This document shows, in pieces, positions 1 to 64,000 of a DNA stretch of 64,000 nucleotides. Position numbers and translations under genes: made by a program. The notes beneath the pieces were generated by a model, which worked only from the letters and a program-made list of their open reading frames with translations, ran no database searches and was not told the origin of the DNA. Where the stretch lies: the NCBI GenBank assembly GCA_965198325.1, contig CBDAPE010000015.1, positions 335,158-399,157 on the forward strand, written 5' to 3'. This stretch comes from Alphaproteobacteria bacterium (lineage in GTDB: Bacteria; Pseudomonadota; Alphaproteobacteria; UBA828; JAPUJA01). Each line of letters opens with the position of its first letter. Position 1 is the stretch's first letter.

Positions 1-150
1 CTCGCCGTCGATGCCGACGCCGTTATCCGCGACGACGACCGAAGCGCCCCGGGAGGCCAGCGCGTGCGCGATCGCAAGGCCGATTCCCCGGCCAGCGCCC
101 GTGACGATTGCCACCCGGCCGGTAAGGCTCTGGTCGGTCCGATCTGTCAT
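1..150 (-). CDS. Short-chain dehydrogenase/reductase (SDR), N-terminal part. The gene runs off the left edge of the window.
   Basis: The reverse-complement of 1-150 reads MTDRTDQSLTGRVAIVTGAGRGIGLAIAHALASRGASVVVADNG. It contains the SDR TGxxxGIG Rossmann motif. The start overlaps the stop of the downstream gene by 4 bp. Confidence 0.7.
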   Translation of the reverse strand, partial: MTDRTDQSLTGRVAIVTGAGRGIGLAIAHALASRGASVVVADNGVGIDGE

Positions 151-1175
151 GCGGTCAACTCCAGGGCGGCCTTTTCCGCCGCCGTGTAAAACGCGTCCGC
201 ATGGCAATTCTCGCGCGCCACGCCCAGTTCGTAAAGCTGGACGAGACAGCTTTCCACCATCGGCGGGGGACCGGCGAGGTAGGCGCGTGCGCCCTCGCCG
301 GCGATGCGGTCTTCGCCAAGACCGTCCGCCAGCAGCCCGGTCCGCCGCTCCGTGGGCCCGACGGGCTCGGACAGCACGACCCGGTAGTCGAGATTTGCAT
401 GGGCCGACGCCAGGTCCTTGAAGTGATCCTCGAGATAAACGTCGCGCTCGTCGCGCACCCCGTGGTAGAGCCGGATCGGCGCTTTGAGCCCCGCGGCAAG
501 CGCCTCCTCGACAATCGCCTTGATGGGCGCAAGGCCCGAGCCCCCTGCGAGCGCGACCACGGGACCCGTGTGACGGGCCCGCCAGTAGGCGAAGCCGAAC
601 GGGCCTTCGGCGCGCACCGGATCGCCGAGGCTGAGGGTGTTGCGCACAAAGCCGCTGACCGCGCCGTTCTCGAGCGCCCGAACGTGGAAGTCGAGCGTCG
701 CCTCGTCGGGCCGGCTCGCCATGGAATAGTCGCGCACGGGCAGGCCGTCGAAGGTCAGTTCCGCATATTGCCCCGCGGTGAAGTGAAACGGCCCGCCCGC
801 GACCACGTCGAGGGTCACGCGCGTGATGTCGTGGGTCAGAGGGGTGAGCGCGGCGACCGTGCAGTCGAGCCGGCGGCGGGGATGAGCGACCAGCTCGTCG
901 TCTTCGAGGAACGCGATCTCGCAGTCGCTCCAGGGGACCGCACGGCAGGCCAGGATCAGGCCGGCGGCGGCTTGCTGCGCCGAGAGCGCGTGCTCCGAAT
1001 AGGGCGCCATCCGGACATCGCCCGAATGCAGGCGTGACTTACAGGCGCCGCAGTTGCCCGACTTGCAGCCGTGCGGATAGGGCCGCCCGAGGCCGAGCGC
1101 GGTTTCGAGGATCGTCGCGCCCATCTCGACAATGAACGGCTCGTTCCACTGCCGGACGGTTACCGTGTAGCTCAT
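147..1175 (-). CDS. Oxidoreductase with an N-terminal plant-type 2Fe-2S ferredoxin fused to an FNR-like FAD/NAD(P)-binding domain. Probable oxygenase reductase component.
   Basis: 342 aa. The N-terminus has CKSGNCGACK...C (Cx4Cx2C...C, 2Fe-2S). It is followed by an RDYSMAS (RxYS FAD-binding) motif and a GGSGLAP NAD-binding motif. Confidence 0.85.
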   Translation of the reverse strand: MSYTVTVRQWNEPFIVEMGATILETALGLGRPYPHGCKSGNCGACKSRLHSGDVRMAPYSEHALSAQQAAAGLILACRAVPWSDCEIAFLEDDELVAHPRRRLDCTVAALTPLTHDITRVTLDVVAGGPFHFTAGQYAELTFDGLPVRDYSMASRPDEATLDFHVRALENGAVSGFVRNTLSLGDPVRAEGPFGFAYWRARHTGPVVALAGGSGLAPIKAIVEEALAAGLKAPIRLYHGVRDERDVYLEDHFKDLASAHANLDYRVVLSEPVGPTERRTGLLADGLGEDRIAGEGARAYLAGPPPMVESCLVQLYELGVARENCHADAFYTAAEKAALELTA

Positions 1176-1308
1176 GCGTGGTCCGTCGTCGTTTCCAGGC
1201 AGGCATCTTGGGACCCGGGCGACCGGTTGGCAACGCGCAGACGCAGGCTATGAATTTTTCACCGGCTGGGCGAAGATTTACCGGTTCAAGATCAAGGGGG
1301 ACCGAATC

Positions 1309-1908
1309 ATGACCGACGAACGCGATCTCATAATCCCGCCTAAATCGGGGCGCGCCATCGTGGTGAAACGGGGCGAGACTCTCCGGGTGACCGACCTGGA
1401 AGGTCACCAGGTGGCCGACTTCGTGTGCTTCAACGAACACGACCATTCGGAATTTCTTTCCGCCGGGAAAACCCGGATGAACCCCTTCAAGGTCCGGATC
1501 TCGACTGGTGACAGACTCTATTCGAACCTGAGCACGGTCCTGTTTACGATCGGCAAGGACACGGTCGGCGTGCACGACCTGCTGTTCCCGCCGTGCAACC
1601 GCTGGCTCTACGAGAATGCGCTCGGCCAGCCGGGCGGCACCGGATGCCTCGAGAACCTGCGCGACGCGCTGGCGCCTTACGGGATCGAAGAATGGCAGGT
1701 GCCGGACCCGTTCAACCTGTTCATGAACACCCGCGTGGATGACGAAGACAATCTGGTCATCGAACTACCGAAATCCGGTCCGGGCGATTACATCGAACTC
1801 ACCGCCGAGATGGATTGTCTGGTCGGCGTGACCTCCTGCGCGGAGGAAAAGGCGAGCGACTGCAACGGCCGGCACGTGACCCCGATCGGGCTTGCGATCG
1901 TCCGCTGA
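1309..1908 (+). CDS. DUF1989-like (urea-carboxylase-associated family) protein
   Basis: 199 aa beginning MTDERDLIIPPKSGRAIVVKRGETLRVTDLEGHQVADFVCF. GGGGA lies about 8 nt upstream of the ATG. The longer ORF from 1174 has an Arg-rich leader and is probably not translated. The family call is from memory of the DUF1989 profile. Confidence 0.6.
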   Translation: MTDERDLIIPPKSGRAIVVKRGETLRVTDLEGHQVADFVCFNEHDHSEFLSAGKTRMNPFKVRISTGDRLYSNLSTVLFTIGKDTVGVHDLLFPPCNRWLYENALGQPGGTGCLENLRDALAPYGIEEWQVPDPFNLFMNTRVDDEDNLVIELPKSGPGDYIELTAEMDCLVGVTSCAEEKASDCNGRHVTPIGLAIVR

Positions 1909-2273
1909 TCCCGCGCGCGGCGCGCCGGCCAGGTGAAAGTCCAAGAATTGATGTCGTCATTGGATGATGGCTTGCCGAAGGGCATGGAGTAGTGGTCTCG
2001 GACGAGACTGGCTTCAAGGTCCACAGCGCCACCCTCTCGCGCGCGAGACCTTCACGAGACTTATGACGGCAGGATCGGGACAAGACGGAAGCAATATCAC
2101 GGCCCCATCGGGGGCATGATCGAAACGGGCTGTGCTCACGGTCGGGGGAAATTGGGGAGCGGGTCGATGGGCCAATCAATGCGACGTTCGAACCGGGCGC
2201 TACCCGATGAAGGCCGGTTTTGGTCTCGGCCGCGGGCTGTGCCAGCTTTTGGCGACAGGAGACGATTTATCGC

Positions 2274-2371
2274 GAAGAATTCAGCTAAGACGATTGTTCC
2301 AATGATTGCGGCCGTTATCGCCGCCTGAGGTTATTTTGGCGGACGAGGTTGGGGTAAATATAACGTGCGCC
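2274..2371. repeat. 98-bp repeat, copy A (~90% identical to 8309-8406). It carries a remnant of the Rieske-oxygenase start (GTG at 2365, reading MRHPKLTSRR then a stop).
   Basis: Direct alignment of 2274-2371 with 8309-8406 gives about 10 mismatches in 98 nt. Similarity ends exactly after gtgcgcc. Confidence 0.8.
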
Positions 2372-2450
2372 ATCCCAAGCTCACCTCCAGACGTTGACGC
2401 CCTCGCGCATCAGCCGTCCTACAACGGTACTGCGGCCGCCTGCGCAACAC

Positions 2451-2638
2451 CTTAGACGTAGTCCTTGGGGACAAGGGCTCGGCCGTCGAGCGCGAATGGT
2501 ACGATCACCTCATCGCGGCAGGGCTCGAGTCTTCCGGACATGGCACTCGCGAGGAGCCGCTTGCGTCCGGTCCTCTACCCAACAACCATGGTGGCGCAGC
2601 GAGTGTGATCGGAATCCTGGTCGGCAGGGCCGGACAGT
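2451..2638. repeat. 188-bp direct repeat, copy 1 (100% identical to 3002-3189)
   Basis: Identical 188-nt strings begin cttagacgtagtccttggggacaagg and end ggtcggcagggccggacagt. The next base differs (g vs a). Confidence 0.9.
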
Positions 2639-2639
2639 G

Positions 2640-2789
2640 CGAGAGAAGCTCATCAAGATCGGAGCGAAGATCGTGCGCCACGGGCGCTACGTCACGTTCC
2701 AGATGGCCGAGGTTGTCATTCCTCGTGACCTGTTCGCCGACATCCTGCGCCGTATCGACCGGCTCAGGCCGCCGCCAGCCCCGGCATGA
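2640..2789 (+). pseudogene. IS transposase C-terminal fragment (DDE transposase 3' end only). It starts directly at the end of the first 188-bp repeat.
   Basis: The translation REKLIKIGAKIVRHGRYVTFQMAEVVIPRDLFADILRRIDRLRPPPAPA then a stop is a characteristic transposase C-terminus. The preceding in-frame sequence is Arg-rich nonsense. No N-terminal or catalytic part is present. The IS family was not resolved. Confidence 0.6.
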
Positions 2790-3001
2790 GCGACGGCACC
2801 CCGTTCCTTCGCGTCGCCGCCGACAGGATCGGTGTGCCCGGATCGCCGGCAAAAATGCCATTCCGCGCCACCAACGCCGCCAATTGGTCCTCAATCATCC
2901 GGCTCGGCGCGAAGATGGCTGTCATTCGAAGGCAAATTGCACGTCGAGCGGTTTCGAGTCACACTCAACGGGCTGGGAGGGTTCCATATGGGGAATCCCG
3001 G

Positions 3002-3189
3002 CTTAGACGTAGTCCTTGGGGACAAGGGCTCGGCCGTCGAGCGCGAATGGTACGATCACCTCATCGCGGCAGGGCTCGAGTCTTCCGGACATGGCACTCG
3101 CGAGGAGCCGCTTGCGTCCGGTCCTCTACCCAACAACCATGGTGGCGCAGCGAGTGTGATCGGAATCCTGGTCGGCAGGGCCGGACAGT
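3002..3189. repeat. 188-bp direct repeat, copy 2
   Basis: See copy 1. Confidence 0.9.
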
Positions 3190-3500
3190 AGCTCAACTTA
3201 CAGTCGAAGCCGTCCAACGATTGGGGAGCAGCCCAATTCGGGGAGATAACAGTGAGAATTTCCGAACACATGGAACCCTACTTCCAGGGCTGAGTTACCA
3301 ACGATACCGCGGGCCACTTGAAGTCGGCCGCCAACAGAGTTTCTTTTTCGACGATCCCGACACCAGCAGAATTTCCAAGGCTGACTCCGAGGCGTATTTT
3401 GCCGCGCTCAATGTCGCGGTGGGCGAGAATCGCGCGGGCAAGACATTCAGCTATACTAACTGCCCCGAGGGCTCCCGTCGCAAAGCGAAAGGATCGCACC

Positions 3501-3872
3501 ATGACCGTGGCCGAACGCATCGAGGCCTATCTTCAGGCCTGGGTTACCGGCGATGTCTCAAGTCTGCTGGCGCAGTTTGCGGACAGTTTCTTATTCGACG
3601 ATCCCAATGTGGGCCGGATAACCCGACCTGGATTCAAAACCTACATGGAAGGTATCATGGCGAATGTCGAGCGTGTACGCGATGGCCGGAAATGCGAAAA
3701 TTTCGTGGAACTGAGCGAGATAGTCTCCAAGCACGAAGACGACGGCACAGCCACCCTCTGGTACTGGTGGGCCATCGCCGGCACGACGATCGAAGGATCC
3801 AGCCTCGTAAAGATCGGGCCCGAAGGCGTTCGCTCCGAGATCTACTGCTACTATGCCCGGACAGCGGAATGA
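3501..3872 (+). CDS. SnoaL-like/NTF2-fold small protein
   Basis: 123 aa beginning MTVAERIEAYLQAWVTGDVSSLLAQFADSFLFDDPNVG. The pattern is typical of SnoaL/NTF2-like proteins. AAAGGA lies 8 nt upstream of the ATG. Confidence 0.55.
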   Translation: MTVAERIEAYLQAWVTGDVSSLLAQFADSFLFDDPNVGRITRPGFKTYMEGIMANVERVRDGRKCENFVELSEIVSKHEDDGTATLWYWWAIAGTTIEGSSLVKIGPEGVRSEIYCYYARTAE

Positions 3873-4408
3873 CCGCGCGGCATTGTTCGGGGAAACAGAC
3901 ATCGTCAGGGTAAATTGGATGGAACCTCCTGACGAGTTTCATAACCTCCAGGGATGCAACACCGATTCCGCTATTTTGACATTTCGCTCGAAGTGACCCG
4001 CCTCGCGGAGATGATGTACGTCCACCACCCTAACCACTGCGATCTGTTCGAACAGAACCGCGCTGCCGCGCTCACGGAAAGGCGCCAACTCGCCGCGTGA
4101 GGGTCTTGATCGTTTCAAATCCCAAGGCTCAGCCCAATAATTTCTGTCCGCCCGTGGCCCGATCTATAACCTCTTCAACGCGCAACGCCATCTCGTTTTC
4201 CGCCACACGCTTCGAACCTTTTGCGATCACGCGATGGAGGAATGGAACGCTGTGACGGCGGCCGCGTGAATAGACCGGACTTCAAGTAAAAACCTGCCTC
4301 GCTTAAGTTAAGTTGACAGCTCCTATTTGACAACTCAGATACCTCAGCATTAAGGTCATAGAAAACGTTATAAATAATTTGCAGAGAGTGTCACAGGGAG
4401 ATTAAATC

Positions 4409-5476
4409 ATGACATCTGGCACATTTAAAATAGTCGCCGTGTCGGCCGCGCTGTTTGCTAGTACTGCGTTCAGTTACTTGGCCACTACGGCCACTACGGC
4501 ATTTGCAGGCGAGTTAAACCTACTCACGTGGGAAGGATACACTGACCAGAGCTTTATCGCCGCTTTCGAGGAGAGGACCGGATGTAAGATCACCGAGACC
4601 TTTATTGGGTCGCAGGAAGAGATCGCACCCAAGCTCTCGGGTGCCACGGGAGTCTACGACCTCGTCTCCCCCCAGATCGATTCGGCAAAAATCTTAGCTC
4701 AGATGGGTGTGGTTGAGCCTATTGACGTTCCGCGCCTCAAGCATTGGGGGGAATTCTACGGGTCGTTCATTGATCATCCCGGTCTCATCATCGACGGCGA
4801 GACGTGGGGTATGCCGTTTACCTGGGGTTCGGTCCCCCTGATGTATCGCACGGATAAGATCGACGATCCTCCGTCCTCGTTCTCGGTTCTCTGGGATCCG
4901 AGGTATGCCGGCAAGACCGCAGTGCAGGACGACAAGTCCAATATTTACATTGCTGCCCGTCTGCTCTTTGGGAGGGACTTTGACGCCTACAAGATGACCG
5001 ATGAGCAGCTTGAAACCGTGAAAGAAAAGTTAATCGAACAGAAAAAATACCTCCGCAAGTATTGGGCATCGGCGGGTGAACTTATAAATCTCTATGCGAA
5101 CGGTGAAGTCTGGATTTCTACCACTTGGGGCGGCTACCAAGTGGCTATACTCCAAGAACAGGGTATCCCAGTCGTTGAAGTCCTTCCCGAGGAGAGGGCC
5201 GAAGGATGGCAGGATGTCTGGATGATCGTAAAAGACACCGCCAATAGGGATTGTGCCTACGAGTGGCTCAACTTTGCGAGCGGATCCGAGGGCCAATGCG
5301 GAGTCGCAAGTGTCACGGGATATTGGGGAGCAAACCCGGTGGCGCTAGAGAGCTGCATGACGCCGGACATATTCCGTCCCTCCGAAGATTATACCGATAA
5401 CCTCTCGTTCCCAACTCAGCCGGAACCGCTTGAAGGCTATGTTAACACTTGGAATGCCGTAAAGACCGCCCCTTGA
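4409..5476 (+). CDS. Periplasmic substrate-binding protein, ABC family 1 (spermidine/putrescine PotD/PotF-like). It is an orphan: no permease or ATPase lies nearby.
   Basis: 355 aa with an N-terminal signal peptide (MTSGTFKIVAVSAALFASTAFSYLA...AFA). The codon usage is noticeably AT-richer than the flanks. An AT-rich promoter-like region with two TTGACA boxes lies at about 4310-4340. Confidence 0.7.
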   Translation: MTSGTFKIVAVSAALFASTAFSYLATTATTAFAGELNLLTWEGYTDQSFIAAFEERTGCKITETFIGSQEEIAPKLSGATGVYDLVSPQIDSAKILAQMGVVEPIDVPRLKHWGEFYGSFIDHPGLIIDGETWGMPFTWGSVPLMYRTDKIDDPPSSFSVLWDPRYAGKTAVQDDKSNIYIAARLLFGRDFDAYKMTDEQLETVKEKLIEQKKYLRKYWASAGELINLYANGEVWISTTWGGYQVAILQEQGIPVVEVLPEERAEGWQDVWMIVKDTANRDCAYEWLNFASGSEGQCGVASVTGYWGANPVALESCMTPDIFRPSEDYTDNLSFPTQPEPLEGYVNTWNAVKTAP

Positions 5477-5520
5477 TGGGCGATGACGGCGTCAAGTGAA
5501 CTAAACCACACTGGAGGAGT

Positions 5521-5547
5521 CCCGCCCCTTTGATGTCGAGGGGCGGG
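5521..5547 (+). terminator. Putative intrinsic terminator after the binding-protein gene
   Basis: cccgcccc-tttgatgtcga-ggggcggg forms an 8-bp GC stem, followed by atttcgtg. Confidence 0.45.
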
Positions 5548-5702
5548 ATTTCGTGCGAACTCCAAGCCGATCCTGGAAACGATCTCTTTGAGGCCGAAAT
5601 GGTTATCAAGAATAAGAGTGAATCCTGCATGCCTTGGCCAATTTTCTAATAGCCTTGAAGTCACTTCGAGAATGCACAACCAGAGACCCGTGAGAGGAAC
5701 AC

Positions 5703-8297
5703 GTGCCGTCGATTTATAAGATACAGCCCGAAGATCGGATTTACGCTGAAGAATTTCGTCGAAATCCGATTGGCCACCACAGCCCTGGGTTAAATCGCAT
5801 TCTCACCTTGTTTAGAGGTGAACCGGTCGAGAAGAAAGATGTTCTCGTATGCGTACAACCCCACCGAGAGTGGTGGCTGGGACAGTTGTCCGGGCACCGA
5901 GGAAGGCCAATCAGGATTATTCGAGATAAGTGTTTTAGAAATCTCTGGGACGCGGAGTGGGAGATTTTCAAAAGGCGGTGGAAAAAGCATACGGGCGAAG
6001 ACCTTGAAGGCCAGGATAAGCAGCGCGAAGCCCCCCACTCCTATCGGGACGACGGCATCAGGATTACAGGTTATAGCGACCGCATCGGTGTGAGGCCGGG
6101 CGAAACCATCCACTTCAAGGTCTCATGCGACCGCGTCAAGAGCTACCGCTCCGACATTGTCCGTCTCGTCTGCGGCGACACTGATCCTAATGGGCCGGGC
6201 TTCAAGGAGAAGCTCGTGAAGACTGGTGTGAGCGGGCGCTACAAAGGTCGAAAACAGGCGATTCGCGTGGGATCCCACACGATCGTGCCCACTGCATCCG
6301 CACTCGAAGCGCTGGAGAGCTTTTCCCTGCAAGCGATGATTTGGCCGACTACTCCCAGGAAAAGTATTCAAGGGATCATTTCAAAGTGGTCCGCAGGGTC
6401 AAAAAGTGGATTTGCACTAATCATCGACGAGAAGGGCGAGGCCGCCCTAATGGTCGGGGACGGAGCCGGCCGAGTGCACATCGTCAGCACGGGACGACGC
6501 CTGCTCGATCGGCAATGGTATTTCGTGGGGGCAAGTTTTGATGCCCGGGCGCAGCGAGTCCGTGTATTTCAGGAGCCGCTTGTGCAGTTTCCGGGACATG
6601 ATGACCCTGCTGTAAAAAGCCAAACGCTCGAGCTAGCTCGGGTCGGAGCAAATGACTGTCCGTTAATCATGGCCGGAATACAGCAGCGATCTTCGAAGGC
6701 TCGGATAATCGTGGGAAACCACTATAACGGCAAGATTGACAGCCCACGTCTTGCCAACCGAGCCCTTTCACCAGCGGAGGTGGAGACCCTTAAGCATGGC
6801 GTTCCCGCCGCTCTCGAAGATGCGGTCGTTGCCGCTTGGGACTTCTCGCGCGACATTGGCTCCGAGCGCATTGCAGACCTTTCGCCCAACCAGCTCCAGG
6901 GCACGATGGTCAACCTGCCCACGCGCGCGGTAACGGGCTGGAATTGGACGGGGCAGCATATGCGCTGGAGCGAGGCCCCCGAGCAATGGGGCGCGATTCA
7001 CTTTCATGACGACGATCTTTACGACGCGGGCTGGGAGACGGATTTTGAGTGGAAAGTGCCCGGGCGTATGAAGAGCGGTCTCTACGCTACGCGCCTTCGC
7101 TCCGGACGATCCGAGGAATACGTTCCTTTTGCCGTCGGGCCGAGGCCAGGGCACGAGTCGAAGGTAGCACTCCTTCTGCCAACCGCCAGTTACATGGCCT
7201 ACGCCAACGAGCACTCAGGAACGGACTCGGACACGATTGAACGGATGAACGGCGTTGTTTGCGTCCTGTACCCGCAAGACCTGTTTCTAAACAAGCATCG
7301 GGAATACGGTGCCTCGCTCTACGACACGCACACAGACGGGAGTGGTGTCGTCTACTCTTCGCGCCTGCGTCCGATCCTGAACATGCGGCCCAAATACGAA
7401 TCCAACATGGGCGGAGCGAAAGTCCACCAGTTCAACGCGGATACCCACATCATCGACTGGCTCGAGGCGAACGACATCGAATACGACGTCATTACGGACG
7501 AGGAGCTCGACCGACGTGGCATGGCGTTGCTGTCCCCTTACCGGGTTGTGCTCACCGGGACCCATCCGGAGTACTGGTCGCCTAAGATGCAGGACGGGAT
7601 GGTCGCCTACGAGCGCCGCGGGGGACGACTGATGTATCTGGGCGGCAACGGGTTCTACTGGAAGATCGCCTTTCACCCGGAATTGCCCGGCGTGATCGAA
7701 GTCCGCCGCAACGAGACCGGCATGCGCGCCTGGCCGTCGGCGCCCGGTGACTACTACCACGCCTTCGACGGCGAATACGGTGGCCTCTGGCTGAACCAGG
7801 GCGGCGGGAGAACACAACAGTCTATGGTCGGAACCGCCTTTTGCGCCCAGGGGTTCGATCTTTCCTCCTACTACCGGCGCAAGCCGGACAGTCTTGACCA
7901 GAAGGTGAAATTCATTTTCGAGGGGATCGAAGACGACGAGTTGATCGGCGATTTCGGGTTGCTTGGAGGGGGCGCGGCCGGCTGGGAGATCGACTGTATT
8001 TCCTATGATCAAGGGACGCCGTCAAACACATTCGTTTTGGCGAGTTCTGAGGACCATACGGACGTTTATCAGCTTACTGCCGAAGAGATGCTCGAAGGTT
8101 ACGCGGGCACCGGAGGACAAGAAAATCCTCGCGTTCGTTCAGATATGGTGTTTTTCGAGACTGCAGATGGCGGAGCCGTGTTCTCAGTCAGCTCGATTGC
8201 CTGGGCGGCGAGCTTGTCGCACAACAATTATAAGAACAATGTTTCGCGGATAACGAAAAACGTTTTGACTCGCTTCCTCGATCCAAGAGTCTTCTAA
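5703..8297 (+). CDS. Large (864 aa) protein resembling the N,N-dimethylformamidase large (beta) subunit family (GATase1-like C-terminal domain)
   Basis: GTG start with GAGAGGA 5 nt upstream. The C-terminal half has LLLPTASYMAYANE, RVVLTGTHPEYWSPKMQDGMVAYERRGGRLMYLGGNGFYWK and AFDGEYGGLWLNQGGG. I recall these as characteristic of DMFase large-subunit/GATase1-like proteins. No small-subunit gene is adjacent. The family call is from memory. Confidence 0.45.
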   Translation: MPSIYKIQPEDRIYAEEFRRNPIGHHSPGLNRILTLFRGEPVEKKDVLVCVQPHREWWLGQLSGHRGRPIRIIRDKCFRNLWDAEWEIFKRRWKKHTGEDLEGQDKQREAPHSYRDDGIRITGYSDRIGVRPGETIHFKVSCDRVKSYRSDIVRLVCGDTDPNGPGFKEKLVKTGVSGRYKGRKQAIRVGSHTIVPTASALEALESFSLQAMIWPTTPRKSIQGIISKWSAGSKSGFALIIDEKGEAALMVGDGAGRVHIVSTGRRLLDRQWYFVGASFDARAQRVRVFQEPLVQFPGHDDPAVKSQTLELARVGANDCPLIMAGIQQRSSKARIIVGNHYNGKIDSPRLANRALSPAEVETLKHGVPAALEDAVVAAWDFSRDIGSERIADLSPNQLQGTMVNLPTRAVTGWNWTGQHMRWSEAPEQWGAIHFHDDDLYDAGWETDFEWKVPGRMKSGLYATRLRSGRSEEYVPFAVGPRPGHESKVALLLPTASYMAYANEHSGTDSDTIERMNGVVCVLYPQDLFLNKHREYGASLYDTHTDGSGVVYSSRLRPILNMRPKYESNMGGAKVHQFNADTHIIDWLEANDIEYDVITDEELDRRGMALLSPYRVVLTGTHPEYWSPKMQDGMVAYERRGGRLMYLGGNGFYWKIAFHPELPGVIEVRRNETGMRAWPSAPGDYYHAFDGEYGGLWLNQGGGRTQQSMVGTAFCAQGFDLSSYYRRKPDSLDQKVKFIFEGIEDDELIGDFGLLGGGAAGWEIDCISYDQGTPSNTFVLASSEDHTDVYQLTAEEMLEGYAGTGGQENPRVRSDMVFFETADGGAVFSVSSIAWAASLSHNNYKNNVSRITKNVLTRFLDPRVF

Positions 8298-8308
8298 CTG
8301 TTTATTGG

Positions 8309-8406
8309 GAAGAACTCAGCTAAGATGATTGTTCCCATGATTGCAGCCACTATCGCCACCTGAGGTTATTTTGGCGGACGAGGTTGAGGTAAATTTAACG
8401 TGCGCC
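8309..8406. repeat. 98-bp repeat, copy B. It contains the leader and the GTG start (8400) of the intact Rieske oxygenase gene.
   Basis: See copy A. Confidence 0.8.
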
Positions 8407-9572
8407 TGGAAGATTTTATCGATCGCGAACGCTTGGCCGACCTTGACCGGCCGATAGGCGAAACGGCCGGTCTCCCGGGAAGCGCGTACAGCGAGGGATT
8501 TTACAAACTCGAACAAAGGGAATTTTTTCCCCGCACATGGTGTGCCATCGCCGTCGGATCGCAAGTTCCCAGACCGGGAGATGTGATACCCATCGACCTC
8601 GCGGGCTGGCCGCTCCTCCTTGTTCGCAATCAGTCGGGTCAAATCAAGGTTTTCCACAACATGTGTCAACACCGGGGCATGCGCGTCGTGACGAAGTCCG
8701 CATGTCGCCAGGAGCTTCGGTGCCCGTGGCATGCCTGGACCTACGATCTGGATGGCCGTCTCAAAACGCGGCGCGATTTCGCAGGTTGGAACGCGCCGGA
8801 TGCCGGAGACATGAATGCGGAGCTACCCGGACTTAAAGAAGTGCGGTCGGATCAGTGGCACGACTACGTAATGGTCAATATCGACGGCAAGGCGCCGCCG
8901 CTTCGAGATCATATCAAGCCTCTCGATGACTTCCTCCAGGACTACGATCTTGATGCTTTCGAGTACGCGAACACGCTGGAGCATTCTTACGAAGGCAACT
9001 GGAAGCTGGCGATGGAGGGTGGGCTCGAGGAATACCATCTACGTTCGGCGCATCCCCGCTTTGCCAAGGGCGTCATTTCGCAAAATCTTGAGTTCAGCCT
9101 CGATGCGGCCTGCCATTCGGGTTACCTGTTCTCTCGGAACTTTGGAGAAACCGAAAGGGCGGATCGAGTGGGCGAGCGCGGCATGCCGGCTCGTCCTGGT
9201 ACCCCACGCGACGTTGAGAACTATTACCTGATCAACCTATTTCCTGTGGGCCTGATGCTCCTTGAGGACGATCACGCAATCTTCATCTTGTTTACCCCCG
9301 ATGGTTGGAACCGCACGCGCGTCGTCAACTACCACTATTATTTTGGTGCCGCGGCTGTTGATCCGGCTTATGCCGAGGTCCGCAAGGAGTTTGAAGACGT
9401 TTGGACAGAGGTGATGTACCAGGACGCGGATTTCGTGAAATACGTCCATGAGAATGCGCAGCTGCGTGATGCGGTCGGCATCAATTCGCACTTCGCGCCT
9501 TATTGGGAAAGGCCGGTCCAGCATTTTCAACGACTCGTCATAGATACGATGAAAAATAGCTCGGACGGATGA
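8400..9572 (+). CDS. Rieske [2Fe-2S] non-haem iron oxygenase alpha subunit (GbcA/Stc2/CntA-like N-demethylating monooxygenase family)
   Basis: 390 aa. The Rieske motif is CQHRG...x17...CPWHAW (CxH...CxxH). A downstream catalytic domain is present. GAGG lies upstream of the GTG. Confidence 0.85.
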   Translation: MRLEDFIDRERLADLDRPIGETAGLPGSAYSEGFYKLEQREFFPRTWCAIAVGSQVPRPGDVIPIDLAGWPLLLVRNQSGQIKVFHNMCQHRGMRVVTKSACRQELRCPWHAWTYDLDGRLKTRRDFAGWNAPDAGDMNAELPGLKEVRSDQWHDYVMVNIDGKAPPLRDHIKPLDDFLQDYDLDAFEYANTLEHSYEGNWKLAMEGGLEEYHLRSAHPRFAKGVISQNLEFSLDAACHSGYLFSRNFGETERADRVGERGMPARPGTPRDVENYYLINLFPVGLMLLEDDHAIFILFTPDGWNRTRVVNYHYYFGAAAVDPAYAEVRKEFEDVWTEVMYQDADFVKYVHENAQLRDAVGINSHFAPYWERPVQHFQRLVIDTMKNSSDG

Positions 9573-9896
9573 GGGCGGGCGGCCAAGCTGGTTGAAGCCG
9601 GCTGAATTGGGATTGCCGGGCGAGTCAATTCCCAGCGCTCGCGGACGCCCGATCTGAATCTGATTCCAAGTCTTTAAAATATTTGCTTTGGGCCAGAAGC
9701 GGCCCCCGCTGGCGGAGAATTCGAACGGCCTGCAATGTGTCCGCGGACGGACTCTCGGATGGTGGCTCCAGACCCTAAATGAGAACGGCGGCGCAATAAT
9801 CCCCCCCTGAAGCGGCCGGTTGATCCGGCTGTGGCGGACCAAAATGGGACCGTCTATAGCCTTCTGTCAGGGTTGCTCTGACTGGAAGGCGGGGGG

Positions 9897-10253
9897 ATGT
9901 ATCGGGTGGATTTGTACGCGCGGGTTCGGCGGGCGTGTCGTGTCGAGGGAATGAGCACCCGCGAGGCCTCGCGGGTGTTCGGGCTGGACCGCAAGACGGT
10001 CCGCAAGATGCTGTCGTTCTCGGTGCCGCCGGGGTCTCGCCGCGGCAAGCCGCCACGGCGGCCGAAGCGGGGTCCGTTCACGGGGATCATCGATCGGATT
10101 CTGGAAGACGATCGGACCAGCCACCACAAGCAACGGCCCACGGCGAAGCGGATCTTCGACCGTCTCCGGGACGAGTACGGCTTTACGGGCGGCTACACCA
10201 TCGTGAAGGACTATGTCCGTGAGCGGCGGCTTCGGTCGCGCGAGATGTTCGTC
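9897..10253 (+). pseudogene. istA: IS21-family istA, 5' fragment
   Basis: The translation is MYRVDLYARVRRACRVEGMSTREASRVFGLDRKTVRKMLS...GYTIVKDYVRERRLRSREMFV. This is the HTH N-terminus of IstA. It is cut off after REMFV. Confidence 0.75.
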
Positions 10254-11432
10254 GCTGTCCAGATATCTTGTGTAAATGAGTGCCGTGGGTCCACCTACGA
10301 TGAGGACTATCAGACCTGAACTTCGACGAACTTCTGGCCGATTACGAGAAGCCGGATGACCTGCTGGGCGAAGACGGGCTTCGGTGCTCGAGCGGGCGCT
10401 TGGCGATGAGCGATCACCGGCTACGAGAAGGGTGACCCGGCGGTCGCGGCACGTAACAGCGGCTACTCGGACAAGACGGTGCTGAGCGAGGATGGCGAGA
10501 TCGATATCGCCGTGCCGCGCGACCGCACCGGCACGTTCGACCCGCTGATCGTGCCCAAGGGCGAACGCCGTCTCGAGGGCTTCGACGATCGCATCGTGTC
10601 GCTGTATGCCCGCGGCATGACGGTGCGCGAGATACGTGGCCATCTGCAGGAGCTTTACGGGGTCGCGGTTTCGCCGGACCTGATCAGCCGGGTCACCGAC
10701 GCGGTACTCGAGGAGGTCCGCGAATGGCAGAACCGACCGCTCGATGCGGTCTATCCGGTGGTGTTCTTTGACGCGCTGCGGGTCAAGATCCGCGACGAAG
10801 GCCTGGTGCGCAACAAAGCAGTCTACGTTGCACTGGCCCTCACCGCTGAAGGCGAGAAGGAGGTTCTCGGGCTGTGGATCGAGCAGACCGAAGGCGCCAA
10901 GTTCTGGCTCAAGGTGATGAACGACCTCAAGACCCGCGGCGTCGCTGACATCCTGATCGCCGTGGTCGACGGCCTCAAGGGCTTCCCCGAGGCGATAACA
11001 ACGGTGTTCCCCGAGACCACGGTGCAGACCTGCATCGTGCATCTGATCCGCAGTTCGCTGGCGTTCGTGTCGTGGAAGGACCGAAAGAGGATCATGCCCG
11101 ATATCAAGGCGATCTACCGCGCCGAAACCGCCGAGACCGCGGCGGCCAAGCTCGACGAGTTCGAGGCCAAATGGGGCGAGCGCTATCCGGCGATCGCGCC
11201 CAGCTGGCGCCGCGCCTCGCCGATGTTCGCGCGCCGGGATCCGCGATCTACACCACCAATGGAGCCTGCACCGGCGCAAGATCAAGACACGCGGTAGCAA
11301 CGACCGCGGTCAAGCGGTTCCTGGCGATCCGCAATGCCTTGGAAACGGCCTATTGAATGGACCGCCGCAATGGGGCGCGATCTGTTCGAGGATCCTTTCC
11401 GGCCTCAGCGCGCTCGAAACAATGTCGCCCCG
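10254..11432 (+). pseudogene. IS256-family transposase, degenerate (multiple frameshifts), inserted in istA
   Basis: Frame C reads FDELLADYEKPDDLLGEDGL, then there is a frame break. The central part is TGTFDPLIVPKGERR...DDRIVSLYARGMTVREIRGHLQELYGV...VYVALALTAEGEKEVLGLWIEQTEGAKFWLKVMNDLKTRGV...VVDGLKGFPEAITTVFPETTVQTCIVHLIR. The tail IYTTN...MPWKRPIEWTAAMGRDLFEDPFRP is in other frames. Confidence 0.8.
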
Positions 11433-11636
11433 CCACTTACACAGACAATCGGACACACCCATTCCCCCGGCCCCGCCCAGGCGGACTTCGGCGAGGCGAT
11501 GGCGGTGATCGGCTCCGAGCGGCTTACCGGCGCTCTCCTCGACCGCCGCACCCACCACGTCAACATCCTCGAGATGAATGGCGAGAGCTACAGGCTCAAC
11601 CAGAGCCGCAGGCGTCAAACCCCGACGGCGAACTGA
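11433..11636 (+). pseudogene. IS21 remnant: an istA fragment fused in frame to the istB C-terminus (internal deletion)
   Basis: PLTQTIGHTHSPGPAQADFGEAMAVIG (IstA segment that normally follows REMFV) runs directly into SERLTGALLDRRTHHVNILEMNGESYRLNQSRRRQ (IstB C-terminus). Confidence 0.65.
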
Positions 11637-11829
11637 ACCGACCACCCAACCCACGCTTGACCCCATGGGCCCACAGGTCCCTCCCGCGCGCGCCGCCGCG
11701 TCGGCCTGTTGAGGGCACGCCGCGTCGCACGCGGGGCCCGCCCATGGACTACGGGGACAAGCCCGCAGCCGCCAAGCGGTCCCTTCTTACACCGCCACGG
11801 TCGTCCCTTTTTGCTCCGCCATTGACACC

Positions 11830-13791
11830 CTAAAGCACTGCGGCGACCTTGAGCGCGTCGAGGGTCGCCTCTTCGACGGTCCGGGGCGTGGCGCAATCGC
11901 CGATCGCGATCACCTCGCCGTCATAATCGGATAACTCTTCGAGGAGCCCGGCATAGCGCTCGTGACCGAGCGCCAGAACGATGGTTTCGATGTCTTCGAC
12001 GACAATTGCCTCGCCGGTCATGATGTGCTGCAGATAGACCGAGTCGTCGTCGACCCCGAACAGCCGCGCATACGGGATCACCTCGACGCCGAGGCGATGC
12101 ATGGTTCCCGCCCCCATGTCTCGGATATAGGGCTGAAGCGATTGCCCGGCGGCGTAGCCGGCCACGGCGAGGCGCACCCGGCAGCCGTCGCGGGCGAGCT
12201 TCTCGGCCAAGCCGAGCCCGATCCAGTCGCAGCGCCAGTCGGCGACCAGCACCGAGGCCCCGACGTTGACCTCGTTCTTCAGCACCTGCCAGGCATCGAC
12301 CACATGCTCGCCCTCGAGACCATCGAGCGCGGGCCGGCGTGGGCCGGCACCGGTCGCGACGATCACCGCGTCGGGCGCTTCGCGGGCGATCAACTCGGGC
12401 GTGGCTGGCGTGTTCTTGACGACCGCGGCCCCGGCCAACTCCATCTCGCGGCTGAAATTGGTCACGATGCCGCCGAACTCCGCGCGGCCGGGGAGCGCCT
12501 GTGCAAGCAGGACCTGACCGCCAAGCTGGCCGCTCGCTTCGTAAAGCGTGACGGCGTGACCCCGCTCGGCGGCAACGATCGCGGCCTTCATGCCCGCGGG
12601 GCCACCACCGGCGACCAACACCTTGCGCACGGGGTCGGCTGGTTTGAGCGAGCCGTATTCGAGTTCGCGGCCGGTCTCGGGGTACTGGATACAGGAGATC
12701 GAATAACCGGTCATCATATGGCCTATGCAGGCCTGGTTGCAGGCGATGCAGGCACGAATATCGTCGACGCGCCCCGCTCGGGCCTTGTTGACCATCTCGG
12801 GATCGGAAATCTGGGCGCGGGTCATGCCGCACATGTCGGCCTGACCCGAGGCCAGAATGGTCTCGGCGATGTGGGGCTGGTTGATCCGCCCGGCGACGAA
12901 GACCGGCCGGGAAACCCGTTCGCGCACGGCGGCCGCGTAGGGCGCGACATAGCCCGTCTCCATGGCCATCGGCGGAACGATATGGGTCGCCGCGCCGAGA
13001 TTGACTGACGAGCCGGCGATGACATTGAAATAGTCGATCCCACCATCGCCGTCGAGCGCGACGCAGGCAGCCGCGGCTTCGTCGAGGCTCAGCATCTCCG
13101 CGTCGGTGCCGTCGCCGGTGATGCGCAGGCCGACGATCAATCCATCGTCGGTCTTGGACCGGACGTCAGTCACGACCTCGCGCAGAAACCGCAGGCGGTT
13201 ATCAACCGAGCCCCCATATTCGTCTTCGCGCAAGTTCACCCGCGGGCTCAGGAACTGGGCCGGCAGATAACCATGGCTGCCGACGATCTCGACACCGTCG
13301 AGACCCGCCTCGCGCATGCGCGCCGCGGCGTGGCCATAACCCGCCACAATTTCGCCGATCAGGTCGCGCGACATGGGCTCGGGTACGATGTGGAAGCGCT
13401 CGTTCGGCACCGCGGAGGGGGCATAGGCATGAGCCTGGGAGCCATCGGTCGAGCTGAAGATTTCGCGCCCCGGATGGAAGATCTGACCGAATATCCTGCA
13501 GCCGTGGGAATGAACCGTTTCGGCCAGCTCGGCGTAGCCCGGGATGCAGCTGTCGTCGTAGGCGATGATGGAATTGAGGTTGAATACGCCGGTCGGATGC
13601 ACCGCGCCGATCTCGACGATAATCAGACCGGCCCCACCCTTCGCGCGCGCCTCGTGATACGCCCTGAGCGCATCGTTGGGAGCGGTGCCTTCGACGAGCA
13701 GGGTTTCATGCCCCGTCGAAAAAATGCGGTTCCGGATCTCGAGTCCCCGGATGGTAAGCGGACTGAACAGGGTCGGAAACATTTGGCTCAT
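11830..13791 (-). CDS. Old-yellow-enzyme-family FMN/Fe-S flavoprotein fused to an FAD/NAD(P)-binding domain (dimethylglycine/N-methylproline demethylase StcD/DgcA-like, TMADH/2,4-dienoyl-CoA reductase family)
   Basis: 653 aa from MSQMFPTLFSPLTIRGLEIRNRIF (GAGGAAGAG RBS). An OYE TIM-barrel N-domain is followed by a 4Fe-4S motif CIACNQACIGH...C. The C-terminal Rossmann motif is KVLVAGGGPAGMKAAIVAAERGHAVTLYE. Confidence 0.85.
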   Translation of the reverse strand: MSQMFPTLFSPLTIRGLEIRNRIFSTGHETLLVEGTAPNDALRAYHEARAKGGAGLIIVEIGAVHPTGVFNLNSIIAYDDSCIPGYAELAETVHSHGCRIFGQIFHPGREIFSSTDGSQAHAYAPSAVPNERFHIVPEPMSRDLIGEIVAGYGHAAARMREAGLDGVEIVGSHGYLPAQFLSPRVNLREDEYGGSVDNRLRFLREVVTDVRSKTDDGLIVGLRITGDGTDAEMLSLDEAAAACVALDGDGGIDYFNVIAGSSVNLGAATHIVPPMAMETGYVAPYAAAVRERVSRPVFVAGRINQPHIAETILASGQADMCGMTRAQISDPEMVNKARAGRVDDIRACIACNQACIGHMMTGYSISCIQYPETGRELEYGSLKPADPVRKVLVAGGGPAGMKAAIVAAERGHAVTLYEASGQLGGQVLLAQALPGRAEFGGIVTNFSREMELAGAAVVKNTPATPELIAREAPDAVIVATGAGPRRPALDGLEGEHVVDAWQVLKNEVNVGASVLVADWRCDWIGLGLAEKLARDGCRVRLAVAGYAAGQSLQPYIRDMGAGTMHRLGVEVIPYARLFGVDDDSVYLQHIMTGEAIVVEDIETIVLALGHERYAGLLEELSDYDGEVIAIGDCATPRTVEEATLDALKVAAVL

Positions 13792-13975
13792 GGCGTCTCT
13801 TCCTCGGCTGCGCCCTAACCAACCCCGAATTGCCGTGCCAATCAAGGGCACAGCGCATCGGGCGGGCTCACGGCCTTGTGAGGGCAGTTGATTTGTCTGG
13901 CGTGGTCAAGCGGCCTATCTCTGTCGGCGTGTGACGGCGATCAACGCGGCGCCCGCGATTTAGATGCAAAAGACC

Positions 13976-14260
13976 ATGGCAAGAGCAATTTGGAACGGTA
14001 CCGTTATCGCAGAAAGCGAATCCGCAAAAATCGTGGACGGGACCCTTTACTTTCCGCCCGAGGCTCTCCATCTCGAGTACTTCCGGGCCAGTGGAACCGA
14101 GACGGTCTGCCCCTAGAAGGGCACGGCGTCCTATTTCACCCTTGAGGTGGAGGGCGTTTGCAACGAGGATGCGGCCTGGGCCTATATTGATCCCAATCCC
14201 CAGGCCGATGCGATCCGCGGCCATGTCGCGTTTCAGAAAGACGTTAACGTTGTTTCTTAA
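13976..14260 (+). pseudogene. DUF427 family protein with an in-frame TAG at a conserved Trp position
   Basis: MARAIWNGTVIAESESAKIVDGTLYFPPEALHLEYFRASGTETVCP-TAG-KGTASYFTLEVEGVCNEDAAWAYIDPNPQADAIRGHVAFQKDVNVVS. The DUF427 consensus has CPWKG here. The TAG at 14114-14116 replaces TGG. Confidence 0.6.
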
Positions 14261-14324
14261 CCGGGCATTGGCAATTCTCGCCCTAAACTGGGCACCATTG
14301 GCAGGTAGCCCGAGGACGACCACG

Positions 14325-14759
14325 ATGGTCCGCAGATTCCTTCTCACCACCGCCCTGGCGGTATTCATTCCTGGCCTCGCGCCGGCGTTGACCAGCGCCC
14401 CGATCGCCGTCGAGATCGTCGGCGTGCGCAGCGCGTCCAGCGTCATCGAACTCGCCGTCTACGACAGCGCCGAGAGCTTCCTCGAAGACGGCCAAAGCGT
14501 CGCCACGGCGACCTTCGACGCGAGCGACGGCCGGGTGGCCGGCGAGGTCCTCGGACTTCCCGCGGGCCGCTACGCCATCGCGGTCTTCCACGACGAGAAC
14601 GGCAACGACGAGTTCGATACGAACTTCATCGGCCTGCCCACCGAGGGCTACGGCTTCTCGAACGGCGCGACCGTATTCCTGGGCCCGCCCGCGTTCGACG
14701 ACGCTGCCTTCGAGACCGGCGCCGAAGGCGCCCGACTGACCGTAAACCTGTCCTACTAG
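14325..14759 (+). CDS. DUF2141-like secreted protein
   Basis: The signal peptide is MVRRFLLTTALAVFIPGLAPALTSAP. The mature part is IAVEIVGVRSASSVIELAVYDS...AGRYAIAVFHDENGNDEFDTNFIGLPTEGYGFSN, which is typical of DUF2141. Confidence 0.6.
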   Translation: MVRRFLLTTALAVFIPGLAPALTSAPIAVEIVGVRSASSVIELAVYDSAESFLEDGQSVATATFDASDGRVAGEVLGLPAGRYAIAVFHDENGNDEFDTNFIGLPTEGYGFSNGATVFLGPPAFDDAAFETGAEGARLTVNLSY

Positions 14760-14796
14760 GTAGATCCGACCGTCTGAACGGCGGACGCCGACCGCT

Positions 14797-15870
14797 TTAG
14801 GCTGCGGCGAAGTCGGCCAGGCGGATCGGCGCACGGCGCGCGCCCCAAGTGCCGGCGGGGCCGTCGAAGCGCCCCGCAAGCGGGGTCGCGCAGTGGGTAC
14901 AGCGGCCGTCGTCGGTGAGGTTCCAGGCGCCGAGCCGGTACCAATCGCGCTCGATCAGGAGACCGCCGCAACCGTGGCAATAGGTGGAGCCGCCGTCCGA
15001 ATCATGGACGTTGCCCGTATAGGCGTAGCGCACGCCGTTGCGCATGGCGATACCCCTGGCCCGGGTCAGCGTCGCAGGCGGGGTTGCCGGCTGGTCGCGC
15101 ATCTTCCAGTCCGGGTGAAAGGCGGTGAAGTGCATCGGCACGTCGGGTCCGAGCTCGTCGACGACCCAGCGGGTCATAGCATCGAGTTCCTCGTCGGAAT
15201 CGTTCTCGCCCGGGATCAACAGGGTCGTGAGCTCGAACCAGACATCGGTCTCATGCTTGAGCCAGACCAGGGTATCGAGCACCGGCGCGAGCTCGGCACC
15301 ACAGATCTTGCGGTAGAAAACGTCGGTGAAGGCCTTCAGGTCTATGTTCGCGGCGTCCATGTCGCGGTAGAACTCGACGCGAGGCTCCTTGCAGATATAG
15401 CCCGCAGTGACCGCAACCGTGCCGATCTCCGCCTCGCGGGCGGCGCGCGCGATGTCGAGCGCATATTCGAAGAAGATGACCGGGTCGTTGTAGGTGAACG
15501 CGATCGAGCGGCAGCCGGTCGCCTTCGCGGCACGCACGATCACTTGCGGCGACGCGGCGTCGGCAAGGGTGTCGATCTCGCGCGACTTGCTGATGTCCCA
15601 GTTCTGGCAGAATTTGCAGGTCAGGTTGCAACCCGCCGTGCCGAACGACAGGACGGGGGATCCCGGCAGGTAGTGGTTGAGCGGCTTCTTCTCGATTGGG
15701 TCGATGCAGTATCCGGACGAGCGGCCGTAGCTCGTCATCACCAGACCGTCGCCGGCCCGTGCCCGGATGAAGCACAGGCCCCGCTGACCTTCGTGAAGCT
15801 TGCAGTAGCGCGGGCAAATATCGCACTGGATACGGCCGTCTTCGAGCGCATGCCAATAGCGCCCCGGCAC
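14797..15870 (-). CDS. amrS: AmmeMemoRadiSam system radical SAM enzyme (AmrS)
   Basis: Contains GRYWHALEDGRIQCDICPRYCKLHEGQRGLC and a CNLTCKFCQN radical-SAM cluster motif (CxxxCxxC). A C-terminal CHGCGG...CTHC motif is present. The start chosen is the GTG at 15870, giving VPGRYW. The annotated ORF extends to 16125 but would overlap the divergent neighbour by 55 bp. Confidence 0.8.
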   Translation of the reverse strand: MPGRYWHALEDGRIQCDICPRYCKLHEGQRGLCFIRARAGDGLVMTSYGRSSGYCIDPIEKKPLNHYLPGSPVLSFGTAGCNLTCKFCQNWDISKSREIDTLADAASPQVIVRAAKATGCRSIAFTYNDPVIFFEYALDIARAAREAEIGTVAVTAGYICKEPRVEFYRDMDAANIDLKAFTDVFYRKICGAELAPVLDTLVWLKHETDVWFELTTLLIPGENDSDEELDAMTRWVVDELGPDVPMHFTAFHPDWKMRDQPATPPATLTRARGIAMRNGVRYAYTGNVHDSDGGSTYCHGCGGLLIERDWYRLGAWNLTDDGRCTHCATPLAGRFDGPAGTWGARRAPIRLADFAAA

Positions 15871-16070
15871 GATCGACGGATCGCGCGCAGCCTCTTCGGC
15901 TGTAACCGCGTTATCGATGACACCCTCCTCGCCGGACTTGATGCTGCGCCCGACCGTACTAAGGTAAGCAAGGAGCTTGCCGGTTTCAATCGGCAGGCGG
16001 CGGCCTCGCTTTACGGCTCCGCCGGTGCGCGCTAGGCTTCCGGCCCGGGCGAGCGCCCAAGGAGGAGACG

Positions 16071-17510
16071 ATGACGAGTGTGCGACCCGCGGCGGTGGCG
16101 GGTACATTCTACCCCGGCGATGCACGCAATCTTACGGACGCGATCCAAGGCTACCTCGCCGGCGTTGCAGCCCAAGGACCCGCGCCCAAGGCGCTGATCG
16201 CGCCCCATGCGGGCTATATCTATTCGGGTCCGATCGCCGCGTCCGTGTACGGCCGGTTACGGGAGGCGGCGGGCCGGATCCGCCGGGTCGTGCTTCTCGG
16301 CCCCTCTCACTACGTTGCCCTCAGCGGTCTTGCGGTCCCGTCCGTCGATTTTTTCGAGACGCCGCTGGGAAAGATTGCCATCGATACCAAGGCGCGGGCG
16401 CGGGTTGCCGGGCTCGCACAGGTCACCATCGACGACGGGCCGCACGCCCGGGAACACAGCCTGGAGGTCCAGTTGCCGTTCCTGCAGGACGTGCTCGACG
16501 ATTTTGTCCTTCTGCCGCTGTCGGTCGGCCAGGCGACGGCGGCCGAGGTTGCCGAAGTGATCGAGGCACTGTGGGGCGGCGAAGAGACCCTGATCGTCAT
16601 CAGCTCCGATCTTTCCCATTATCACGACTACGCCACAGCCCAACGGCTTGACGCGGAAACCTCCAAGGCCATCGAGCAGCTCAGCCTTCACGATATCGGG
16701 CAGGCTTCGGCCTGCGGCCGGGTGCCGATCTACGGCCTGTTGACCGTTGCACAGCGCCGAGGCCTGTCGGCCACAACGATCGACCTGCGCAACTCAGGTG
16801 ATACGGCGGGCCCGCGGGATCGGGTCGTAGGCTATGGCGCCTACGTGTTTGGGCCTGAGGGCAGCGGCGCGAAAACCAGCGATGGCACCGGCTTGGCGGG
16901 CGATGACGACACGGAAGACCCGGCGCTCGCCCGTCTACTCGCGAGTCACGGCGATACGCTGCTCCACGTCGCCCGGGTCTCGCTCGAATCGGGCGTAAAT
17001 CGTGGCCGGGCGGCCGATGTCGAAATCGCGAATGCACCTGACGCACTCAAGATCCACGGCGCCAGCTTCGTCACTCTCGAAGAGGCGGGGCGCCTTCGGG
17101 GTTGCATCGGTTCGCCCCAGGCCTGGCGGCCGCTGGCCATCGACGTCGCCGAGAACGCCTACCGGGCAGGCTTCGAGGATCCCCGGTTCGAGGCAATCGA
17201 GGCACCGGACCTCGACCGCGTCGATGTCTCGGTCTCGGTGTTGGGTGAGCCCCGACGCTTCGCAGTGGAGTCCGAAGACGATCTGATCGCCAAGCTACGG
17301 CCGGGTGTCGACGGTCTGATCCTGCGCGACCAGGGAAAAAGCGGCCTGTTTCTGCCCGCGGTCTGGGAGAAATTACCCGAGGCGCCGGACTTCGTCGGCC
17401 GCCTCAAACTCAAGGCAGGTCTCACGGCCGATCACTGGTCGGATCAGATGGAGATCTGGCGTTTCGTCAGCGCCTCGGTTTCACAGCCGGCAACGACTGC
17501 CACGCGGTAA
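16071..17510 (+). CDS. Fusion protein: an N-terminal Memo-like (AmrB) domain and a C-terminal AMMECR1 (AmrA) domain
   Basis: N-terminus: AGTFYPGDARNLTDAIQGYL...ALIAPHAGYIYSGPIAASVY...LLGPSHY (Memo/MEMO1 family). C-terminus: HGASFVTLEEAGRLRGCIGSPQAWRPL (AMMECR1 LRGCIG motif). A strong AAGGAGG RBS is present. Confidence 0.85.
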   Translation: MTSVRPAAVAGTFYPGDARNLTDAIQGYLAGVAAQGPAPKALIAPHAGYIYSGPIAASVYGRLREAAGRIRRVVLLGPSHYVALSGLAVPSVDFFETPLGKIAIDTKARARVAGLAQVTIDDGPHAREHSLEVQLPFLQDVLDDFVLLPLSVGQATAAEVAEVIEALWGGEETLIVISSDLSHYHDYATAQRLDAETSKAIEQLSLHDIGQASACGRVPIYGLLTVAQRRGLSATTIDLRNSGDTAGPRDRVVGYGAYVFGPEGSGAKTSDGTGLAGDDDTEDPALARLLASHGDTLLHVARVSLESGVNRGRAADVEIANAPDALKIHGASFVTLEEAGRLRGCIGSPQAWRPLAIDVAENAYRAGFEDPRFEAIEAPDLDRVDVSVSVLGEPRRFAVESEDDLIAKLRPGVDGLILRDQGKSGLFLPAVWEKLPEAPDFVGRLKLKAGLTADHWSDQMEIWRFVSASVSQPATTATR

Positions 17511-17604
17511 GCCGGCGACAAATTCGAATTCGATATTGATGCTGTGGATGCCCAATCCGGACCCGGCTAAACATGCGAATTGCGGAACGGATTAGGCGCC
17601 GGCG

Positions 17605-18239
17605 CTAGAACCGGTAGCTGACGGCGACTTCGAAGTTGTGGGTCTGGTACTCGTCGCCGATCATGCCCATGTCGACGTCGGACGTCGCAACAAAGCGGTA
17701 TCCGCCGCGCACGGCGAGATCCTCGGAGAACGCGAGCGCGATGCCGGCGAGCCCCTTGAAGGCGAACAGGGTGTCGCCGTCGGACGTGCCAGTGCCGTGG
17801 AAATCGATATCGACGTCCGTCAGGCCGAGCCCGCCGCCGAGATAGGGCAGGACCTTCGAACTCTCGTGTCGAAGTCGTAGAGCATGTTCAACATGCCGCC
17901 CAGGGCGCGCAGATCGCCGGTCGTGTTGTCGGGCAATGTGGTCACTCCCAGATCGACCGATCCATCGTCGACGCCGCTCAGGCGGAAGCTGACCTCGAAC
18001 TCAGTCCGCAGGCCGCTATCGTAGAGATAGCCGAGCGAGCCGGTGAAATCGATCGAGTTGTCGGCCGCGCGCGTGTCGCTCACGGGGAGCATCGTATCGG
18101 CAAAACTGGGTCTTTCGATCGCGACATATCCGGCGCCGAGGTTGCCATAGTAGCCGGCATCACTATCCTCGGCCCCGGCAACGGACGATATCGCCGTCGC
18201 GATTACCCCGGTCAGACAAAGAAGCATGAGCTTCTTCAA
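17605..18239 (-). pseudogene. Outer-membrane beta-barrel (OMP_b-brl/OmpA-like porin family) protein, frameshifted
   Basis: The N-terminal part MKKLMLLCLTGVIATAISSVAGA...MLNMLYDFDTR is followed by a break near 17860. The real C-terminus SKVLPYLGGGLGLTDVDIDFHGTGTSDGDTLFAFKGLAGIALAFSEDLAVRGGYRFVATSD...EVAVSYRF then a stop continues in another frame. It is a paralogue of 20335-20976. Confidence 0.7.
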
Positions 18240-18476
18240 CGGCCTTTCCCCTCCCGGATCCGGTCAGGCCCAACCGGATCGCTCGGTCAATGATAGGCGC
18301 GTGGCCGATCAGGTCAACCGTCTCCGATCGCCAGCCCTGCGAGTTCTCCGGGTTGATGAAGCTTTGATTATGGTTAACAACGGGTTAACCACGCCGAGGA
18401 CGCACCGGCGACCGCGCACTCCATGGCACGGCCCGGAGGGCGGCCCGCGGGTTTTCGGGCGCGGATCGTGCCGTGG

Positions 18477-18920
18477 CTATTTCACCGTGACGACGGTGCA
18501 GTCGGCATGATGATTGAGTTTGGACGACACGCTGCCGAGCAGAACGCCCTCGATCGGACCCAGGCCGCGACGCCCGGTGAACACCATATCGATGTCGTGG
18601 TCCGTGATGTAGTCGAGGATGGTTTCGACGGGATTACCGGCCAGCGCGTGACCCTGCACGTCGACGACGCCCTGCTCCGTGAGCGCCCGCTCGACCGGGC
18701 CGACAATCCTCTCGTGTGCCACATCGAGCTCCAGGTTGCCCGAACTATCCATATGCTCCACCGAGGGGAAGTCTTTGATCTCGTCGGGGACTTCATGACG
18801 GGGCAAGACGTAGAGAATATGGATCGCCGCGCCCAGTGATTCCGCGATCTCGCCCGCGAGATCGGCGGCGCGCCGGGCATGATCCGATCCGTCCATGGCG
18901 ATGACGATATTTCTGACCAT
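18477..18920 (-). CDS. Universal stress protein (UspA family)
   Basis: MVRNIVIAMDGSDHARRAADLAGEIAESLGAAIHILYV...DMVFTGRRGLGPIEGVLLGSVSSKLNHHADCTVVTVK. The RBS is AAAGGACGAAAAGG. Confidence 0.85.
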   Translation of the reverse strand: MVRNIVIAMDGSDHARRAADLAGEIAESLGAAIHILYVLPRHEVPDEIKDFPSVEHMDSSGNLELDVAHERIVGPVERALTEQGVVDVQGHALAGNPVETILDYITDHDIDMVFTGRRGLGPIEGVLLGSVSSKLNHHADCTVVTVK

Positions 18921-19147
18921 GTCGCCTTTTCGTCCTTTCGTTACGGCTCGTTCGTTCGACCGTCCGCCTCGAACTTGCCTCCAACCGGGTTCCGGTTGGT
19001 GCGCAGGACGCCGGTCTACTTCACGAACCCAACCGCGGAACCCGACCGGCCAACGCACGCTCATGCTTTAGGCCGGTACCAGCCTGACTGGACCACCCCC
19101 AACATGCATTGACCTGGATCAACGGCCGCGGGGGCTGCGTGGTTCCG

Positions 19148-20221
19148 TCAGTCGGCCCCGGAGATATCGACGTCGTCGATCAAGTTGAGGAGATCGCGAA
19201 GCAGCTCCGCTTTTTCGCCTTCGAGTCCCCCGGGAAGCTTGACGGAGAGGCGAACCAACTGGTCGCCCCGTCCCTCGCCCTCGCGACGGGGCAGGCCGAA
19301 TCCCCTCAGCCGGTAGAGTCCGTGACTCTGGGCACCCGGTCGAATTCGCACCTTGCGGGGCCCGTCGATCGTTTGCACCGCGACAGTGCCGCCGAAGATC
19401 GCCTGCTGGAGACTGATGTTGGCCTCGCTGTATAGATCATCGTCGCGCGGCTCGAAATAGGTGTGGGAGGCGAGCTTCAGAACGATATAAAGATCTCCGG
19501 CAACACCACCATGGTCACCATCGTGACCCCTGCCCCGCAGTAAAATGGGAATCTCATCGGGCGCCCCCGGCGGGAAGTCGATGTCGACACGGCGGTTTCC
19601 CCCGACCCGGCCGCCGCCGTGGCAGGCGAGGCACGGGTTATCGAAGACGACGCCGCGTCCCCGGCAGGCCGGGCAATCGGTTCGCTCGCGGAACAGCTCT
19701 CCACCGTCCGGGCGTTCGCTGTAGACAGTGCCCGAGCCGCTGCATGGCCCGCAGGCAGTGACCCGACCATCGAGCGAGCCCCGGCCCGAACAGGCTTCGC
19801 AGCGGCGCAGGGCACGAACCGTCACGGAGCGCGTGCCGCCCGTCAGGGCGTCTTCCAGTGGAATCGCCAGCTCGATCACGACGTCACCGCCCGGCTCGGG
19901 CTCTGGCCACCAGCCGCTGGTTTCCTCCGCGCCCATGCCGAACAGCTCGGCCAGCCCCGTTTCGCCGAAAATCTCCGTGAAGCTGAAGGATCCGCCGCGG
20001 AAATCCGCGCCGTCGAAAACACCCGCGCCAGCCCGGCGCCGGGCTGGTTCGCTCAAGCGCTGGTAGGCTTCGTTGATCTCGCGGAAGCGTTCGGCAGCCT
20101 CGGGCGTATCGCCGCTGACGTCCGGATGGTATTGGCGCGCGAGCCGCCGATAGGCCGCCTTGATTTCATTCTCGCTCGCGTTCCGCCGAACGCCAAGGAC
20201 ATCGTAGGATTCGCGCTTCAT
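19148..20221 (-). CDS. DnaJ-type chaperone paralogue (J domain, G/F region, four CxxCxGxG zinc-finger repeats, C-terminal domain)
   Basis: The J domain is YDVLGVRRNASENEIKAAYRRLARQYHPD. The zinc-finger repeats are CEACSGRGS, CGPCSGSG, CPACRGRG and CLACHGGG. Confidence 0.85.
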   Translation of the reverse strand: MKRESYDVLGVRRNASENEIKAAYRRLARQYHPDVSGDTPEAAERFREINEAYQRLSEPARRRAGAGVFDGADFRGGSFSFTEIFGETGLAELFGMGAEETSGWWPEPEPGGDVVIELAIPLEDALTGGTRSVTVRALRRCEACSGRGSLDGRVTACGPCSGSGTVYSERPDGGELFRERTDCPACRGRGVVFDNPCLACHGGGRVGGNRRVDIDFPPGAPDEIPILLRGRGHDGDHGGVAGDLYIVLKLASHTYFEPRDDDLYSEANISLQQAIFGGTVAVQTIDGPRKVRIRPGAQSHGLYRLRGFGLPRREGEGRGDQLVRLSVKLPGGLEGEKAELLRDLLNLIDDVDISGAD

Positions 20222-20334
20222 TGCTTCATACGGGGTTTGGGCGACCGCTCACCAGACACCATCAGGGCCGCCAACGCTACCATCCAACTGTCTGAAAACA
20301 AAGCATTCGCGGCCGTTTCGCCCAAGCCTGCCGA

Positions 20335-20976
20335 TCAGAATGCGACGAAGCCGATTTGCAGACCGATCCCGAGAATATGGTTCTGAACCTCGAATTCGGC
20401 GCCGGCAATCTCGGGGTCGCTCGTCGCGAAGTAGCGGTAGCCGCCTCGCGCCCAGACGTTGTCGGAAATCCGGTAGGACGCCCCGATCAGGGCCTGATAG
20501 GCGAGCACCGTATCGGTATCGTCGACGTCTAAGGTCGTGCTATCGAGCTCGACGCTCGCGCCCCCGATCCCCGCTCCGACATAGGGCGACCAGGCCGAGC
20601 GCATATCGATGTCGTAATACAGGTTGATCAGGCCATAGGCGGTCGATACGTCGCCATTGAGGGCCGCGTTGGCCGCGACCGCGGTGCCGAAGAAGGTGCC
20701 GGCGGCCGAGACGCTGTCGAGATCGTTACGCCGGAAGCCCACCTCGAACTCGCTGCGAAAGCCGCCGCCATAGCGGTAGCCGATGGCGACAGCTGCGCCC
20801 AAGCCGTCCTCCGCCGACAACTCGGCGCCACTCGAAAGCTCGGAATCACCGAACACGGCGTAGCTCGGTCCGATATCAAAGTAATAGCCCTGCCCTTTAT
20901 CGCGCGCCGAAACCGGCGGCGCCGAGGCAGCGATGGCAAACGCAACCACGCCAAACAGGAGATAAACCCTTCGCAT
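20335..20976 (-). CDS. Outer-membrane beta-barrel protein (OMP_b-brl family), intact paralogue
   Basis: A signal peptide (MRRVYLLFGVVAFAIAASAPPVSA), alternating beta-strand pattern, and a C-terminal aromatic residue (IGFVAF then stop). Confidence 0.75.
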   Translation of the reverse strand: MRRVYLLFGVVAFAIAASAPPVSARDKGQGYYFDIGPSYAVFGDSELSSGAELSAEDGLGAAVAIGYRYGGGFRSEFEVGFRRNDLDSVSAAGTFFGTAVAANAALNGDVSTAYGLINLYYDIDMRSAWSPYVGAGIGGASVELDSTTLDVDDTDTVLAYQALIGASYRISDNVWARGGYRYFATSDPEIAGAEFEVQNHILGIGLQIGFVAF

Positions 20977-21044
20977 GGCTCCCTATTTAACGCGAAATGG
21001 ACAGCCGTGCATCGGATCATTTCGATCAGCTCATCCCGTTCTTC

Positions 21045-22367
21045 CTAGGTTACCGTGCTGATAATCCGTTGATGCTCCATGCGCTTGATCCTGCCGAATA
21101 GCTCGAAGAAATCCCCGCCCATGCCCTGCGGAATCCAGGCGGAATTATCGAAATTATCAAGCAACTTGGACCAGTCGGTCGTGATTTTGGGGACACTCTC
21201 ATCCAAATCGAGATGGCCCTTGGCCGGGGGGCCGGGGTCGAGCTCGTTCTTGATGCCGTCGAGGCCGCCGGCAATCAGCGCAGCGAGCCCGAGATGCAGG
21301 CAAATGTCGCCGCCCGGAACGCGCAGCTCGATCCGCGTCCCTTTCGGGGTGACGTTGATCGCGCGCACCGCCGCGACGCGGTTGTCCATGCCCCAGGCGA
21401 TGGAGATGGGCGCGAAGCTTTCCGGCGCGATGCGCTTGCACGAGTTGGGATAGGGCAGATAGATCGTGGCAAGCTCTTCGAGATGGGCGAGGACGCCGCC
21501 GATGAAATAGCGACAGACCCGGCTGATCTTGAGCGGATCGTTATCGTCGGCGAAGGCGTTGCTGCCGTCTTTGTTCGCGAGAGAGAAATGCAAGTGGCAG
21601 GAACTGCCCGCCTCTTCGGTGTAGGGCTTGGCCATGAAGGTCACCTGCCGGTCCATGGCGACGGCGGTCTCCTTCAGGGTCGCGCGGAAGAGGTGCCCGG
21701 CATCGGCGATGGCCATCGCCTCGCCATATTCCGCGGTGATCTCGAACTGACCGGGGCCGTATTCGTAGTTGCACGCCTCGTAGTCGACATGGGCCGAGGC
21801 GGCGTCGATCAACGCCTGTTCTTCCTCACGGAAACCCCAGCGCTTGAGCATCGAGTAGGCGTTCGCCCCGGTGTCGCACAGCTGATGATCCGCATCGAGA
21901 AAATAGAACTCGAACTCGGGCGCCGCGTAGGCCGTGAAACCAAGCTCGTTGAGCTGGGCCAGGCCGCTTTTTAACAGGTTGCGCGGATCTTCGACGACGG
22001 GGCTGCCGTCGGCCCAGTGCAGGTTGGTCAGGCATTGGGCGGTGTTGGGCTCGTGACGGAGCAGGCGCATCGAGCCGAGATCGGGCACGGCGTAGAAATC
22101 GCCGAACCCGATCTCCTCGCCGAACCGGGTGTTGCGCAGCCAGCGAGCCTGGAGATCGATGGCGAACAGCAGGGCGGCGAAGAGCACGCCCTTGTGGCGC
22201 AGATCGTCGAAGGTGTCGAGCGCGAGGCGTTTTCCTCGGGGGATGCCGTGCAGGTCCATCCATTCGACGCGCACCTTCTCGACCCCGTTGGCGCGAAGCC
22301 AATCCATGACTTCGCCGTCGCCGCCCTGGAACCGCCGAATGTTGCCGTGATCCCCCGTTGCCACCAT
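21045..22367 (-). CDS. Glutamine synthetase family protein (GSI-like; candidate gamma-glutamyl-amine ligase of the GlnA3/PuuA/GmaS type)
   Basis: 440 aa from MVATGDHG (GGAGA RBS). A GS catalytic-domain pattern is present: EFEFYFLD...NYEYGPGQFE...HLHFSL. Confidence 0.8.
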   Translation of the reverse strand: MVATGDHGNIRRFQGGDGEVMDWLRANGVEKVRVEWMDLHGIPRGKRLALDTFDDLRHKGVLFAALLFAIDLQARWLRNTRFGEEIGFGDFYAVPDLGSMRLLRHEPNTAQCLTNLHWADGSPVVEDPRNLLKSGLAQLNELGFTAYAAPEFEFYFLDADHQLCDTGANAYSMLKRWGFREEEQALIDAASAHVDYEACNYEYGPGQFEITAEYGEAMAIADAGHLFRATLKETAVAMDRQVTFMAKPYTEEAGSSCHLHFSLANKDGSNAFADDNDPLKISRVCRYFIGGVLAHLEELATIYLPYPNSCKRIAPESFAPISIAWGMDNRVAAVRAINVTPKGTRIELRVPGGDICLHLGLAALIAGGLDGIKNELDPGPPAKGHLDLDESVPKITTDWSKLLDNFDNSAWIPQGMGGDFFELFGRIKRMEHQRIISTVT

Positions 22368-22478
22368 TGATGGTCTCCCCATTCCTGAGTCGAACGCCGA
22401 ACGTGCCCCATCCGCAGGGTGCCCGACCATTCAAGGCAGATTATATCAGCCATGGGGGAGCGTCACCCGGTGCGTCGA

Positions 22479-23302
22479 TCAGGCCGGGCGCTCCCAGACC
22501 CGCGGAAACTGCAGATCGAGATCGAACGAATCTCCGGTCTTGAGATCGGTCGGGTATTTCGGAAACTCGGCGGGCGGGTCGCGCAGGACGAACCAGGAAT
22601 TCTCGGACAGCCAGCGATGGGTCAGCGAGCGGCGCGTCTGGTTCGTCGTCGGATTGGCGCGTCCCTGATGGAGCGTCAAGCCATGAAAAAACAAGACATC
22701 GCCAGGCTCCATTTCCCAAAAGACGATGTCGTAATTGTCCCGGTTGGCCTCGATCTCGGGAACGCGTTCGAAGACGTCGCCGGGATAGCGCGAGCCGTCG
22801 GCCAGGCTGTCGATCGGCGCAAACCAACGGTTCCATTTATGGGAGCCGCGGATGAACTCGACGCAGAATTCCTCGCCCATACAGAACAACGGAATCCAGT
22901 TCGAACTCATCTGCCCATCGACCGCCATGTAGGGCAGATCCTGGTGCCAATTGGTCAGCGCGAGCGTGCCGGCCTCCTTGACAAAGACGTGGTCGTCAAA
23001 AAGGTTTACCCGGCTTGCCCCGATGAGCCTGCCCGCGAGCTCGGCGCAGGGCCCCTCGAACGCGAAACGTTTGAGCTCCGGCACGTGACGCCACATATAG
23101 AAATCGTTGAAGAAATAACCGGGGCGCCTTCCTTCGTGTAGATCTCCGCATAGGGGCCGGGATCCGCCATATCCTGTTCGACGCCGGTTCGGATCATTTC
23201 AATCCACGCAGGCTCGATGGCGCCCCGCAGGCAGACGACACCGTCTTCTTCGTAGGCCCGGATATGCTCGTCGGTGATCTCGAAGCTGGCCGCCTTCGTC
23301 AT
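22479..23302 (-). pseudogene. Phytanoyl-CoA dioxygenase (PhyH) family Fe(II)/2OG oxygenase, frameshifted. Tandem paralogue of 23358-24182.
   Basis: MTKAASFEITDEHIRAYEEDGVVCLRGAIEPAWIEMIRTGVEQDMADPGPYAEIYTKEGAP is followed by a frame break in a C/G homopolymer near 23105-23112. It continues as YFFNDFYMWRHVPELKRFAFEGPC...HWHQD-like in another frame. Confidence 0.7.
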
Positions 23303-23357
23303 TCGGCGTCGCTCTTCTCTCCCGGTCAGCCCGCCGCTACGCCGCCCGGTACGTCGA

Positions 23358-24182
23358 TCAGGCCGCCTGCTCCCAGACCCGCGGGAACTGGGGATCGAGG
23401 TCGATCGGATCGCCGGTCTTGAGCCCGGTCGGATATTTCGGGAATTCGGCGGGCGGGTCGCGCAGAACGAACCGGGCGTCGTCGGCCAGCCACCGGTGGG
23501 TCAGCGAGCGGCGGGTCTCGTTCGAGGTCGGGTTGGCGCGGCCCTGGTGGACCATCAGGCCTTGGAAGAAAAGGATGTCGCCGGGCTCCATTTCCCAAAA
23601 GACGATGTCGTAGTCGGCGCGATTGGCCTCGATCTCCGGGACCCGCTCGAAGACCCTGCTGGGATGGCGGGAGCCATCGAGCAGGCTGTCGACTGGCGCG
23701 AACCAGCGCTCCCATTTATGGGAGCCGCGAACGAACTCGACGCAGAGCTCTTCGGGAGCCGAAAACAGTGGAATCCAGTTCGAGCACATCCGTCCATCGA
23801 CGGCCATGTAAGGCTGATCCTGATGCCAGTGAGTGGGTGTCTGCGTGCCCGCCTCCTTGACGAAGATGTGGTCGAAAAAAAAGTTGACCCGGTTCGTCTG
23901 CATGAGCTTGCCAGCGATTTCGGCGCAGGGTCCCTCAAAGACGAATTGTTTAAGTTCGGGCACGTGGCGCCACATGTCGAAATCATTGAAGAAATAACCG
24001 AGATCGCTGGCGTCTGTATAAATCTCCACATTGGGGCCCGGTTCCGCCATGTCCTTCTCGACGCCGGTCTTGATCGTCTCGATCCATTTGGGCGAGATGG
24101 CACTTCGCAGGCAGACCACGCCGTCTTCCTGAAAGGCCCTGACCTGCTCGTCGGTAATCTCGAAGCTGTCGGGTTTCATCAT
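23358..24182 (-). CDS. Phytanoyl-CoA dioxygenase (PhyH) family Fe(II)/2-oxoglutarate-dependent oxygenase
   Basis: 274 aa from MMKPDSFEITDEQVRAFQEDGVVCLRSAI (GAGGGA RBS). HWHQDQPYMAVDG (HxD) is present, and a downstream His in FFQGLMVHQGRANPT. Confidence 0.75.
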   Translation of the reverse strand: MMKPDSFEITDEQVRAFQEDGVVCLRSAISPKWIETIKTGVEKDMAEPGPNVEIYTDASDLGYFFNDFDMWRHVPELKQFVFEGPCAEIAGKLMQTNRVNFFFDHIFVKEAGTQTPTHWHQDQPYMAVDGRMCSNWIPLFSAPEELCVEFVRGSHKWERWFAPVDSLLDGSRHPSRVFERVPEIEANRADYDIVFWEMEPGDILFFQGLMVHQGRANPTSNETRRSLTHRWLADDARFVLRDPPAEFPKYPTGLKTGDPIDLDPQFPRVWEQAA

Positions 24183-24308
24183 TCGTTGTCCCTCGTTCCC
24201 GCCAATCAAACGATCCCGTCTCCCACCCGCCCCAGCCCGAGGGCGATCGCGCCCCGCTGGCAGCGAGGATCGATGCATTGTCTAAAAAAACAGACAGTAG
24301 ATGCAAGT

Positions 24309-25028
24309 TCAAAATAAACCGCGCTGCGGGTCGCCAGGGCCGTCGGTGAGCGGCTCGATACAGGCGGGATCGTCGTGGGCCGGGGAATTGACGTGGGTCG
24401 AGACCGGCCAGGCGTCGAGACTGTTCGCCGGGCAGGGCCGCAACAGAGCTTCGAGGATCGGCCGGTCGCCGACTCCAGGGTCGAGCCACAGGGAATAATC
24501 GGAAGGCTCGAGAATGACTGGCATGCGGTCGTGAATGGGCGCAAGGCGCTCGTTGGCGTCGGTCGTGACGATGGTGCAAGTCTCGACCGGCGGGGCATCG
24601 ACCAAACCATCGCCCATGCCCTCCCAGTGCTCCCAGAGCCCGGCAAATGCGAACGGCGCACCATCGGCCGGAGCGATGTAGAAGGGCTGCTTGGCGCCGT
24701 TCCGTTTCTGCCATTCGTAGAAGCCGTCGGCCGGTATCAGGCATCGCCGGCGCCGGAAGGCCGCTCGAAAGGACGGCTTGTCGGCCGCGGATTCGGCGCG
24801 TGCGTTGATCATGCGGCTGCCGATCGATGGATCCTTGGCCCAAGAGGGGATCAGGCCCCAGCGGAGAAGGACCGCCTCGCGGTTCGGCCCGCCGATTTTC
24901 GCACGCACGGCCGCAATCGGTTGGCTCGGCGCGACGTTGTAGCGGGGCGGCGGATAATCGCCAGGTTCGCCGCCGAATGCGACCGCCAGGCGATCGGCCG
25001 GCGTTTTCAGGGTGAAGCGTCCACACAT
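24309..25028 (-). CDS. SOS-response-associated peptidase (SRAP/YedK, DUF159)
   Basis: MCGRFTLKTPADRLAVAFG...YNVAPSQPIAAV...LLRWGLIPSWAKDPSIGSRMINARAE. The catalytic Cys2 follows Met1. Confidence 0.85.
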   Translation of the reverse strand: MCGRFTLKTPADRLAVAFGGEPGDYPPPRYNVAPSQPIAAVRAKIGGPNREAVLLRWGLIPSWAKDPSIGSRMINARAESAADKPSFRAAFRRRRCLIPADGFYEWQKRNGAKQPFYIAPADGAPFAFAGLWEHWEGMGDGLVDAPPVETCTIVTTDANERLAPIHDRMPVILEPSDYSLWLDPGVGDRPILEALLRPCPANSLDAWPVSTHVNSPAHDDPACIEPLTDGPGDPQRGLF

Positions 25029-25206
25029 GGCGGCTCAGGCTCCGGCCGGACGCGCCCGGTGCACGGGACAGACCCGGCGCCGGAACGAGGGGAGGCTTCG
25101 GTTTGGCACCGGGTGATTATATTTGCTATAAAGGCGCGGCCCGGAAGACCCCTTGCGGGCGAAAGGGCCGTCTGACAAGGCCCAATAAAACCGGAGGAAC
25201 AAGATC

Positions 25207-25323
25207 GTGTGGGAACTGTGGCTACCACTGCTCGTCTGCGCAGCAACGCTCGGCGTCAGCATTCTGCTCTACTACGCCGCCAAGAAGCTGCTGTTCGAGG
25301 GGCGGGAGAAGGACTATTCCTGA
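25207..25323 (+). CDS. Small (38 aa) single-TM membrane protein, hypothetical
   Basis: GTG start with GGAGGA 8 nt upstream. The protein is MWELWLPLLVCAATLGVSILLYYAAKKLLFEGREKDYS: a hydrophobic helix followed by a KK anchor. It is not in the ORF track because it is under 60 aa. Confidence 0.4.
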   Translation: MWELWLPLLVCAATLGVSILLYYAAKKLLFEGREKDYS

Positions 25324-25393
25324 ACGGTGACCCGGGGCTCGCTGCGAGGCACTCCAGCGGTCCTCAAGACCAAGCTATTCGATGCCGGGCGGC

Positions 25394-25580
25394 GATAAGA
25401 CGGGGCTTACATACTTAACTTGACAGGCGGCAATCCCGCGCTCGCGTCAGTCGGTACGAACGTAACACAACGGCCCATGACTGGAAAAACCACGCTTCGG
25501 CGACCGCATTGCAGCTAAAATGGGGCCACGGCAGCTGGCGAACCTGCCCGTCAAGCTAAGTATGTAAGCCCCGATAAGAC
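25394..25580. promoter_or_regulatory. Long inverted repeat (28-bp arms with 2 mismatches, about 117-bp spacer) in the leader of the alcohol dehydrogenase gene. Each arm abuts a direct gataagac motif.
   Basis: Arm 1 (25401-25428) is cggggcttacatacttaacttgacaggc. Arm 2 (25546-25573) is gcccgtcaagctaagtatgtaagccccg, the reverse complement. The gataagac motif sits at 25394-25401 and 25573-25580. Confidence 0.5.
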
Positions 25581-25614
25581 CGGCCCGACGGGCGCCACAA
25601 CCGGGGAGAGGGTC

Positions 25615-26796
25615 ATGAGCGATCTCGCACAGCTGCGCGGTAATTTCGGTTTCCCGACGGTCATACGGTTCGGCATCGGGCGAATCACGGAATTGCCGGA
25701 GGTTTGCAAGAGCCTGGATATCGCCCGCCCGCTGCTGGTCACCGATCCGGGGCTCACCGCACTGCCCATGATCGGCGCGGCGATCGCCGCCAACGAGGCG
25801 GCTGGCCTGCCGACCGGCCTGTTTTCCGACATCAAGCCCAATCCGGTCGGTCAGAACGTACTCGACGGGGTCGCGGCCTACCGGGAGGGCAACCATGACG
25901 GCGTCATCGCCTGGGGTGGCGGCTCGGGGCTCGACGTCGGCAAGTCGATTGCGTACATGACGGCCCAGAGCAAGCCCTGGACGGACCTCGCAGGGTTGGG
26001 CGACGAATGGCTAGAGGCCAATGCCGAGGGGATCGCACCAATTGTCGCCGTGCCGACAACCTCGGGCACAGGCTCGGAGGTGGGACGCGCAACCGCCCTG
26101 ATCGAAGAGGCCACCGAGATGAAGAAGTGCCTGTTCCATCCCGATCTGATGCCCGCGGCGACGATCGCGGACCCGGACCTCACGGTCGGCCTGCCCCCGA
26201 AATTTACGGCGGGCACAGGGATGGACGCGCTGGCCCACTGCATCGAGGCCTATTGCGTGCCCGATTATCATCCGCTCGCGGAAGGTGTTGCGGTCGAGGG
26301 CATCCGTCTGGTCAAGGAATGGCTGCCGGCGGCGGTCAAGGACGGCACCGACCTGATCGCGCGCTCGCACATGATGATCGCCTCGATGGCGGGCGCGACG
26401 GCGTTTCAGAAGGGCCTGGGCGCGATCCATTCCCTGAGCCACCCGGTGGGCGGCCATTTCGACAGCCATCACGGCGAGACCAACGGCGTGGTGATGCCCT
26501 ATGTGCTGGCCTACAACGGCCCGGCAATCGAGGAGAAGCTGATCCGGCTCGCGCGCTACCTGAACCTGCGCAACCCGTCTGTTCAGGCGGTGGTCGAGTG
26601 GACGATCGAACTTCGGGCCGAAATCGGCATTCCCAACACGCTTGTGGACTATGGCGTGACCGACGGACACGTCGCCCAGCTCGCCGCCGACGCAGTTGTC
26701 GACCCGGCGGGTTTCGGCAATCCGCGGCCGCTATCGGAGGAGATGCTGGCCGGGCTGTTCCGAAACGCCATCCGCGGCGAGATTCCCACGCCATAG
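25615..26796 (+). CDS. Iron-containing (group III) alcohol dehydrogenase
   Basis: 393 aa. GGGSGLDVGK is the NAD-binding motif and HSLSHPVGGHFDSHHG is the metal-binding motif. Confidence 0.85.
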   Translation: MSDLAQLRGNFGFPTVIRFGIGRITELPEVCKSLDIARPLLVTDPGLTALPMIGAAIAANEAAGLPTGLFSDIKPNPVGQNVLDGVAAYREGNHDGVIAWGGGSGLDVGKSIAYMTAQSKPWTDLAGLGDEWLEANAEGIAPIVAVPTTSGTGSEVGRATALIEEATEMKKCLFHPDLMPAATIADPDLTVGLPPKFTAGTGMDALAHCIEAYCVPDYHPLAEGVAVEGIRLVKEWLPAAVKDGTDLIARSHMMIASMAGATAFQKGLGAIHSLSHPVGGHFDSHHGETNGVVMPYVLAYNGPAIEEKLIRLARYLNLRNPSVQAVVEWTIELRAEIGIPNTLVDYGVTDGHVAQLAADAVVDPAGFGNPRPLSEEMLAGLFRNAIRGEIPTP

Positions 26797-26815
26797 GACC
26801 TGCCGGCGCGTCTGT

Positions 26816-27697
26816 TCAGCGGGTGACAGGCATGTTGTCGATCAGCCGGACGACCCCGATATACGCGGCCACGAAGAGGCGCGCCGGGCGCGTCAGATCG
26901 CTTGCCGTCTCCAGGGTACGGGCGTCGCGCAGCTCGAGATAGTCGAGCCGGCCGATCCCCGCCGCCGCCAGCTCCGCCCGACCCCAGGCGAGCGTCGAAG
27001 CGACGTCTCCCTCGCCCGCGGTCAGGCGCCGCACGATCTCGTCCAGCGCCCGGGGCAGCGCGCCTGCCTGGACCCGCTCCGCGGCCGTCAGATGGGAATT
27101 GCGGGAGGACAGGGCGAGACCGTCCGCCTCGCGCACGGTCGGCACGGCGAGGATATCGACAGGTAACCCGAGATCGCGAACCATCCTGCGAACCACGAGG
27201 AGCTGCTGGTAATCCTTCTCGCCGAACAGGGCGATATCGGGGCCGCACTGGGTGAACAGCTTTGCAACGACGGTGGTCACGCCGTCGAAATGGCCAGGCC
27301 GGTGGATGCCACACAGGGGTTCACTCAGGCCGGGAACCGTGACGGTCGTCACAAAGCCGTCGGGATACATCGTCTCGACCGCGGGCGCGAACAGGAGGTC
27401 GACGCCCGCTGCGGCAAGCTGGGCGGTGTCCGCGGCTTCGGTCCTGGGGTAACCGGCGTAGTCCTCGCCTTCGCCGAACTGGGCGGGGTTGACGAACAGG
27501 CTGACGACGGTGCGATCCGCCCCCTGCATCGCCGCTTCGACCAGCGCCATGTGACCCGCATGCAGCCCGCCCATGGTGGGCACCAGGGCAATTCGCTCGC
27601 CGGCCGCACGCCAGCCCGCGACCGTGTTGCGCAGTTCGGCGATGCCGCGAACGAGCGTGAGCCCCGCGAGGGAGCCGGACGCAGGCTCAGGCGTCAT
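26816..27697 (-). CDS. panC: Pantoate--beta-alanine ligase
   Basis: LVPTMGGLHAGHMALV, the HxGH nucleotidyltransferase motif. Confidence 0.9.
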   Translation of the reverse strand: MTPEPASGSLAGLTLVRGIAELRNTVAGWRAAGERIALVPTMGGLHAGHMALVEAAMQGADRTVVSLFVNPAQFGEGEDYAGYPRTEAADTAQLAAAGVDLLFAPAVETMYPDGFVTTVTVPGLSEPLCGIHRPGHFDGVTTVVAKLFTQCGPDIALFGEKDYQQLLVVRRMVRDLGLPVDILAVPTVREADGLALSSRNSHLTAAERVQAGALPRALDEIVRRLTAGEGDVASTLAWGRAELAAAGIGRLDYLELRDARTLETASDLTRPARLFVAAYIGVVRLIDNMPVTR

Positions 27698-27709
27698 GGG
27701 ATTGGGGAA

Positions 27710-28561
27710 TCAGCCAGCCGAGCGGCCGGTGGGCGAGACCAGGCTGGGCGCGCCCGAGACGTGCTCGGGGCCCGGGAAACGGCGGGCGCGGACGTCTTCG
27801 GCGTAGACCCGGGCGGCGGCAGCAATGTCGTCATGCAGATTGGCGTACTGGCGAACGAAGCGCGGCACCCGGCCACCACCTAATCCCAGCATGTCCTCGG
27901 CGACGAGGATCTGGCCGTCGCAGGCGGGCGACGCGCCGATCCCGATGGTCGGAACCGCAAGCCGCGCGGTGATCGCGCGGGAGACCGGTTCGCGCGTGTT
28001 TTCCACGACGACGGCGAACGCGCCAGCCGCGGCGGCGGCTTCCGCGTCGGCGATGATTGCCGCCGCGCTCTCGGCGTCCTTGCCCTGCACCCTGAAGCCA
28101 CCGGCGACGTTGACCGACTGGGGCTTCAGGCCGACATGGCCCAGCACGGGAACACCGCGCTCGACTAAGAAGCGCACGCTCGGCGCCATCTCGACGCCGC
28201 CCTCGATCTTGACCGCCGCGCAGCCGGTTTCGGCCAGCGCGCGACCGGCGTTGCGGAAGGCCTGCTCGGGGCTTTCCTGATAACTGCCGAAGGGCATATC
28301 GATGACGACGCAGGCGGTCTTCGAGCCGCGCATGACCGCTTTGGTATGATTGATCATCATATCCAGGGTCACGCCGAGCGTCGTCTCGAGACCGTAGATC
28401 ACCATGCCGAGCGAATCGCCGACCAGCAGAAGATCGACGGCCGGATCCAGCGCGTCCGCCATGGGTGCCGTATAGGCGGTCAGGCAAACGACCGGTTCGG
28501 CCCGTTTGCGGGCGGTGATATCAGGCGGGGTGAGACGGCGGGTGCACGTGGTTTCGGCCAT
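27710..28561 (-). CDS. panB: 3-methyl-2-oxobutanoate hydroxymethyltransferase
   Basis: Start at [39 protein letters not shown] and VKIEGG motifs are present. The ORF track extends to 28672 with an Arg-rich leader. Confidence 0.85.
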
Positions 28562-28782
28562 GATGCTTGAGACCCTCCCCTCGAAGTCGGCGCGCATGAC
28601 GTGCGAGCAACGACGTGGGATTGTCATCGAAGCCATCGCCGCTGTCCACCGGTTTCTGCTGCAACGCAACAAACTAAATATTTAATTTTTAATTTCATAT
28701 AGTTACACGTGACGCAAAAGCGTCTAACGGCAGAAAAGGGGATCAACCCAGGCACTGCGGCCGGAGCCCGGCCGGTTTCCGA

Positions 28783-29556
28783 TTAGTCGGCCGTATTGAG
28801 CAGTGCCGGGAGGTCGGCGATTGAATTCAAGCGGAAATCCGGATTGATCAGGGGATGGCTTTCGTCGGTTTCGCGAAATTTTCCGGTGCGCACCTGGACG
28901 GCGCGAAGCCCGGCGTTCTGGCCGCCGCCCACATCGCCCTCGATGTCGTCGCCGATCATCAGGGTTTCGCCGGCGCTCACATTCATGTCCGCGAGCGCGA
29001 ACTCGAAGAATGCCCTGGCAGGCTTGCCGACGATGCGGGCCTCAGTGTCGGCGGCGTATTCCAGCAAGGCCACGAACGGGCCCAGGTCGAGGATCAGATT
29101 CCGATCCTTCCGCCAGTAGCGATTCTTATGGAGCGCGATCAGCCGCGCGCCGCTGACCAGCATCGCGAAGAGCGAATTCAGCCGATCGAAATCGTAACCC
29201 GGGCCAAGATCGCCCATCACGACGGCGTCCGGTGCGTCGTCGACCAGCTCGAAGCCGACGAAATCCTCGGCCAGGGCCGGAACGGTCGCGAGATGGACGC
29301 GGCGCATGCCGGCCGCCTCCAAATCGCGGCGGGCCGCCAGCGGCGGGGAGAACACCTCGCCCGGCTCGACGGCGAAGCCCATCGCGTTCAGCCGCCCGAC
29401 GATGGCCGAGCGCGGCTTGGTCGTGGTGTTGGTCAGGAAGCGAACAGGGAGGCCGCGTGCGCGAACCTCGGCGATGACGTCAAGTGCGCCCGGGATCGGC
29501 ATGTCGCGCTGATAGAGCACACCTTCGAGATCGAACAGGATCGCACGGATGCTCAT
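28783..29556 (-). CDS. HAD-superfamily hydrolase, subfamily IIA
   Basis: MSIRAILFDLEGVLYQ carries the DxD motif I. ...LTNTTTK and ...GDDIEGDV motifs are also present. Confidence 0.75.
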   Translation of the reverse strand: MSIRAILFDLEGVLYQRDMPIPGALDVIAEVRARGLPVRFLTNTTTKPRSAIVGRLNAMGFAVEPGEVFSPPLAARRDLEAAGMRRVHLATVPALAEDFVGFELVDDAPDAVVMGDLGPGYDFDRLNSLFAMLVSGARLIALHKNRYWRKDRNLILDLGPFVALLEYAADTEARIVGKPARAFFEFALADMNVSAGETLMIGDDIEGDVGGGQNAGLRAVQVRTGKFRETDESHPLINPDFRLNSIADLPALLNTAD

Positions 29557-29595
29557 GGTCGAGACGCCTTCCTGTTCCGCGCACCGCGCCACCGT

Positions 29596-29913
29596 TCAAT
29601 TGGCCGGACGCACAGGCCGGTAGTGCCCGTCTTCGAAGCCGGAAAACAGCTCGTCGATCGCCCCATGGCGGATCGGCTCGCCGCTGTCGTCGGGCTCGAG
29701 GTTGCGTTCGGCCACGTAGGTCGTGTGGCTCGCGTCGTGAACCAGCACATGGTACCAGGGCGCATCCTTGGGCGGGCGCGAGCGGGCCATCGCCTCGTAC
29801 CACTCCTCGCTGCCGGAAAACACCGGATCGACGTCGAAGCAGACGCCGCGATAGTCGAACAGCTTGTGATGCACGAGCTGGCCGACCTGGAATTTGGCGC
29901 GCGCCTCGCTCAT
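29596..29913 (-). CDS. hspQ: Heat-shock protein HspQ (YccV-like hemimethylated-DNA-binding domain)
   Basis: MSEARAKFQVGQLVHHKLFDYRGVCFDVDPVF...WYHVLV. Confidence 0.8.
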   Translation of the reverse strand: MSEARAKFQVGQLVHHKLFDYRGVCFDVDPVFSGSEEWYEAMARSRPPKDAPWYHVLVHDASHTTYVAERNLEPDDSGEPIRHGAIDELFSGFEDGHYRPVRPAN

Positions 29914-30404
29914 TGTCTACGTCCGGCCCCGGCAAGCGCCGCTTCGATGGTGCCGACGACCACATCGTCGAGAGGTTCGATGCTGGACGGCCAGAGCTCG
30001 ACGAGTTCGCCATCCGCGCCGATCAGGTATTTGTGGAAATTCCATTCGGGGCTCGCCGCCTCGCCGACGCTCTCGACGATCCAGCGATAAAGCGGGTGGG
30101 CGTCGCCGCCGATCACCGGCTCCTTGGCGGTCATCGGGAACCCGACGCCGTAGGTGGTCTCGCAAAACGTCTTGATCGCCGCCTCGTCGCCGGGCTCCTG
30201 GGCGCCGAAATCGTTCGACGGCACGCCAAGCACGATCAGGCCGCGGTCGCGATATCGCTCCCAAAGCGCCTGCAGGCCTTCATATTGCGGCGTATAGCCA
30301 CATTCGGACGCGGTATTGACCAGGAGGATCGGATGGCCGGCGAAATCGCTCAAGGGCAACGGATCGCCGTCGATCGTGCGAAATGCGAAGTCGTGAGCGG
30401 ACAT
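29910..30404 (-). CDS. gpx: Glutathione peroxidase
   Basis: MSAHDFAFRTIDGDPLPLSDFAGHPILLVNTASECGYTPQYEGL...WNFHKYLI. There is a 4-bp overlap with hspQ. Confidence 0.85.
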   Translation of the reverse strand: MSAHDFAFRTIDGDPLPLSDFAGHPILLVNTASECGYTPQYEGLQALWERYRDRGLIVLGVPSNDFGAQEPGDEAAIKTFCETTYGVGFPMTAKEPVIGGDAHPLYRWIVESVGEAASPEWNFHKYLIGADGELVELWPSSIEPLDDVVVGTIEAALAGAGRRQ

Positions 30405-30586
30405 GGTGGTGCGTCCCGACCAGTTCTGAACCGAAGCCAAGTCTAGCCCGAATCGCCGCGCGTTTCGATCTCACCGGCGCGCCTGCCGAGAATGGCGCCG
30501 GGCGTGCCCGGTACAAGAGACCCCACTCGCACGGCAATCCTTCACACAACGCGAACGGCGGCGCAATTCGCGTCCCGATACCCGGA

Positions 30587-31042
30587 TCAGGTCGGCCCGT
30601 CGGCGGCGGCGGGCAACAGATAAACCCCGGCGATGCGCCACTCGCCGCCGGCCTGGCGCTCCATGATGTAGTGCGCCGTCACCAGCAGGCCGTCCGGGCC
30701 GACCAGGAAGACCTTTTGCACGGGCAGGCGGCTTTCCGGCGCCAGGATCTCTCCGAACGCTACCTTCCGGGGCCGGTAGACCGCCTGATACGCGTCACGC
30801 ACCATGCGCATGAAGTTTGCGACATCGCCGAATCGCTCGCGAATCAGCGGTGCTGCAAACGCAAAAGCCGCCTCGCCGTCGTCTCGCTGGAATGCCTCGA
30901 GCTGGCCGCTGATGACGGCCTGGATGGCCTGACTATCCTCGGGGCCGACCACTCTGTCCTGTGCCCGCGTTGGCGAAGGGGATGCGAGAGCGATCAGGAG
31001 CAGGACAATCGACAGCGCGGCAAAGGGGATGGAGCGGTTCAT
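30587..31042 (-). CDS. Secreted DUF4864-like protein
   Basis: Signal peptide plus ...DSQAIQAVISGQLEAFQRDDGEAAFAFAAPLIRERFGDVANFMRMVRDAYQAVYRPRKV... Confidence 0.5.
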   Translation of the reverse strand: MNRSIPFAALSIVLLLIALASPSPTRAQDRVVGPEDSQAIQAVISGQLEAFQRDDGEAAFAFAAPLIRERFGDVANFMRMVRDAYQAVYRPRKVAFGEILAPESRLPVQKVFLVGPDGLLVTAHYIMERQAGGEWRIAGVYLLPAAADGPT

Positions 31043-31161
31043 GGCAGCAGACCTCGCGATCGAGCGACAGGCGTTCGACGCCCGTCGCTCCCACTATAGT
31101 CTTGATGGCCCAGCGCTTCCGGTGATGGGCGCCACAGGCCGGCGCTCGATTGATGGAAAGA

Positions 31162-31238
31162 TGGTCGGAGCGGCGGGATTCGAACCCACGACCCCTTGTC
31201 CCCCAGACAAGTGCGCTACCAGACTGCGCCACGCTCCG
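31162..31238 (-). tRNA. tRNA-Pro (anticodon GGG)
   Basis: The reverse complement folds as a canonical cloverleaf: CGGAGCG-TG-GCGC-AGTCTGGTA-GCGC-A-CTTGT-CTGGGGG-ACAAG-GGGTC-GTGGG-TTCGAAT-CCCGC-CGCTCCG-A-CCA. Confidence 0.9.
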
Positions 31239-31345
31239 AAGATCGCGCCGGCACTATAGCCGCCTGCTACAATCGCGACAACGGGCCGGGTGAATACCCG
31301 TAGGAGCCTTCACGCTGAGCCACTCGATCGGATTATTTCGTTCGA

Positions 31346-31825
31346 TCAAACACGCCCGCGAAGCATGTCGCGCAGCTCGCCCAGCTCGTCGGCCAGCGTA
31401 CTCAACTGCTCGCGCTGCTCCGGGCTGAGGTTCGCCGGCGGGGACGCCGGCGAGGACGCCGGAGCGGACGCGGCCTTGGCCGGTTCGGAGGCTGCGGCGG
31501 CCCGTGCGGGCACGGCCGCGGGCGGTGCGCTCGATGCGCCCTCGGACAGCTTGCCGCCACTCTCGCGCAGCAGCTTCTGCACGCCCTTGATCGTGTAGCC
31601 CTCGACGTAGAGCAGCGAGCGGATACGCCGGAGCAAGGCGATATCCTCCGGCCGGTAGTAGCGTCGCCCGCCGCCGCGCTTGAGCGGCTTGATCTGCGTG
31701 AACTTGCTTTCCCAGAATCGCAGGACGTGCTGGGGAACGTCGAGTTCCTCGGAGACTTCCCGGATGGTTCGAAAGGCGTCGGGCGCTTTGCCCGTGCTGC
31801 CCCCGGAGGTTCCCGATGTCGCCAC
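31346..31825 (-). CDS. MerR-family transcriptional regulator (conserved ihfA neighbour)
   Basis: The HTH is [25 protein letters not shown]...[17 protein letters not shown]. The C-terminus is Ala/Pro-rich. Confidence 0.8.
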
Positions 31826-31837
31826 GGTCGACGGCCG

Positions 31838-32164
31838 CTAAGCTTCTGGCCGGTCGCCCCTTGGGGCGCTGAGCGATTGGGCGATCAAGTCCTTGAGAAC
31901 ATGGGAGGCCCGAAAGACCAGGACGCGGCGGGGCGGGATCGGGACCTCCTCACCGGTTTTCGGATTGCGACCCATGCGCTGGCCCTTGCCGCGCACGGAA
32001 AAACTTCCGAACGACGAGATCTTAACCGTATCGCCCCGGGTCAGGCTGCCGACCATGAGATCGAGCACGGAATCGACGAGCTTCATGGAGTCGTTGCGCG
32101 AAAGCCCGACTTCAAGAAACACCGCTTCACCCAAATGCGCCCGGGTCACCGTCTTGCCGGCCAT
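31838..32164 (-). CDS. ihfA: Integration host factor subunit alpha
   Basis: [41 protein letters not shown]...[23 protein letters not shown]. Confidence 0.9.
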
Positions 32165-32461
32165 TTTTCGGCCTGATCTCCCATTTCCGAACGGGACGAC
32201 GGTACAGCGCCCGGATCAGGGCGTCAATATCAAAGGATTTCAATGCCTTCCGCGAAATCGTCGAGTCAAGAAGAAAGAATTCGGCCGGGGAACGCCTCGC
32301 ACGGGCAGCGGATCTTCGCGAATTCCCACCGGGCGAAACCGACCGCGACCGCGGCCCCGCTCTCCAGAACAGAATCGGCCGAACCCGCGGGTATTAAGAA
32401 CCCTCTATACTACGATTGCGAGAAACCCGGGGTGCGAATGATCGCTGACCGGCAGCAGAAC

Positions 32462-33433
32462 CTAGAGACGGATCACCCCCGCACCCCAGGTAAAGCCGCC
32501 GCCCATCGCTTCCACGACGATCACCTGGCCCGGCGTGATGCGACCGTCTTCCACGGCTTCGGCCAAGGCAAGGGGAATCGACGCCGCCGAGGTGTTGGCG
32601 TGCCGGTCGACGGTGACGATCATCTTCTCCGCAGGCAGGCCAAGGCGACGGGCTGTTGCGTCGAGAATTCTTTTGTTGGCCTGGTGGGGAACAAGCCAGT
32701 CGACGTCCGCGGGCACAATGCCCGCCGCTTCCAGCGCCTCTTCGGTCACGGCCGCAAGATTGACCACCGCATGGCGGAATACCTCGCGCCCCGCCATTCG
32801 CAGATGGCCGGTGGACTGCGTCGAGGAGACGCCGCCATCAACGTAAAGCAAGTCCCGATGTCGACCGTCGGAATGGATGCAGGTGGCGAGAATGCCCCGG
32901 TCGGAAGCCGATTGCTCGCCCTCTTCGGCCCGCAGCACGACTGCACCAGCGCCGTCGCCGAACAGGACGCAGGTTGCGCGATCGTCCCAGTCGAGAATTC
33001 GGGAGAAGGTTTCCGCGCCGATCACCAGCGCGGTACCGGCCGCATCGGCCTTCAGGAAGTTATCGGCCGTGGCCAGTGCGAATACGAACCCGGCGCATAC
33101 GGCCTGAACATCGAAGGCAGCGCCGGCGGACATGCCAAGTTTGGCCTGAACCCGAGTGGCGGTCGCCGGGAACGTGTCGTCCGGGGTCGACGTGGCGACG
33201 ACGACCAGATCGATATCTTCGGCGCCGAGCCCGGCGCGTTCAAGCGCCGCCTCAGCCGCCTTGAGCGCCAGATCCGAGGTAAATTCGCCAGCGTCGGCGA
33301 TATGGCGTTCCCGAATCCCGGTTCGTTCGACGATCCATTCGTCCGAGGTATCGACCCTGGCGGCAAGGTCGTCGTTGGTGAGAATCTGCTCGGGGAGATA
33401 GCTCCCGCAACCGATGACGCAGGAGCGGCGCAT
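32462..33433 (-). CDS. fabH: 3-oxoacyl-ACP synthase III
   Basis: A Cys-His-Asn triad context is present: [10 protein letters not shown]...VPHQANKRI...GGGFTWGA. Confidence 0.9.
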
Positions 33434-33435
33434 CC

Positions 33436-34485
33436 TCAGACGGCAACCGTCTTGGGCTCGGGCGCGCGGTCGGCGTGAAGCCGATGGAGTTCGTCGATGA
33501 TCTTCGTATTGAAACCCTGGCTGACCATGTCGACGGCAACGCCGATGGCGCTCGCGAAGCCCTTGTGGTCCGTGCCGCCATGGCTTTTGACCACAACGCC
33601 GTTCAGCCCCAACAGGGTCGCTCCGTTGTAGCGCCGTGGATCGATCCGGTTGCGCAAACTGCGAAGCGCGGGCCGCGCCAGAAAATAGCCGAAGCGCGAA
33701 ACGATCGACCGGCGAAACGCGCCACGCAGATATTCCGTGAACAGCACCGCGACACCCTCTGCGGTCTTCAGGGCCACATTGCCGGTGAAGCCGTCGGTGA
33801 CGATAACATCGACGGTGCCCTCGGGAATATCGTTACCTTCGACGAAGCCGTGAAACTCGATAGGCAATTCCCAGCCGCGCAACGTGGTGGCCGCCTCTTG
33901 CAGGCGCTCGGTTCCCTTGAGTTCCTCCTGCCCGACATTGAGCAAACCGATGGTAGGGTTGGTCCGACCCAGAACGGTTCGCGCGAATACCTCGCCCATG
34001 ACCGCAAACTCGACCAGATTGTTGGCGTCGCACTCGATATTCGCCCCCAAATCGAGCATAACGCTCTCACCCCGTTGGGTCGGAAAGATCGAGGCGAAGG
34101 CCGGTCGCGATATGCCCGGCATCGTCTTGAGCACGACTTTGGCAAGCGCCATGAGCGCGCCGGTGTTGCCCGCCGACACAATCCCGGCGGCTTCGCCCTC
34201 ATGAACCGCGTCGACGGCGCGCCGCATGCTCGAACCGCGGAGTTGGCGTAGGGCAACCGACGGCTTTTCGTGCGCCTCGACCACTTCCTCGGTGTGGCGC
34301 ACCTCGCTCACGGCCGCGAGCCGCTTGAAACGGCTCAGCGTCGGCTCAAGCTTCCGGCGATCGCCGAACAATAGAAAGTGGAGTTCGGGATGGCGTACCC
34401 GTGCGAGATTGGCGCCGCGGATCACAACACCGGGTGCGAAGTCGCCTCCCATCGCATCGAGCGCCAAGACGATATCGTCAGCCAT
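33436..34485 (-). CDS. plsX: Phosphate acyltransferase
   Basis: [22 protein letters not shown]... Confidence 0.9.
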
Positions 34486-34517
34486 GATTGACAGCTCCCC
34501 GCGCCAGCTTGGACGGA

Positions 34518-34703
34518 TTACGCAGCGCCCTCGGCCTCAACGATTTCGCGGCCGTCATAATGGCCGCACGCCTTGCACACATGATGCGGGAGCTTGAGTT
34601 CACCGCAGTTCGGACACTCGTTCGATCCCGTCATTGCCAGCCGATCATGCGACCGGCGCACGTCGCGTCGCGCCTTGGAGGTTTTTCTCTTTGGTACCGC
34701 CAT
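34518..34703 (-). CDS. rpmF: 50S ribosomal protein L32
   Basis: [22 protein letters not shown]...[20 protein letters not shown]. Confidence 0.9.
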
Positions 34704-34801
34704 CGACCCGTTTCCTTCTTTTGCACGTCGAAGCTCCCCGCTCCGAAGCCATCAGTCTACCGTCTTCGCGCAGCCGCAGTGACCCACAGATTTACTCACT
34801 C

Positions 34802-35398
34802 TTACCCGGAACCGTCGGTCTCGCGCAACCGCGCAAATGGGTTCGTCGTTTCGCCCCGATCGACCGATCGGTTGCTCGACGACTCTTGGTCGAGCGCTGC
34901 GCCGGGTGCGCGCGGATAGGGATCAAGCACCAGCGCCAGATGCTCGGCAACGACTTCGCCAATGTCGATGGCGTCGCCCACGAGCGGCTCCGGCGGGTCG
35001 TTCGCGTCAACAACGATGTCAACCGTCGCCGCCTCGTCGCTTTCGACCGCCGGCGCAAAGACCAGCGCGACCGAGTTGTCGAGGTGGGTCGCGACGGGTT
35101 CGAGGGTAACGACACAGGTCTGGACCACATCGGCGCTCACGTCGCCCTGCACGATCACTGAACCCGGTAACGGGCCGCAGCGCAACCGGAGCCGTGCATC
35201 GAGCGACTCGACTGCGCACAGGTCAAAGCGGTCCGCCAGGGCGGCGCGCTCGACGGCATCGGCACTTATCTCTACGATTCGCTCGGCGCTTTCGATGTCT
35301 GCAACCGGGACACACCGCGAAAATTCGGGCGTCGGCTCGGATTGAATCACGGGCTTCTCGCTGATCGATGAGGATGGACCGGTCCCGTCGGGCAACAC
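34802..35398 (-). CDS. yceD: YceD/DUF177 family protein. The start is uncertain: TTG at 35398, with an alternative GTG at 35350.
   Basis: PEFSRCVPVADIESAERIVEISADAVERAALADRFDL... It sits in the conserved position upstream of rpmF-plsX. Confidence 0.65.
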   Translation of the reverse strand: MLPDGTGPSSSISEKPVIQSEPTPEFSRCVPVADIESAERIVEISADAVERAALADRFDLCAVESLDARLRLRCGPLPGSVIVQGDVSADVVQTCVVTLEPVATHLDNSVALVFAPAVESDEAATVDIVVDANDPPEPLVGDAIDIGEVVAEHLALVLDPYPRAPGAALDQESSSNRSVDRGETTNPFARLRETDGSG

Positions 35399-35440
35399 CC
35401 CGCCGAGACGGCGCCTCGACGGCGCCGGATCAATGCTTTT

Positions 35441-36016
35441 TCAGGCCCCTTCGGGAGCCGCATCAACGCCCGGCACGGGCAGAAAATTGATCCGGCCCGC
35501 GAGCAGTCGCACGCCCGACTGCGCCGCTAGATCGTCGGCCTGGACCCGGACGTAAGCCGCGAGACGCCGGACGTCTTCGGCATGGGGCTCGCGAGCGCTG
35601 TAGAGATTGCGCGTCAGCGCGCGTACGAGCGTGGTTTCGCCTTCATCCAAACCCTTCTCGTAGGCGGAAATTCGGCCGTAGAACGCGCTCGCCATCGCCT
35701 TGACCTTCTTGCCCACAGACAAATCACCGACGCCCATCTCACGGAGGTCCTGATCCATATAGTCGAACATCACATCGAAAAGCTTCTGGGCAAGGGCCGC
35801 ACCGCCGTCGCCCTCATCGCGCAGCCGACGGAGCACGAGGAAGACGTGGAGCGCGATCATGTCGAACCGCCCATCGACCGTATCCGGCGCGCCGTATATC
35901 GTATAAAAGCCCGGCTGACGGGCCTGGCCCACCACGGCGAGATACAGCGCCTCGGCCGGTTCACGCCACCGGGACCGACGAAAAAGACGATCGATGATCA
36001 TTCGAATCATGTCCAA
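35441..36016 (-). CDS. Ubiquinol-cytochrome c chaperone family protein (Cbp3-like)
   Basis: IIDRLFRRSRWREPAEALYLAVVGQARQPGFYTIYGAPDTVDGRFDMIALHVFLVLRRL. Confidence 0.65.
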   Translation of the reverse strand: MDMIRMIIDRLFRRSRWREPAEALYLAVVGQARQPGFYTIYGAPDTVDGRFDMIALHVFLVLRRLRDEGDGGAALAQKLFDVMFDYMDQDLREMGVGDLSVGKKVKAMASAFYGRISAYEKGLDEGETTLVRALTRNLYSAREPHAEDVRRLAAYVRVQADDLAAQSGVRLLAGRINFLPVPGVDAAPEGA

Positions 36017-36119
36017 TTTTTGCGATAATCACTTTTCAGGCGCCCCCGGACGCCTTACCTAAGAACCCAAGCAAGCTAGGGACCCCGATCCCGCCCGTCA
36101 ACGATTGGAACCCATCTCG

Positions 36120-36620
36120 ATGACCTCGCCTGCTTCGACCCTACGCCGCGTCCGTGGCCTCAGCGCCGTCGGTGCAATTATCCTGCTCGGCACCAGCCTG
36201 CTGGCCTGCGCCCCGGCCGTGGAAACCCACGGCTTCGTGCCCAAGCCCGAGGCGTTTCAGGAGATCGAGATTGGCGTGACCACCGAGGATCAGGTCTGGA
36301 CGCTGCTCGGCACCCCGACCAGCCGGTCGACGATCGATGAACGGCGCTGGTACTACGTCACGCGTATAACGGAGCGCCTGGCGTTCTACGACCCCGATTT
36401 TATAGACGGTGCGGTCATCGTCGTCGAATTCGACGAGAGCGGCACCGTGAGCAATCTGGGCTTGCGGCGCCTCGACGAAGGCACGGAAATCGTCTTCGTC
36501 GACCGCCAGACACCGACCCAAGGCAGGGATCTTGGGATTCTCGAACAGTTGTTCGGCAATCTCGGCCGCTTCGAACGTGGCTCGGAAGTGCCTCCGGGGG
36601 GGAGGCGTTTCGATAACTAG
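36120..36620 (+). CDS. bamE: Outer-membrane protein assembly factor BamE (SmpA/OmlA)
   Basis: The lipoprotein signal is ...LLGTSLLAC. The BamE domain is GFVPKPEAFQEIEIGVTTEDQVWTLLGTPT. The stop TAG at 36618-36620 abuts the IS630 end. Confidence 0.8.
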   Translation: MTSPASTLRRVRGLSAVGAIILLGTSLLACAPAVETHGFVPKPEAFQEIEIGVTTEDQVWTLLGTPTSRSTIDERRWYYVTRITERLAFYDPDFIDGAVIVVEFDESGTVSNLGLRRLDEGTEIVFVDRQTPTQGRDLGILEQLFGNLGRFERGSEVPPGGRRFDN

Positions 36621-37675
36621 AGCGTTTTCCGATCATTCGCAGTCATATCCAGCGGCGGCGAAGTAGTTTTGGCATTCTTTTGGTGTGAAGGTCTCGATAC
36701 CGTGTGCGATGGCGTCGCAGAGATCGTCGACGGTTCGGGCGGCGGTCTTTTTGAGGGAGGCCTTGAGCTTTGAAAAGGCCATCTCGATGGGATTGAAGTC
36801 TGGGGAATAGGGCGGCAGGAAGTGCAGGTCGGCACCGGTGGCTTCAATGGCGTGGCGCACGGCGAGGGGTTTGTGCGCGGGCAAATTATCCATGATGACG
36901 ATGTCTCCGGGCGACAGCGTCGGTGCGAGGACCTGCTCCACATAGGCCAGGAAGGCGGCGCCGTGCATGGCGCCGTCGAGGATCATGGGCGCGGTTATCC
37001 CCTCCAGCCTGAGTGCGCCGACGAAGGTCGTCGTCTTCCAATGCCCATGGGGTACCGGCGCCCGGCAGCGTTCGCCGCGAGGCGAGCGACCATAACGCCG
37101 GGCCATCTTGGTCGAGGCGCCGGTCGCGTCGATGAATACCAGTCGCTTCGGTTCCAGATCGGGCTGGGCCTCGAACCAGACCCGCCGCCGACGCAGAACA
37201 TCAGCCCGCTGCTGTTCGCTGGCGTGCGCGGTTTTTTTTGAATGTCATGCCGCGCCGGTCAAGCAGACGCCAGACGGTGCTTTGGGCAACCTTCAGCCCA
37301 TGCGCCTGATCCAGATGCCCGGCGATCTCGACCAGGGTGATGTCCGGCGTTTCCTTAATCAGAGCCAGGATTTCCTCGGCATGGGCTTCAATCCGGTGCG
37401 AGCGATAATCCCCGCCCTGCCGACGGGGCCGAACATGGCCCGTCTGTCGCCACTGATCGACCCACTTGATAGCCGTCGATGCGGCGACCCCGAACCGTTC
37501 CGCCGCAGAACGACGCGACATCCCGCATTCAACCGCTGATATCAGCCGTTCCCGCAAATCAATCGAAAGAGGTTTCGTCATGCAGGCTGGCCTCCTTCAC
37601 CAGCCCACATCTTGAATCACAATCCCCGACCCATGGGAATCCCCTGAGATTCAATCAGGTCAGAAAACGCTCTAG
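36618..37675 (-). mobile_element. IS630-family insertion sequence (about 1.06 kb) with 12-bp perfect terminal inverted repeats and flanking TA
   Basis: Left end: TA|GAGCGTTTTCC (36618...). Right end: GGAAAACGCTC|TA (...37674). The TIR is TAGAGCGTTTTC. It is inserted at the bamE stop codon. Confidence 0.8.
36633..37581 (-). CDS. IS630-family transposase, split into orfA (37201-37581, HTH) and orfB (36633-37106, DDE) by a frame change in an A8 run
   Basis: orfA is [41 protein letters not shown] with an AAGGAGG RBS. The A8 tract is at 37232-37239. The fused frame reads ...[61 protein letters not shown]...DNLPAHK...YSPDFNPIE, about 340 aa total. Confidence 0.75.
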
Positions 37676-37771
37676 AGGATGGGCCCGATCATGGGGCTCC
37701 GGGCCGGGGCAAGAAATAAAGCCCCGCGGGCGACGGCCAGCAGGGCTTTCGGGTGGTCACTTGCGCGGCGC

Positions 37772-39868
37772 TTAGTGCGTGCCGACGATCCCGCCCAAAA
37801 CTGCGAGCAAAAGAAGCGCCACGATATTGGTGATCTTGATCATCGGGTTGACGGCAGGCCCGGCGGTGTCCTTGTAGGGATCGCCGACCGTATCGCCGGT
37901 CACCGCCGCCTTGTGGCTTTCGGAGCCCTTGCCGCCGTGATGGCCGTCTTCGATGTACTTCTTTGCGTTGTCCCACGCGCCGCCGCCCGAGGTCATCGAG
38001 ACCGCGACGAACAGCCCGGTGACGATGGTGCCCACGAGCATCGCGCCCAACGCCGAGAAGGCTGCGGACTGGCCCGCAATCAGCCAGATCACGATATAGA
38101 GGATGATCGGCGCCAGAACCGGCAGCAGCGAGGGCGCAATCATTTCACGGATCGCCGAGCGGGTAAGCAGATCGACGGCCCGGCCGTATTCCGGCTTGCC
38201 CGTGCCCTCCATGATGCCTGGGATCTCCTTGAACTGACGGCGTACCTCTCGCACCACCGCACCGGCCGCCCGTCCGACCGACAGCATCGAGAGGGAGGCG
38301 AACAGATAGGGCAACAGGCCGCCATAGAATAGACCGACGATTATGTACGGATTGGCGAGGTCGAAGGTGACGGTCACGTTTGGAAAATAGCGCCCAAGGT
38401 CCATCGTGAAGGCGGCGAAGAGCACGAGTGCGGCGAGACCGGCAGAGGCGATCGCGTACCCCTTGGTCACCGCCTTGGTCGTGTTGCCGACCGCATCCAG
38501 CACATCTGTCGTCTTGCGCACGTCCTCGGGCAGTTCGGCCATTTCGGCGATACCGCCCGCGTTATCCGTCACCGGGCCATAGGCGTCGAGCGCCACGACC
38601 ATGCCCGCCAGAGCGAGCATCGCGGTAACCGCGATAGAGATGCCGAAGAGGCCGCCCAGGAGATAGGACGCCACGATGGCCGCGGCGATCACAATCGCAG
38701 GCAGCGCGGTTGCCTGCATGGAGATGGCCAACCCGTGGATGATGTTGGTGGCGTGTCCGGTCTCGGACGAGCGGGCAATGGAGCGAACCGGGTTGTATGC
38801 CGTCGAGGTGTAGAACTCGGTGATCCAGACCATCAAGCCGGTCACGACGAGACCGATCAGACCGCAAATGAAGAGCTTCCAGCCCGCAGTCGCGACACCG
38901 CCGACCATGAGCTCTGTGTTCATGCCCACGATCCACTCGGTAATCGGCCACAGCGCCACGCCCGAGAGCACTGCCGTGACGATGAAGCCCTTATAGAGCG
39001 CGGCCATGACGTTCCCGCTGGAACCCAGGCGGACGAACAGCGTGCCGATGATCGAGGTCAGGATGCACACACCGCCGATCGCGAGCGGGTAGATCATCAT
39101 GGCGGTTGCCTGCGTGCCCGTGAAGTAAAGCGCCGTCAGCAGCATGGTCGCGACGATCGTAACGGCGTAGGTCTCGAACAGGTCTGCCGCCATGCCCGCG
39201 CAGTCGCCGACATTGTCGCCGACATTATCGGCGATTACCGCCGGGTTGCGCGGATCGTCCTCGGGAATGCCCGCTTCGACCTTGCCCACGAGATCGGCGC
39301 CGACATCGGCACCCTTGGTGAAGATTCCGCCACCCAGCCGCGCGAAGATCGAGATCAGGGAGCCGCCGAATCCGAGCGAGATAAGCGCCTCGAGGATTTC
39401 GCCGCGCCCGACACCGACCGCGACCAGGATGCCGTAATAGCCCGCCACGCCGAGCAGGGCGAGACCGACGACCAACATGCCGGTAACCGCGCCCGAGCGA
39501 AACGCAATGCCGAGCGCCGGCTTCAGACCGCCGCTACGCGCCGCTTCGGCTGTACGCACATTGGCCTTGACCGAGACGTTCATGCCGATATAGCCGGCCG
39601 CCGCCGACAACACCGCGCCGATTCCAAACCCGATTCCCGACAGGTAACCGAGCAGACCGGTGAGGACGCCGAAGATCACCAAACCGACCAGGCCGATGGT
39701 GAGATATTGGCGGTTGAGGTAGGCGCGGGCGCCTTCCTGGATGGCACCGGCGATTTCCTGCATCCGCTCGGTGCCGGCATTCGCCCCGACCACCGACCGC
39801 GCGGCAACGATGCCATAGAGAAGCGCAACGCCCCCGCAAATCAGGGCGAACCAGTAAGCAGCAATCAT
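37772..39868 (-). CDS. hppA: Membrane-bound proton-translocating pyrophosphatase
   Basis: 698 aa, polytopic, with GGG-rich H+-PPase motifs (e.g. [18 protein letters not shown]). Confidence 0.9.
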
Positions 39869-40035
39869 GGATCTCTCGTCCTCTGCCGAAGCAAGAAAAC
39901 AGGGCGCGACCGGCTCTTCGGAACACCGAAGCCGAATCGGCCCTTTAATGGAGGCGCGAGAATGCCAGAAGAGCCTGGGCGATGCAACCTTGGTCTGGCC
40001 GGCTTGTGTACGCAGCAGGCGCGTCGAAATCGCGG

Positions 40036-40458
40036 CTAGCTGCGCCGCTCCATGGCGCTGTCGACGAGCACGTCGGAGACGATTCCCGGCCCGATCACCC
40101 GCTCGACGATCAGGAGAAAGCGTTTCTTGACCCGGAAGATATTGATGCTGGGCTCGTCTTTGCGCCGGAGCATGGCCTGAAGATGCAAATCGTGAATAAA
40201 GGCGTCGCGCAGGGGTGCGATGCTGGCGTTGACAGTTTCCAGGTCGCGCGAATCGGACAGTTCGAGTTGGAGCGTCAAGAGGACGTAGCCCTTGAACTGG
40301 TGCTCGCGCACGACCGGGGCGAACAGCGGATCGAGCGGCACGAAGGCGAGCTCCGGCTCATGGCTTTCCTGCTCGCCGCCCATGAACTGCATCACGCCGA
40401 ACCCGCCCGCAACCACAACGACGAGCAGTATTGCGATGAGCTTGATCTTCTTTTTCAC
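40036..40458 (-). CDS. FliL-like (PF03748-like) single-pass membrane protein, hypothetical
   Basis: The N-terminus is [22 protein letters not shown]. The rest is ...[33 protein letters not shown]...[14 protein letters not shown]..., which matches the FliL-family pattern. Confidence 0.45.
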
Positions 40459-40571
40459 CGTCGACCTCGCTCCGGCCCCGAAAATCCAGACCGCTCTCCT
40501 TGTGCCTGAAATCCGTGAACAAAGCGTGAAGCCGCGCGCTGACGTGAGTTTTGCGGCACAAGCCGGCGTAT

Positions 40572-41561
40572 CTAGAAGTGACGGTAGCCGCCCGCACCCA
40601 GGGCCATCGGTGCGCCGCCCGGATCGATCACCCGGACCCCCGGATCAGCCTCGATCCAGCCGATTGCAGTCAGCTTCAAGGTGAGCTCGGCACTTAAGGA
40701 GGAGATCGCCCCGGTGGAATCAGCGGGAACGGTGAATGCGAGTTCGTAATCGTCGCCTCCCGTCAGGGCCTCGTTCAATCGCTGCGCACCCAGTGCCACT
40801 GCGGCTCGGGCGGCCGCGGATAAGGGCACCGCGGCGGCCTCAATCGTTGCGCCGACGCCGGAAGCGACCGCGATATGACCGAGATCGGCAACCAAACCGT
40901 CCGAGAGATCGATCGCCGCGCTCGCCAAGCCGATTAGGCGGCAACCCAGCGCAAGACGGGGTTCGGGGCGACGAAACCGGGCCAGGAGATGCGCCTGGTC
41001 GGCAGCATCGAGCGCACCCAGTTCGCCCCGGTGGGTGGCAAGACCGAGTGCGCCGTCGCCCACGGTTCCCGAAACATACACCCGATCCCCTGGCCGGGCG
41101 TCGCTGCGCGTCAACGCGGCGCCCGTTACGACACGACCCAGCGCCGTGAGCGACAACGTGAGCGGACCCGGTGTCGAGACCGTATCACCGCCAAGCAATC
41201 CCACCCGGTAGTGCGTTTGATCGGCGGCCAGCCCGGACGCGAAACCCTCGAGCCAGTCGAGCGGCGTCTCGGCCGGCAGGGCCAGACCCAGCAGATAACC
41301 GATTGGGCTCGCACCCATCGCCGCCAAATCGGAGAGGTTGACCCGAAGCAGCTTTGCCCCGACGGCGCCAGGTTCCTCGTCGGCCGGAAAATGCACCCCG
41401 GCGACCATGACGTCCGTCGTTACGATAAGCGATTCTCCCAGCGGCGGGTCGACGCTCGCCGCATCGTTGAGGAGCCCGAAGGCGCCGGCCTCCCCGGCCG
41501 CGAGCGGTGCGAACAGCTGCTCGATCAGTGCGAATTCGCCGGGCCGGACGCGCTCAGCCAT
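40572..41561 (-). CDS. thiL: Thiamine-monophosphate kinase
   Basis: GEFALIEQLFAPL...TTDVMVAGVHF... Confidence 0.85.
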   Translation of the reverse strand: MAERVRPGEFALIEQLFAPLAAGEAGAFGLLNDAASVDPPLGESLIVTTDVMVAGVHFPADEEPGAVGAKLLRVNLSDLAAMGASPIGYLLGLALPAETPLDWLEGFASGLAADQTHYRVGLLGGDTVSTPGPLTLSLTALGRVVTGAALTRSDARPGDRVYVSGTVGDGALGLATHRGELGALDAADQAHLLARFRRPEPRLALGCRLIGLASAAIDLSDGLVADLGHIAVASGVGATIEAAAVPLSAAARAAVALGAQRLNEALTGGDDYELAFTVPADSTGAISSLSAELTLKLTAIGWIEADPGVRVIDPGGAPMALGAGGYRHF

Positions 41562-42060
41562 CGCCTGCCTGCTCGAATTCGGCAGCCCGCAGGTCGCGCG
41601 CCAGCCGATCCAGCGCAGCGTTTACGAACGCGCTCTCCCCACCCTCGTCGAAAGCATGCACAACGTCGACATATTCACTGACCACGACCCGGGCGGGAAT
41701 ATTGGGACACGCAACCAATTCGTAGGCGGCCGCCCGAAGCACGGCGCGTACGACGCCGCCTAGCCGTTGAAGCGACCAACCTTCACCGAGCAAGGGCAGA
41801 AGGCGCGCATCGAGCGCGTCGTGCCGGGCCGTTACGCCCCTGACCACACCGTCGAACCAGGCCCGGTCGACCGCCGTGAACTGCAACCCCTCGATCTCGC
41901 GATCGAGCCGATAGACAGAAAATTCGGCGATCACCGTGTCCGCATCCGCGCCACCGAATTCGATCTGGAAAAGCGCCTGAACCGCGGCGAGCCGCGCGAC
42001 GCTTCGCTCGGCGGCGCGCGGCGCCGAGCGCTCGTCCGCCTCATCCGGCGACGGACTCAC
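41554..42060 (-). CDS. nusB: Transcription antitermination factor NusB
   Basis: The GTG start overlaps the ribH stop. AAVQALFQIEFGG is the NusB N-terminal helix. Confidence 0.8.
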   Translation of the reverse strand: MSPSPDEADERSAPRAAERSVARLAAVQALFQIEFGGADADTVIAEFSVYRLDREIEGLQFTAVDRAWFDGVVRGVTARHDALDARLLPLLGEGWSLQRLGGVVRAVLRAAAYELVACPNIPARVVVSEYVDVVHAFDEGGESAFVNAALDRLARDLRAAEFEQAGDG

Positions 42061-42500
42061 GTGCTGCTGGCGCCGAACCGCCGTTTGAGCGCGACCATGG
42101 CCAGACAGGCCTTGGCGGCGGTGGCGCCCTTGTTTATCTCGTTGGTCCAGGCTCGAGCCCAGGCTTGGTCGCGGTTCTCCGTCGTCAAAATGCCGTAGCC
42201 GATGGCAACGTCCCGTTCGAGCGCCAGATCCGCCAACCCCCGGGCGCTCTCGCCGCAAACATAATCATAATGCGTCGTCTCGCCGCGGATGACGCAGCCG
42301 AGCGCAATATAACCGTCAAAGGCACCCGATCCGATTGCGAACCCGATTGCAGCCGGGATTTCGAAGCAGCCGGGTACGGTGATCCGCTCAAAGCTCGCGC
42401 CCGACGCTTCGAGCTCAGCGACAGCACCCTTCACGAGCTCATCGGCGATATCGTCGTAGAATCGGGCATCGACGATCAGGATATGCGGTGTATCGGCCAT
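42057..42500 (-). CDS. ribH: 6,7-dimethyl-8-ribityllumazine synthase
   Basis: ILIVDARFYDDIADELVKGAV...GCFEIP...GETTHYDYV. Confidence 0.9.
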   Translation of the reverse strand: MADTPHILIVDARFYDDIADELVKGAVAELEASGASFERITVPGCFEIPAAIGFAIGSGAFDGYIALGCVIRGETTHYDYVCGESARGLADLALERDVAIGYGILTTENRDQAWARAWTNEINKGATAAKACLAMVALKRRFGASST

Positions 42501-42545
42501 GGGCTCCTCCGTCCGGACTTGCTGGAATGGCGCGGCCTGCGGATA

Positions 42546-43142
42546 TCAGGCGCCGTCCGCCTCCCGGAGACGGGCAACGTAGCGCGAGAGCACGTCGACC
42601 TCAAGATTGACCGGCGCGCCGGAATCCAAGTCGGCAAAGCTGGTCGCCTCGAGCGTGCGGGGAATGATATTGACGCCGAAGCGCGCGCCGTCGACCTCGT
42701 TCACCGTGAGCGAGACGCCATCGACGCAAATTGACCCCTTGAGCGCGATGAAGCGCGCGATCGCCGCAGGCGCGACAATCGCGAAGCGAGCCGAGCCCCC
42801 GTCGGGCCACCGCTCGACGAGCTCGCCGACGCCATCGACATGCCCCAGGACCATGTGGCCGCCCAGCTCGTCGCCGACCCCGAGCGGACGCTCGAGATTG
42901 ATCGCCCGGCCCACCTGCCAGTGTCCCAGCGTCGTGCAGGCCAGCGTCTCGGCGGAAACATCGGCGGCGAACCAGTCGGGGCCGAGCTCGACCGCCGTGA
43001 GACAGGCGCCCGAACAGGCGATCGACGCGCCGATTGGAATCGCCGCCGTCTCGTAAGCAGTCTCGACCTCGAGCCGGCGACCCCCGTCGGCGTCGGCAAT
43101 GGCACGCAAGCGCCCGCGATCAGTAATGATGCCCGTAAACAT
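42546..43142 (-). CDS. ribE: Riboflavin synthase alpha chain
   Basis: MFTGIITDRGRL...SIACSGACLT...GHMVLGHVDG. The duplicated lumazine-binding motifs are present. Confidence 0.9.
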   Translation of the reverse strand: MFTGIITDRGRLRAIADADGGRRLEVETAYETAAIPIGASIACSGACLTAVELGPDWFAADVSAETLACTTLGHWQVGRAINLERPLGVGDELGGHMVLGHVDGVGELVERWPDGGSARFAIVAPAAIARFIALKGSICVDGVSLTVNEVDGARFGVNIIPRTLEATSFADLDSGAPVNLEVDVLSRYVARLREADGA

Positions 43143-43151
43143 GGCTTCTAT

Positions 43152-44231
43152 TTACGCCGTGACGGCGTAGCTTTCCAGCAGGTCGTCACCTATGGGCTCG
43201 ACGGATAGGCGCTGAAAACGGGGTGCGGCGGCCAGCCGGTCGACACCGAACGCGGCGGCACCCGGCACGCCGTCGCCACCGATCATCGAAGCGGCGCGGA
43301 ACCAAGCCAGGCGATCGATCAGCCCCGCAGCCAGGAGAGTTGCGGCAAGATGACTGCCGCCCTCGACCAGCAGGCGGGTGATGCCGCGCGCGCCGAGCGC
43401 CGTCAGGACGCGCCCGAGATCCGGCCGGCCGGCCGCATCCGGCTCGACCTCGACGAGATCCACACCCGCACCCCGATAGGCCGCCTCACGGGCGGCATCA
43501 CCACCCGCCAGCGTGAACACCCAGCACGGATGCTCGCCTGCCACGGCGACGAGACGGCTGGTCAGCGGCAGACGCATCCGGCCATCGACGACGACCCTTA
43601 CAGGCGTGCGGGTCTCCAGTCCGGACAGACGGCAGGTGAGTTCGGGATCGTCCGCCAGTCCAGTGCCGACCCCGATCATCACGGCGTCGGCCTCGGCGCG
43701 CAGGAGATGAGCGCGGGCGCGCGCCGCCTCGCCGGTAATCCAGCGACTCTCGCCTGCACGAGTCGCAATCCGGCCGTCGAGCGTCGTCGCGAGTTTGAGG
43801 GTAGCCAGCGGTCGGCCGTCGGCGATGCGTCGGATGAAGCCCGCGTTGAGCTCGGCCGCGGCCGCGGCGCAAACCCCCAGGGTGACCTCGACGCCGGCTT
43901 CGCGCAGCCGGACGAGCCCCTGACCGTCGACCCGAGGGTCGGGATCCCTGAGCGCGACGACCGCGCGGGCGATACCGGCTTGGATCATCGCGTCGACGCA
44001 GGGCCCGGTCTGGCCGTGATGGGCGCAGGGTTCGAGGCTGACATAGGCTACGGCACCCCGAGCCGCTTCGCCCGCCCGGCCGAGTGCCTCGGCTTCGGCA
44101 TGGGGCCGGCCGCCGGGTTGGGTCCAGCCCCGCCCGACGACGGTGCCATCACGCACGAGCACACAACCGACGGCCGGGTTCGGCCAGACGACGCCCAGAC
44201 CGCGCCGCGCCAAATTGAGCGCAGCACCCAT
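43152..44231 (-). CDS. ribD: Bifunctional riboflavin biosynthesis protein RibD (deaminase/reductase)
   Basis: Start at MGAALNLARRGLG...PNPAVGCV...HAEAEAL...SLEPCAHHGQTGPC. A C-terminal reductase domain is present. The ORF track runs to 44339, overlapping nrdR. Confidence 0.85.
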   Translation of the reverse strand: MGAALNLARRGLGVVWPNPAVGCVLVRDGTVVGRGWTQPGGRPHAEAEALGRAGEAARGAVAYVSLEPCAHHGQTGPCVDAMIQAGIARAVVALRDPDPRVDGQGLVRLREAGVEVTLGVCAAAAAELNAGFIRRIADGRPLATLKLATTLDGRIATRAGESRWITGEAARARAHLLRAEADAVMIGVGTGLADDPELTCRLSGLETRTPVRVVVDGRMRLPLTSRLVAVAGEHPCWVFTLAGGDAAREAAYRGAGVDLVEVEPDAAGRPDLGRVLTALGARGITRLLVEGGSHLAATLLAAGLIDRLAWFRAASMIGGDGVPGAAAFGVDRLAAAPRFQRLSVEPIGDDLLESYAVTA

Positions 44232-44244
44232 ATGACGGCGGTCG

Positions 44245-44709
44245 TCAGCCGCCGTCGCGATCGCCGCTGAGCTGGCCAAGAAACTCCTCGAAATCCTTGG
44301 CCTCGCGGAAATTCCGGTAGACCGAGGCGAAGCGCACATAGGCGACCTGATCGAGCCCGGCGAGTGCGTCCATCACGAGCTCGCCGATCACCTCGGAAGG
44401 AATATCACTTTCCCCCATGGTTTCAAGCCGGCGCACGATGCCGTTGACCATCTGGTCGACGCGCTCCGGTTCGACCGGGCGGCGGCGCATTGCAATGTCG
44501 ATCGAGCGGGCCAGCTTGTCGCGGTCGAACAGGACGCGCTGCCCGCCGCGCTTGACGACGGTGAGCTCGCGCAGCTGAACCCGTTCGAAGGTCGTGAACC
44601 GCGCACCGCAGTTCTGGCATTGCCGGCGACGGCGGATCGCCGCGTTATCCTCGGTCGGCCGGGAATCCTTGACCTGTGTGTCGTCACCTCCGCAAAACGG
44701 ACAGCGCAT
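44245..44709 (-). CDS. nrdR: Transcriptional repressor NrdR
   Basis: [18 protein letters not shown]...[12 protein letters not shown]. Confidence 0.9.
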
Positions 44710-44723
44710 GGGTTGCCTCCCCT

Positions 44724-46025
44724 TTAAGCTCCGCCGAGAGCACGGTAGATCGGAAAGCGCGCACAGAGTGCCCGAGCCTGCGCCGCTGCCGCCGCCTCTG
44801 CAGCGGAATTGTCATCGGGATGGGCTGCAAGTCCGTCGAGCACATCGCCGATGAGATGCCCGACGGTGCGGAATTCCGCCGTGCCGAAGCCGCGACTGGT
44901 CGCCGCCGGCGTACCCAACCGGATGCCCGACGTCACGGTCGGCTTCTCGGGATCGAACGGTATCGCGTTCTTGTTGCAGGTCATGCCGGCGTTCTCGAGG
45001 CTGATCTCGGCGGCTTTGCCGGTCAGCGTCTTTGACCGCAAATCGACCAGCATGAGATGGGTGTCGGTCCCGCCCGAGACGATATCGACACCGCGCTCGA
45101 CGAGGCTGTCCGCCAGAACTTTGGCGTTCTCCGCCACTTGAGCAGCATAGGCTTTGAATTCGGGCGTCAGCGCTTCGCCGAAAGCGACCGCCTTCGCCGC
45201 GATCGCGTGCATCAGCGGGCCGCCCTGAAGCCCCGGAAAGATCGCTGAGTTGATCTTCTTCGCGATCTCCTCGTCGTCCGACAGAATGATGCCACCACGC
45301 GGGCCGCGCAGGGTCTTGTGCGTGGTCGACGTGACCACATGGGCGTGGGGAAACGGGCTCGGGTGCACGCCGGCGGCGACCAGGCCGGCGAAGTGCGCCA
45401 TGTCGACCATGAAGTAGGCACCGGCGGAATCGGCGATCCCGCGGAACCGGGCAAAGTCGATGATCCGGGGATAGGCCGAGCCGCCCGCGATGATCAGCTT
45501 GGGCCGATGTTCCGTGGCCAGCGCCTCGACCTCGTCGAAATCGATCTGGTCGTCCTGACTGCGCACGCCGTACCCGATCGCGTCGAACCACTTGCCGGAA
45601 AGATTGGGCTTCGCGCCGTGGGTCAGGTGACCACCTGCAGCCAGGCTCATGCCCAGGATCGTATCGCCGGGCTTGATCAGGGCGAGAAAGACCCCCTGGT
45701 TGGCCTGGGAGCCGGAGCTCGGCTGGACGTTGGCGAAGCCGCAGCCGAACAGCTCTTTGGCCCGGTCGATGGCCAACTGCTCTGCGATATCGACAAATTC
45801 GCAACCGCCGTAATAGCGCCGGCCAGGATAGCCCTCGGCATATTTATTGGTCAGGACCGAGCCTTGGGCCCGGAGAACCGCCGCACTCACGATATTCTCC
45901 GAGGCGATCAGCTCGATCGTGTTCTGCTGGCGCTCGAGTTCGAAATCAAGGGCGCGTTGGAGTTCGGGGTCGGTCTCCGCGAGTTCGGCGGAAAAGATCG
46001 GCAATTCGGAAGCACTCATTTCCAT
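44724..46025 (-). CDS. glyA: Serine hydroxymethyltransferase
   Basis: [15 protein letters not shown]...[12 protein letters not shown]. The start is MEMSASELP, with an alternative at 46019. Confidence 0.9.
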
Positions 46026-46121
46026 AACGTTTCGTTCTCGTGGCTGCACTACTGTTTCAACCTGTCGTTACCCGGGCGATCCGATGCCGTCCAGCCGCGG
46101 TCGGCGGGTCATCGCCGCCGA

Positions 46122-46556
46122 TCAACTCATCTTTGCGACACGCCTCCCGTGCCGCCCCCCCTCGAACGGGGTATCCAGGAACACCCGCAAACAATCCTGG
46201 GCGACTTCGGCCCCCGTGGTTCGCGCACCCAGGACCAGCACGTTCGCATCGGTGTGGGCCCGGCTCATACGCGCGCTCACCGCATCGTGACACAGCGCGG
46301 CCCGAAGTTCGCGATGACGGTTGGCTGCAATGCTGATGCCAATCCCGGTGCCGCAAATCAGCACGCCCCGGGTTGCGTCACCGGCGGCAAGCGCCTTGGC
46401 CATGCGATCGGCGAAATCGGGATAGTCGACTGCTTCGGGTCCCCGTGTCCCGAGATCCCGGACCGCGTACCCCATCGCCTCCAGCACCGCAGTCAGGTCG
46501 GCTTTCAACTGCACGCCAGCGTGGTCGGATGCGATCGCGATCGTTTCGTCCGTCAT
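46122..46556 (-). CDS. rpiB: Ribose-5-phosphate isomerase B
   Basis: MTDETIAIASDHAGVQLKADL...GVLICGTGIGISIAANR. Confidence 0.85.
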   Translation of the reverse strand: MTDETIAIASDHAGVQLKADLTAVLEAMGYAVRDLGTRGPEAVDYPDFADRMAKALAAGDATRGVLICGTGIGISIAANRHRELRAALCHDAVSARMSRAHTDANVLVLGARTTGAEVAQDCLRVFLDTPFEGGRHGRRVAKMS

Positions 46557-46816
46557 GGTTCGCCCCGTATCCCGCCCTCCGCAATCGAGCAGAACAGAAA
46601 TGTCCGAACTCCAAACCGAGGGCAATATATTGCATAAACCCGCCGCGACGCCACAACTTAGGCGATCGCGAGCGGCGTGGCGAACTCCAAGGGTTTGACA
46701 ACCACACGAGCGCATGTAAAGAAATAGGTTTCATCTGGCAAATTACTGAAGAACAATGAATTTTCGTCAAGCGAATAAGTACTCGAATGAAACGTCAGAA
46801 AAATGGATTACGACCA

Positions 46817-47272
46817 ATGAGTGATGTGACAGACAGCTCCATTCCTAATGACGAACTCGTGCGCATGGCAGCGGAAATCGCCTCGGCTTATGTCGGTCGG
46901 AACCGGTTGGCCAGTGGCCAAGTTTCCGACGTCATTCGCGCAGCCCATGCATCCTTGCTGGGAACGCAGACCCCAGGACCCGCCGGAGCCCAACGACCGA
47001 AACCGGCGGTTTCCGTCCGCCGCTCGATCACACCCGATTATCTGATATGCCTTGAGGACGGAAAAAAGCTGAAGATGCTCAAGCGGCATCTGCGGGCGCG
47101 CTACGACATGACGCCCGACGACTACCGGAATAAATGGGGCTTGCCCGCCGATTATCCGATGGTCGCACCGAACTACTCGAAGAAGCGGTCCGCCTTCGCG
47201 AAGCAGATCGGGCTCGGACGCAAGCCCGGCGCCCGCCGTAAGAAAGCCAGCGCAAAGAGCAAGAAGAAATAA
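46817..47272 (+). CDS. MucR/Ros-family zinc-finger transcriptional regulator
   Basis: MSDVTDSSIPNDELVRMAAEIASAYV...ITPDYLICLEDGKKLKMLKRHLRARYDMTPDDYRNKWGLPADYPMVAPNYS. Confidence 0.85.
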   Translation: MSDVTDSSIPNDELVRMAAEIASAYVGRNRLASGQVSDVIRAAHASLLGTQTPGPAGAQRPKPAVSVRRSITPDYLICLEDGKKLKMLKRHLRARYDMTPDDYRNKWGLPADYPMVAPNYSKKRSAFAKQIGLGRKPGARRKKASAKSKKK

Positions 47273-47385
47273 ACCGCGACAGCCGTCCTTGTCGCGGCGG
47301 CCAGCCCTTGCGCATCCCCGGACCGCCCGTTAGGCTTTCTCTAAAGAGCCGTAACCGGCTGCGGAACCGAAAGGGAGCGCCGCTC

Positions 47386-48633
47386 GTGGCACGCCGAGCC
47401 GCAATCGCATTTCAACCAGGCCCCCTCGTGCGGGCAACGCTCGCACTGGCCGTTGCCGGTGCGGTTGCCCTCGGCACTGAGCGGGCCGAGGCCGACGACA
47501 TCACGATCGGCACCCTGGTTCCGCTGACGGGCGATCTGCAGGCCTACGGCGGGGACATCCTGAACGGGTCGATCCTCGCGGTCGACGAGATCAACGCGGC
47601 CGGTGGTGTGCTTGGCCAGACCCTCGCGCTTGCCGTCGGCGATACCCAGACGAAACCCCAGGCGGGTGTTGACGCCGCCCAGAAACTCCTCTCATTGGAA
47701 GGTGCCGTGGCGCTGGTGGGCGCGTTGTCGAGCGGCGTGACGATCCCGATCGCCTCTTCGGTTTCCAAGCCCAATAGGATCGTCCAGATCAGCAACGCAT
47801 CGACTTCGCCGGTCATTTCCACGCTCGACGACGACGATTTCCTGTTCCGCACGATTCCGTCGGACGCGTTTCAGGGTGTGGCTCTCGCCCAGGTCGTGGT
47901 CGAGAGCGGACTGATGAACGTGGGAACCCTCTACATCAACAACGATTACGGCGAGGGGCTGGCCAACAGCTTCAGGGACGCGTTCGAGGCGCTAGGCGCG
48001 GACAATTCCGCAGCCCTGCCCTACGAGCCGGGCAACGCCTCCTATCGGGGCGAGCTCGCGGCGGTTTCGCGGGACGGCGCCGAGGCGCTGCTGCTGATCG
48101 GCTATCCCGAGAACGGCGTCATCATTCTTCGCCAGGCGCTTGAGGAAGGTTATTTCACCAAGTTCATTTTCACCGACGGTATGAAATCTCCTAAGATTAT
48201 CGAGGCAATCGGCTCCTATCTCGACGGCTCGATCGGCACCAACCCCCAAGCCTTGGGCGACAGCGACCCGGCGATGCATTTTGCAACGGCTTACGAAGAG
48301 CACTTCGGCGCGCCCGTACTCACCCCCTTCGTCGACGCCGCCTACGACGCCGTCTATATCCTGGCGCTCGCCATCGAAGCGGCTGGCAGTTCCGACAAAG
48401 TTGCGATTCGCGACCACTTGCGCAACGTCGCCAACCCGCCCGGAACCAGCGTCGGGCCCGGCGAATGGGCCAAGGCGAAGGCTTTGATCGCCGAAGACGA
48501 GGCGGTAAATTACATCGGCGCGGCCGGGGCCCACGATTTCGACGCCGGCGGCGACGTCGAGGGTACCTTTGCATTCTGGACGATCGAGAACGGCGAATTC
48601 GTCACGCTCAAGGTGTTCCGGCCCGAAAGCTGA
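47386..48633 (+). CDS. Branched-chain amino acid ABC transporter substrate-binding protein (LivJ/K-like)
   Basis: GTG start with AAGGGAG upstream. The signal peptide is ...ATLALAVAGAVALG. The type-I PBP body is ...ITIGTLVPLTGDLQAYG. Confidence 0.8.
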   Translation: MARRAAIAFQPGPLVRATLALAVAGAVALGTERAEADDITIGTLVPLTGDLQAYGGDILNGSILAVDEINAAGGVLGQTLALAVGDTQTKPQAGVDAAQKLLSLEGAVALVGALSSGVTIPIASSVSKPNRIVQISNASTSPVISTLDDDDFLFRTIPSDAFQGVALAQVVVESGLMNVGTLYINNDYGEGLANSFRDAFEALGADNSAALPYEPGNASYRGELAAVSRDGAEALLLIGYPENGVIILRQALEEGYFTKFIFTDGMKSPKIIEAIGSYLDGSIGTNPQALGDSDPAMHFATAYEEHFGAPVLTPFVDAAYDAVYILALAIEAAGSSDKVAIRDHLRNVANPPGTSVGPGEWAKAKALIAEDEAVNYIGAAGAHDFDAGGDVEGTFAFWTIENGEFVTLKVFRPES

Positions 48634-48647
48634 CGCGGTTCGGACGC

Positions 48648-49613
48648 TTAGCCGTCTTCCGGTTTGCCGGGCGGCTTGGTCCGCCGGCGACGGCCACCAA
48701 GCAGGCCCTCCGGGCGGGCCAGCAGGATTATCTGGAGCAGCACGCCAATCAGCAACAGCCGGAGCGCACCGGCCTGGGTGACCATGTCGGCGGGCAGGCG
48801 ATTGGTCAGATACTCTGTGCCCGACCAAACCAGCCAGATCGCGAACGCGCCCAAGATCGCGCCGCGGTTGTTGCCCGACCCGCCCGCGATCAGCATGACC
48901 CAGACGAGGAAGGTGGCGAGCTCGGGCTCGAACGCCTCGGGGCTGATGAAACCGAAGAAATGCGCGTAGAACGCGCCCGCCAGCCCCATGATCATGGAGC
49001 CCAGCACGAACGCCTCGAGGCGGAAGCGCACGACGTTCTTGCCTGCGGCCTGGGCGGTTTCCTCGTTCTCGCGAATGGCGCGCAGGACCCGGCCCCAGGG
49101 TGATTTGTGAGCCCGTTCGAGCGTCACATAGACGAGCAGCAGGGCGGCGAGCACGATGGCGAGAAATACCAACTGGGCCCAGCCCGGTCCGAGCAGGGTA
49201 GCATGGGGCTTGAGGATGCCCGCAATACCGCGCACGCCGTTGGTGAGCCAGCCCTCGTTCTTGAGCACGAGGCGCAGAATCTCGGCGATGCCGATGGTCG
49301 CGATGGCCAGATAGTCGGCCCGCAGGCGGAGCGTGATCAACCCGATGAGGAGCGCCACGACGCCCGAAACAGCCATCGCGCCAGCCAACCCGACGATGAA
49401 GGGCGCGCCGAAGCCGCCGAGATAGAACTCGGAGGAACCGGTGGTGAGAATCGCGCTGGCATAGGCGCCGACGGCGAAGAAACCGGCGATACCGATATTG
49501 AACAGGCCCGTGCCGCCCCACTGCAGATTGAGCCCGAGAGTAAGCAGACCGAAGATGGCCGCGAAGATAACGAAGTGGACGAGAATGCCCCAGGCCCCGA
49601 CGAGCTCAATCAT
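48648..49613 (-). CDS. livM: Branched-chain amino acid ABC transporter permease
   Basis: MIELVGAWGILVHFVIFAAIFGLLTLGLNLQWG... The ATG overlaps the livH stop. The 652-aa ORF in the track is an N-terminal read-through. Confidence 0.85.
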   Translation of the reverse strand: MIELVGAWGILVHFVIFAAIFGLLTLGLNLQWGGTGLFNIGIAGFFAVGAYASAILTTGSSEFYLGGFGAPFIVGLAGAMAVSGVVALLIGLITLRLRADYLAIATIGIAEILRLVLKNEGWLTNGVRGIAGILKPHATLLGPGWAQLVFLAIVLAALLLVYVTLERAHKSPWGRVLRAIRENEETAQAAGKNVVRFRLEAFVLGSMIMGLAGAFYAHFFGFISPEAFEPELATFLVWVMLIAGGSGNNRGAILGAFAIWLVWSGTEYLTNRLPADMVTQAGALRLLLIGVLLQIILLARPEGLLGGRRRRTKPPGKPEDG

Positions 49614-50473
49614 TGTTTCGCTCCGCCGCCGAGCAGGCCCGCAGGACGCAAGACCAGGATGATGACCATCAGGGCAAAGGCAACAGCGGGTTTGTAGTCC
49701 GGCGTAATGACCAAGGTCGACATCTCCTGGGCGATGCCGATGACCATGCCGCCCGCAATCGCGCCGTAGGGTTTGCCGATACCGCCCAATATTGCGGCGG
49801 CGAACAGCGGCAACAACAGCCGCCAGCCCATTACCGGATGGAGCTGGGTGTCGATCGCGAGAAAGATACCGGCCGCGGCCGTGAGCGATGCACCGATCAC
49901 CCAGGTCCAGATGATCACCCGTTCCGTATCGATTCCGCTCACCCGGGCGAGCGAGGGGTTGTCGCTCATCGCGCGCATCGCCTTGCCGATCCGGGTGTAC
50001 TGGAGAAACACGTGCAGCGCCGCGACCAGCAGAATCGAGCCGCCCAGGATGTAGAGTTGGTCCGGCTTGATCCCGAGACCCCAGAAGCAGATGGGCAGCT
50101 TGATGCCCTGCTCGTAGACATGGATCGAGGGACCCCAGATGAGCTGGATCAGGCTGCGCAGGATGAGTGCCACGCCGAACGACGAGATCAGCAGAATGAC
50201 CGGCGAGGTACGCCGCAGACGGCGGTAGAGCACCTGGTCGATGACGATCGCCAGCACAGCGCCGCCCAGCATGGCGAGCGGGAAGGCAACGAACATGGGG
50301 AAACCCAGGGTCACAACGAAGAAAAAGGCGAAATAGGCGCCCGCCATCATCATGTCGCCGTGGGCGAAGTTCGCGAACCGGATGATGCCGTAGACCAGCG
50401 AGAGACCGATCGCGCCGAGCGTAATAATCGCGCCCAGCACGATGCCGTAGATCAGGAGTTGCAGGATCTCCAT
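49610..50473 (-). CDS. livH: Branched-chain amino acid ABC transporter permease
   Basis: MEILQLLIYGIVLGAIITLGAIGLSLVYGI. Confidence 0.85.
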   Translation of the reverse strand: MEILQLLIYGIVLGAIITLGAIGLSLVYGIIRFANFAHGDMMMAGAYFAFFFVVTLGFPMFVAFPLAMLGGAVLAIVIDQVLYRRLRRTSPVILLISSFGVALILRSLIQLIWGPSIHVYEQGIKLPICFWGLGIKPDQLYILGGSILLVAALHVFLQYTRIGKAMRAMSDNPSLARVSGIDTERVIIWTWVIGASLTAAAGIFLAIDTQLHPVMGWRLLLPLFAAAILGGIGKPYGAIAGGMVIGIAQEMSTLVITPDYKPAVAFALMVIILVLRPAGLLGGGAKQ

Positions 50474-50478
50474 CGCGT

Positions 50479-51183
50479 TCAGCCCCCGAGGAACATGTCG
50501 GCGACTTCGCGGTTGGCGAGCAGGTTGGTGCCCGTATCGTCGGCCCGGTTCCGCCCCATGGCGAGGACGTAGCCGCGATGGGCGAGCGAAAGCGCTGCGC
50601 GGGCATTCTGCTCGACCATGAGCACGGCGACGCCCAGCGCGTTGATCGCGACGATCCGTTCGAAGATCAGATCGGTGTAGCGCGGCGAAAGACCCGCTGT
50701 CGGCTCATCGAGCAGCAGGAGACGGGGCTCGAGCATGAGCGCGCGGCCGATCGCGACCATCTGGCGCTCGCCGCCCGAAAGCTGGCCTGCCGGACGACGG
50801 CGCTTTTCCGCCAGAGGCGGGAAGATCTCGTAGATGTTCTCGATCCGGGCGGTGTAATCGTCGGTGCGGATGAACGCTCCCATGTCGAGGTTTTCACGCA
50901 CGGTCAGCGACGGGAAGACGTTCTCTTCCTGGGGCACGTAACCCATGCCGAGACGGACGATCCGGTCCGGGCGCCGGTTGGCGATCTCATCGCCGTCAAA
51001 CCGGATCGAGCCGTCCTGTGTCTTGACCAGACCGAAAACCGCCTTCATGACGGTTGATTTTCCCGCACCGTTGGGCCCGACGATGACGACGATCTCGTCG
51101 TCGCCAATGTCGAGGTCGATGCCGTGGAGGATATCGACCGCGCCGTAGCCGCCGTAAAGCCCACGGACCTCGAGCAGGCTCAT
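50479..51183 (-). CDS. livF: Branched-chain amino acid ABC transporter ATP-binding protein
   Basis: The Walker A is GPNGAGKST and the ABC signature is LSGGERQ. Confidence 0.85.
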   Translation of the reverse strand: MSLLEVRGLYGGYGAVDILHGIDLDIGDDEIVVIVGPNGAGKSTVMKAVFGLVKTQDGSIRFDGDEIANRRPDRIVRLGMGYVPQEENVFPSLTVRENLDMGAFIRTDDYTARIENIYEIFPPLAEKRRRPAGQLSGGERQMVAIGRALMLEPRLLLLDEPTAGLSPRYTDLIFERIVAINALGVAVLMVEQNARAALSLAHRGYVLAMGRNRADDTGTNLLANREVADMFLGG

Positions 51184-51959
51184 CAGGCTCGCCCGCGACC
51201 GCCGAGATAGGCTTCGATGACCTGCTCGTGGCGGCGGATCTCGTCCATGCTGCCTTGGGTGAGCACCCTACCCTCGGCCATAACCACGACCGGATGGCAG
51301 AGGCTCGCGATCAAGTCCATGTCGTGCTCGATGATGCAGAAGGTGTAGCCTTCGTCGCGGTTGAGACGGACTATATTCTCGCGCAGCTTGACCATCAGCG
51401 TCGGGTTGACGCCGGCGCCGGGCTCATCGAGCAGCAACGTGCGCGCGCCCGACATCATGGTTCGTCCGAGCTCGAGGAGTTTTTTCTGTCCGCCCGAGAG
51501 ATTTCCGGCGAGCTCGTCGTGCAAATCGGCAAGCTCGAGAAAGTCCAGCACGCTCTCGGCGCGACGGGCGAGTTCGCGCTCCTGGGCGCGCACCCGGCCC
51601 CAGTAAAACCAGGAGACGGCGAGGTTCTCGCCCACCTGGCCCGCCGGCACGACCATGAGATTCTCCAGAACGGTCATCTCCTGAAGTTCATGGGGGATCT
51701 GGAAGGTCCGCATGAGGCCGCGCGCAAACAGCTTGTGCGGCGGGGCGCCCGTAATGTCGTCGTTATCGAGCCGGACGTGGCCGGAATCGGGTTTGAGCGC
51801 GCCGGCGATAATGTTGAACAGGGTCGTCTTGCCCGCCCCGTTCGGCCCGATCAAACCCGTAATCGAACCCCGGGGAATCTCGAAGGAGCAGCCGTCGACG
51901 GCACGCACGCCGCCGAATGTCTTGACGACGTCGCTGACGGCGATTGCCGCAACGCTCAC
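51183..51959 (-). CDS. livG: Branched-chain amino acid ABC transporter ATP-binding protein
   Basis: The Walker A is GPNGAGKTT and the ABC signature is LSGGQKK. Confidence 0.85.
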   Translation of the reverse strand: MSVAAIAVSDVVKTFGGVRAVDGCSFEIPRGSITGLIGPNGAGKTTLFNIIAGALKPDSGHVRLDNDDITGAPPHKLFARGLMRTFQIPHELQEMTVLENLMVVPAGQVGENLAVSWFYWGRVRAQERELARRAESVLDFLELADLHDELAGNLSGGQKKLLELGRTMMSGARTLLLDEPGAGVNPTLMVKLRENIVRLNRDEGYTFCIIEHDMDLIASLCHPVVVMAEGRVLTQGSMDEIRRHEQVIEAYLGGRGRA

Positions 51960-52171
51960 CGGCGTCGTCCCGATGTCTTGCCCTGCTTCGAGAGCACGTA
52001 ATCGAGTTTCTGCATCGCAAGCCGGGTCAGCTCCGATTCGCTGGCCGTGGGGTCGCCCACGATCGAGGCTTCGGTCAGGCTCTCGACATCCATCGCCGAG
52101 ACCTTGACGTAGCTGCCCACTGAATGGAACTCGATGATGACTTCACGGCCTCCGGCCGTGCGTTCCTTCAT
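51956..52171 (-). CDS. Small hypothetical protein (71 aa), translationally coupled to livG
   Basis: MKERTAGGREVIIEFHSVGSYVKVSAMDVESLTEASIVGDPTASESELTRLAMQKLDYVLSKQGKTSGRRR. The composition is balanced and not Arg-rich. The stop overlaps the livG ATG (ATGA). Confidence 0.45.
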   Translation of the reverse strand: MKERTAGGREVIIEFHSVGSYVKVSAMDVESLTEASIVGDPTASESELTRLAMQKLDYVLSKQGKTSGRRR

Positions 52172-52325
52172 GCCCGCCTGCCACCCTTCGGTACCTGTAC
52201 GGTTCGGGACGCCAGCATGCCCCGCGGCCCGGCGTGGCGCAAGGCGAGCTGGGGCATCGGGGGGACTGGACAGACGGCCCTAACTGACCAACATTAGGAC
52301 CGTAGCGACCGACAAGGAGACCGCC

Positions 52326-53549
<1,224 letters not shown>

Positions 53550-53602
53550 CCGAACCTCCGGCCACCCGGTTCTCGATGGAGCGCGATGATGCTCGCGTTC
53601 CC

Positions 53603-54415
53603 CTAGTCCTCGCCGCCCTCCCAACCGCGAGTCATCACCGTGCCGCCATCGATCGAGAGCAACACGCCGGTGACGTTGTCGGCGCCGTCCGACGACAGGT
53701 AGAGCACGGCGTTGGCCACATCCTCGACCGTCGAGACCCGGCCCAGCGGAATGATGTCCGCCGCCATCTGGCGCCAGACTTTCTCCTCGAGCCCGGTGCC
53801 GCTCCAGACCTTGACATGCATCGGCGTATCCACATCTCCCGGGTTGACCGCGTTGACCCGGATGTGATCCCCGGCGAGATCGGCGGCCATGCCCTGGGTC
53901 AGATGGTTGACCGCGCGCTTCGTGACGCCGTAGAGGGTCGTGTGGGGATAGCAGACGAGGCCAGACTCAGACGACATGTTGACAATGGAGCCGCCCTGGC
54001 CCTGTTTCTTCATCTGCCGGACCGTGGCGCGCGCCATGTAGAATTGGGCATTCAGGTTCACGTCGAGGATCTCGTGCCAGAGCTCGTCGGTTATCTCGTC
54101 GAACGGCTGGGTGGTGAACTTGCCCGCGTTGTTAAACAGAATGTCGAGCTTGCCGAAGCGCTCGACCGTCCCGGCAACCAGAGCGTCGGCGAAGGCCGAC
54201 TCGGTGACGTCGCCCGCGGTGAAGGCCGCCGCACCGCCCGCCGCCTCGATCTCGCCCACGATACGGCTGCCGTTCGTCTCGTTACGCCCCGTGATCATGA
54301 CCGACGCGCCGCATTCGGCGTAGGCCTTGGCCGTGCCCTCGCCGATGCCCGAGGTGCCGCCGGTGACCAGGGCCACCTTGCCGGCGAACGCGTTCTTCGC
54401 AAATAGTTGAGCCAT
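53603..54415 (-). CDS. SDR-family oxidoreductase
   Basis: VALVTGGTSGIGEG...NNAG...YGVTKRAV (YxxxK). Confidence 0.85.
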   Translation of the reverse strand: MAQLFAKNAFAGKVALVTGGTSGIGEGTAKAYAECGASVMITGRNETNGSRIVGEIEAAGGAAAFTAGDVTESAFADALVAGTVERFGKLDILFNNAGKFTTQPFDEITDELWHEILDVNLNAQFYMARATVRQMKKQGQGGSIVNMSSESGLVCYPHTTLYGVTKRAVNHLTQGMAADLAGDHIRVNAVNPGDVDTPMHVKVWSGTGLEEKVWRQMAADIIPLGRVSTVEDVANAVLYLSSDGADNVTGVLLSIDGGTVMTRGWEGGED

Positions 54416-54448
54416 TGTCGTCTTCTCCCCTGAAATAGCCGTCGAGGC

Positions 54449-55234
54449 CTAGCGGCCGCACATCCCGCCGTCGACCTGGATCATGGCGCCGGTCATGAAG
54501 CTCGCGCCGTCGGAGGCCATGAAAACGACGCACTGGGCGAGTTCCTCGACCGTGCCGATGCGCCCCATCGGCGTAATCTCCTTGAGCCATTCCCGCAAGG
54601 CCACCGGGTCTTTGCCCACAGGCGCGTAAAATTCGTCGGTCATGCCGGTATCGATGTCGCCTGGACAAATCGCGTTGACCCGGATGTTGTCCTTGGCGTG
54701 GTCGAGCGCGAGAACCTTGGTGAACATCACGATCGCGCCCTTGGTCGCCGAATAGGCGGCGCTGTTCTCTGCGCCCTGAAAACCGGACAGTGACGAGTTG
54801 TTGATGATCACGCCGCCGCCGTCGCGCTTCATCTGGCGTACGCCGGCCCGCGCCATATAGAAGGTCGCGTTCACGTTGACGTCGAAGATACGCAGCCAGT
54901 CCTGATCGGAAAACCGGTCGATCTCGCCGACCAGCGCGATGCCCGCGTTGTTGAACAGCACGTCGACATGGCCGAAACGCTCGGCGGTCTCGGTCACCAG
55001 GGTATCGCAGAAAATCGAATCCGTGACGTCGCCGGCGATGAATTCGGCGGTGCCCCCGGCGGAGCGGATCAATTCGACCAGGGTTTCGCCCCGCTCTTCA
55101 TCGCGCCCCGAGCACATCACATTGGCGCCGCACGCAGCGAACGCTTCGGCGCTCGCCCAGCCGATCCCAGACGTCGCTCCGGTTATCAGAACCCCACGGC
55201 CCGCAAAGGCGTCCGATGCGAAAAGCTGCCCCAT
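54449..55234 (-). CDS. SDR-family oxidoreductase (paralogue)
   Basis: VLITGATSGIGWA...NNAG...YSATKGAI. Confidence 0.85.
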   Translation of the reverse strand: MGQLFASDAFAGRGVLITGATSGIGWASAEAFAACGANVMCSGRDEERGETLVELIRSAGGTAEFIAGDVTDSIFCDTLVTETAERFGHVDVLFNNAGIALVGEIDRFSDQDWLRIFDVNVNATFYMARAGVRQMKRDGGGVIINNSSLSGFQGAENSAAYSATKGAIVMFTKVLALDHAKDNIRVNAICPGDIDTGMTDEFYAPVGKDPVALREWLKEITPMGRIGTVEELAQCVVFMASDGASFMTGAMIQVDGGMCGR

Positions 55235-55249
55235 GAGATCTCCCTCTCT

Positions 55250-55558
55250 TCAGTAGATTTGCCAGCCGCCGTCGACGGGAAGCTGTATGCCCGTAATGTA
55301 ACTCGCTTCGTCCGACAGCAGGTAGGCAACCGCGCTCGCGATCTCGACGGCCTTGTCGTCCCGCCCGAGCGCCCGGCCACCGGCGGTACGGATCGCCCCG
55401 GCCGATGCGTCCGCCGAATCGCCCCGCAGGTCGAGACAGACCACCGCCCCGCCCTCAGCGGCGAGACGCGACGTCGCGCGCGCGCCCGATGCCCGAACCC
55501 GCGCCGGTGACCATTGCCACCATGTCGCTAAATCGCATCGCGGCCCTCCCAGGCGCAT
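55250..55558 (-). pseudogene. Decayed SDR paralogue (frameshift plus internal deletion of the catalytic core)
   Basis: MRFSDMVAMVTGAGSGIGRA then a frame break, then ...TSRLAAEGGAVVCLDLRGDSADASAGAIRTAGGRALGRDD joined directly to the C-terminal ...AVAYLLSDEASYITGIQLPVDGGWQIY. The NNAG/YxxxK region is missing. Confidence 0.65.
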
Positions 55559-55573
55559 CGTGCCGGGCCGGTG

Positions 55574-57601
55574 TCAGCCCGCCGGACCGACGCTGACCTC
55601 GACTCCGTGCACGCAGGTGCTTTCACCCATGTCGGTTTTCTGTCCGGGATTGAGTGCGTTGACGTTAACCTCCTGACCTTCGCGCTTGGGCCAACGGCCC
55701 TTGTGGGTCAGCGCCGCGCCCGGCGGGATGATCTCTGAAATCTCGGCGGTCATCACCAGCGCCCCGGTCTCGTTGGCGAGCTTGATTGCCGCGCCCGACT
55801 GGATGCCGAGGCGCGCCGCATCGTCGGGGTGGATCGCGACGGAGACGGCGCCGATCTGCTCTTCGACGTTGGGATCGTTGGCGTAGGTGTCGTTCATGAT
55901 CCACTTGCTGGCAGGCGAAAGCAGGCGCAACCGGCCAGCCGCGGGCCGCGCATCGTAGCTCGGCTGGGGCACGCGCGGATGACCGTCGGCTTCGGCTCGG
56001 GCGCTCGCCACCTCGATCTTGCCCGACGGGGTCGGGAAGCCGAGATCGGCGAACTGGATGTAGGGCTCGGGCAGCAGGTCGACCCAGCCCAGCGTCTTGA
56101 GATCTTCGAAGCTGCCCTCGAACGGGCTGCTCTCAAGCATCCGCGCGATCATCGAGACGTCGCTCTCGTAGAGCGCCTCTTCCTCGTAGCCCATGGCGCG
56201 GGCGAGGCGACGGAATATCTCCTGGTTCGGCAGGGACTGGCCGACGGGCTCTTGGCATTTCACCACGGCGCCCAGATTGAGGTTGAAATAGGACGGCATG
56301 AGGTCGTCGAGCTCAAGGAAGCTCGCCGCAGGCAGGACGTAGTCTGCAAAGTCGGCGGTGTCGGTCTGGAACAGGTCGATGACCACCGTCAACAGGTCCT
56401 CGCGGGCGAGCGCCGCGCGCAGCCGCGCCTGCTCGGGGCTCGAGGCGGCGGGATTGATATTCCAGGTCATGAAGGCGCGGATGTCGCTGGCGTCCTCCAG
56501 GCGCGCGGCGAGATCCATCTGGGAAAACGCATTGCGCGGGCTGGCGCGCAGCTCCTCGCCTTCGATGAAACCGTCATCGAAGCCGCGGGTGCCCCCGCCA
56601 TTGAGGTAGTAGAGCCCCGCGCCGGGCTTGGCGAAGTTGCCTGTTGCCGCCGGGAGAAGCGCGCACGCCCGGAAAATGTTGCCACCGTGATACTGACGCT
56701 GGAGACCCTGGCCCAGCCACAGAAGCGCCGGGCCGTCGCCGTAAATTCGCGCCGCCTCCTCGATCGCGGCCTGCTCGACGCCGGTGATCTCGGCGCCCCA
56801 TTCCGGGGTGCAGGGATCGAGCAGCGGCTCGACCTCCTCCCAGCCGAGCAGGTTCGCGGCAATGAAGTTCCGGTCGAACCGGCCGTCGCGCCGCAGAATA
56901 TGAAGCAGGGTGAAGGCGAGCGCCGCATCGCTGCCGGGAAACAGCTGGAGGTGGAGATCGGCCGCCTCGGCCGTCGCGTGGCGGACCGGGTCGACGACGA
57001 TCTTGGTGCCCGGCGCCTCGGGCAGCCAGTGCTTGTGGGCATGGGGCGCCGAGGCGGACGGGTTGGCGCCCCAGACAACGATGCTGTTGGCGTCCTTCGC
57101 GGTGCGCGGATCGAAGCCGATCACCGAACTGCCGAGGATGTATTCGAGCGCGACATGGCCGGCCAAATTGCAGACCGAATCCGGCTCGACCTCGCGCGCG
57201 CCCAGACGATTGAAAAAGCGCATGGGAAAGCCGCCGGCGATGCGCGAGCAGGTGCCCGTATAGTGCGCATGGACGATTGATTCGGCGCCCCGTTCATCCA
57301 CGATCGCCGTCAACCGGGCTGCGATCGCCGCGATCGCCTCCTCCCAGGAGACCGGCTCGAACTTGCCCTCGCCCTTGGGCCCGACCCGCTTGAGCGGAGT
57401 CGCAAGCCGCGCCGCCGGATCGCGCCACACGCCGTTGTAGCCGAGCGCACATTTGCCGCAGAGCGCGCCACGGGAAACCGGATGGTCGGGATTGCCGACC
57501 ACCTTGCGAATCTCGCCGCCCCGCTTGATTACCGCGATGCCGCAGGAATCGTAACAGTCCCGCGGGCAGGTCGTCAGAACGATTTCCTTCTCGCCTGGCA
57601 T
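55574..57601 (-). CDS. Molybdopterin (bis-MGD) oxidoreductase with an N-terminal 4Fe-4S domain. Stand-alone catalytic subunit.
   Basis: MPGEKEIVLTTCPRDCYDSCGIAV...CGKC, followed by MopB domains. Confidence 0.8.
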   Translation of the reverse strand: MPGEKEIVLTTCPRDCYDSCGIAVIKRGGEIRKVVGNPDHPVSRGALCGKCALGYNGVWRDPAARLATPLKRVGPKGEGKFEPVSWEEAIAAIAARLTAIVDERGAESIVHAHYTGTCSRIAGGFPMRFFNRLGAREVEPDSVCNLAGHVALEYILGSSVIGFDPRTAKDANSIVVWGANPSASAPHAHKHWLPEAPGTKIVVDPVRHATAEAADLHLQLFPGSDAALAFTLLHILRRDGRFDRNFIAANLLGWEEVEPLLDPCTPEWGAEITGVEQAAIEEAARIYGDGPALLWLGQGLQRQYHGGNIFRACALLPAATGNFAKPGAGLYYLNGGGTRGFDDGFIEGEELRASPRNAFSQMDLAARLEDASDIRAFMTWNINPAASSPEQARLRAALAREDLLTVVIDLFQTDTADFADYVLPAASFLELDDLMPSYFNLNLGAVVKCQEPVGQSLPNQEIFRRLARAMGYEEEALYESDVSMIARMLESSPFEGSFEDLKTLGWVDLLPEPYIQFADLGFPTPSGKIEVASARAEADGHPRVPQPSYDARPAAGRLRLLSPASKWIMNDTYANDPNVEEQIGAVSVAIHPDDAARLGIQSGAAIKLANETGALVMTAEISEIIPPGAALTHKGRWPKREGQEVNVNALNPGQKTDMGESTCVHGVEVSVGPAG

Positions 57602-57741
57602 TTCGCCGTCTCCCCTGCCGTAACCTCCGTCCGTTTACGGAGGGCTCGGCGCGCCCCTTGGGCGGACCAGATTCAGTGCCGATCTCGACCCTAACGCCGC
57701 CGCGAGAGCGCGGCAAGCGGCAGCGCCGCCGCTCTCCCGCG

Positions 57742-58632
57742 TCAGTCGGCTTGCTCGATCATCTTGATGATGCCGGAAAAATCGAGGCCGCCGTTGTCCG
57801 CCGCGACGAACTTGTCGTAAAGCGCGCGCGCTTCGGTGCCGAGCGGCGTGGCCGCCCCGGCGCTGGCCGCCGCCGCCTGCGCCAGGGCCAGGTCCTTGAC
57901 CATCATTGCCGCAGTGAACCCCGGCTGGTAATCCCGGTTCGCAGGCGAGGACGGCACGGGTCCCGGCACGGGACAATAGGTTGTCATCGACCAGCATTGG
58001 CCCGACGACTGAGAGCTGATCTCGAACAGCTTGGCGGGTTCGAGCCCGAGCTTTTGACCAAGTACGAAGGCTTCGGAGACCGCGATCATGGAGATGCCAA
58101 GGACCATGTTGTTGCAAATCTTCGCCACCTGCCCGTTGCCGGCGGGTCCGGCATGAATCATCGCCTTTCCCATTGCGCCCAAGATGGGCTCTGCGCGGGC
58201 AAACGCGCCGTCCGAGCCGCCGACCATGAAGGTGAGCGTGCCGGCCGCGGCACCGCCGACGCCGCCGGACACCGGGGCGTCGATCATCTCGAACCCCGCC
58301 TTGGCCGCCTCGGAATTGACCAGACGCGCCGACTCCACGTCGATCGTCGAGCAGTCGATAAGCAGCGCGCCGGGGGTTGCCGCGCTCAACACGCCCTCGG
58401 CGCCGGTATAGACCTCGGCGACATGCTTGCCGGCAGGCAGCATCGTAACGACCATATCGGCGCCTGCGGCAGCATCGGCGATGCTCGCAGCCGCACTGGC
58501 GCCTTTTTCGACCAGTGCACCAACCAGAGCCGGGTCGAGGTCGAACACCCGGACCGCATGCTCCGCCTCGATCAGGTTGGCGGCCATGGGCCCGCCCATA
58601 TTGCCGATGCCGATGAATCCAATCTCCGTCAT
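57742..58632 (-). CDS. mmsB: 3-hydroxyisobutyrate dehydrogenase
   Basis: MTEIGFIGIGNMGGPMAANL... Confidence 0.85.
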   Translation of the reverse strand: MTEIGFIGIGNMGGPMAANLIEAEHAVRVFDLDPALVGALVEKGASAAASIADAAAGADMVVTMLPAGKHVAEVYTGAEGVLSAATPGALLIDCSTIDVESARLVNSEAAKAGFEMIDAPVSGGVGGAAAGTLTFMVGGSDGAFARAEPILGAMGKAMIHAGPAGNGQVAKICNNMVLGISMIAVSEAFVLGQKLGLEPAKLFEISSQSSGQCWSMTTYCPVPGPVPSSPANRDYQPGFTAAMMVKDLALAQAAAASAGAATPLGTEARALYDKFVAADNGGLDFSGIIKMIEQAD

Positions 58633-58644
58633 GACACTCTCCCG

Positions 58645-59724
58645 TCAGTCGAAATTCAGCTCGCCGTCCTCGAGCGCGGAAAAATAGGCCTCGACATCGC
58701 TCTCGCTCACCCGATCGAGGCTCGCCGGCTGCCATTGGGGTGCGTTGTCCTTGTCGACCACGACGGCCCGGATCCCTTCGTAGAAATCGTGACTTTCCGA
58801 GAAGCGCCGCGCGAGGCGATATTCGAGCCGCATGGCCTCGTCGAAATCGAGCGCGCGTCCGCACATGATTTGCCGGAAGACGACCTTCAGGCTGGTCGGC
58901 GACTTGGCGGCGAGCCTGGCGAGCTGGCCGGTGGCCCACTCGTCGGGCTCCGCCTCCAGCGCCTTGATGATCCATTCCATGGAGCTCTGGGTAAACAGTC
59001 GATCGATTCGCGCCTGCAGGTCCGCGAGCGGGGGTGGGCCTGGATCCGTCGCGAAGGAGCCGATCACGGCAGCTGCACGGGTATGCACATCGTCCGATAG
59101 ATCGGCGGCGATGAAAGCCGCCTCCAAATCCGCCAGCCGGCTGCTTGGGACCGCGTCGGTGGCGACGCCCACATAGCAGGCGTCGGCCCATTTGAGACGG
59201 GTGCCCGTCAGGGCCAGATACATACCGATGCTGCCAGGACAGCGGGGCAGGAAATAGGTGCCGCCAACATCGGGGAACAAGCCGATGCCGGTTTCGGGCA
59301 TGGCGAAGATCGCATTCTCGGTCATGATCCGGTGCGAACCGTTGATCGATACCCCGACACCGCCGCCCATCACGACGCCGTCGACAATCGCGATGTAGGG
59401 CTTCGGGTAGTGAAAGATGCGCCGGTCGAGACGGTATTCGTGCCGGAAGAAGTTCCTGGCGAACGTCTTTTCGGGGTCGTCCCGGCCGTCGAAGATCGCC
59501 TGGATGTCGCCGCCGGCGCAGAACGGCACCTTGCCGTTGTCGCGCGGCGCTCCGACGACGACGACCGCCGCGATTCCGTCATCGCCGCTCCAGTCGTCCA
59601 GCACCCGGTCCATCTCGAGCGACATCTCGAGGGTCAGTGCGTTCAACGCCGCGGGCCGGTTGAGCGTGATATGGCCGATCTGCCCGCGGCGTTCAAAGAG
59701 GACGTCGCCCTGTGTTCCGTCCAT
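58645..59724 (-). CDS. 3-hydroxyisobutyryl-CoA hydrolase (enoyl-CoA hydratase/isomerase family)
   Basis: Start at MDGTQGDVLFERRGQIGHITLNRPAALNAL...FCAGGDI. The ORF track has an Arg-rich 70-aa leader up to 59934. Confidence 0.8.
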   Translation of the reverse strand: MDGTQGDVLFERRGQIGHITLNRPAALNALTLEMSLEMDRVLDDWSGDDGIAAVVVVGAPRDNGKVPFCAGGDIQAIFDGRDDPEKTFARNFFRHEYRLDRRIFHYPKPYIAIVDGVVMGGGVGVSINGSHRIMTENAIFAMPETGIGLFPDVGGTYFLPRCPGSIGMYLALTGTRLKWADACYVGVATDAVPSSRLADLEAAFIAADLSDDVHTRAAAVIGSFATDPGPPPLADLQARIDRLFTQSSMEWIIKALEAEPDEWATGQLARLAAKSPTSLKVVFRQIMCGRALDFDEAMRLEYRLARRFSESHDFYEGIRAVVVDKDNAPQWQPASLDRVSESDVEAYFSALEDGELNFD

Positions 59725-59729
59725 CGCCC

Positions 59730-60875
59730 CTAGCCCACGGCGTCGAGCAGCTTGCGGGCGATAATGACGCGCATGATCTCGCTCGTGCCTTCGAGAATCT
59801 GGTGAACCCGCGCGTCGCGCAGATAGCGCTCGATCGGAAAATCCAACAGATAGCCGTAGCCGCCATGGAGTTGAAGGGCGTCGTTGCAGATATCGAAGCA
59901 GGCATCCGCGGCAAAGCGCTTGGCCATGGCGCAATAGAGCGCCGCGTCGGGGTCCTCGCTGTCAAGCCGGGACGCCGCGCGATAGACCATGAGACGCGCC
60001 GCCTCGAGCCCGGTCGCCATATCGGCGAGCTTGAACTGAAGCGCCTGGAACTGGGCTAGCGCCTTGCCGAACTGCTTACGCTCGCCCAGATAGCCGCGCG
60101 CCGCATCGAGACAGGCCCCGGCAGCGCCGAGCGAACAGGCGGAGATGTTGATCCGCCCGCCATCGAGCCCCTGCATTGCGATGGCAAACCCCTGCCCCTC
60201 GTCGCCGACCCGGTTGGCGACCGGCACGCGGCAATCCTCGAAGATCACCATCGCGGTCGGCTGGCTGTGCCAGCCCAGCTTCTTCTCCTGCTTGCCGAAG
60301 GAGAGCCCGGCCGCGTCTTTCTCGACGGCGAGGCAGGAAATTCCCTTCGGCCCTTCGCCGCCGGTGCGCACCATACAGAGATAGAGATCGGACGCCGAAG
60401 CCCCCGAGATGAACGCCTTCGAACCGTTCAGCACATAGTCGTCGCCGTCACGCACCGCCTGGGTCTTGAGCGCTGCGGCGTCGGAGCCCGCGCCGGGCTC
60501 GGTCAGGCAGTAGCTCGACAGCGCCACCATGCTGGCGAGGTCCGGCAGCCAACGCCGGCGCTGCTCGTCGGCACCGAAGCGGTCGATCATCCAGGCAACC
60601 ATGTTGTGGATGGAGAGGTAGGCCGCCGTCGAAGGACAGCCTCTGGAGAGCTGCTCGAAGATCAGCGCAGACTCGAACCGGGCAAGGTTTGAACCGCCCA
60701 CGTCGTCGCCAACGCAGACCGCCCCGAACCCGAGTGCGGCGGCCTTGCGCAAGGTCTCGACCGGGAAGGTGCAATCTCGGTCCCACGCGGCGGCGAAGGG
60801 CGCCATCTCGGCTTCGGCGAAGTCGCGGGCGACCTGGCGGAAGGCCCGTTGCTCCTCGGTGAGCTCGAAATCCAT
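59730..60875 (-). CDS. Acyl-CoA dehydrogenase (probable isobutyryl-CoA dehydrogenase of valine catabolism)
   Basis: [32 protein letters not shown]... The operon continues with the hydrolase and mmsB. Confidence 0.8.
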
Positions 60876-61114
60876 GAGCGCTGTTTTATCCGCTCGCGGC
60901 GGTGAAGCAAAGCCGCGACTTGGGCCATGCCCAAAATTCGCCTGTTGTTCTATCGGTTTAGGGTATTGTGATGCCTCGAAAGGGCACTTAGTATCCGCCG
61001 TTCAATCGCCAAACGTGGCAATCGGGTCCGCCGCCGACACCGGACCGGCAGCCGGAGAGGAGCAGGACGGCTCCATACGAACTAAAAAATCAGCCCACCC
61101 AGGGGGAAATCAAT

Positions 61115-62407
61115 ATGACAGTCAAGAGCACTCACAACGAAACCAACGTTCTGCACGCCGGTTATCGCTGCGACCCCACGACGAACGCCGTGGCCGTTCC
61201 GATCTACCAGACGACGTCCTATCAGTTCGACAGCTCCGAACACGCGGCGAACCTGTTTTCGCTCAAGGAGCTGGGCAACATTTACACCCGGATCATGAAC
61301 CCGACGAACGCGGTGCTCGAGGAGCGCATTGCGACCATCGAGGGCGGGGTTGCCGCGCTTGCCGTGTCATCGGGACAGGCGGCGTCGATGATGGCGATCC
61401 AGAACATCGCTCAGGCCGGCGACAACGTGGTGAGCTCGACCGATCTCTACGGTGGCACCTGGAACCTGTTCGCAAGCTCGCTCAAGCAGATGGGCATCGA
61501 GGTCCGGTTCGTCGACCCCGCGAATCCGGAAGATTTCGCCAAGGCGAGCGACGAGAAGACCCGCTGCTACTACGCCGAGACGCTCCCCAACCCGAAGTTG
61601 CAAGTCTTCCCGATCGCCGAGGTCGCCAAGGTCGGACGCAGGCTCGGTATTCCGCTGATCGTGGACAACACGGCGGCGATCGGGATGTGCCGGCCCCTAG
61701 AGCACGGGTCCGCGATCCTGGCCAGCTCCTGCACGAAATACACCGGCGGGCACGGCAACTCGATCGGTGGCATCATCGTCGACGGCGGCAATTTCGACTG
61801 GGAGAAGCATGCCAAACGCTTCCCGCTGCTCAATGAGCCCGATCCCAGCTACCACGGCGCGGTCTGGACCCAGGCGGTCAAGCCGCTGGGCCCCATCGCC
61901 TACATCATCAAAACACGGGTCACCTTGCTGCGCGACTGCGGCCAGGCAATGAGCCCGTTCAACGCGTTTCTCTTCCTGCAGGGCCTCGAGACCCTGCCGT
62001 TGCGCATGGAGCGCCACTGCTCGAATGCCATGGCCGCTGCCAAATGGCTGAGCAAGCATAAGAAAGTGACGAAAGTCGTCTATCCCGGTTTGATGCGGGG
62101 CAAATACCGTGAGCGCGCCGACAAATATCTCTCGATCGGCTATGGCGGACTCATCGGCTTCCATCTGAAGGGGGGCCGCAAGGCAGGCGACAAGTTCGTC
62201 AACGCCCTGCAGATGTTCTATCACCTGGCTAATATCGGCGACGCCCGGAGCCTGGCAATTCACCCGGCGACGACGACCCATTCCCAGCTTACACCGGACG
62301 AACTCGCGGCATCGGGCGCGCCGGAGGGTTTCGTCCGCCTCTCGATCGGTCTCGAGCATATCGACGATATCCTCGGCGACCTCGAACAAGCCTTGAAGAA
62401 GGCCTAA
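61115..62407 (+). CDS. metY: O-acetylhomoserine aminocarboxypropyltransferase (sulfhydrylase), PLP-dependent
   Basis: 430 aa, Cys/Met-metabolism PLP family. ...SCTKYTGGHG contains the PLP-binding Lys. Confidence 0.8.
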   Translation: MTVKSTHNETNVLHAGYRCDPTTNAVAVPIYQTTSYQFDSSEHAANLFSLKELGNIYTRIMNPTNAVLEERIATIEGGVAALAVSSGQAASMMAIQNIAQAGDNVVSSTDLYGGTWNLFASSLKQMGIEVRFVDPANPEDFAKASDEKTRCYYAETLPNPKLQVFPIAEVAKVGRRLGIPLIVDNTAAIGMCRPLEHGSAILASSCTKYTGGHGNSIGGIIVDGGNFDWEKHAKRFPLLNEPDPSYHGAVWTQAVKPLGPIAYIIKTRVTLLRDCGQAMSPFNAFLFLQGLETLPLRMERHCSNAMAAAKWLSKHKKVTKVVYPGLMRGKYRERADKYLSIGYGGLIGFHLKGGRKAGDKFVNALQMFYHLANIGDARSLAIHPATTTHSQLTPDELAASGAPEGFVRLSIGLEHIDDILGDLEQALKKA

Positions 62408-63427
<1,020 letters not shown>

Positions 63428-63456
63428 GGCCTCGAGAGAGCGAGCACCAGCAATCC

Positions 63457-64000
63457 GTGGCGGACGAGTCGAAACCGGACCCCGGCGAGCCTGGTACGGC
63501 CCCGCCCTCGCGTCCTCCGCCGGTCCGGCGCGGGCCCCGTTCCCTCACGATCTTCGTGGTCGCGGTCGCCGCGATCGCCGCCGGGGTCGGTGCCTGGTTC
63601 GTCACCCCCGGGCCGCCGGAACCGCCGGGCCAGGAAGCCGGCGTCGCGCTCACCGACGCATCCATCGGCGGCCCGTTCAGCCTGATCGATCATCACAGCA
63701 AGCGGGTTAGCGACGCCGATTTCCGCGGCCGTTACATGCTGGTCTTCTTCGGCTTTACCCACTGCCCCGACGTCTGCCCGTCGACCTTGCGGAATATCTC
63801 GCTCGCTCTCGATCATCTCGACCGGGCGGCCGACGAAATCCGGGCCGTCTTCATCACCGTCGACCCCGAGCGGGACGGGCCCGAGGATATGGCCGCCTAT
63901 GTGGAGCTTTTCGATTCCCGCATTCTGGGACTGACGGGCACGCCAGAGGAAATTGTTCAGGCGACCGCCGCATACCGGGTGTTTGCCGCCAAGGTTCCGA
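63457..64000 (+). CDS. SCO1/SenC-family copper chaperone (partial; continues past the window end)
   Basis: GTG start. TM anchor SLTIFVVAVAAIAAGVGAWF. The thioredoxin-like part is ...GPFSLIDHHSKRVSDADFRGRYMLVFFGFTHCPDVCPSTL (CxxxC). Confidence 0.8.
   Translation, partial: MADESKPDPGEPGTAPPSRPPPVRRGPRSLTIFVVAVAAIAAGVGAWFVTPGPPEPPGQEAGVALTDASIGGPFSLIDHHSKRVSDADFRGRYMLVFFGFTHCPDVCPSTLRNISLALDHLDRAADEIRAVFITVDPERDGPEDMAAYVELFDSRILGLTGTPEEIVQATAAYRVFAAKVP

Follow-up and report, generated by a model that had tools for sequence, protein, structure and literature searches.

Gamma-glutamylation is a recurring strategy by which bacteria handle amines, and it is used on putrescine, isopropylamine, anilines, methylamine and ethanolamine. 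Of the systems compared here, each oxidises the glutamylated intermediate with its own type of enzyme: the Puu pathway with a flavin oxidase, the Ipu pathway with a P450 and the aniline and naphthylamine pathways with a Rieske oxygenase. Both Puu and Ipu encode a dedicated hydrolase. The Puu pathway of E. coli consists of the ligase PuuA, the FAD oxidase PuuB, the aldehyde dehydrogenase PuuC and the hydrolase PuuD. The Ipu cluster of Paenarthrobacter aurescens pTC1, whose logic is the hydroxylation of a gamma-glutamylated amine, combines the ligase IpuC with a P450, ferredoxin and reductase (as annotated on pTC1), a glutamine-amidotransferase-type hydrolase (IpuF), an SDR and an aldehyde dehydrogenase. 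The aniline and naphthylamine systems, with the ligases AtdA1, TdnQ and NpaA1, act on aromatic amines and pair a Rieske oxygenase with a GATase-like partner. GS-like ligases of this kind (GoaS enzymes) have lost the catalytic Asp50′ together with the Glu flap (PMC11335346).

Two Fe(II)/2-oxoglutarate (Fe/2OG) dioxygenases provide further points of comparison. In the actinobacterial biosynthesis of beta-ethynylserine, the ATP-dependent gamma-glutamyl ligase BesA is followed by the Fe/2OG hydroxylase BesE, which hydroxylates the gamma-glutamylated substrate only (bioRxiv 10.1101/2025.10.10.681649). MysH alpha-hydroxylates an N-linked glycyl group, after which the C–N bond breaks (PMC10666671). 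Its pathway is that of mycosporine-like amino acid biosynthesis, where it acts on disubstituted mycosporine-like amino acids in the conversion to palythine.

The locus studied here lies in a 64-kb stretch of DNA from an uncultured alphaproteobacterium (the window) and consists of two Fe/2OG dioxygenase genes of the PhyH family, PhyH-A and PhyH-B, followed by a gene for a glutamine synthetase (GS)-like ligase (Table 1). The genes are separated by 55 and 111 bp, and neither gap contains a terminator-like site. The presumed promoter region ahead of PhyH-A showed neither a sigma-70 consensus nor a terminator or Rfam element. The three genes may be co-transcribed as one unit. A first-pass annotation of this DNA had the gene content and coordinates right and correctly described the PhyH genes as paralogues on the ligase strand, but it placed the ligase upstream of them; since the whole cassette is encoded on the minus strand, the ligase gene is its last, 3′ of both dioxygenases. 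The gene identities are not attributable to chance. Neighbouring genes in the window encode SRAP, Fe-ADH, PanB/C, OMP and DnaJ proteins, and genes for a DMFase-like amidase, a solute-binding protein and a Rieske oxygenase form an island 13–20 kb from the cassette.

Table 1 Features of the dioxygenase–ligase cassette, with positions in the window
Feature	Position	Strand	Remark
Intergenic region upstream of PhyH-A, presumed promoter region	24183..24308	-	site occupied by a divergent GntR/FCD regulator in L002 and L010
PhyH-A, intact Fe(II)/2-oxoglutarate dioxygenase, 274 aa, first cassette gene	23358..24182	-	PF05721 E 2.2e-25
PhyH-B, paralogue of PhyH-A, pseudogene by 1-nt deletion	22479..23302	-	ORF pieces 23302-23006 and 23096-22479; PF05721 E 1e-18
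Frameshift site in PhyH-B, CCCC run where the frame needs five bases	23121..23124	-	sequence GCG-CCCC-GG
GS-like ligase gene, glutamyl-organic-amide-synthetase (PuuA/IpuC) type, 440 aa at present	21045..22367	-	Gln-synt_C E 3.6e-77
Premature TAG in ligase gene; CAG in L001 and strain L173	21045..21047	-	last 11 codons removed
Former ligase stop, now CGA; TGA in L001	21012..21014	-	stop loss

PhyH-A (90.7 bits) and the 3′ piece of PhyH-B (68.7 bits) both score well above the PF05721 gathering cut-off of 22, and the two proteins are about 74% identical. The AlphaFold2 model of PhyH-A (pLDDT 94.2) has the double-stranded beta-helix fold, and its Foldseek matches include MysH, SnoK/SnoN, GriE, EctD and PhyH. 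The nearest PDB entry is MysH (phmmer E 7e-34, full length; Foldseek E 1.4e-22), which is also the closest characterised homologue of both copies (PDB 9c9n and 9pze). It shares their fold, and the match covers the full length at 28–29% identity in a structure-based alignment, too low for the same substrate to be inferred; the window genes differ from mysH in lying outside any mysABCD cluster. Among 34 homologues the HxD...H triad (H120, D122 and H212) is invariant and R224/R225 are nearly so, and in the alignment their MysH counterparts are WHND, H and RR; R224/R225 would thus be candidates for the role of the 2OG-anchoring arginine. The 2-His-1-carboxylate residues, which the first-pass annotation had proposed to determine by alignment or structure prediction, proved intact in PhyH-A, as judged from alignment, and they are present along with the two arginines in a repaired PhyH-B. 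More than 500 relatives of the family occur in heterotrophic bacteria, and their gene contexts vary.

That the PhyH copy proximal to the ligase is frameshifted and the distal one intact, as annotated before, was borne out, and the cause is a single-base deletion. The DNA alignment of PhyH-B with PhyH-A contains one gap only, and adding one C to PhyH-B yields a full 274-aa protein with every catalytic motif present. The repaired protein is 90% identical to the intact orthologue of the relative L001, with a dN/dS of 0.24. L173, which was assembled independently from a different sample and is 99.6% identical, has the same CCCC lesion, and a 205-aa truncated PhyH-B product is recorded on one more contig, so the frameshift is not a one-off assembly error. 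This proximal paralogue has been lost repeatedly, in several genomes, while the ligase was kept.

The reading frame of the GS-like gene spans 21045–22430, and its true start (Table 1) was set by the homologues P0001 and P0002. In alignments the ligase keeps all of the metal, ATP and glutamate sites of GS (it retains E129, E131, E212, E220, G265, H269, H271, R321, R339, R344, R355, E357 and R359), while the ammonium-site residues D50′, S53′, N264 and the E327 flap (S. typhimurium numbering) are all replaced. Compared with E. coli GlnA and M. mazei GS, the D50/S53 loop is changed to a PuuA-like "FAALLFAIDL", N264 to A and E327 to F. The same substitution classes occur in E. coli PuuA (A264, Y327) and pTC1 IpuC (A264, W327). 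The ligase is a full-length homologue of PuuA (28% identity, tblastn E 1.7e-40), with which it shares the N-terminal loop, A264 and a non-acidic residue at the E327 flap, and it is 31% identical to IpuC (E 8e-48). It resembles AtdA1, TdnQ and NpaA1 in keeping the metal, ATP and glutamate sites and losing Asp50′ and the Glu flap (PMC11335346). GmaS belongs to the same superfamily and has lost the same ammonium-site residues, but the window ligase branches apart from the GmaS-type protein of locus L022.

The ligase scores below every NCBIfam equivalog cut-off: 189 bits against 429 for GlnA (TIGR00653), 196 against 650 for PuuA (NF045547) and 193 against 470 for GmaS (TIGR03105), for which the L022 protein reaches 548. 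In neighbour-joining trees (100 bootstraps and a small reference set, with PuuA and IpuC as the characterised amine ligases), the window clade, PuuA and actinobacterial GS-like proteins formed one group with 100% bootstrap, which IpuC joins and from which the GmaS-type protein, M. mazei GS and E. coli GlnA are excluded; the ligase was separated from the GSI-alpha and GSI-beta references at 97–100% bootstrap. Judged by its sequence, the protein belongs to the gamma-glutamyl-organic-amine ligases and not to the true GlnA enzymes. The amine-ligase reading of the first-pass annotation, which clustering with bona fide GlnA would have overturned, is upheld by the lost ammonium-site residues and by the grouping with PuuA and IpuC.

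The ligase gene is itself damaged, through lesions that are absent from the first-pass annotation, where PhyH damage only was reported. The change of the former stop from TGA to CGA is common to the window and L173, while the new TAG is present in the window and not in L173. Without this TAG the ligase frame would extend to about 20628, past the start of the OMP gene. The 11 C-terminal residues cut from the window ligase are conserved in homologues, and the same 440-aa product is present in a second assembly (P0242). Two of the three cassette genes are therefore damaged in the window genome. Between the window and L173, the cassette shows 0 synonymous and 8 non-synonymous changes, and the flanks 5 and 4, respectively (hypergeometric p = 0.02), although the L173 assembly has a coverage of only 2x and part of its differences may be sequencing errors. 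The cassette is in the course of being lost from the window genome; the signs are the PhyH-B frameshift, the loss of the ligase stop with the gain of a premature one, and recent cassette substitutions that are all non-synonymous.

Related genomes with the same flanking genes retain an intact cassette. The order PhyH–PhyH–GS with both PhyH genes intact was found in L001, JGI 3300072015, L002 and L010, among which ligase identity falls to 68% and synonymous sites are saturated. In L002 and L010 a GntR/FCD regulator gene is added in divergent orientation and a gene for a double-ACT protein downstream, as is typical of a small catabolic operon. The DNA of PhyH-B and the ligase gene is 80–94% conserved between the window and L001, and that of the flanks 65–80%. 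Every genome in which the pairing was seen also has panBC, Fe-ADH, SRAP and OMP as shared flanking genes, so the pairing counts as one evolutionary event. A PhyH neighbour was found at 0 of 80 metagenome loci holding ligase relatives (30–52% identity), and a GS-family gene at 1 of 75 independent loci holding dioxygenase relatives, which is about chance level; the GS-family gene in question (L022) is of a different, GmaS-type subfamily and divergently oriented. Ligase orthologues at 48–61% identity lie in unrelated gene contexts, and the genes found next to members of the dioxygenase family vary greatly.

The enzymes that accompany the ligase in the described pathways were also sought. E. coli PuuB, PuuC, PuuD, PuuP and PuuR gave no tblastn match in the window, and none of them occurs in the related loci; no gamma-glutamyl hydrolase (PuuD/IpuF type), aldehyde dehydrogenase, oxidase or Puu/Ipu-type transporter was found near the cassette. 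The cassette differs from Puu, where an FAD oxidase takes the place of the Fe/2OG dioxygenases that adjoin the ligase here. It resembles Ipu in that oxygenase genes precede the ligase gene on the same strand, and differs from it in the kind of oxygenase and in having no hydrolase, SDR or aldehyde dehydrogenase. No Rieske or GATase-like gene adjoins it as in the aniline and naphthylamine systems. The proposal of a gamma-glutamylation-dependent amine hydroxylation pathway was thus overstated, given a pairing confined to one syntenic lineage, the near absence of co-occurrence elsewhere and the missing hydrolase, dehydrogenase and transporter. It had also been suggested that an Fe/2OG enzyme in the oxidising role would be a new variant. 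As a variant this would hold, but BesA/BesE (bioRxiv 10.1101/2025.10.10.681649), likened to the cassette by description (an ATP-dependent ligase) and not by sequence, is a precedent for gamma-glutamyl-dependent Fe/2OG hydroxylation and removes any claim to a new principle.

The cassette could consist of unrelated neighbours, the dioxygenases and the ligase acting on different substrates in an adjacency inherited from one ancestor. The absence of co-occurrence outside one syntenic lineage and the variable contexts of both families elsewhere fit this explanation, as does the repeated loss of the proximal PhyH while the ligase stays; and because the genomes with the cassette have also conserved the housekeeping genes around it, the adjacency could be plain inheritance. 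Against it, the genes lie on one strand with short gaps, their order has been kept across saturated synonymous divergence, the regulator and the ACT protein bracket exactly these three genes in L002 and L010, the DNA conservation of PhyH-B and the ligase is raised together, and ligase and dioxygenase are both lesioned in the window's species, as expected under joint release from selection. We regard this explanation as doubtful.

The reading that we tentatively prefer, while giving it somewhat less than an even chance, is that the cassette is a lineage-restricted accessory operon for a small nitrogen compound, now decaying in the window genome. Functional coupling of ligase and dioxygenase is plausible, the evidence for it being adjacency alone; the coupling of the enzymes, the order of their reactions and the substrate are what we infer. 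The ligase would join an organic amine, and not ammonia, to the gamma-carboxyl of glutamate with ATP, and one or both of the MysH-like Fe/2OG dioxygenases would then oxidise the carbon beside the nitrogen. If the carbon alpha to the new amide nitrogen were hydroxylated, the product would be an unstable carbinolamide, and this would break down to glutamine and an aldehyde. Because a hydrolase is missing, this version fits best: with spontaneous collapse of the carbinolamide, no gamma-glutamyl hydrolase or amine oxidase would be needed. Such a minimal two-enzyme route, in which ligation, MysH-like alpha-hydroxylation and spontaneous collapse carry amine nitrogen straight into glutamine, is nevertheless decidedly improbable as a complete account.

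If the coupling is true, an Fe/2OG dioxygenase takes the oxidising role and a hydrolase might become unnecessary, which would make the cassette a new module with which uncultured aquatic Alphaproteobacteria scavenge amine nitrogen. A first functional handle would also be gained on two large orphan subfamilies that have more than 400 ligase and more than 500 dioxygenase relatives in public data. The two-enzyme route, if true, would add a new ending to the gamma-glutamylation pathway and a catabolic role in a dioxygenase clade for which MysH, an enzyme of sunscreen biosynthesis, was the nearest characterised relative found. If the coupling is false, the locus is still a clean case of an accessory cassette caught decaying, with its shared frameshift, its lost stop codon and the new stop that then arose upstream of it, and recent changes that are only non-synonymous.

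The order of reactions might instead be reversed, such that the MysH-like dioxygenases dealkylate a secondary or tertiary N-alkyl compound through hydroxylation of the carbon beside its nitrogen and the ligase traps the freed primary amine on glutamate. The chemistry of MysH is N-dealkylation of a free substrate (PMC10666671), the dioxygenase genes come first, and two paralogues could perform two successive dealkylations. Relatives of the dioxygenase in cultured Roseobacters lie near genes for ABC transporters, a gene annotated as carnitine 3-dehydrogenase and one for a Rieske oxygenase, and the amidase island of the window would fit as well. Gene order, however, is no predictor of reaction order, as the ipu cluster illustrates, several genomes do without the second paralogue, and an enzyme that processes the gamma-glutamyl amide would still be lacking, so we consider this order unlikely.

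Very unlikely, in our judgement, is a Bes-like biosynthetic cassette that makes a hydroxylated gamma-glutamyl product, either an antimetabolite or an osmolyte. The BesA/BesE precedent (bioRxiv 10.1101/2025.10.10.681649), the biosynthetic roles of the closest PDB relatives of the dioxygenases (MysH, SnoK/SnoN and GriE) and the absence of catabolic follow-up enzymes would agree with it, but no further biosynthetic gene, exporter or resistance gene was found nearby, regulators of the GntR/FCD type belong more typically to catabolic operons, and the characterised members of the ligase clade are catabolic.

We give next to no credence to the GS-like gene encoding an ordinary glutamine synthetase for ammonium assimilation: its top PDB sequence matches are archaeal glutamine synthetases (E 1.7e-46, with the PDB GmaS entries weaker) and the orthologue in L006 lies beside bipA, but the replacement of D50′, S53′, N264 and E327, the TIGR00653 score and the bootstrap-supported split from the GSI-alpha and GSI-beta references all stand against it. 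The place of the L006 orthologue next to bipA is like that of glnA in E. coli.

The gene content of the window was obtained from an ORF listing and family searches, and five consecutive minus-strand genes were found, encoding an SRAP peptidase, two PhyH-family Fe(II)/2-oxoglutarate dioxygenases (PhyH-A and PhyH-B), a glutamine synthetase (GS)-family ligase and an outer-membrane beta-barrel protein (OMP). The gene boundaries agree with the coordinates of the first-pass annotation, which had placed the ligase upstream of the two hydroxylases. This order was wrong, for on the minus strand transcription runs from PhyH-A through PhyH-B to the ligase gene, the last of the three. Gaps of 55 bp and 111 bp separate the genes of this cassette, with no terminator-like hairpin found between them. 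An Rfam scan returned no regulatory RNA or riboswitch, the sole match being one tRNA, and no sigma-70 consensus promoter was found, a search that is uninformative for an alphaproteobacterium.

Features of the window, with positions in nucleotides and supporting evidence
Feature	Position	Strand	Evidence
SRAP peptidase gene	25028-24309	minus	ORF, family search
PhyH-A (274 aa)	24182-23358	minus	PF05721, E 2.2e-25
PhyH-B (two overlapping ORF pieces)	23302-22479	minus	ORF, family search
GS-family (ligase) gene	ORF opens 22430; start by homologues 22367	minus	Gln-synt_C, E 3.6e-77
OMP gene	20976-20335	minus	ORF, family search
Fer2/FAD/NAD reductase	147-1175	minus	
DUF1989	1174-1908		
DDE transposase fragment	2394-2789		
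Polyamine-type solute-binding protein	4409-5476		
N,N-dimethylformamidase-beta-like protein	5703-8297		
Rieske oxygenase alpha subunit	8400-9572		
Truncated Mutator-family transposase	10479-11297		

Against the NCBIfam models for PuuA, GmaS and GlnA, the ligase scored 196, 193 and 189 bits, respectively, about equal and all far under the cut-offs of 650, 470 and 429. In the PDB its sequence matches archaeal glutamine synthetases best (E 1.7e-46), with GmaS entries and PA5508 next. When aligned with E. coli GlnA and PuuA, M. mazei GS, a GmaS-type protein from the unrelated locus L022 and the pTC1-annotated IpuC, the ligase retains all metal, ATP and glutamate ligands (E129, E131, E212, E220, G265, H269 and H271, together with R321, R339, R344, R355, E357 and R359). 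The ammonium-binding and -deprotonating residues are missing: a PuuA-like segment takes the place of the D50'/S53' loop, position 264 has A instead of N, like PuuA and IpuC, and the flap residue E327 has become F (PuuA has Y; IpuC and GmaS have W). The same pattern has been published for glutamyl-organic-amide synthetases (PMC11335346). In a neighbor-joining tree with 100 bootstraps, the window clade grouped with PuuA and actinobacterial GS-like proteins at 100%, while the GmaS-type protein, M. mazei GS and E. coli GlnA fell outside, and a second tree placed IpuC in the same group. On these trees, which hold few references and are without TdnQ, NpaA1 and GlnA3, the ligase does not cluster with true GlnA, the outcome that would have refuted the first-pass reading, and the general class proposed from the sequence was right. 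Elsewhere, at locus L006 (6107-9350), a 49%-identical ligase orthologue lies directly downstream of bipA, comparable to glnA-bipA in E. coli (L092); this adjacency may be coincidental.

The metal-ligand residues of the dioxygenases, which the first-pass annotation had wanted determined, were located by alignment of 34 PhyH homologues, in which H120, D122 and H212 never vary and R224/R225 are almost always conserved. AlphaFold2 predicts the structure of PhyH-A with high confidence (pLDDT 94.2). Among solved structures MysH is nearest, both in sequence, with a full-length match (E 7e-34), and in fold (Foldseek, E 1.4e-22); next come SnoK/SnoN, GriE, a proline hydroxylase, EctD and PhyH. In mycosporine-like amino acids, MysH hydroxylates the N-linked glycyl group at its alpha position, and subsequent hydrolysis of the C-N bond releases a palythine and glyoxylate (PMC10666671). 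The identity to MysH is just 28-29% in the structure-based alignment and the mys cluster is absent around the window genes; a mycosporine biosynthesis context was rejected on neighbouring genes. The likeness to MysH serves as a mechanistic lead and does not assign a function. The neighbours of dioxygenase relatives gave no substrate clue, since these neighbourhoods are too variable: tandem paralogues, ABC transporters, enoyl-CoA hydratase, homogentisate-pathway genes and DAO-GCV_T were each seen in a few loci, and Roseobacter plasmid copies are paired with LysR regulators near carnitine-type genes.

The first-pass annotation had also reported a frameshift in the ligase-proximal dioxygenase gene, and this lesion is real. 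The alignment of PhyH-A with PhyH-B contains a single gap, at which PhyH-B reads GCG-CCCC-GG, one base short for the frame; one added C restores a 274-aa protein in which no conserved motif is missing. Compared with the intact orthologue in the related contig L001, the repaired version has 90% protein identity and a dN/dS of 0.24. Given this ratio and the intact motifs, PhyH-B was under purifying selection until recently, and we rejected the idea of an old pseudogene. An assembly artefact was rejected as well, because the same CCCC is present in L173, an independent assembly from another sample that is 99.6% identical to the window, and the truncated product occurs on a further contig. In all, two contigs carry the 205-aa truncated product, and a third (L173) carries a variant of it. 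A systematic long-read error behind the CCCC is a possible residual alternative to a true lesion.

The second PhyH paralogue has been lost recurrently. In L011, an Illumina MAG of another species, the second copy (7690-8599) is split over at least three frames while the first is intact, a loss that occurred independently; in three assemblies close to L001 the second copy is a 146-aa truncated product (P0249-P0251), and in two others it is whole. PhyH-A is the most divergent member of its group. Its 5' 240 nt (24182-23940) have 72-79% identity to the second copy versus 58-67% to the first copy of relatives, whereas downstream of this part PhyH-A is no closer to one copy than to the other. Gene conversion between the tandem paralogues is possible.

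Damage to the ligase gene was missed by the first-pass annotation. Homologues of the ligase end with ...TVVQEERDELIEMI-stop, while the window ligase stops at ...STVT, where CAG has become TAG (21047-21045); the old 11 codons remain in frame beyond it, and the ancestral stop TGA is now CGA (21014-21012). At these two sites L173 reads CAG and CGA, respectively, so that its ligase ORF would continue for about 125-130 further codons, past the point where the OMP gene begins. Most simply, the species first lost the old stop and the window strain later gained the new one upstream, though the reverse sequence is possible. The three cassette genes of the window and of L173 are separated by 8 non-synonymous changes (stop included) and 0 synonymous ones, against 4 and 5 in the flanking genes (hypergeometric p = 0.02). 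L173 has only 2x coverage and some of these differences may be errors, but errors should not spare synonymous sites solely inside the cassette. The long-term constraint on the ligase gene was strong (dN/dS 0.12 versus L001). Set against this past constraint, the lesions and the exclusively non-synonymous changes indicate that selection on the whole cassette was recently relaxed in this species, and the cassette is probably no longer fully functional in the window genome.

Three observations favour a meaningful pairing. First, the PhyH-PhyH-ligase order, with both dioxygenase genes intact, was found in a JGI contig, in L001, whose ligase is 86% identical, and in the related contigs L002 and L010 (68%), and synonymous sites are saturated across the genomes sharing it. 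Second, genes for a divergent GntR/FCD regulator and a small double-ACT protein flank the trio in L002 and L010. Against the pairing, all cassette-bearing genomes have panB, panC, Fe-ADH, SRAP and OMP genes in the flanks and therefore count as one origin. The third observation in favour is that, compared with L001, PhyH-B and the ligase gene have 80-94% DNA identity versus 65-80% in the flanks: within 23330-21100, PhyH-B has 91-94% (dS 0.19) and the ligase gene 80-91% (dS 0.64), with dS of 0.8-1.1 in flanking genes. This suggests that the segment was recently recombined or transferred between the two species, or is unusually constrained. The cassette borders have been remodelled: SRAP is full length in the window and L001, both of which are without the GntR regulator and the ACT gene, and is an 89-aa fragment abutting the GntR regulator in L002 (4838-5891) and L010 (5753-6806). 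L001 also contains two rve-family IS copies (4224-5186 and 15469-16431), one of them between Fe-ADH and SRAP, neither of which is in the window.

Further points against a meaningful pairing come from beyond this lineage, where ligase orthologues at 48-61% identity lie in unrelated gene contexts. A general co-occurrence of the two families was sought from both sides and not found: 80 genome loci were returned for dioxygenase relatives, and of 80 metagenome loci returned for the ligase, none had a PhyH homologue in the flanks of the ligase relative. In the genome scan, only L022 had a GS-family gene within 7 kb of a dioxygenase relative. This unrelated MAG, the only independent ligase-dioxygenase neighbourhood found, carries a divergent GmaS-type gene (548 bits, TIGR03105) two genes away and 2.4 kb from a tandem MysH-like PhyH pair (149-6675), with candidate EamA-type transporter-like ORFs between and after, then a D-2-hydroxyacid/glyoxylate-reductase-like gene. 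One such match is at chance level, as about 1 case would be expected in 75 loci by an estimate that assumes a few GS-family genes in each genome and some 14 neighbours at each locus. The ligase orthologue of L004 has a 2OG-FeII_Oxy gene nearby, and that of L008 has a distant PhyH gene at 4 kb, but neither arrangement is recurrent. A literature search on GS-like proteins together with phytanoyl-CoA dioxygenase found nothing relevant. The coupling of ligase and dioxygenases is thus based on one lineage, and we give it slightly less than an even chance, the main rival being that the cassette genes are unrelated neighbours.

If the genes are coupled, the most economical model would be that the ligase glutamylates a small amine and a MysH-like dioxygenase then oxidises the glutamylated amine beside the nitrogen. 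An attractive form would be alpha-hydroxylation of the amide substituent, giving glutamine and an aldehyde, because no hydrolase is present and MysH-type chemistry breaks the C-N bond. Known parallels are the Puu pathway, the aniline and naphthylamine systems (PMC11335346), the Ipu cluster, in which oxygenase genes precede ipuC as the dioxygenase genes precede the ligase gene here, and BesA/BesE, in which an Fe/2OG hydroxylase takes the gamma-glutamylated substrate only (bioRxiv 10.1101/2025.10.10.681649). A tblastn search found no PuuB, PuuC, PuuD, PuuP or PuuR homologue within the 64-kb window, which speaks against a meaningful pairing. Under a second rival the order would be reversed, with dealkylation first and amine capture second; a third would give the cassette a biosynthetic role.

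Elsewhere in the window, positions 1-11300 form a low-GC stretch (52-60% versus about 64%) with transposase remnants at its bounds, and it looks like a mobile amide/amine catabolic island. At L008, too, a DMFase gene pair is found, about 5 kb away from the ligase orthologue. A link between the island and the cassette is possible. A tRNA-Pro (31162-31238) is supported by both ARAGORN and Rfam; the 97-nt tRNA-Cys called by ARAGORN (44792-44888), which stays below the Rfam tRNA threshold and coincides with long ORFs, is probably spurious. A fused Memo-AMMECR1 gene (16071-17510, plus) is divergent from a radical-SAM gene (16125-14797, minus); the fusion is shared with L001, and Memo and AMMECR1 are separate genes in L002.
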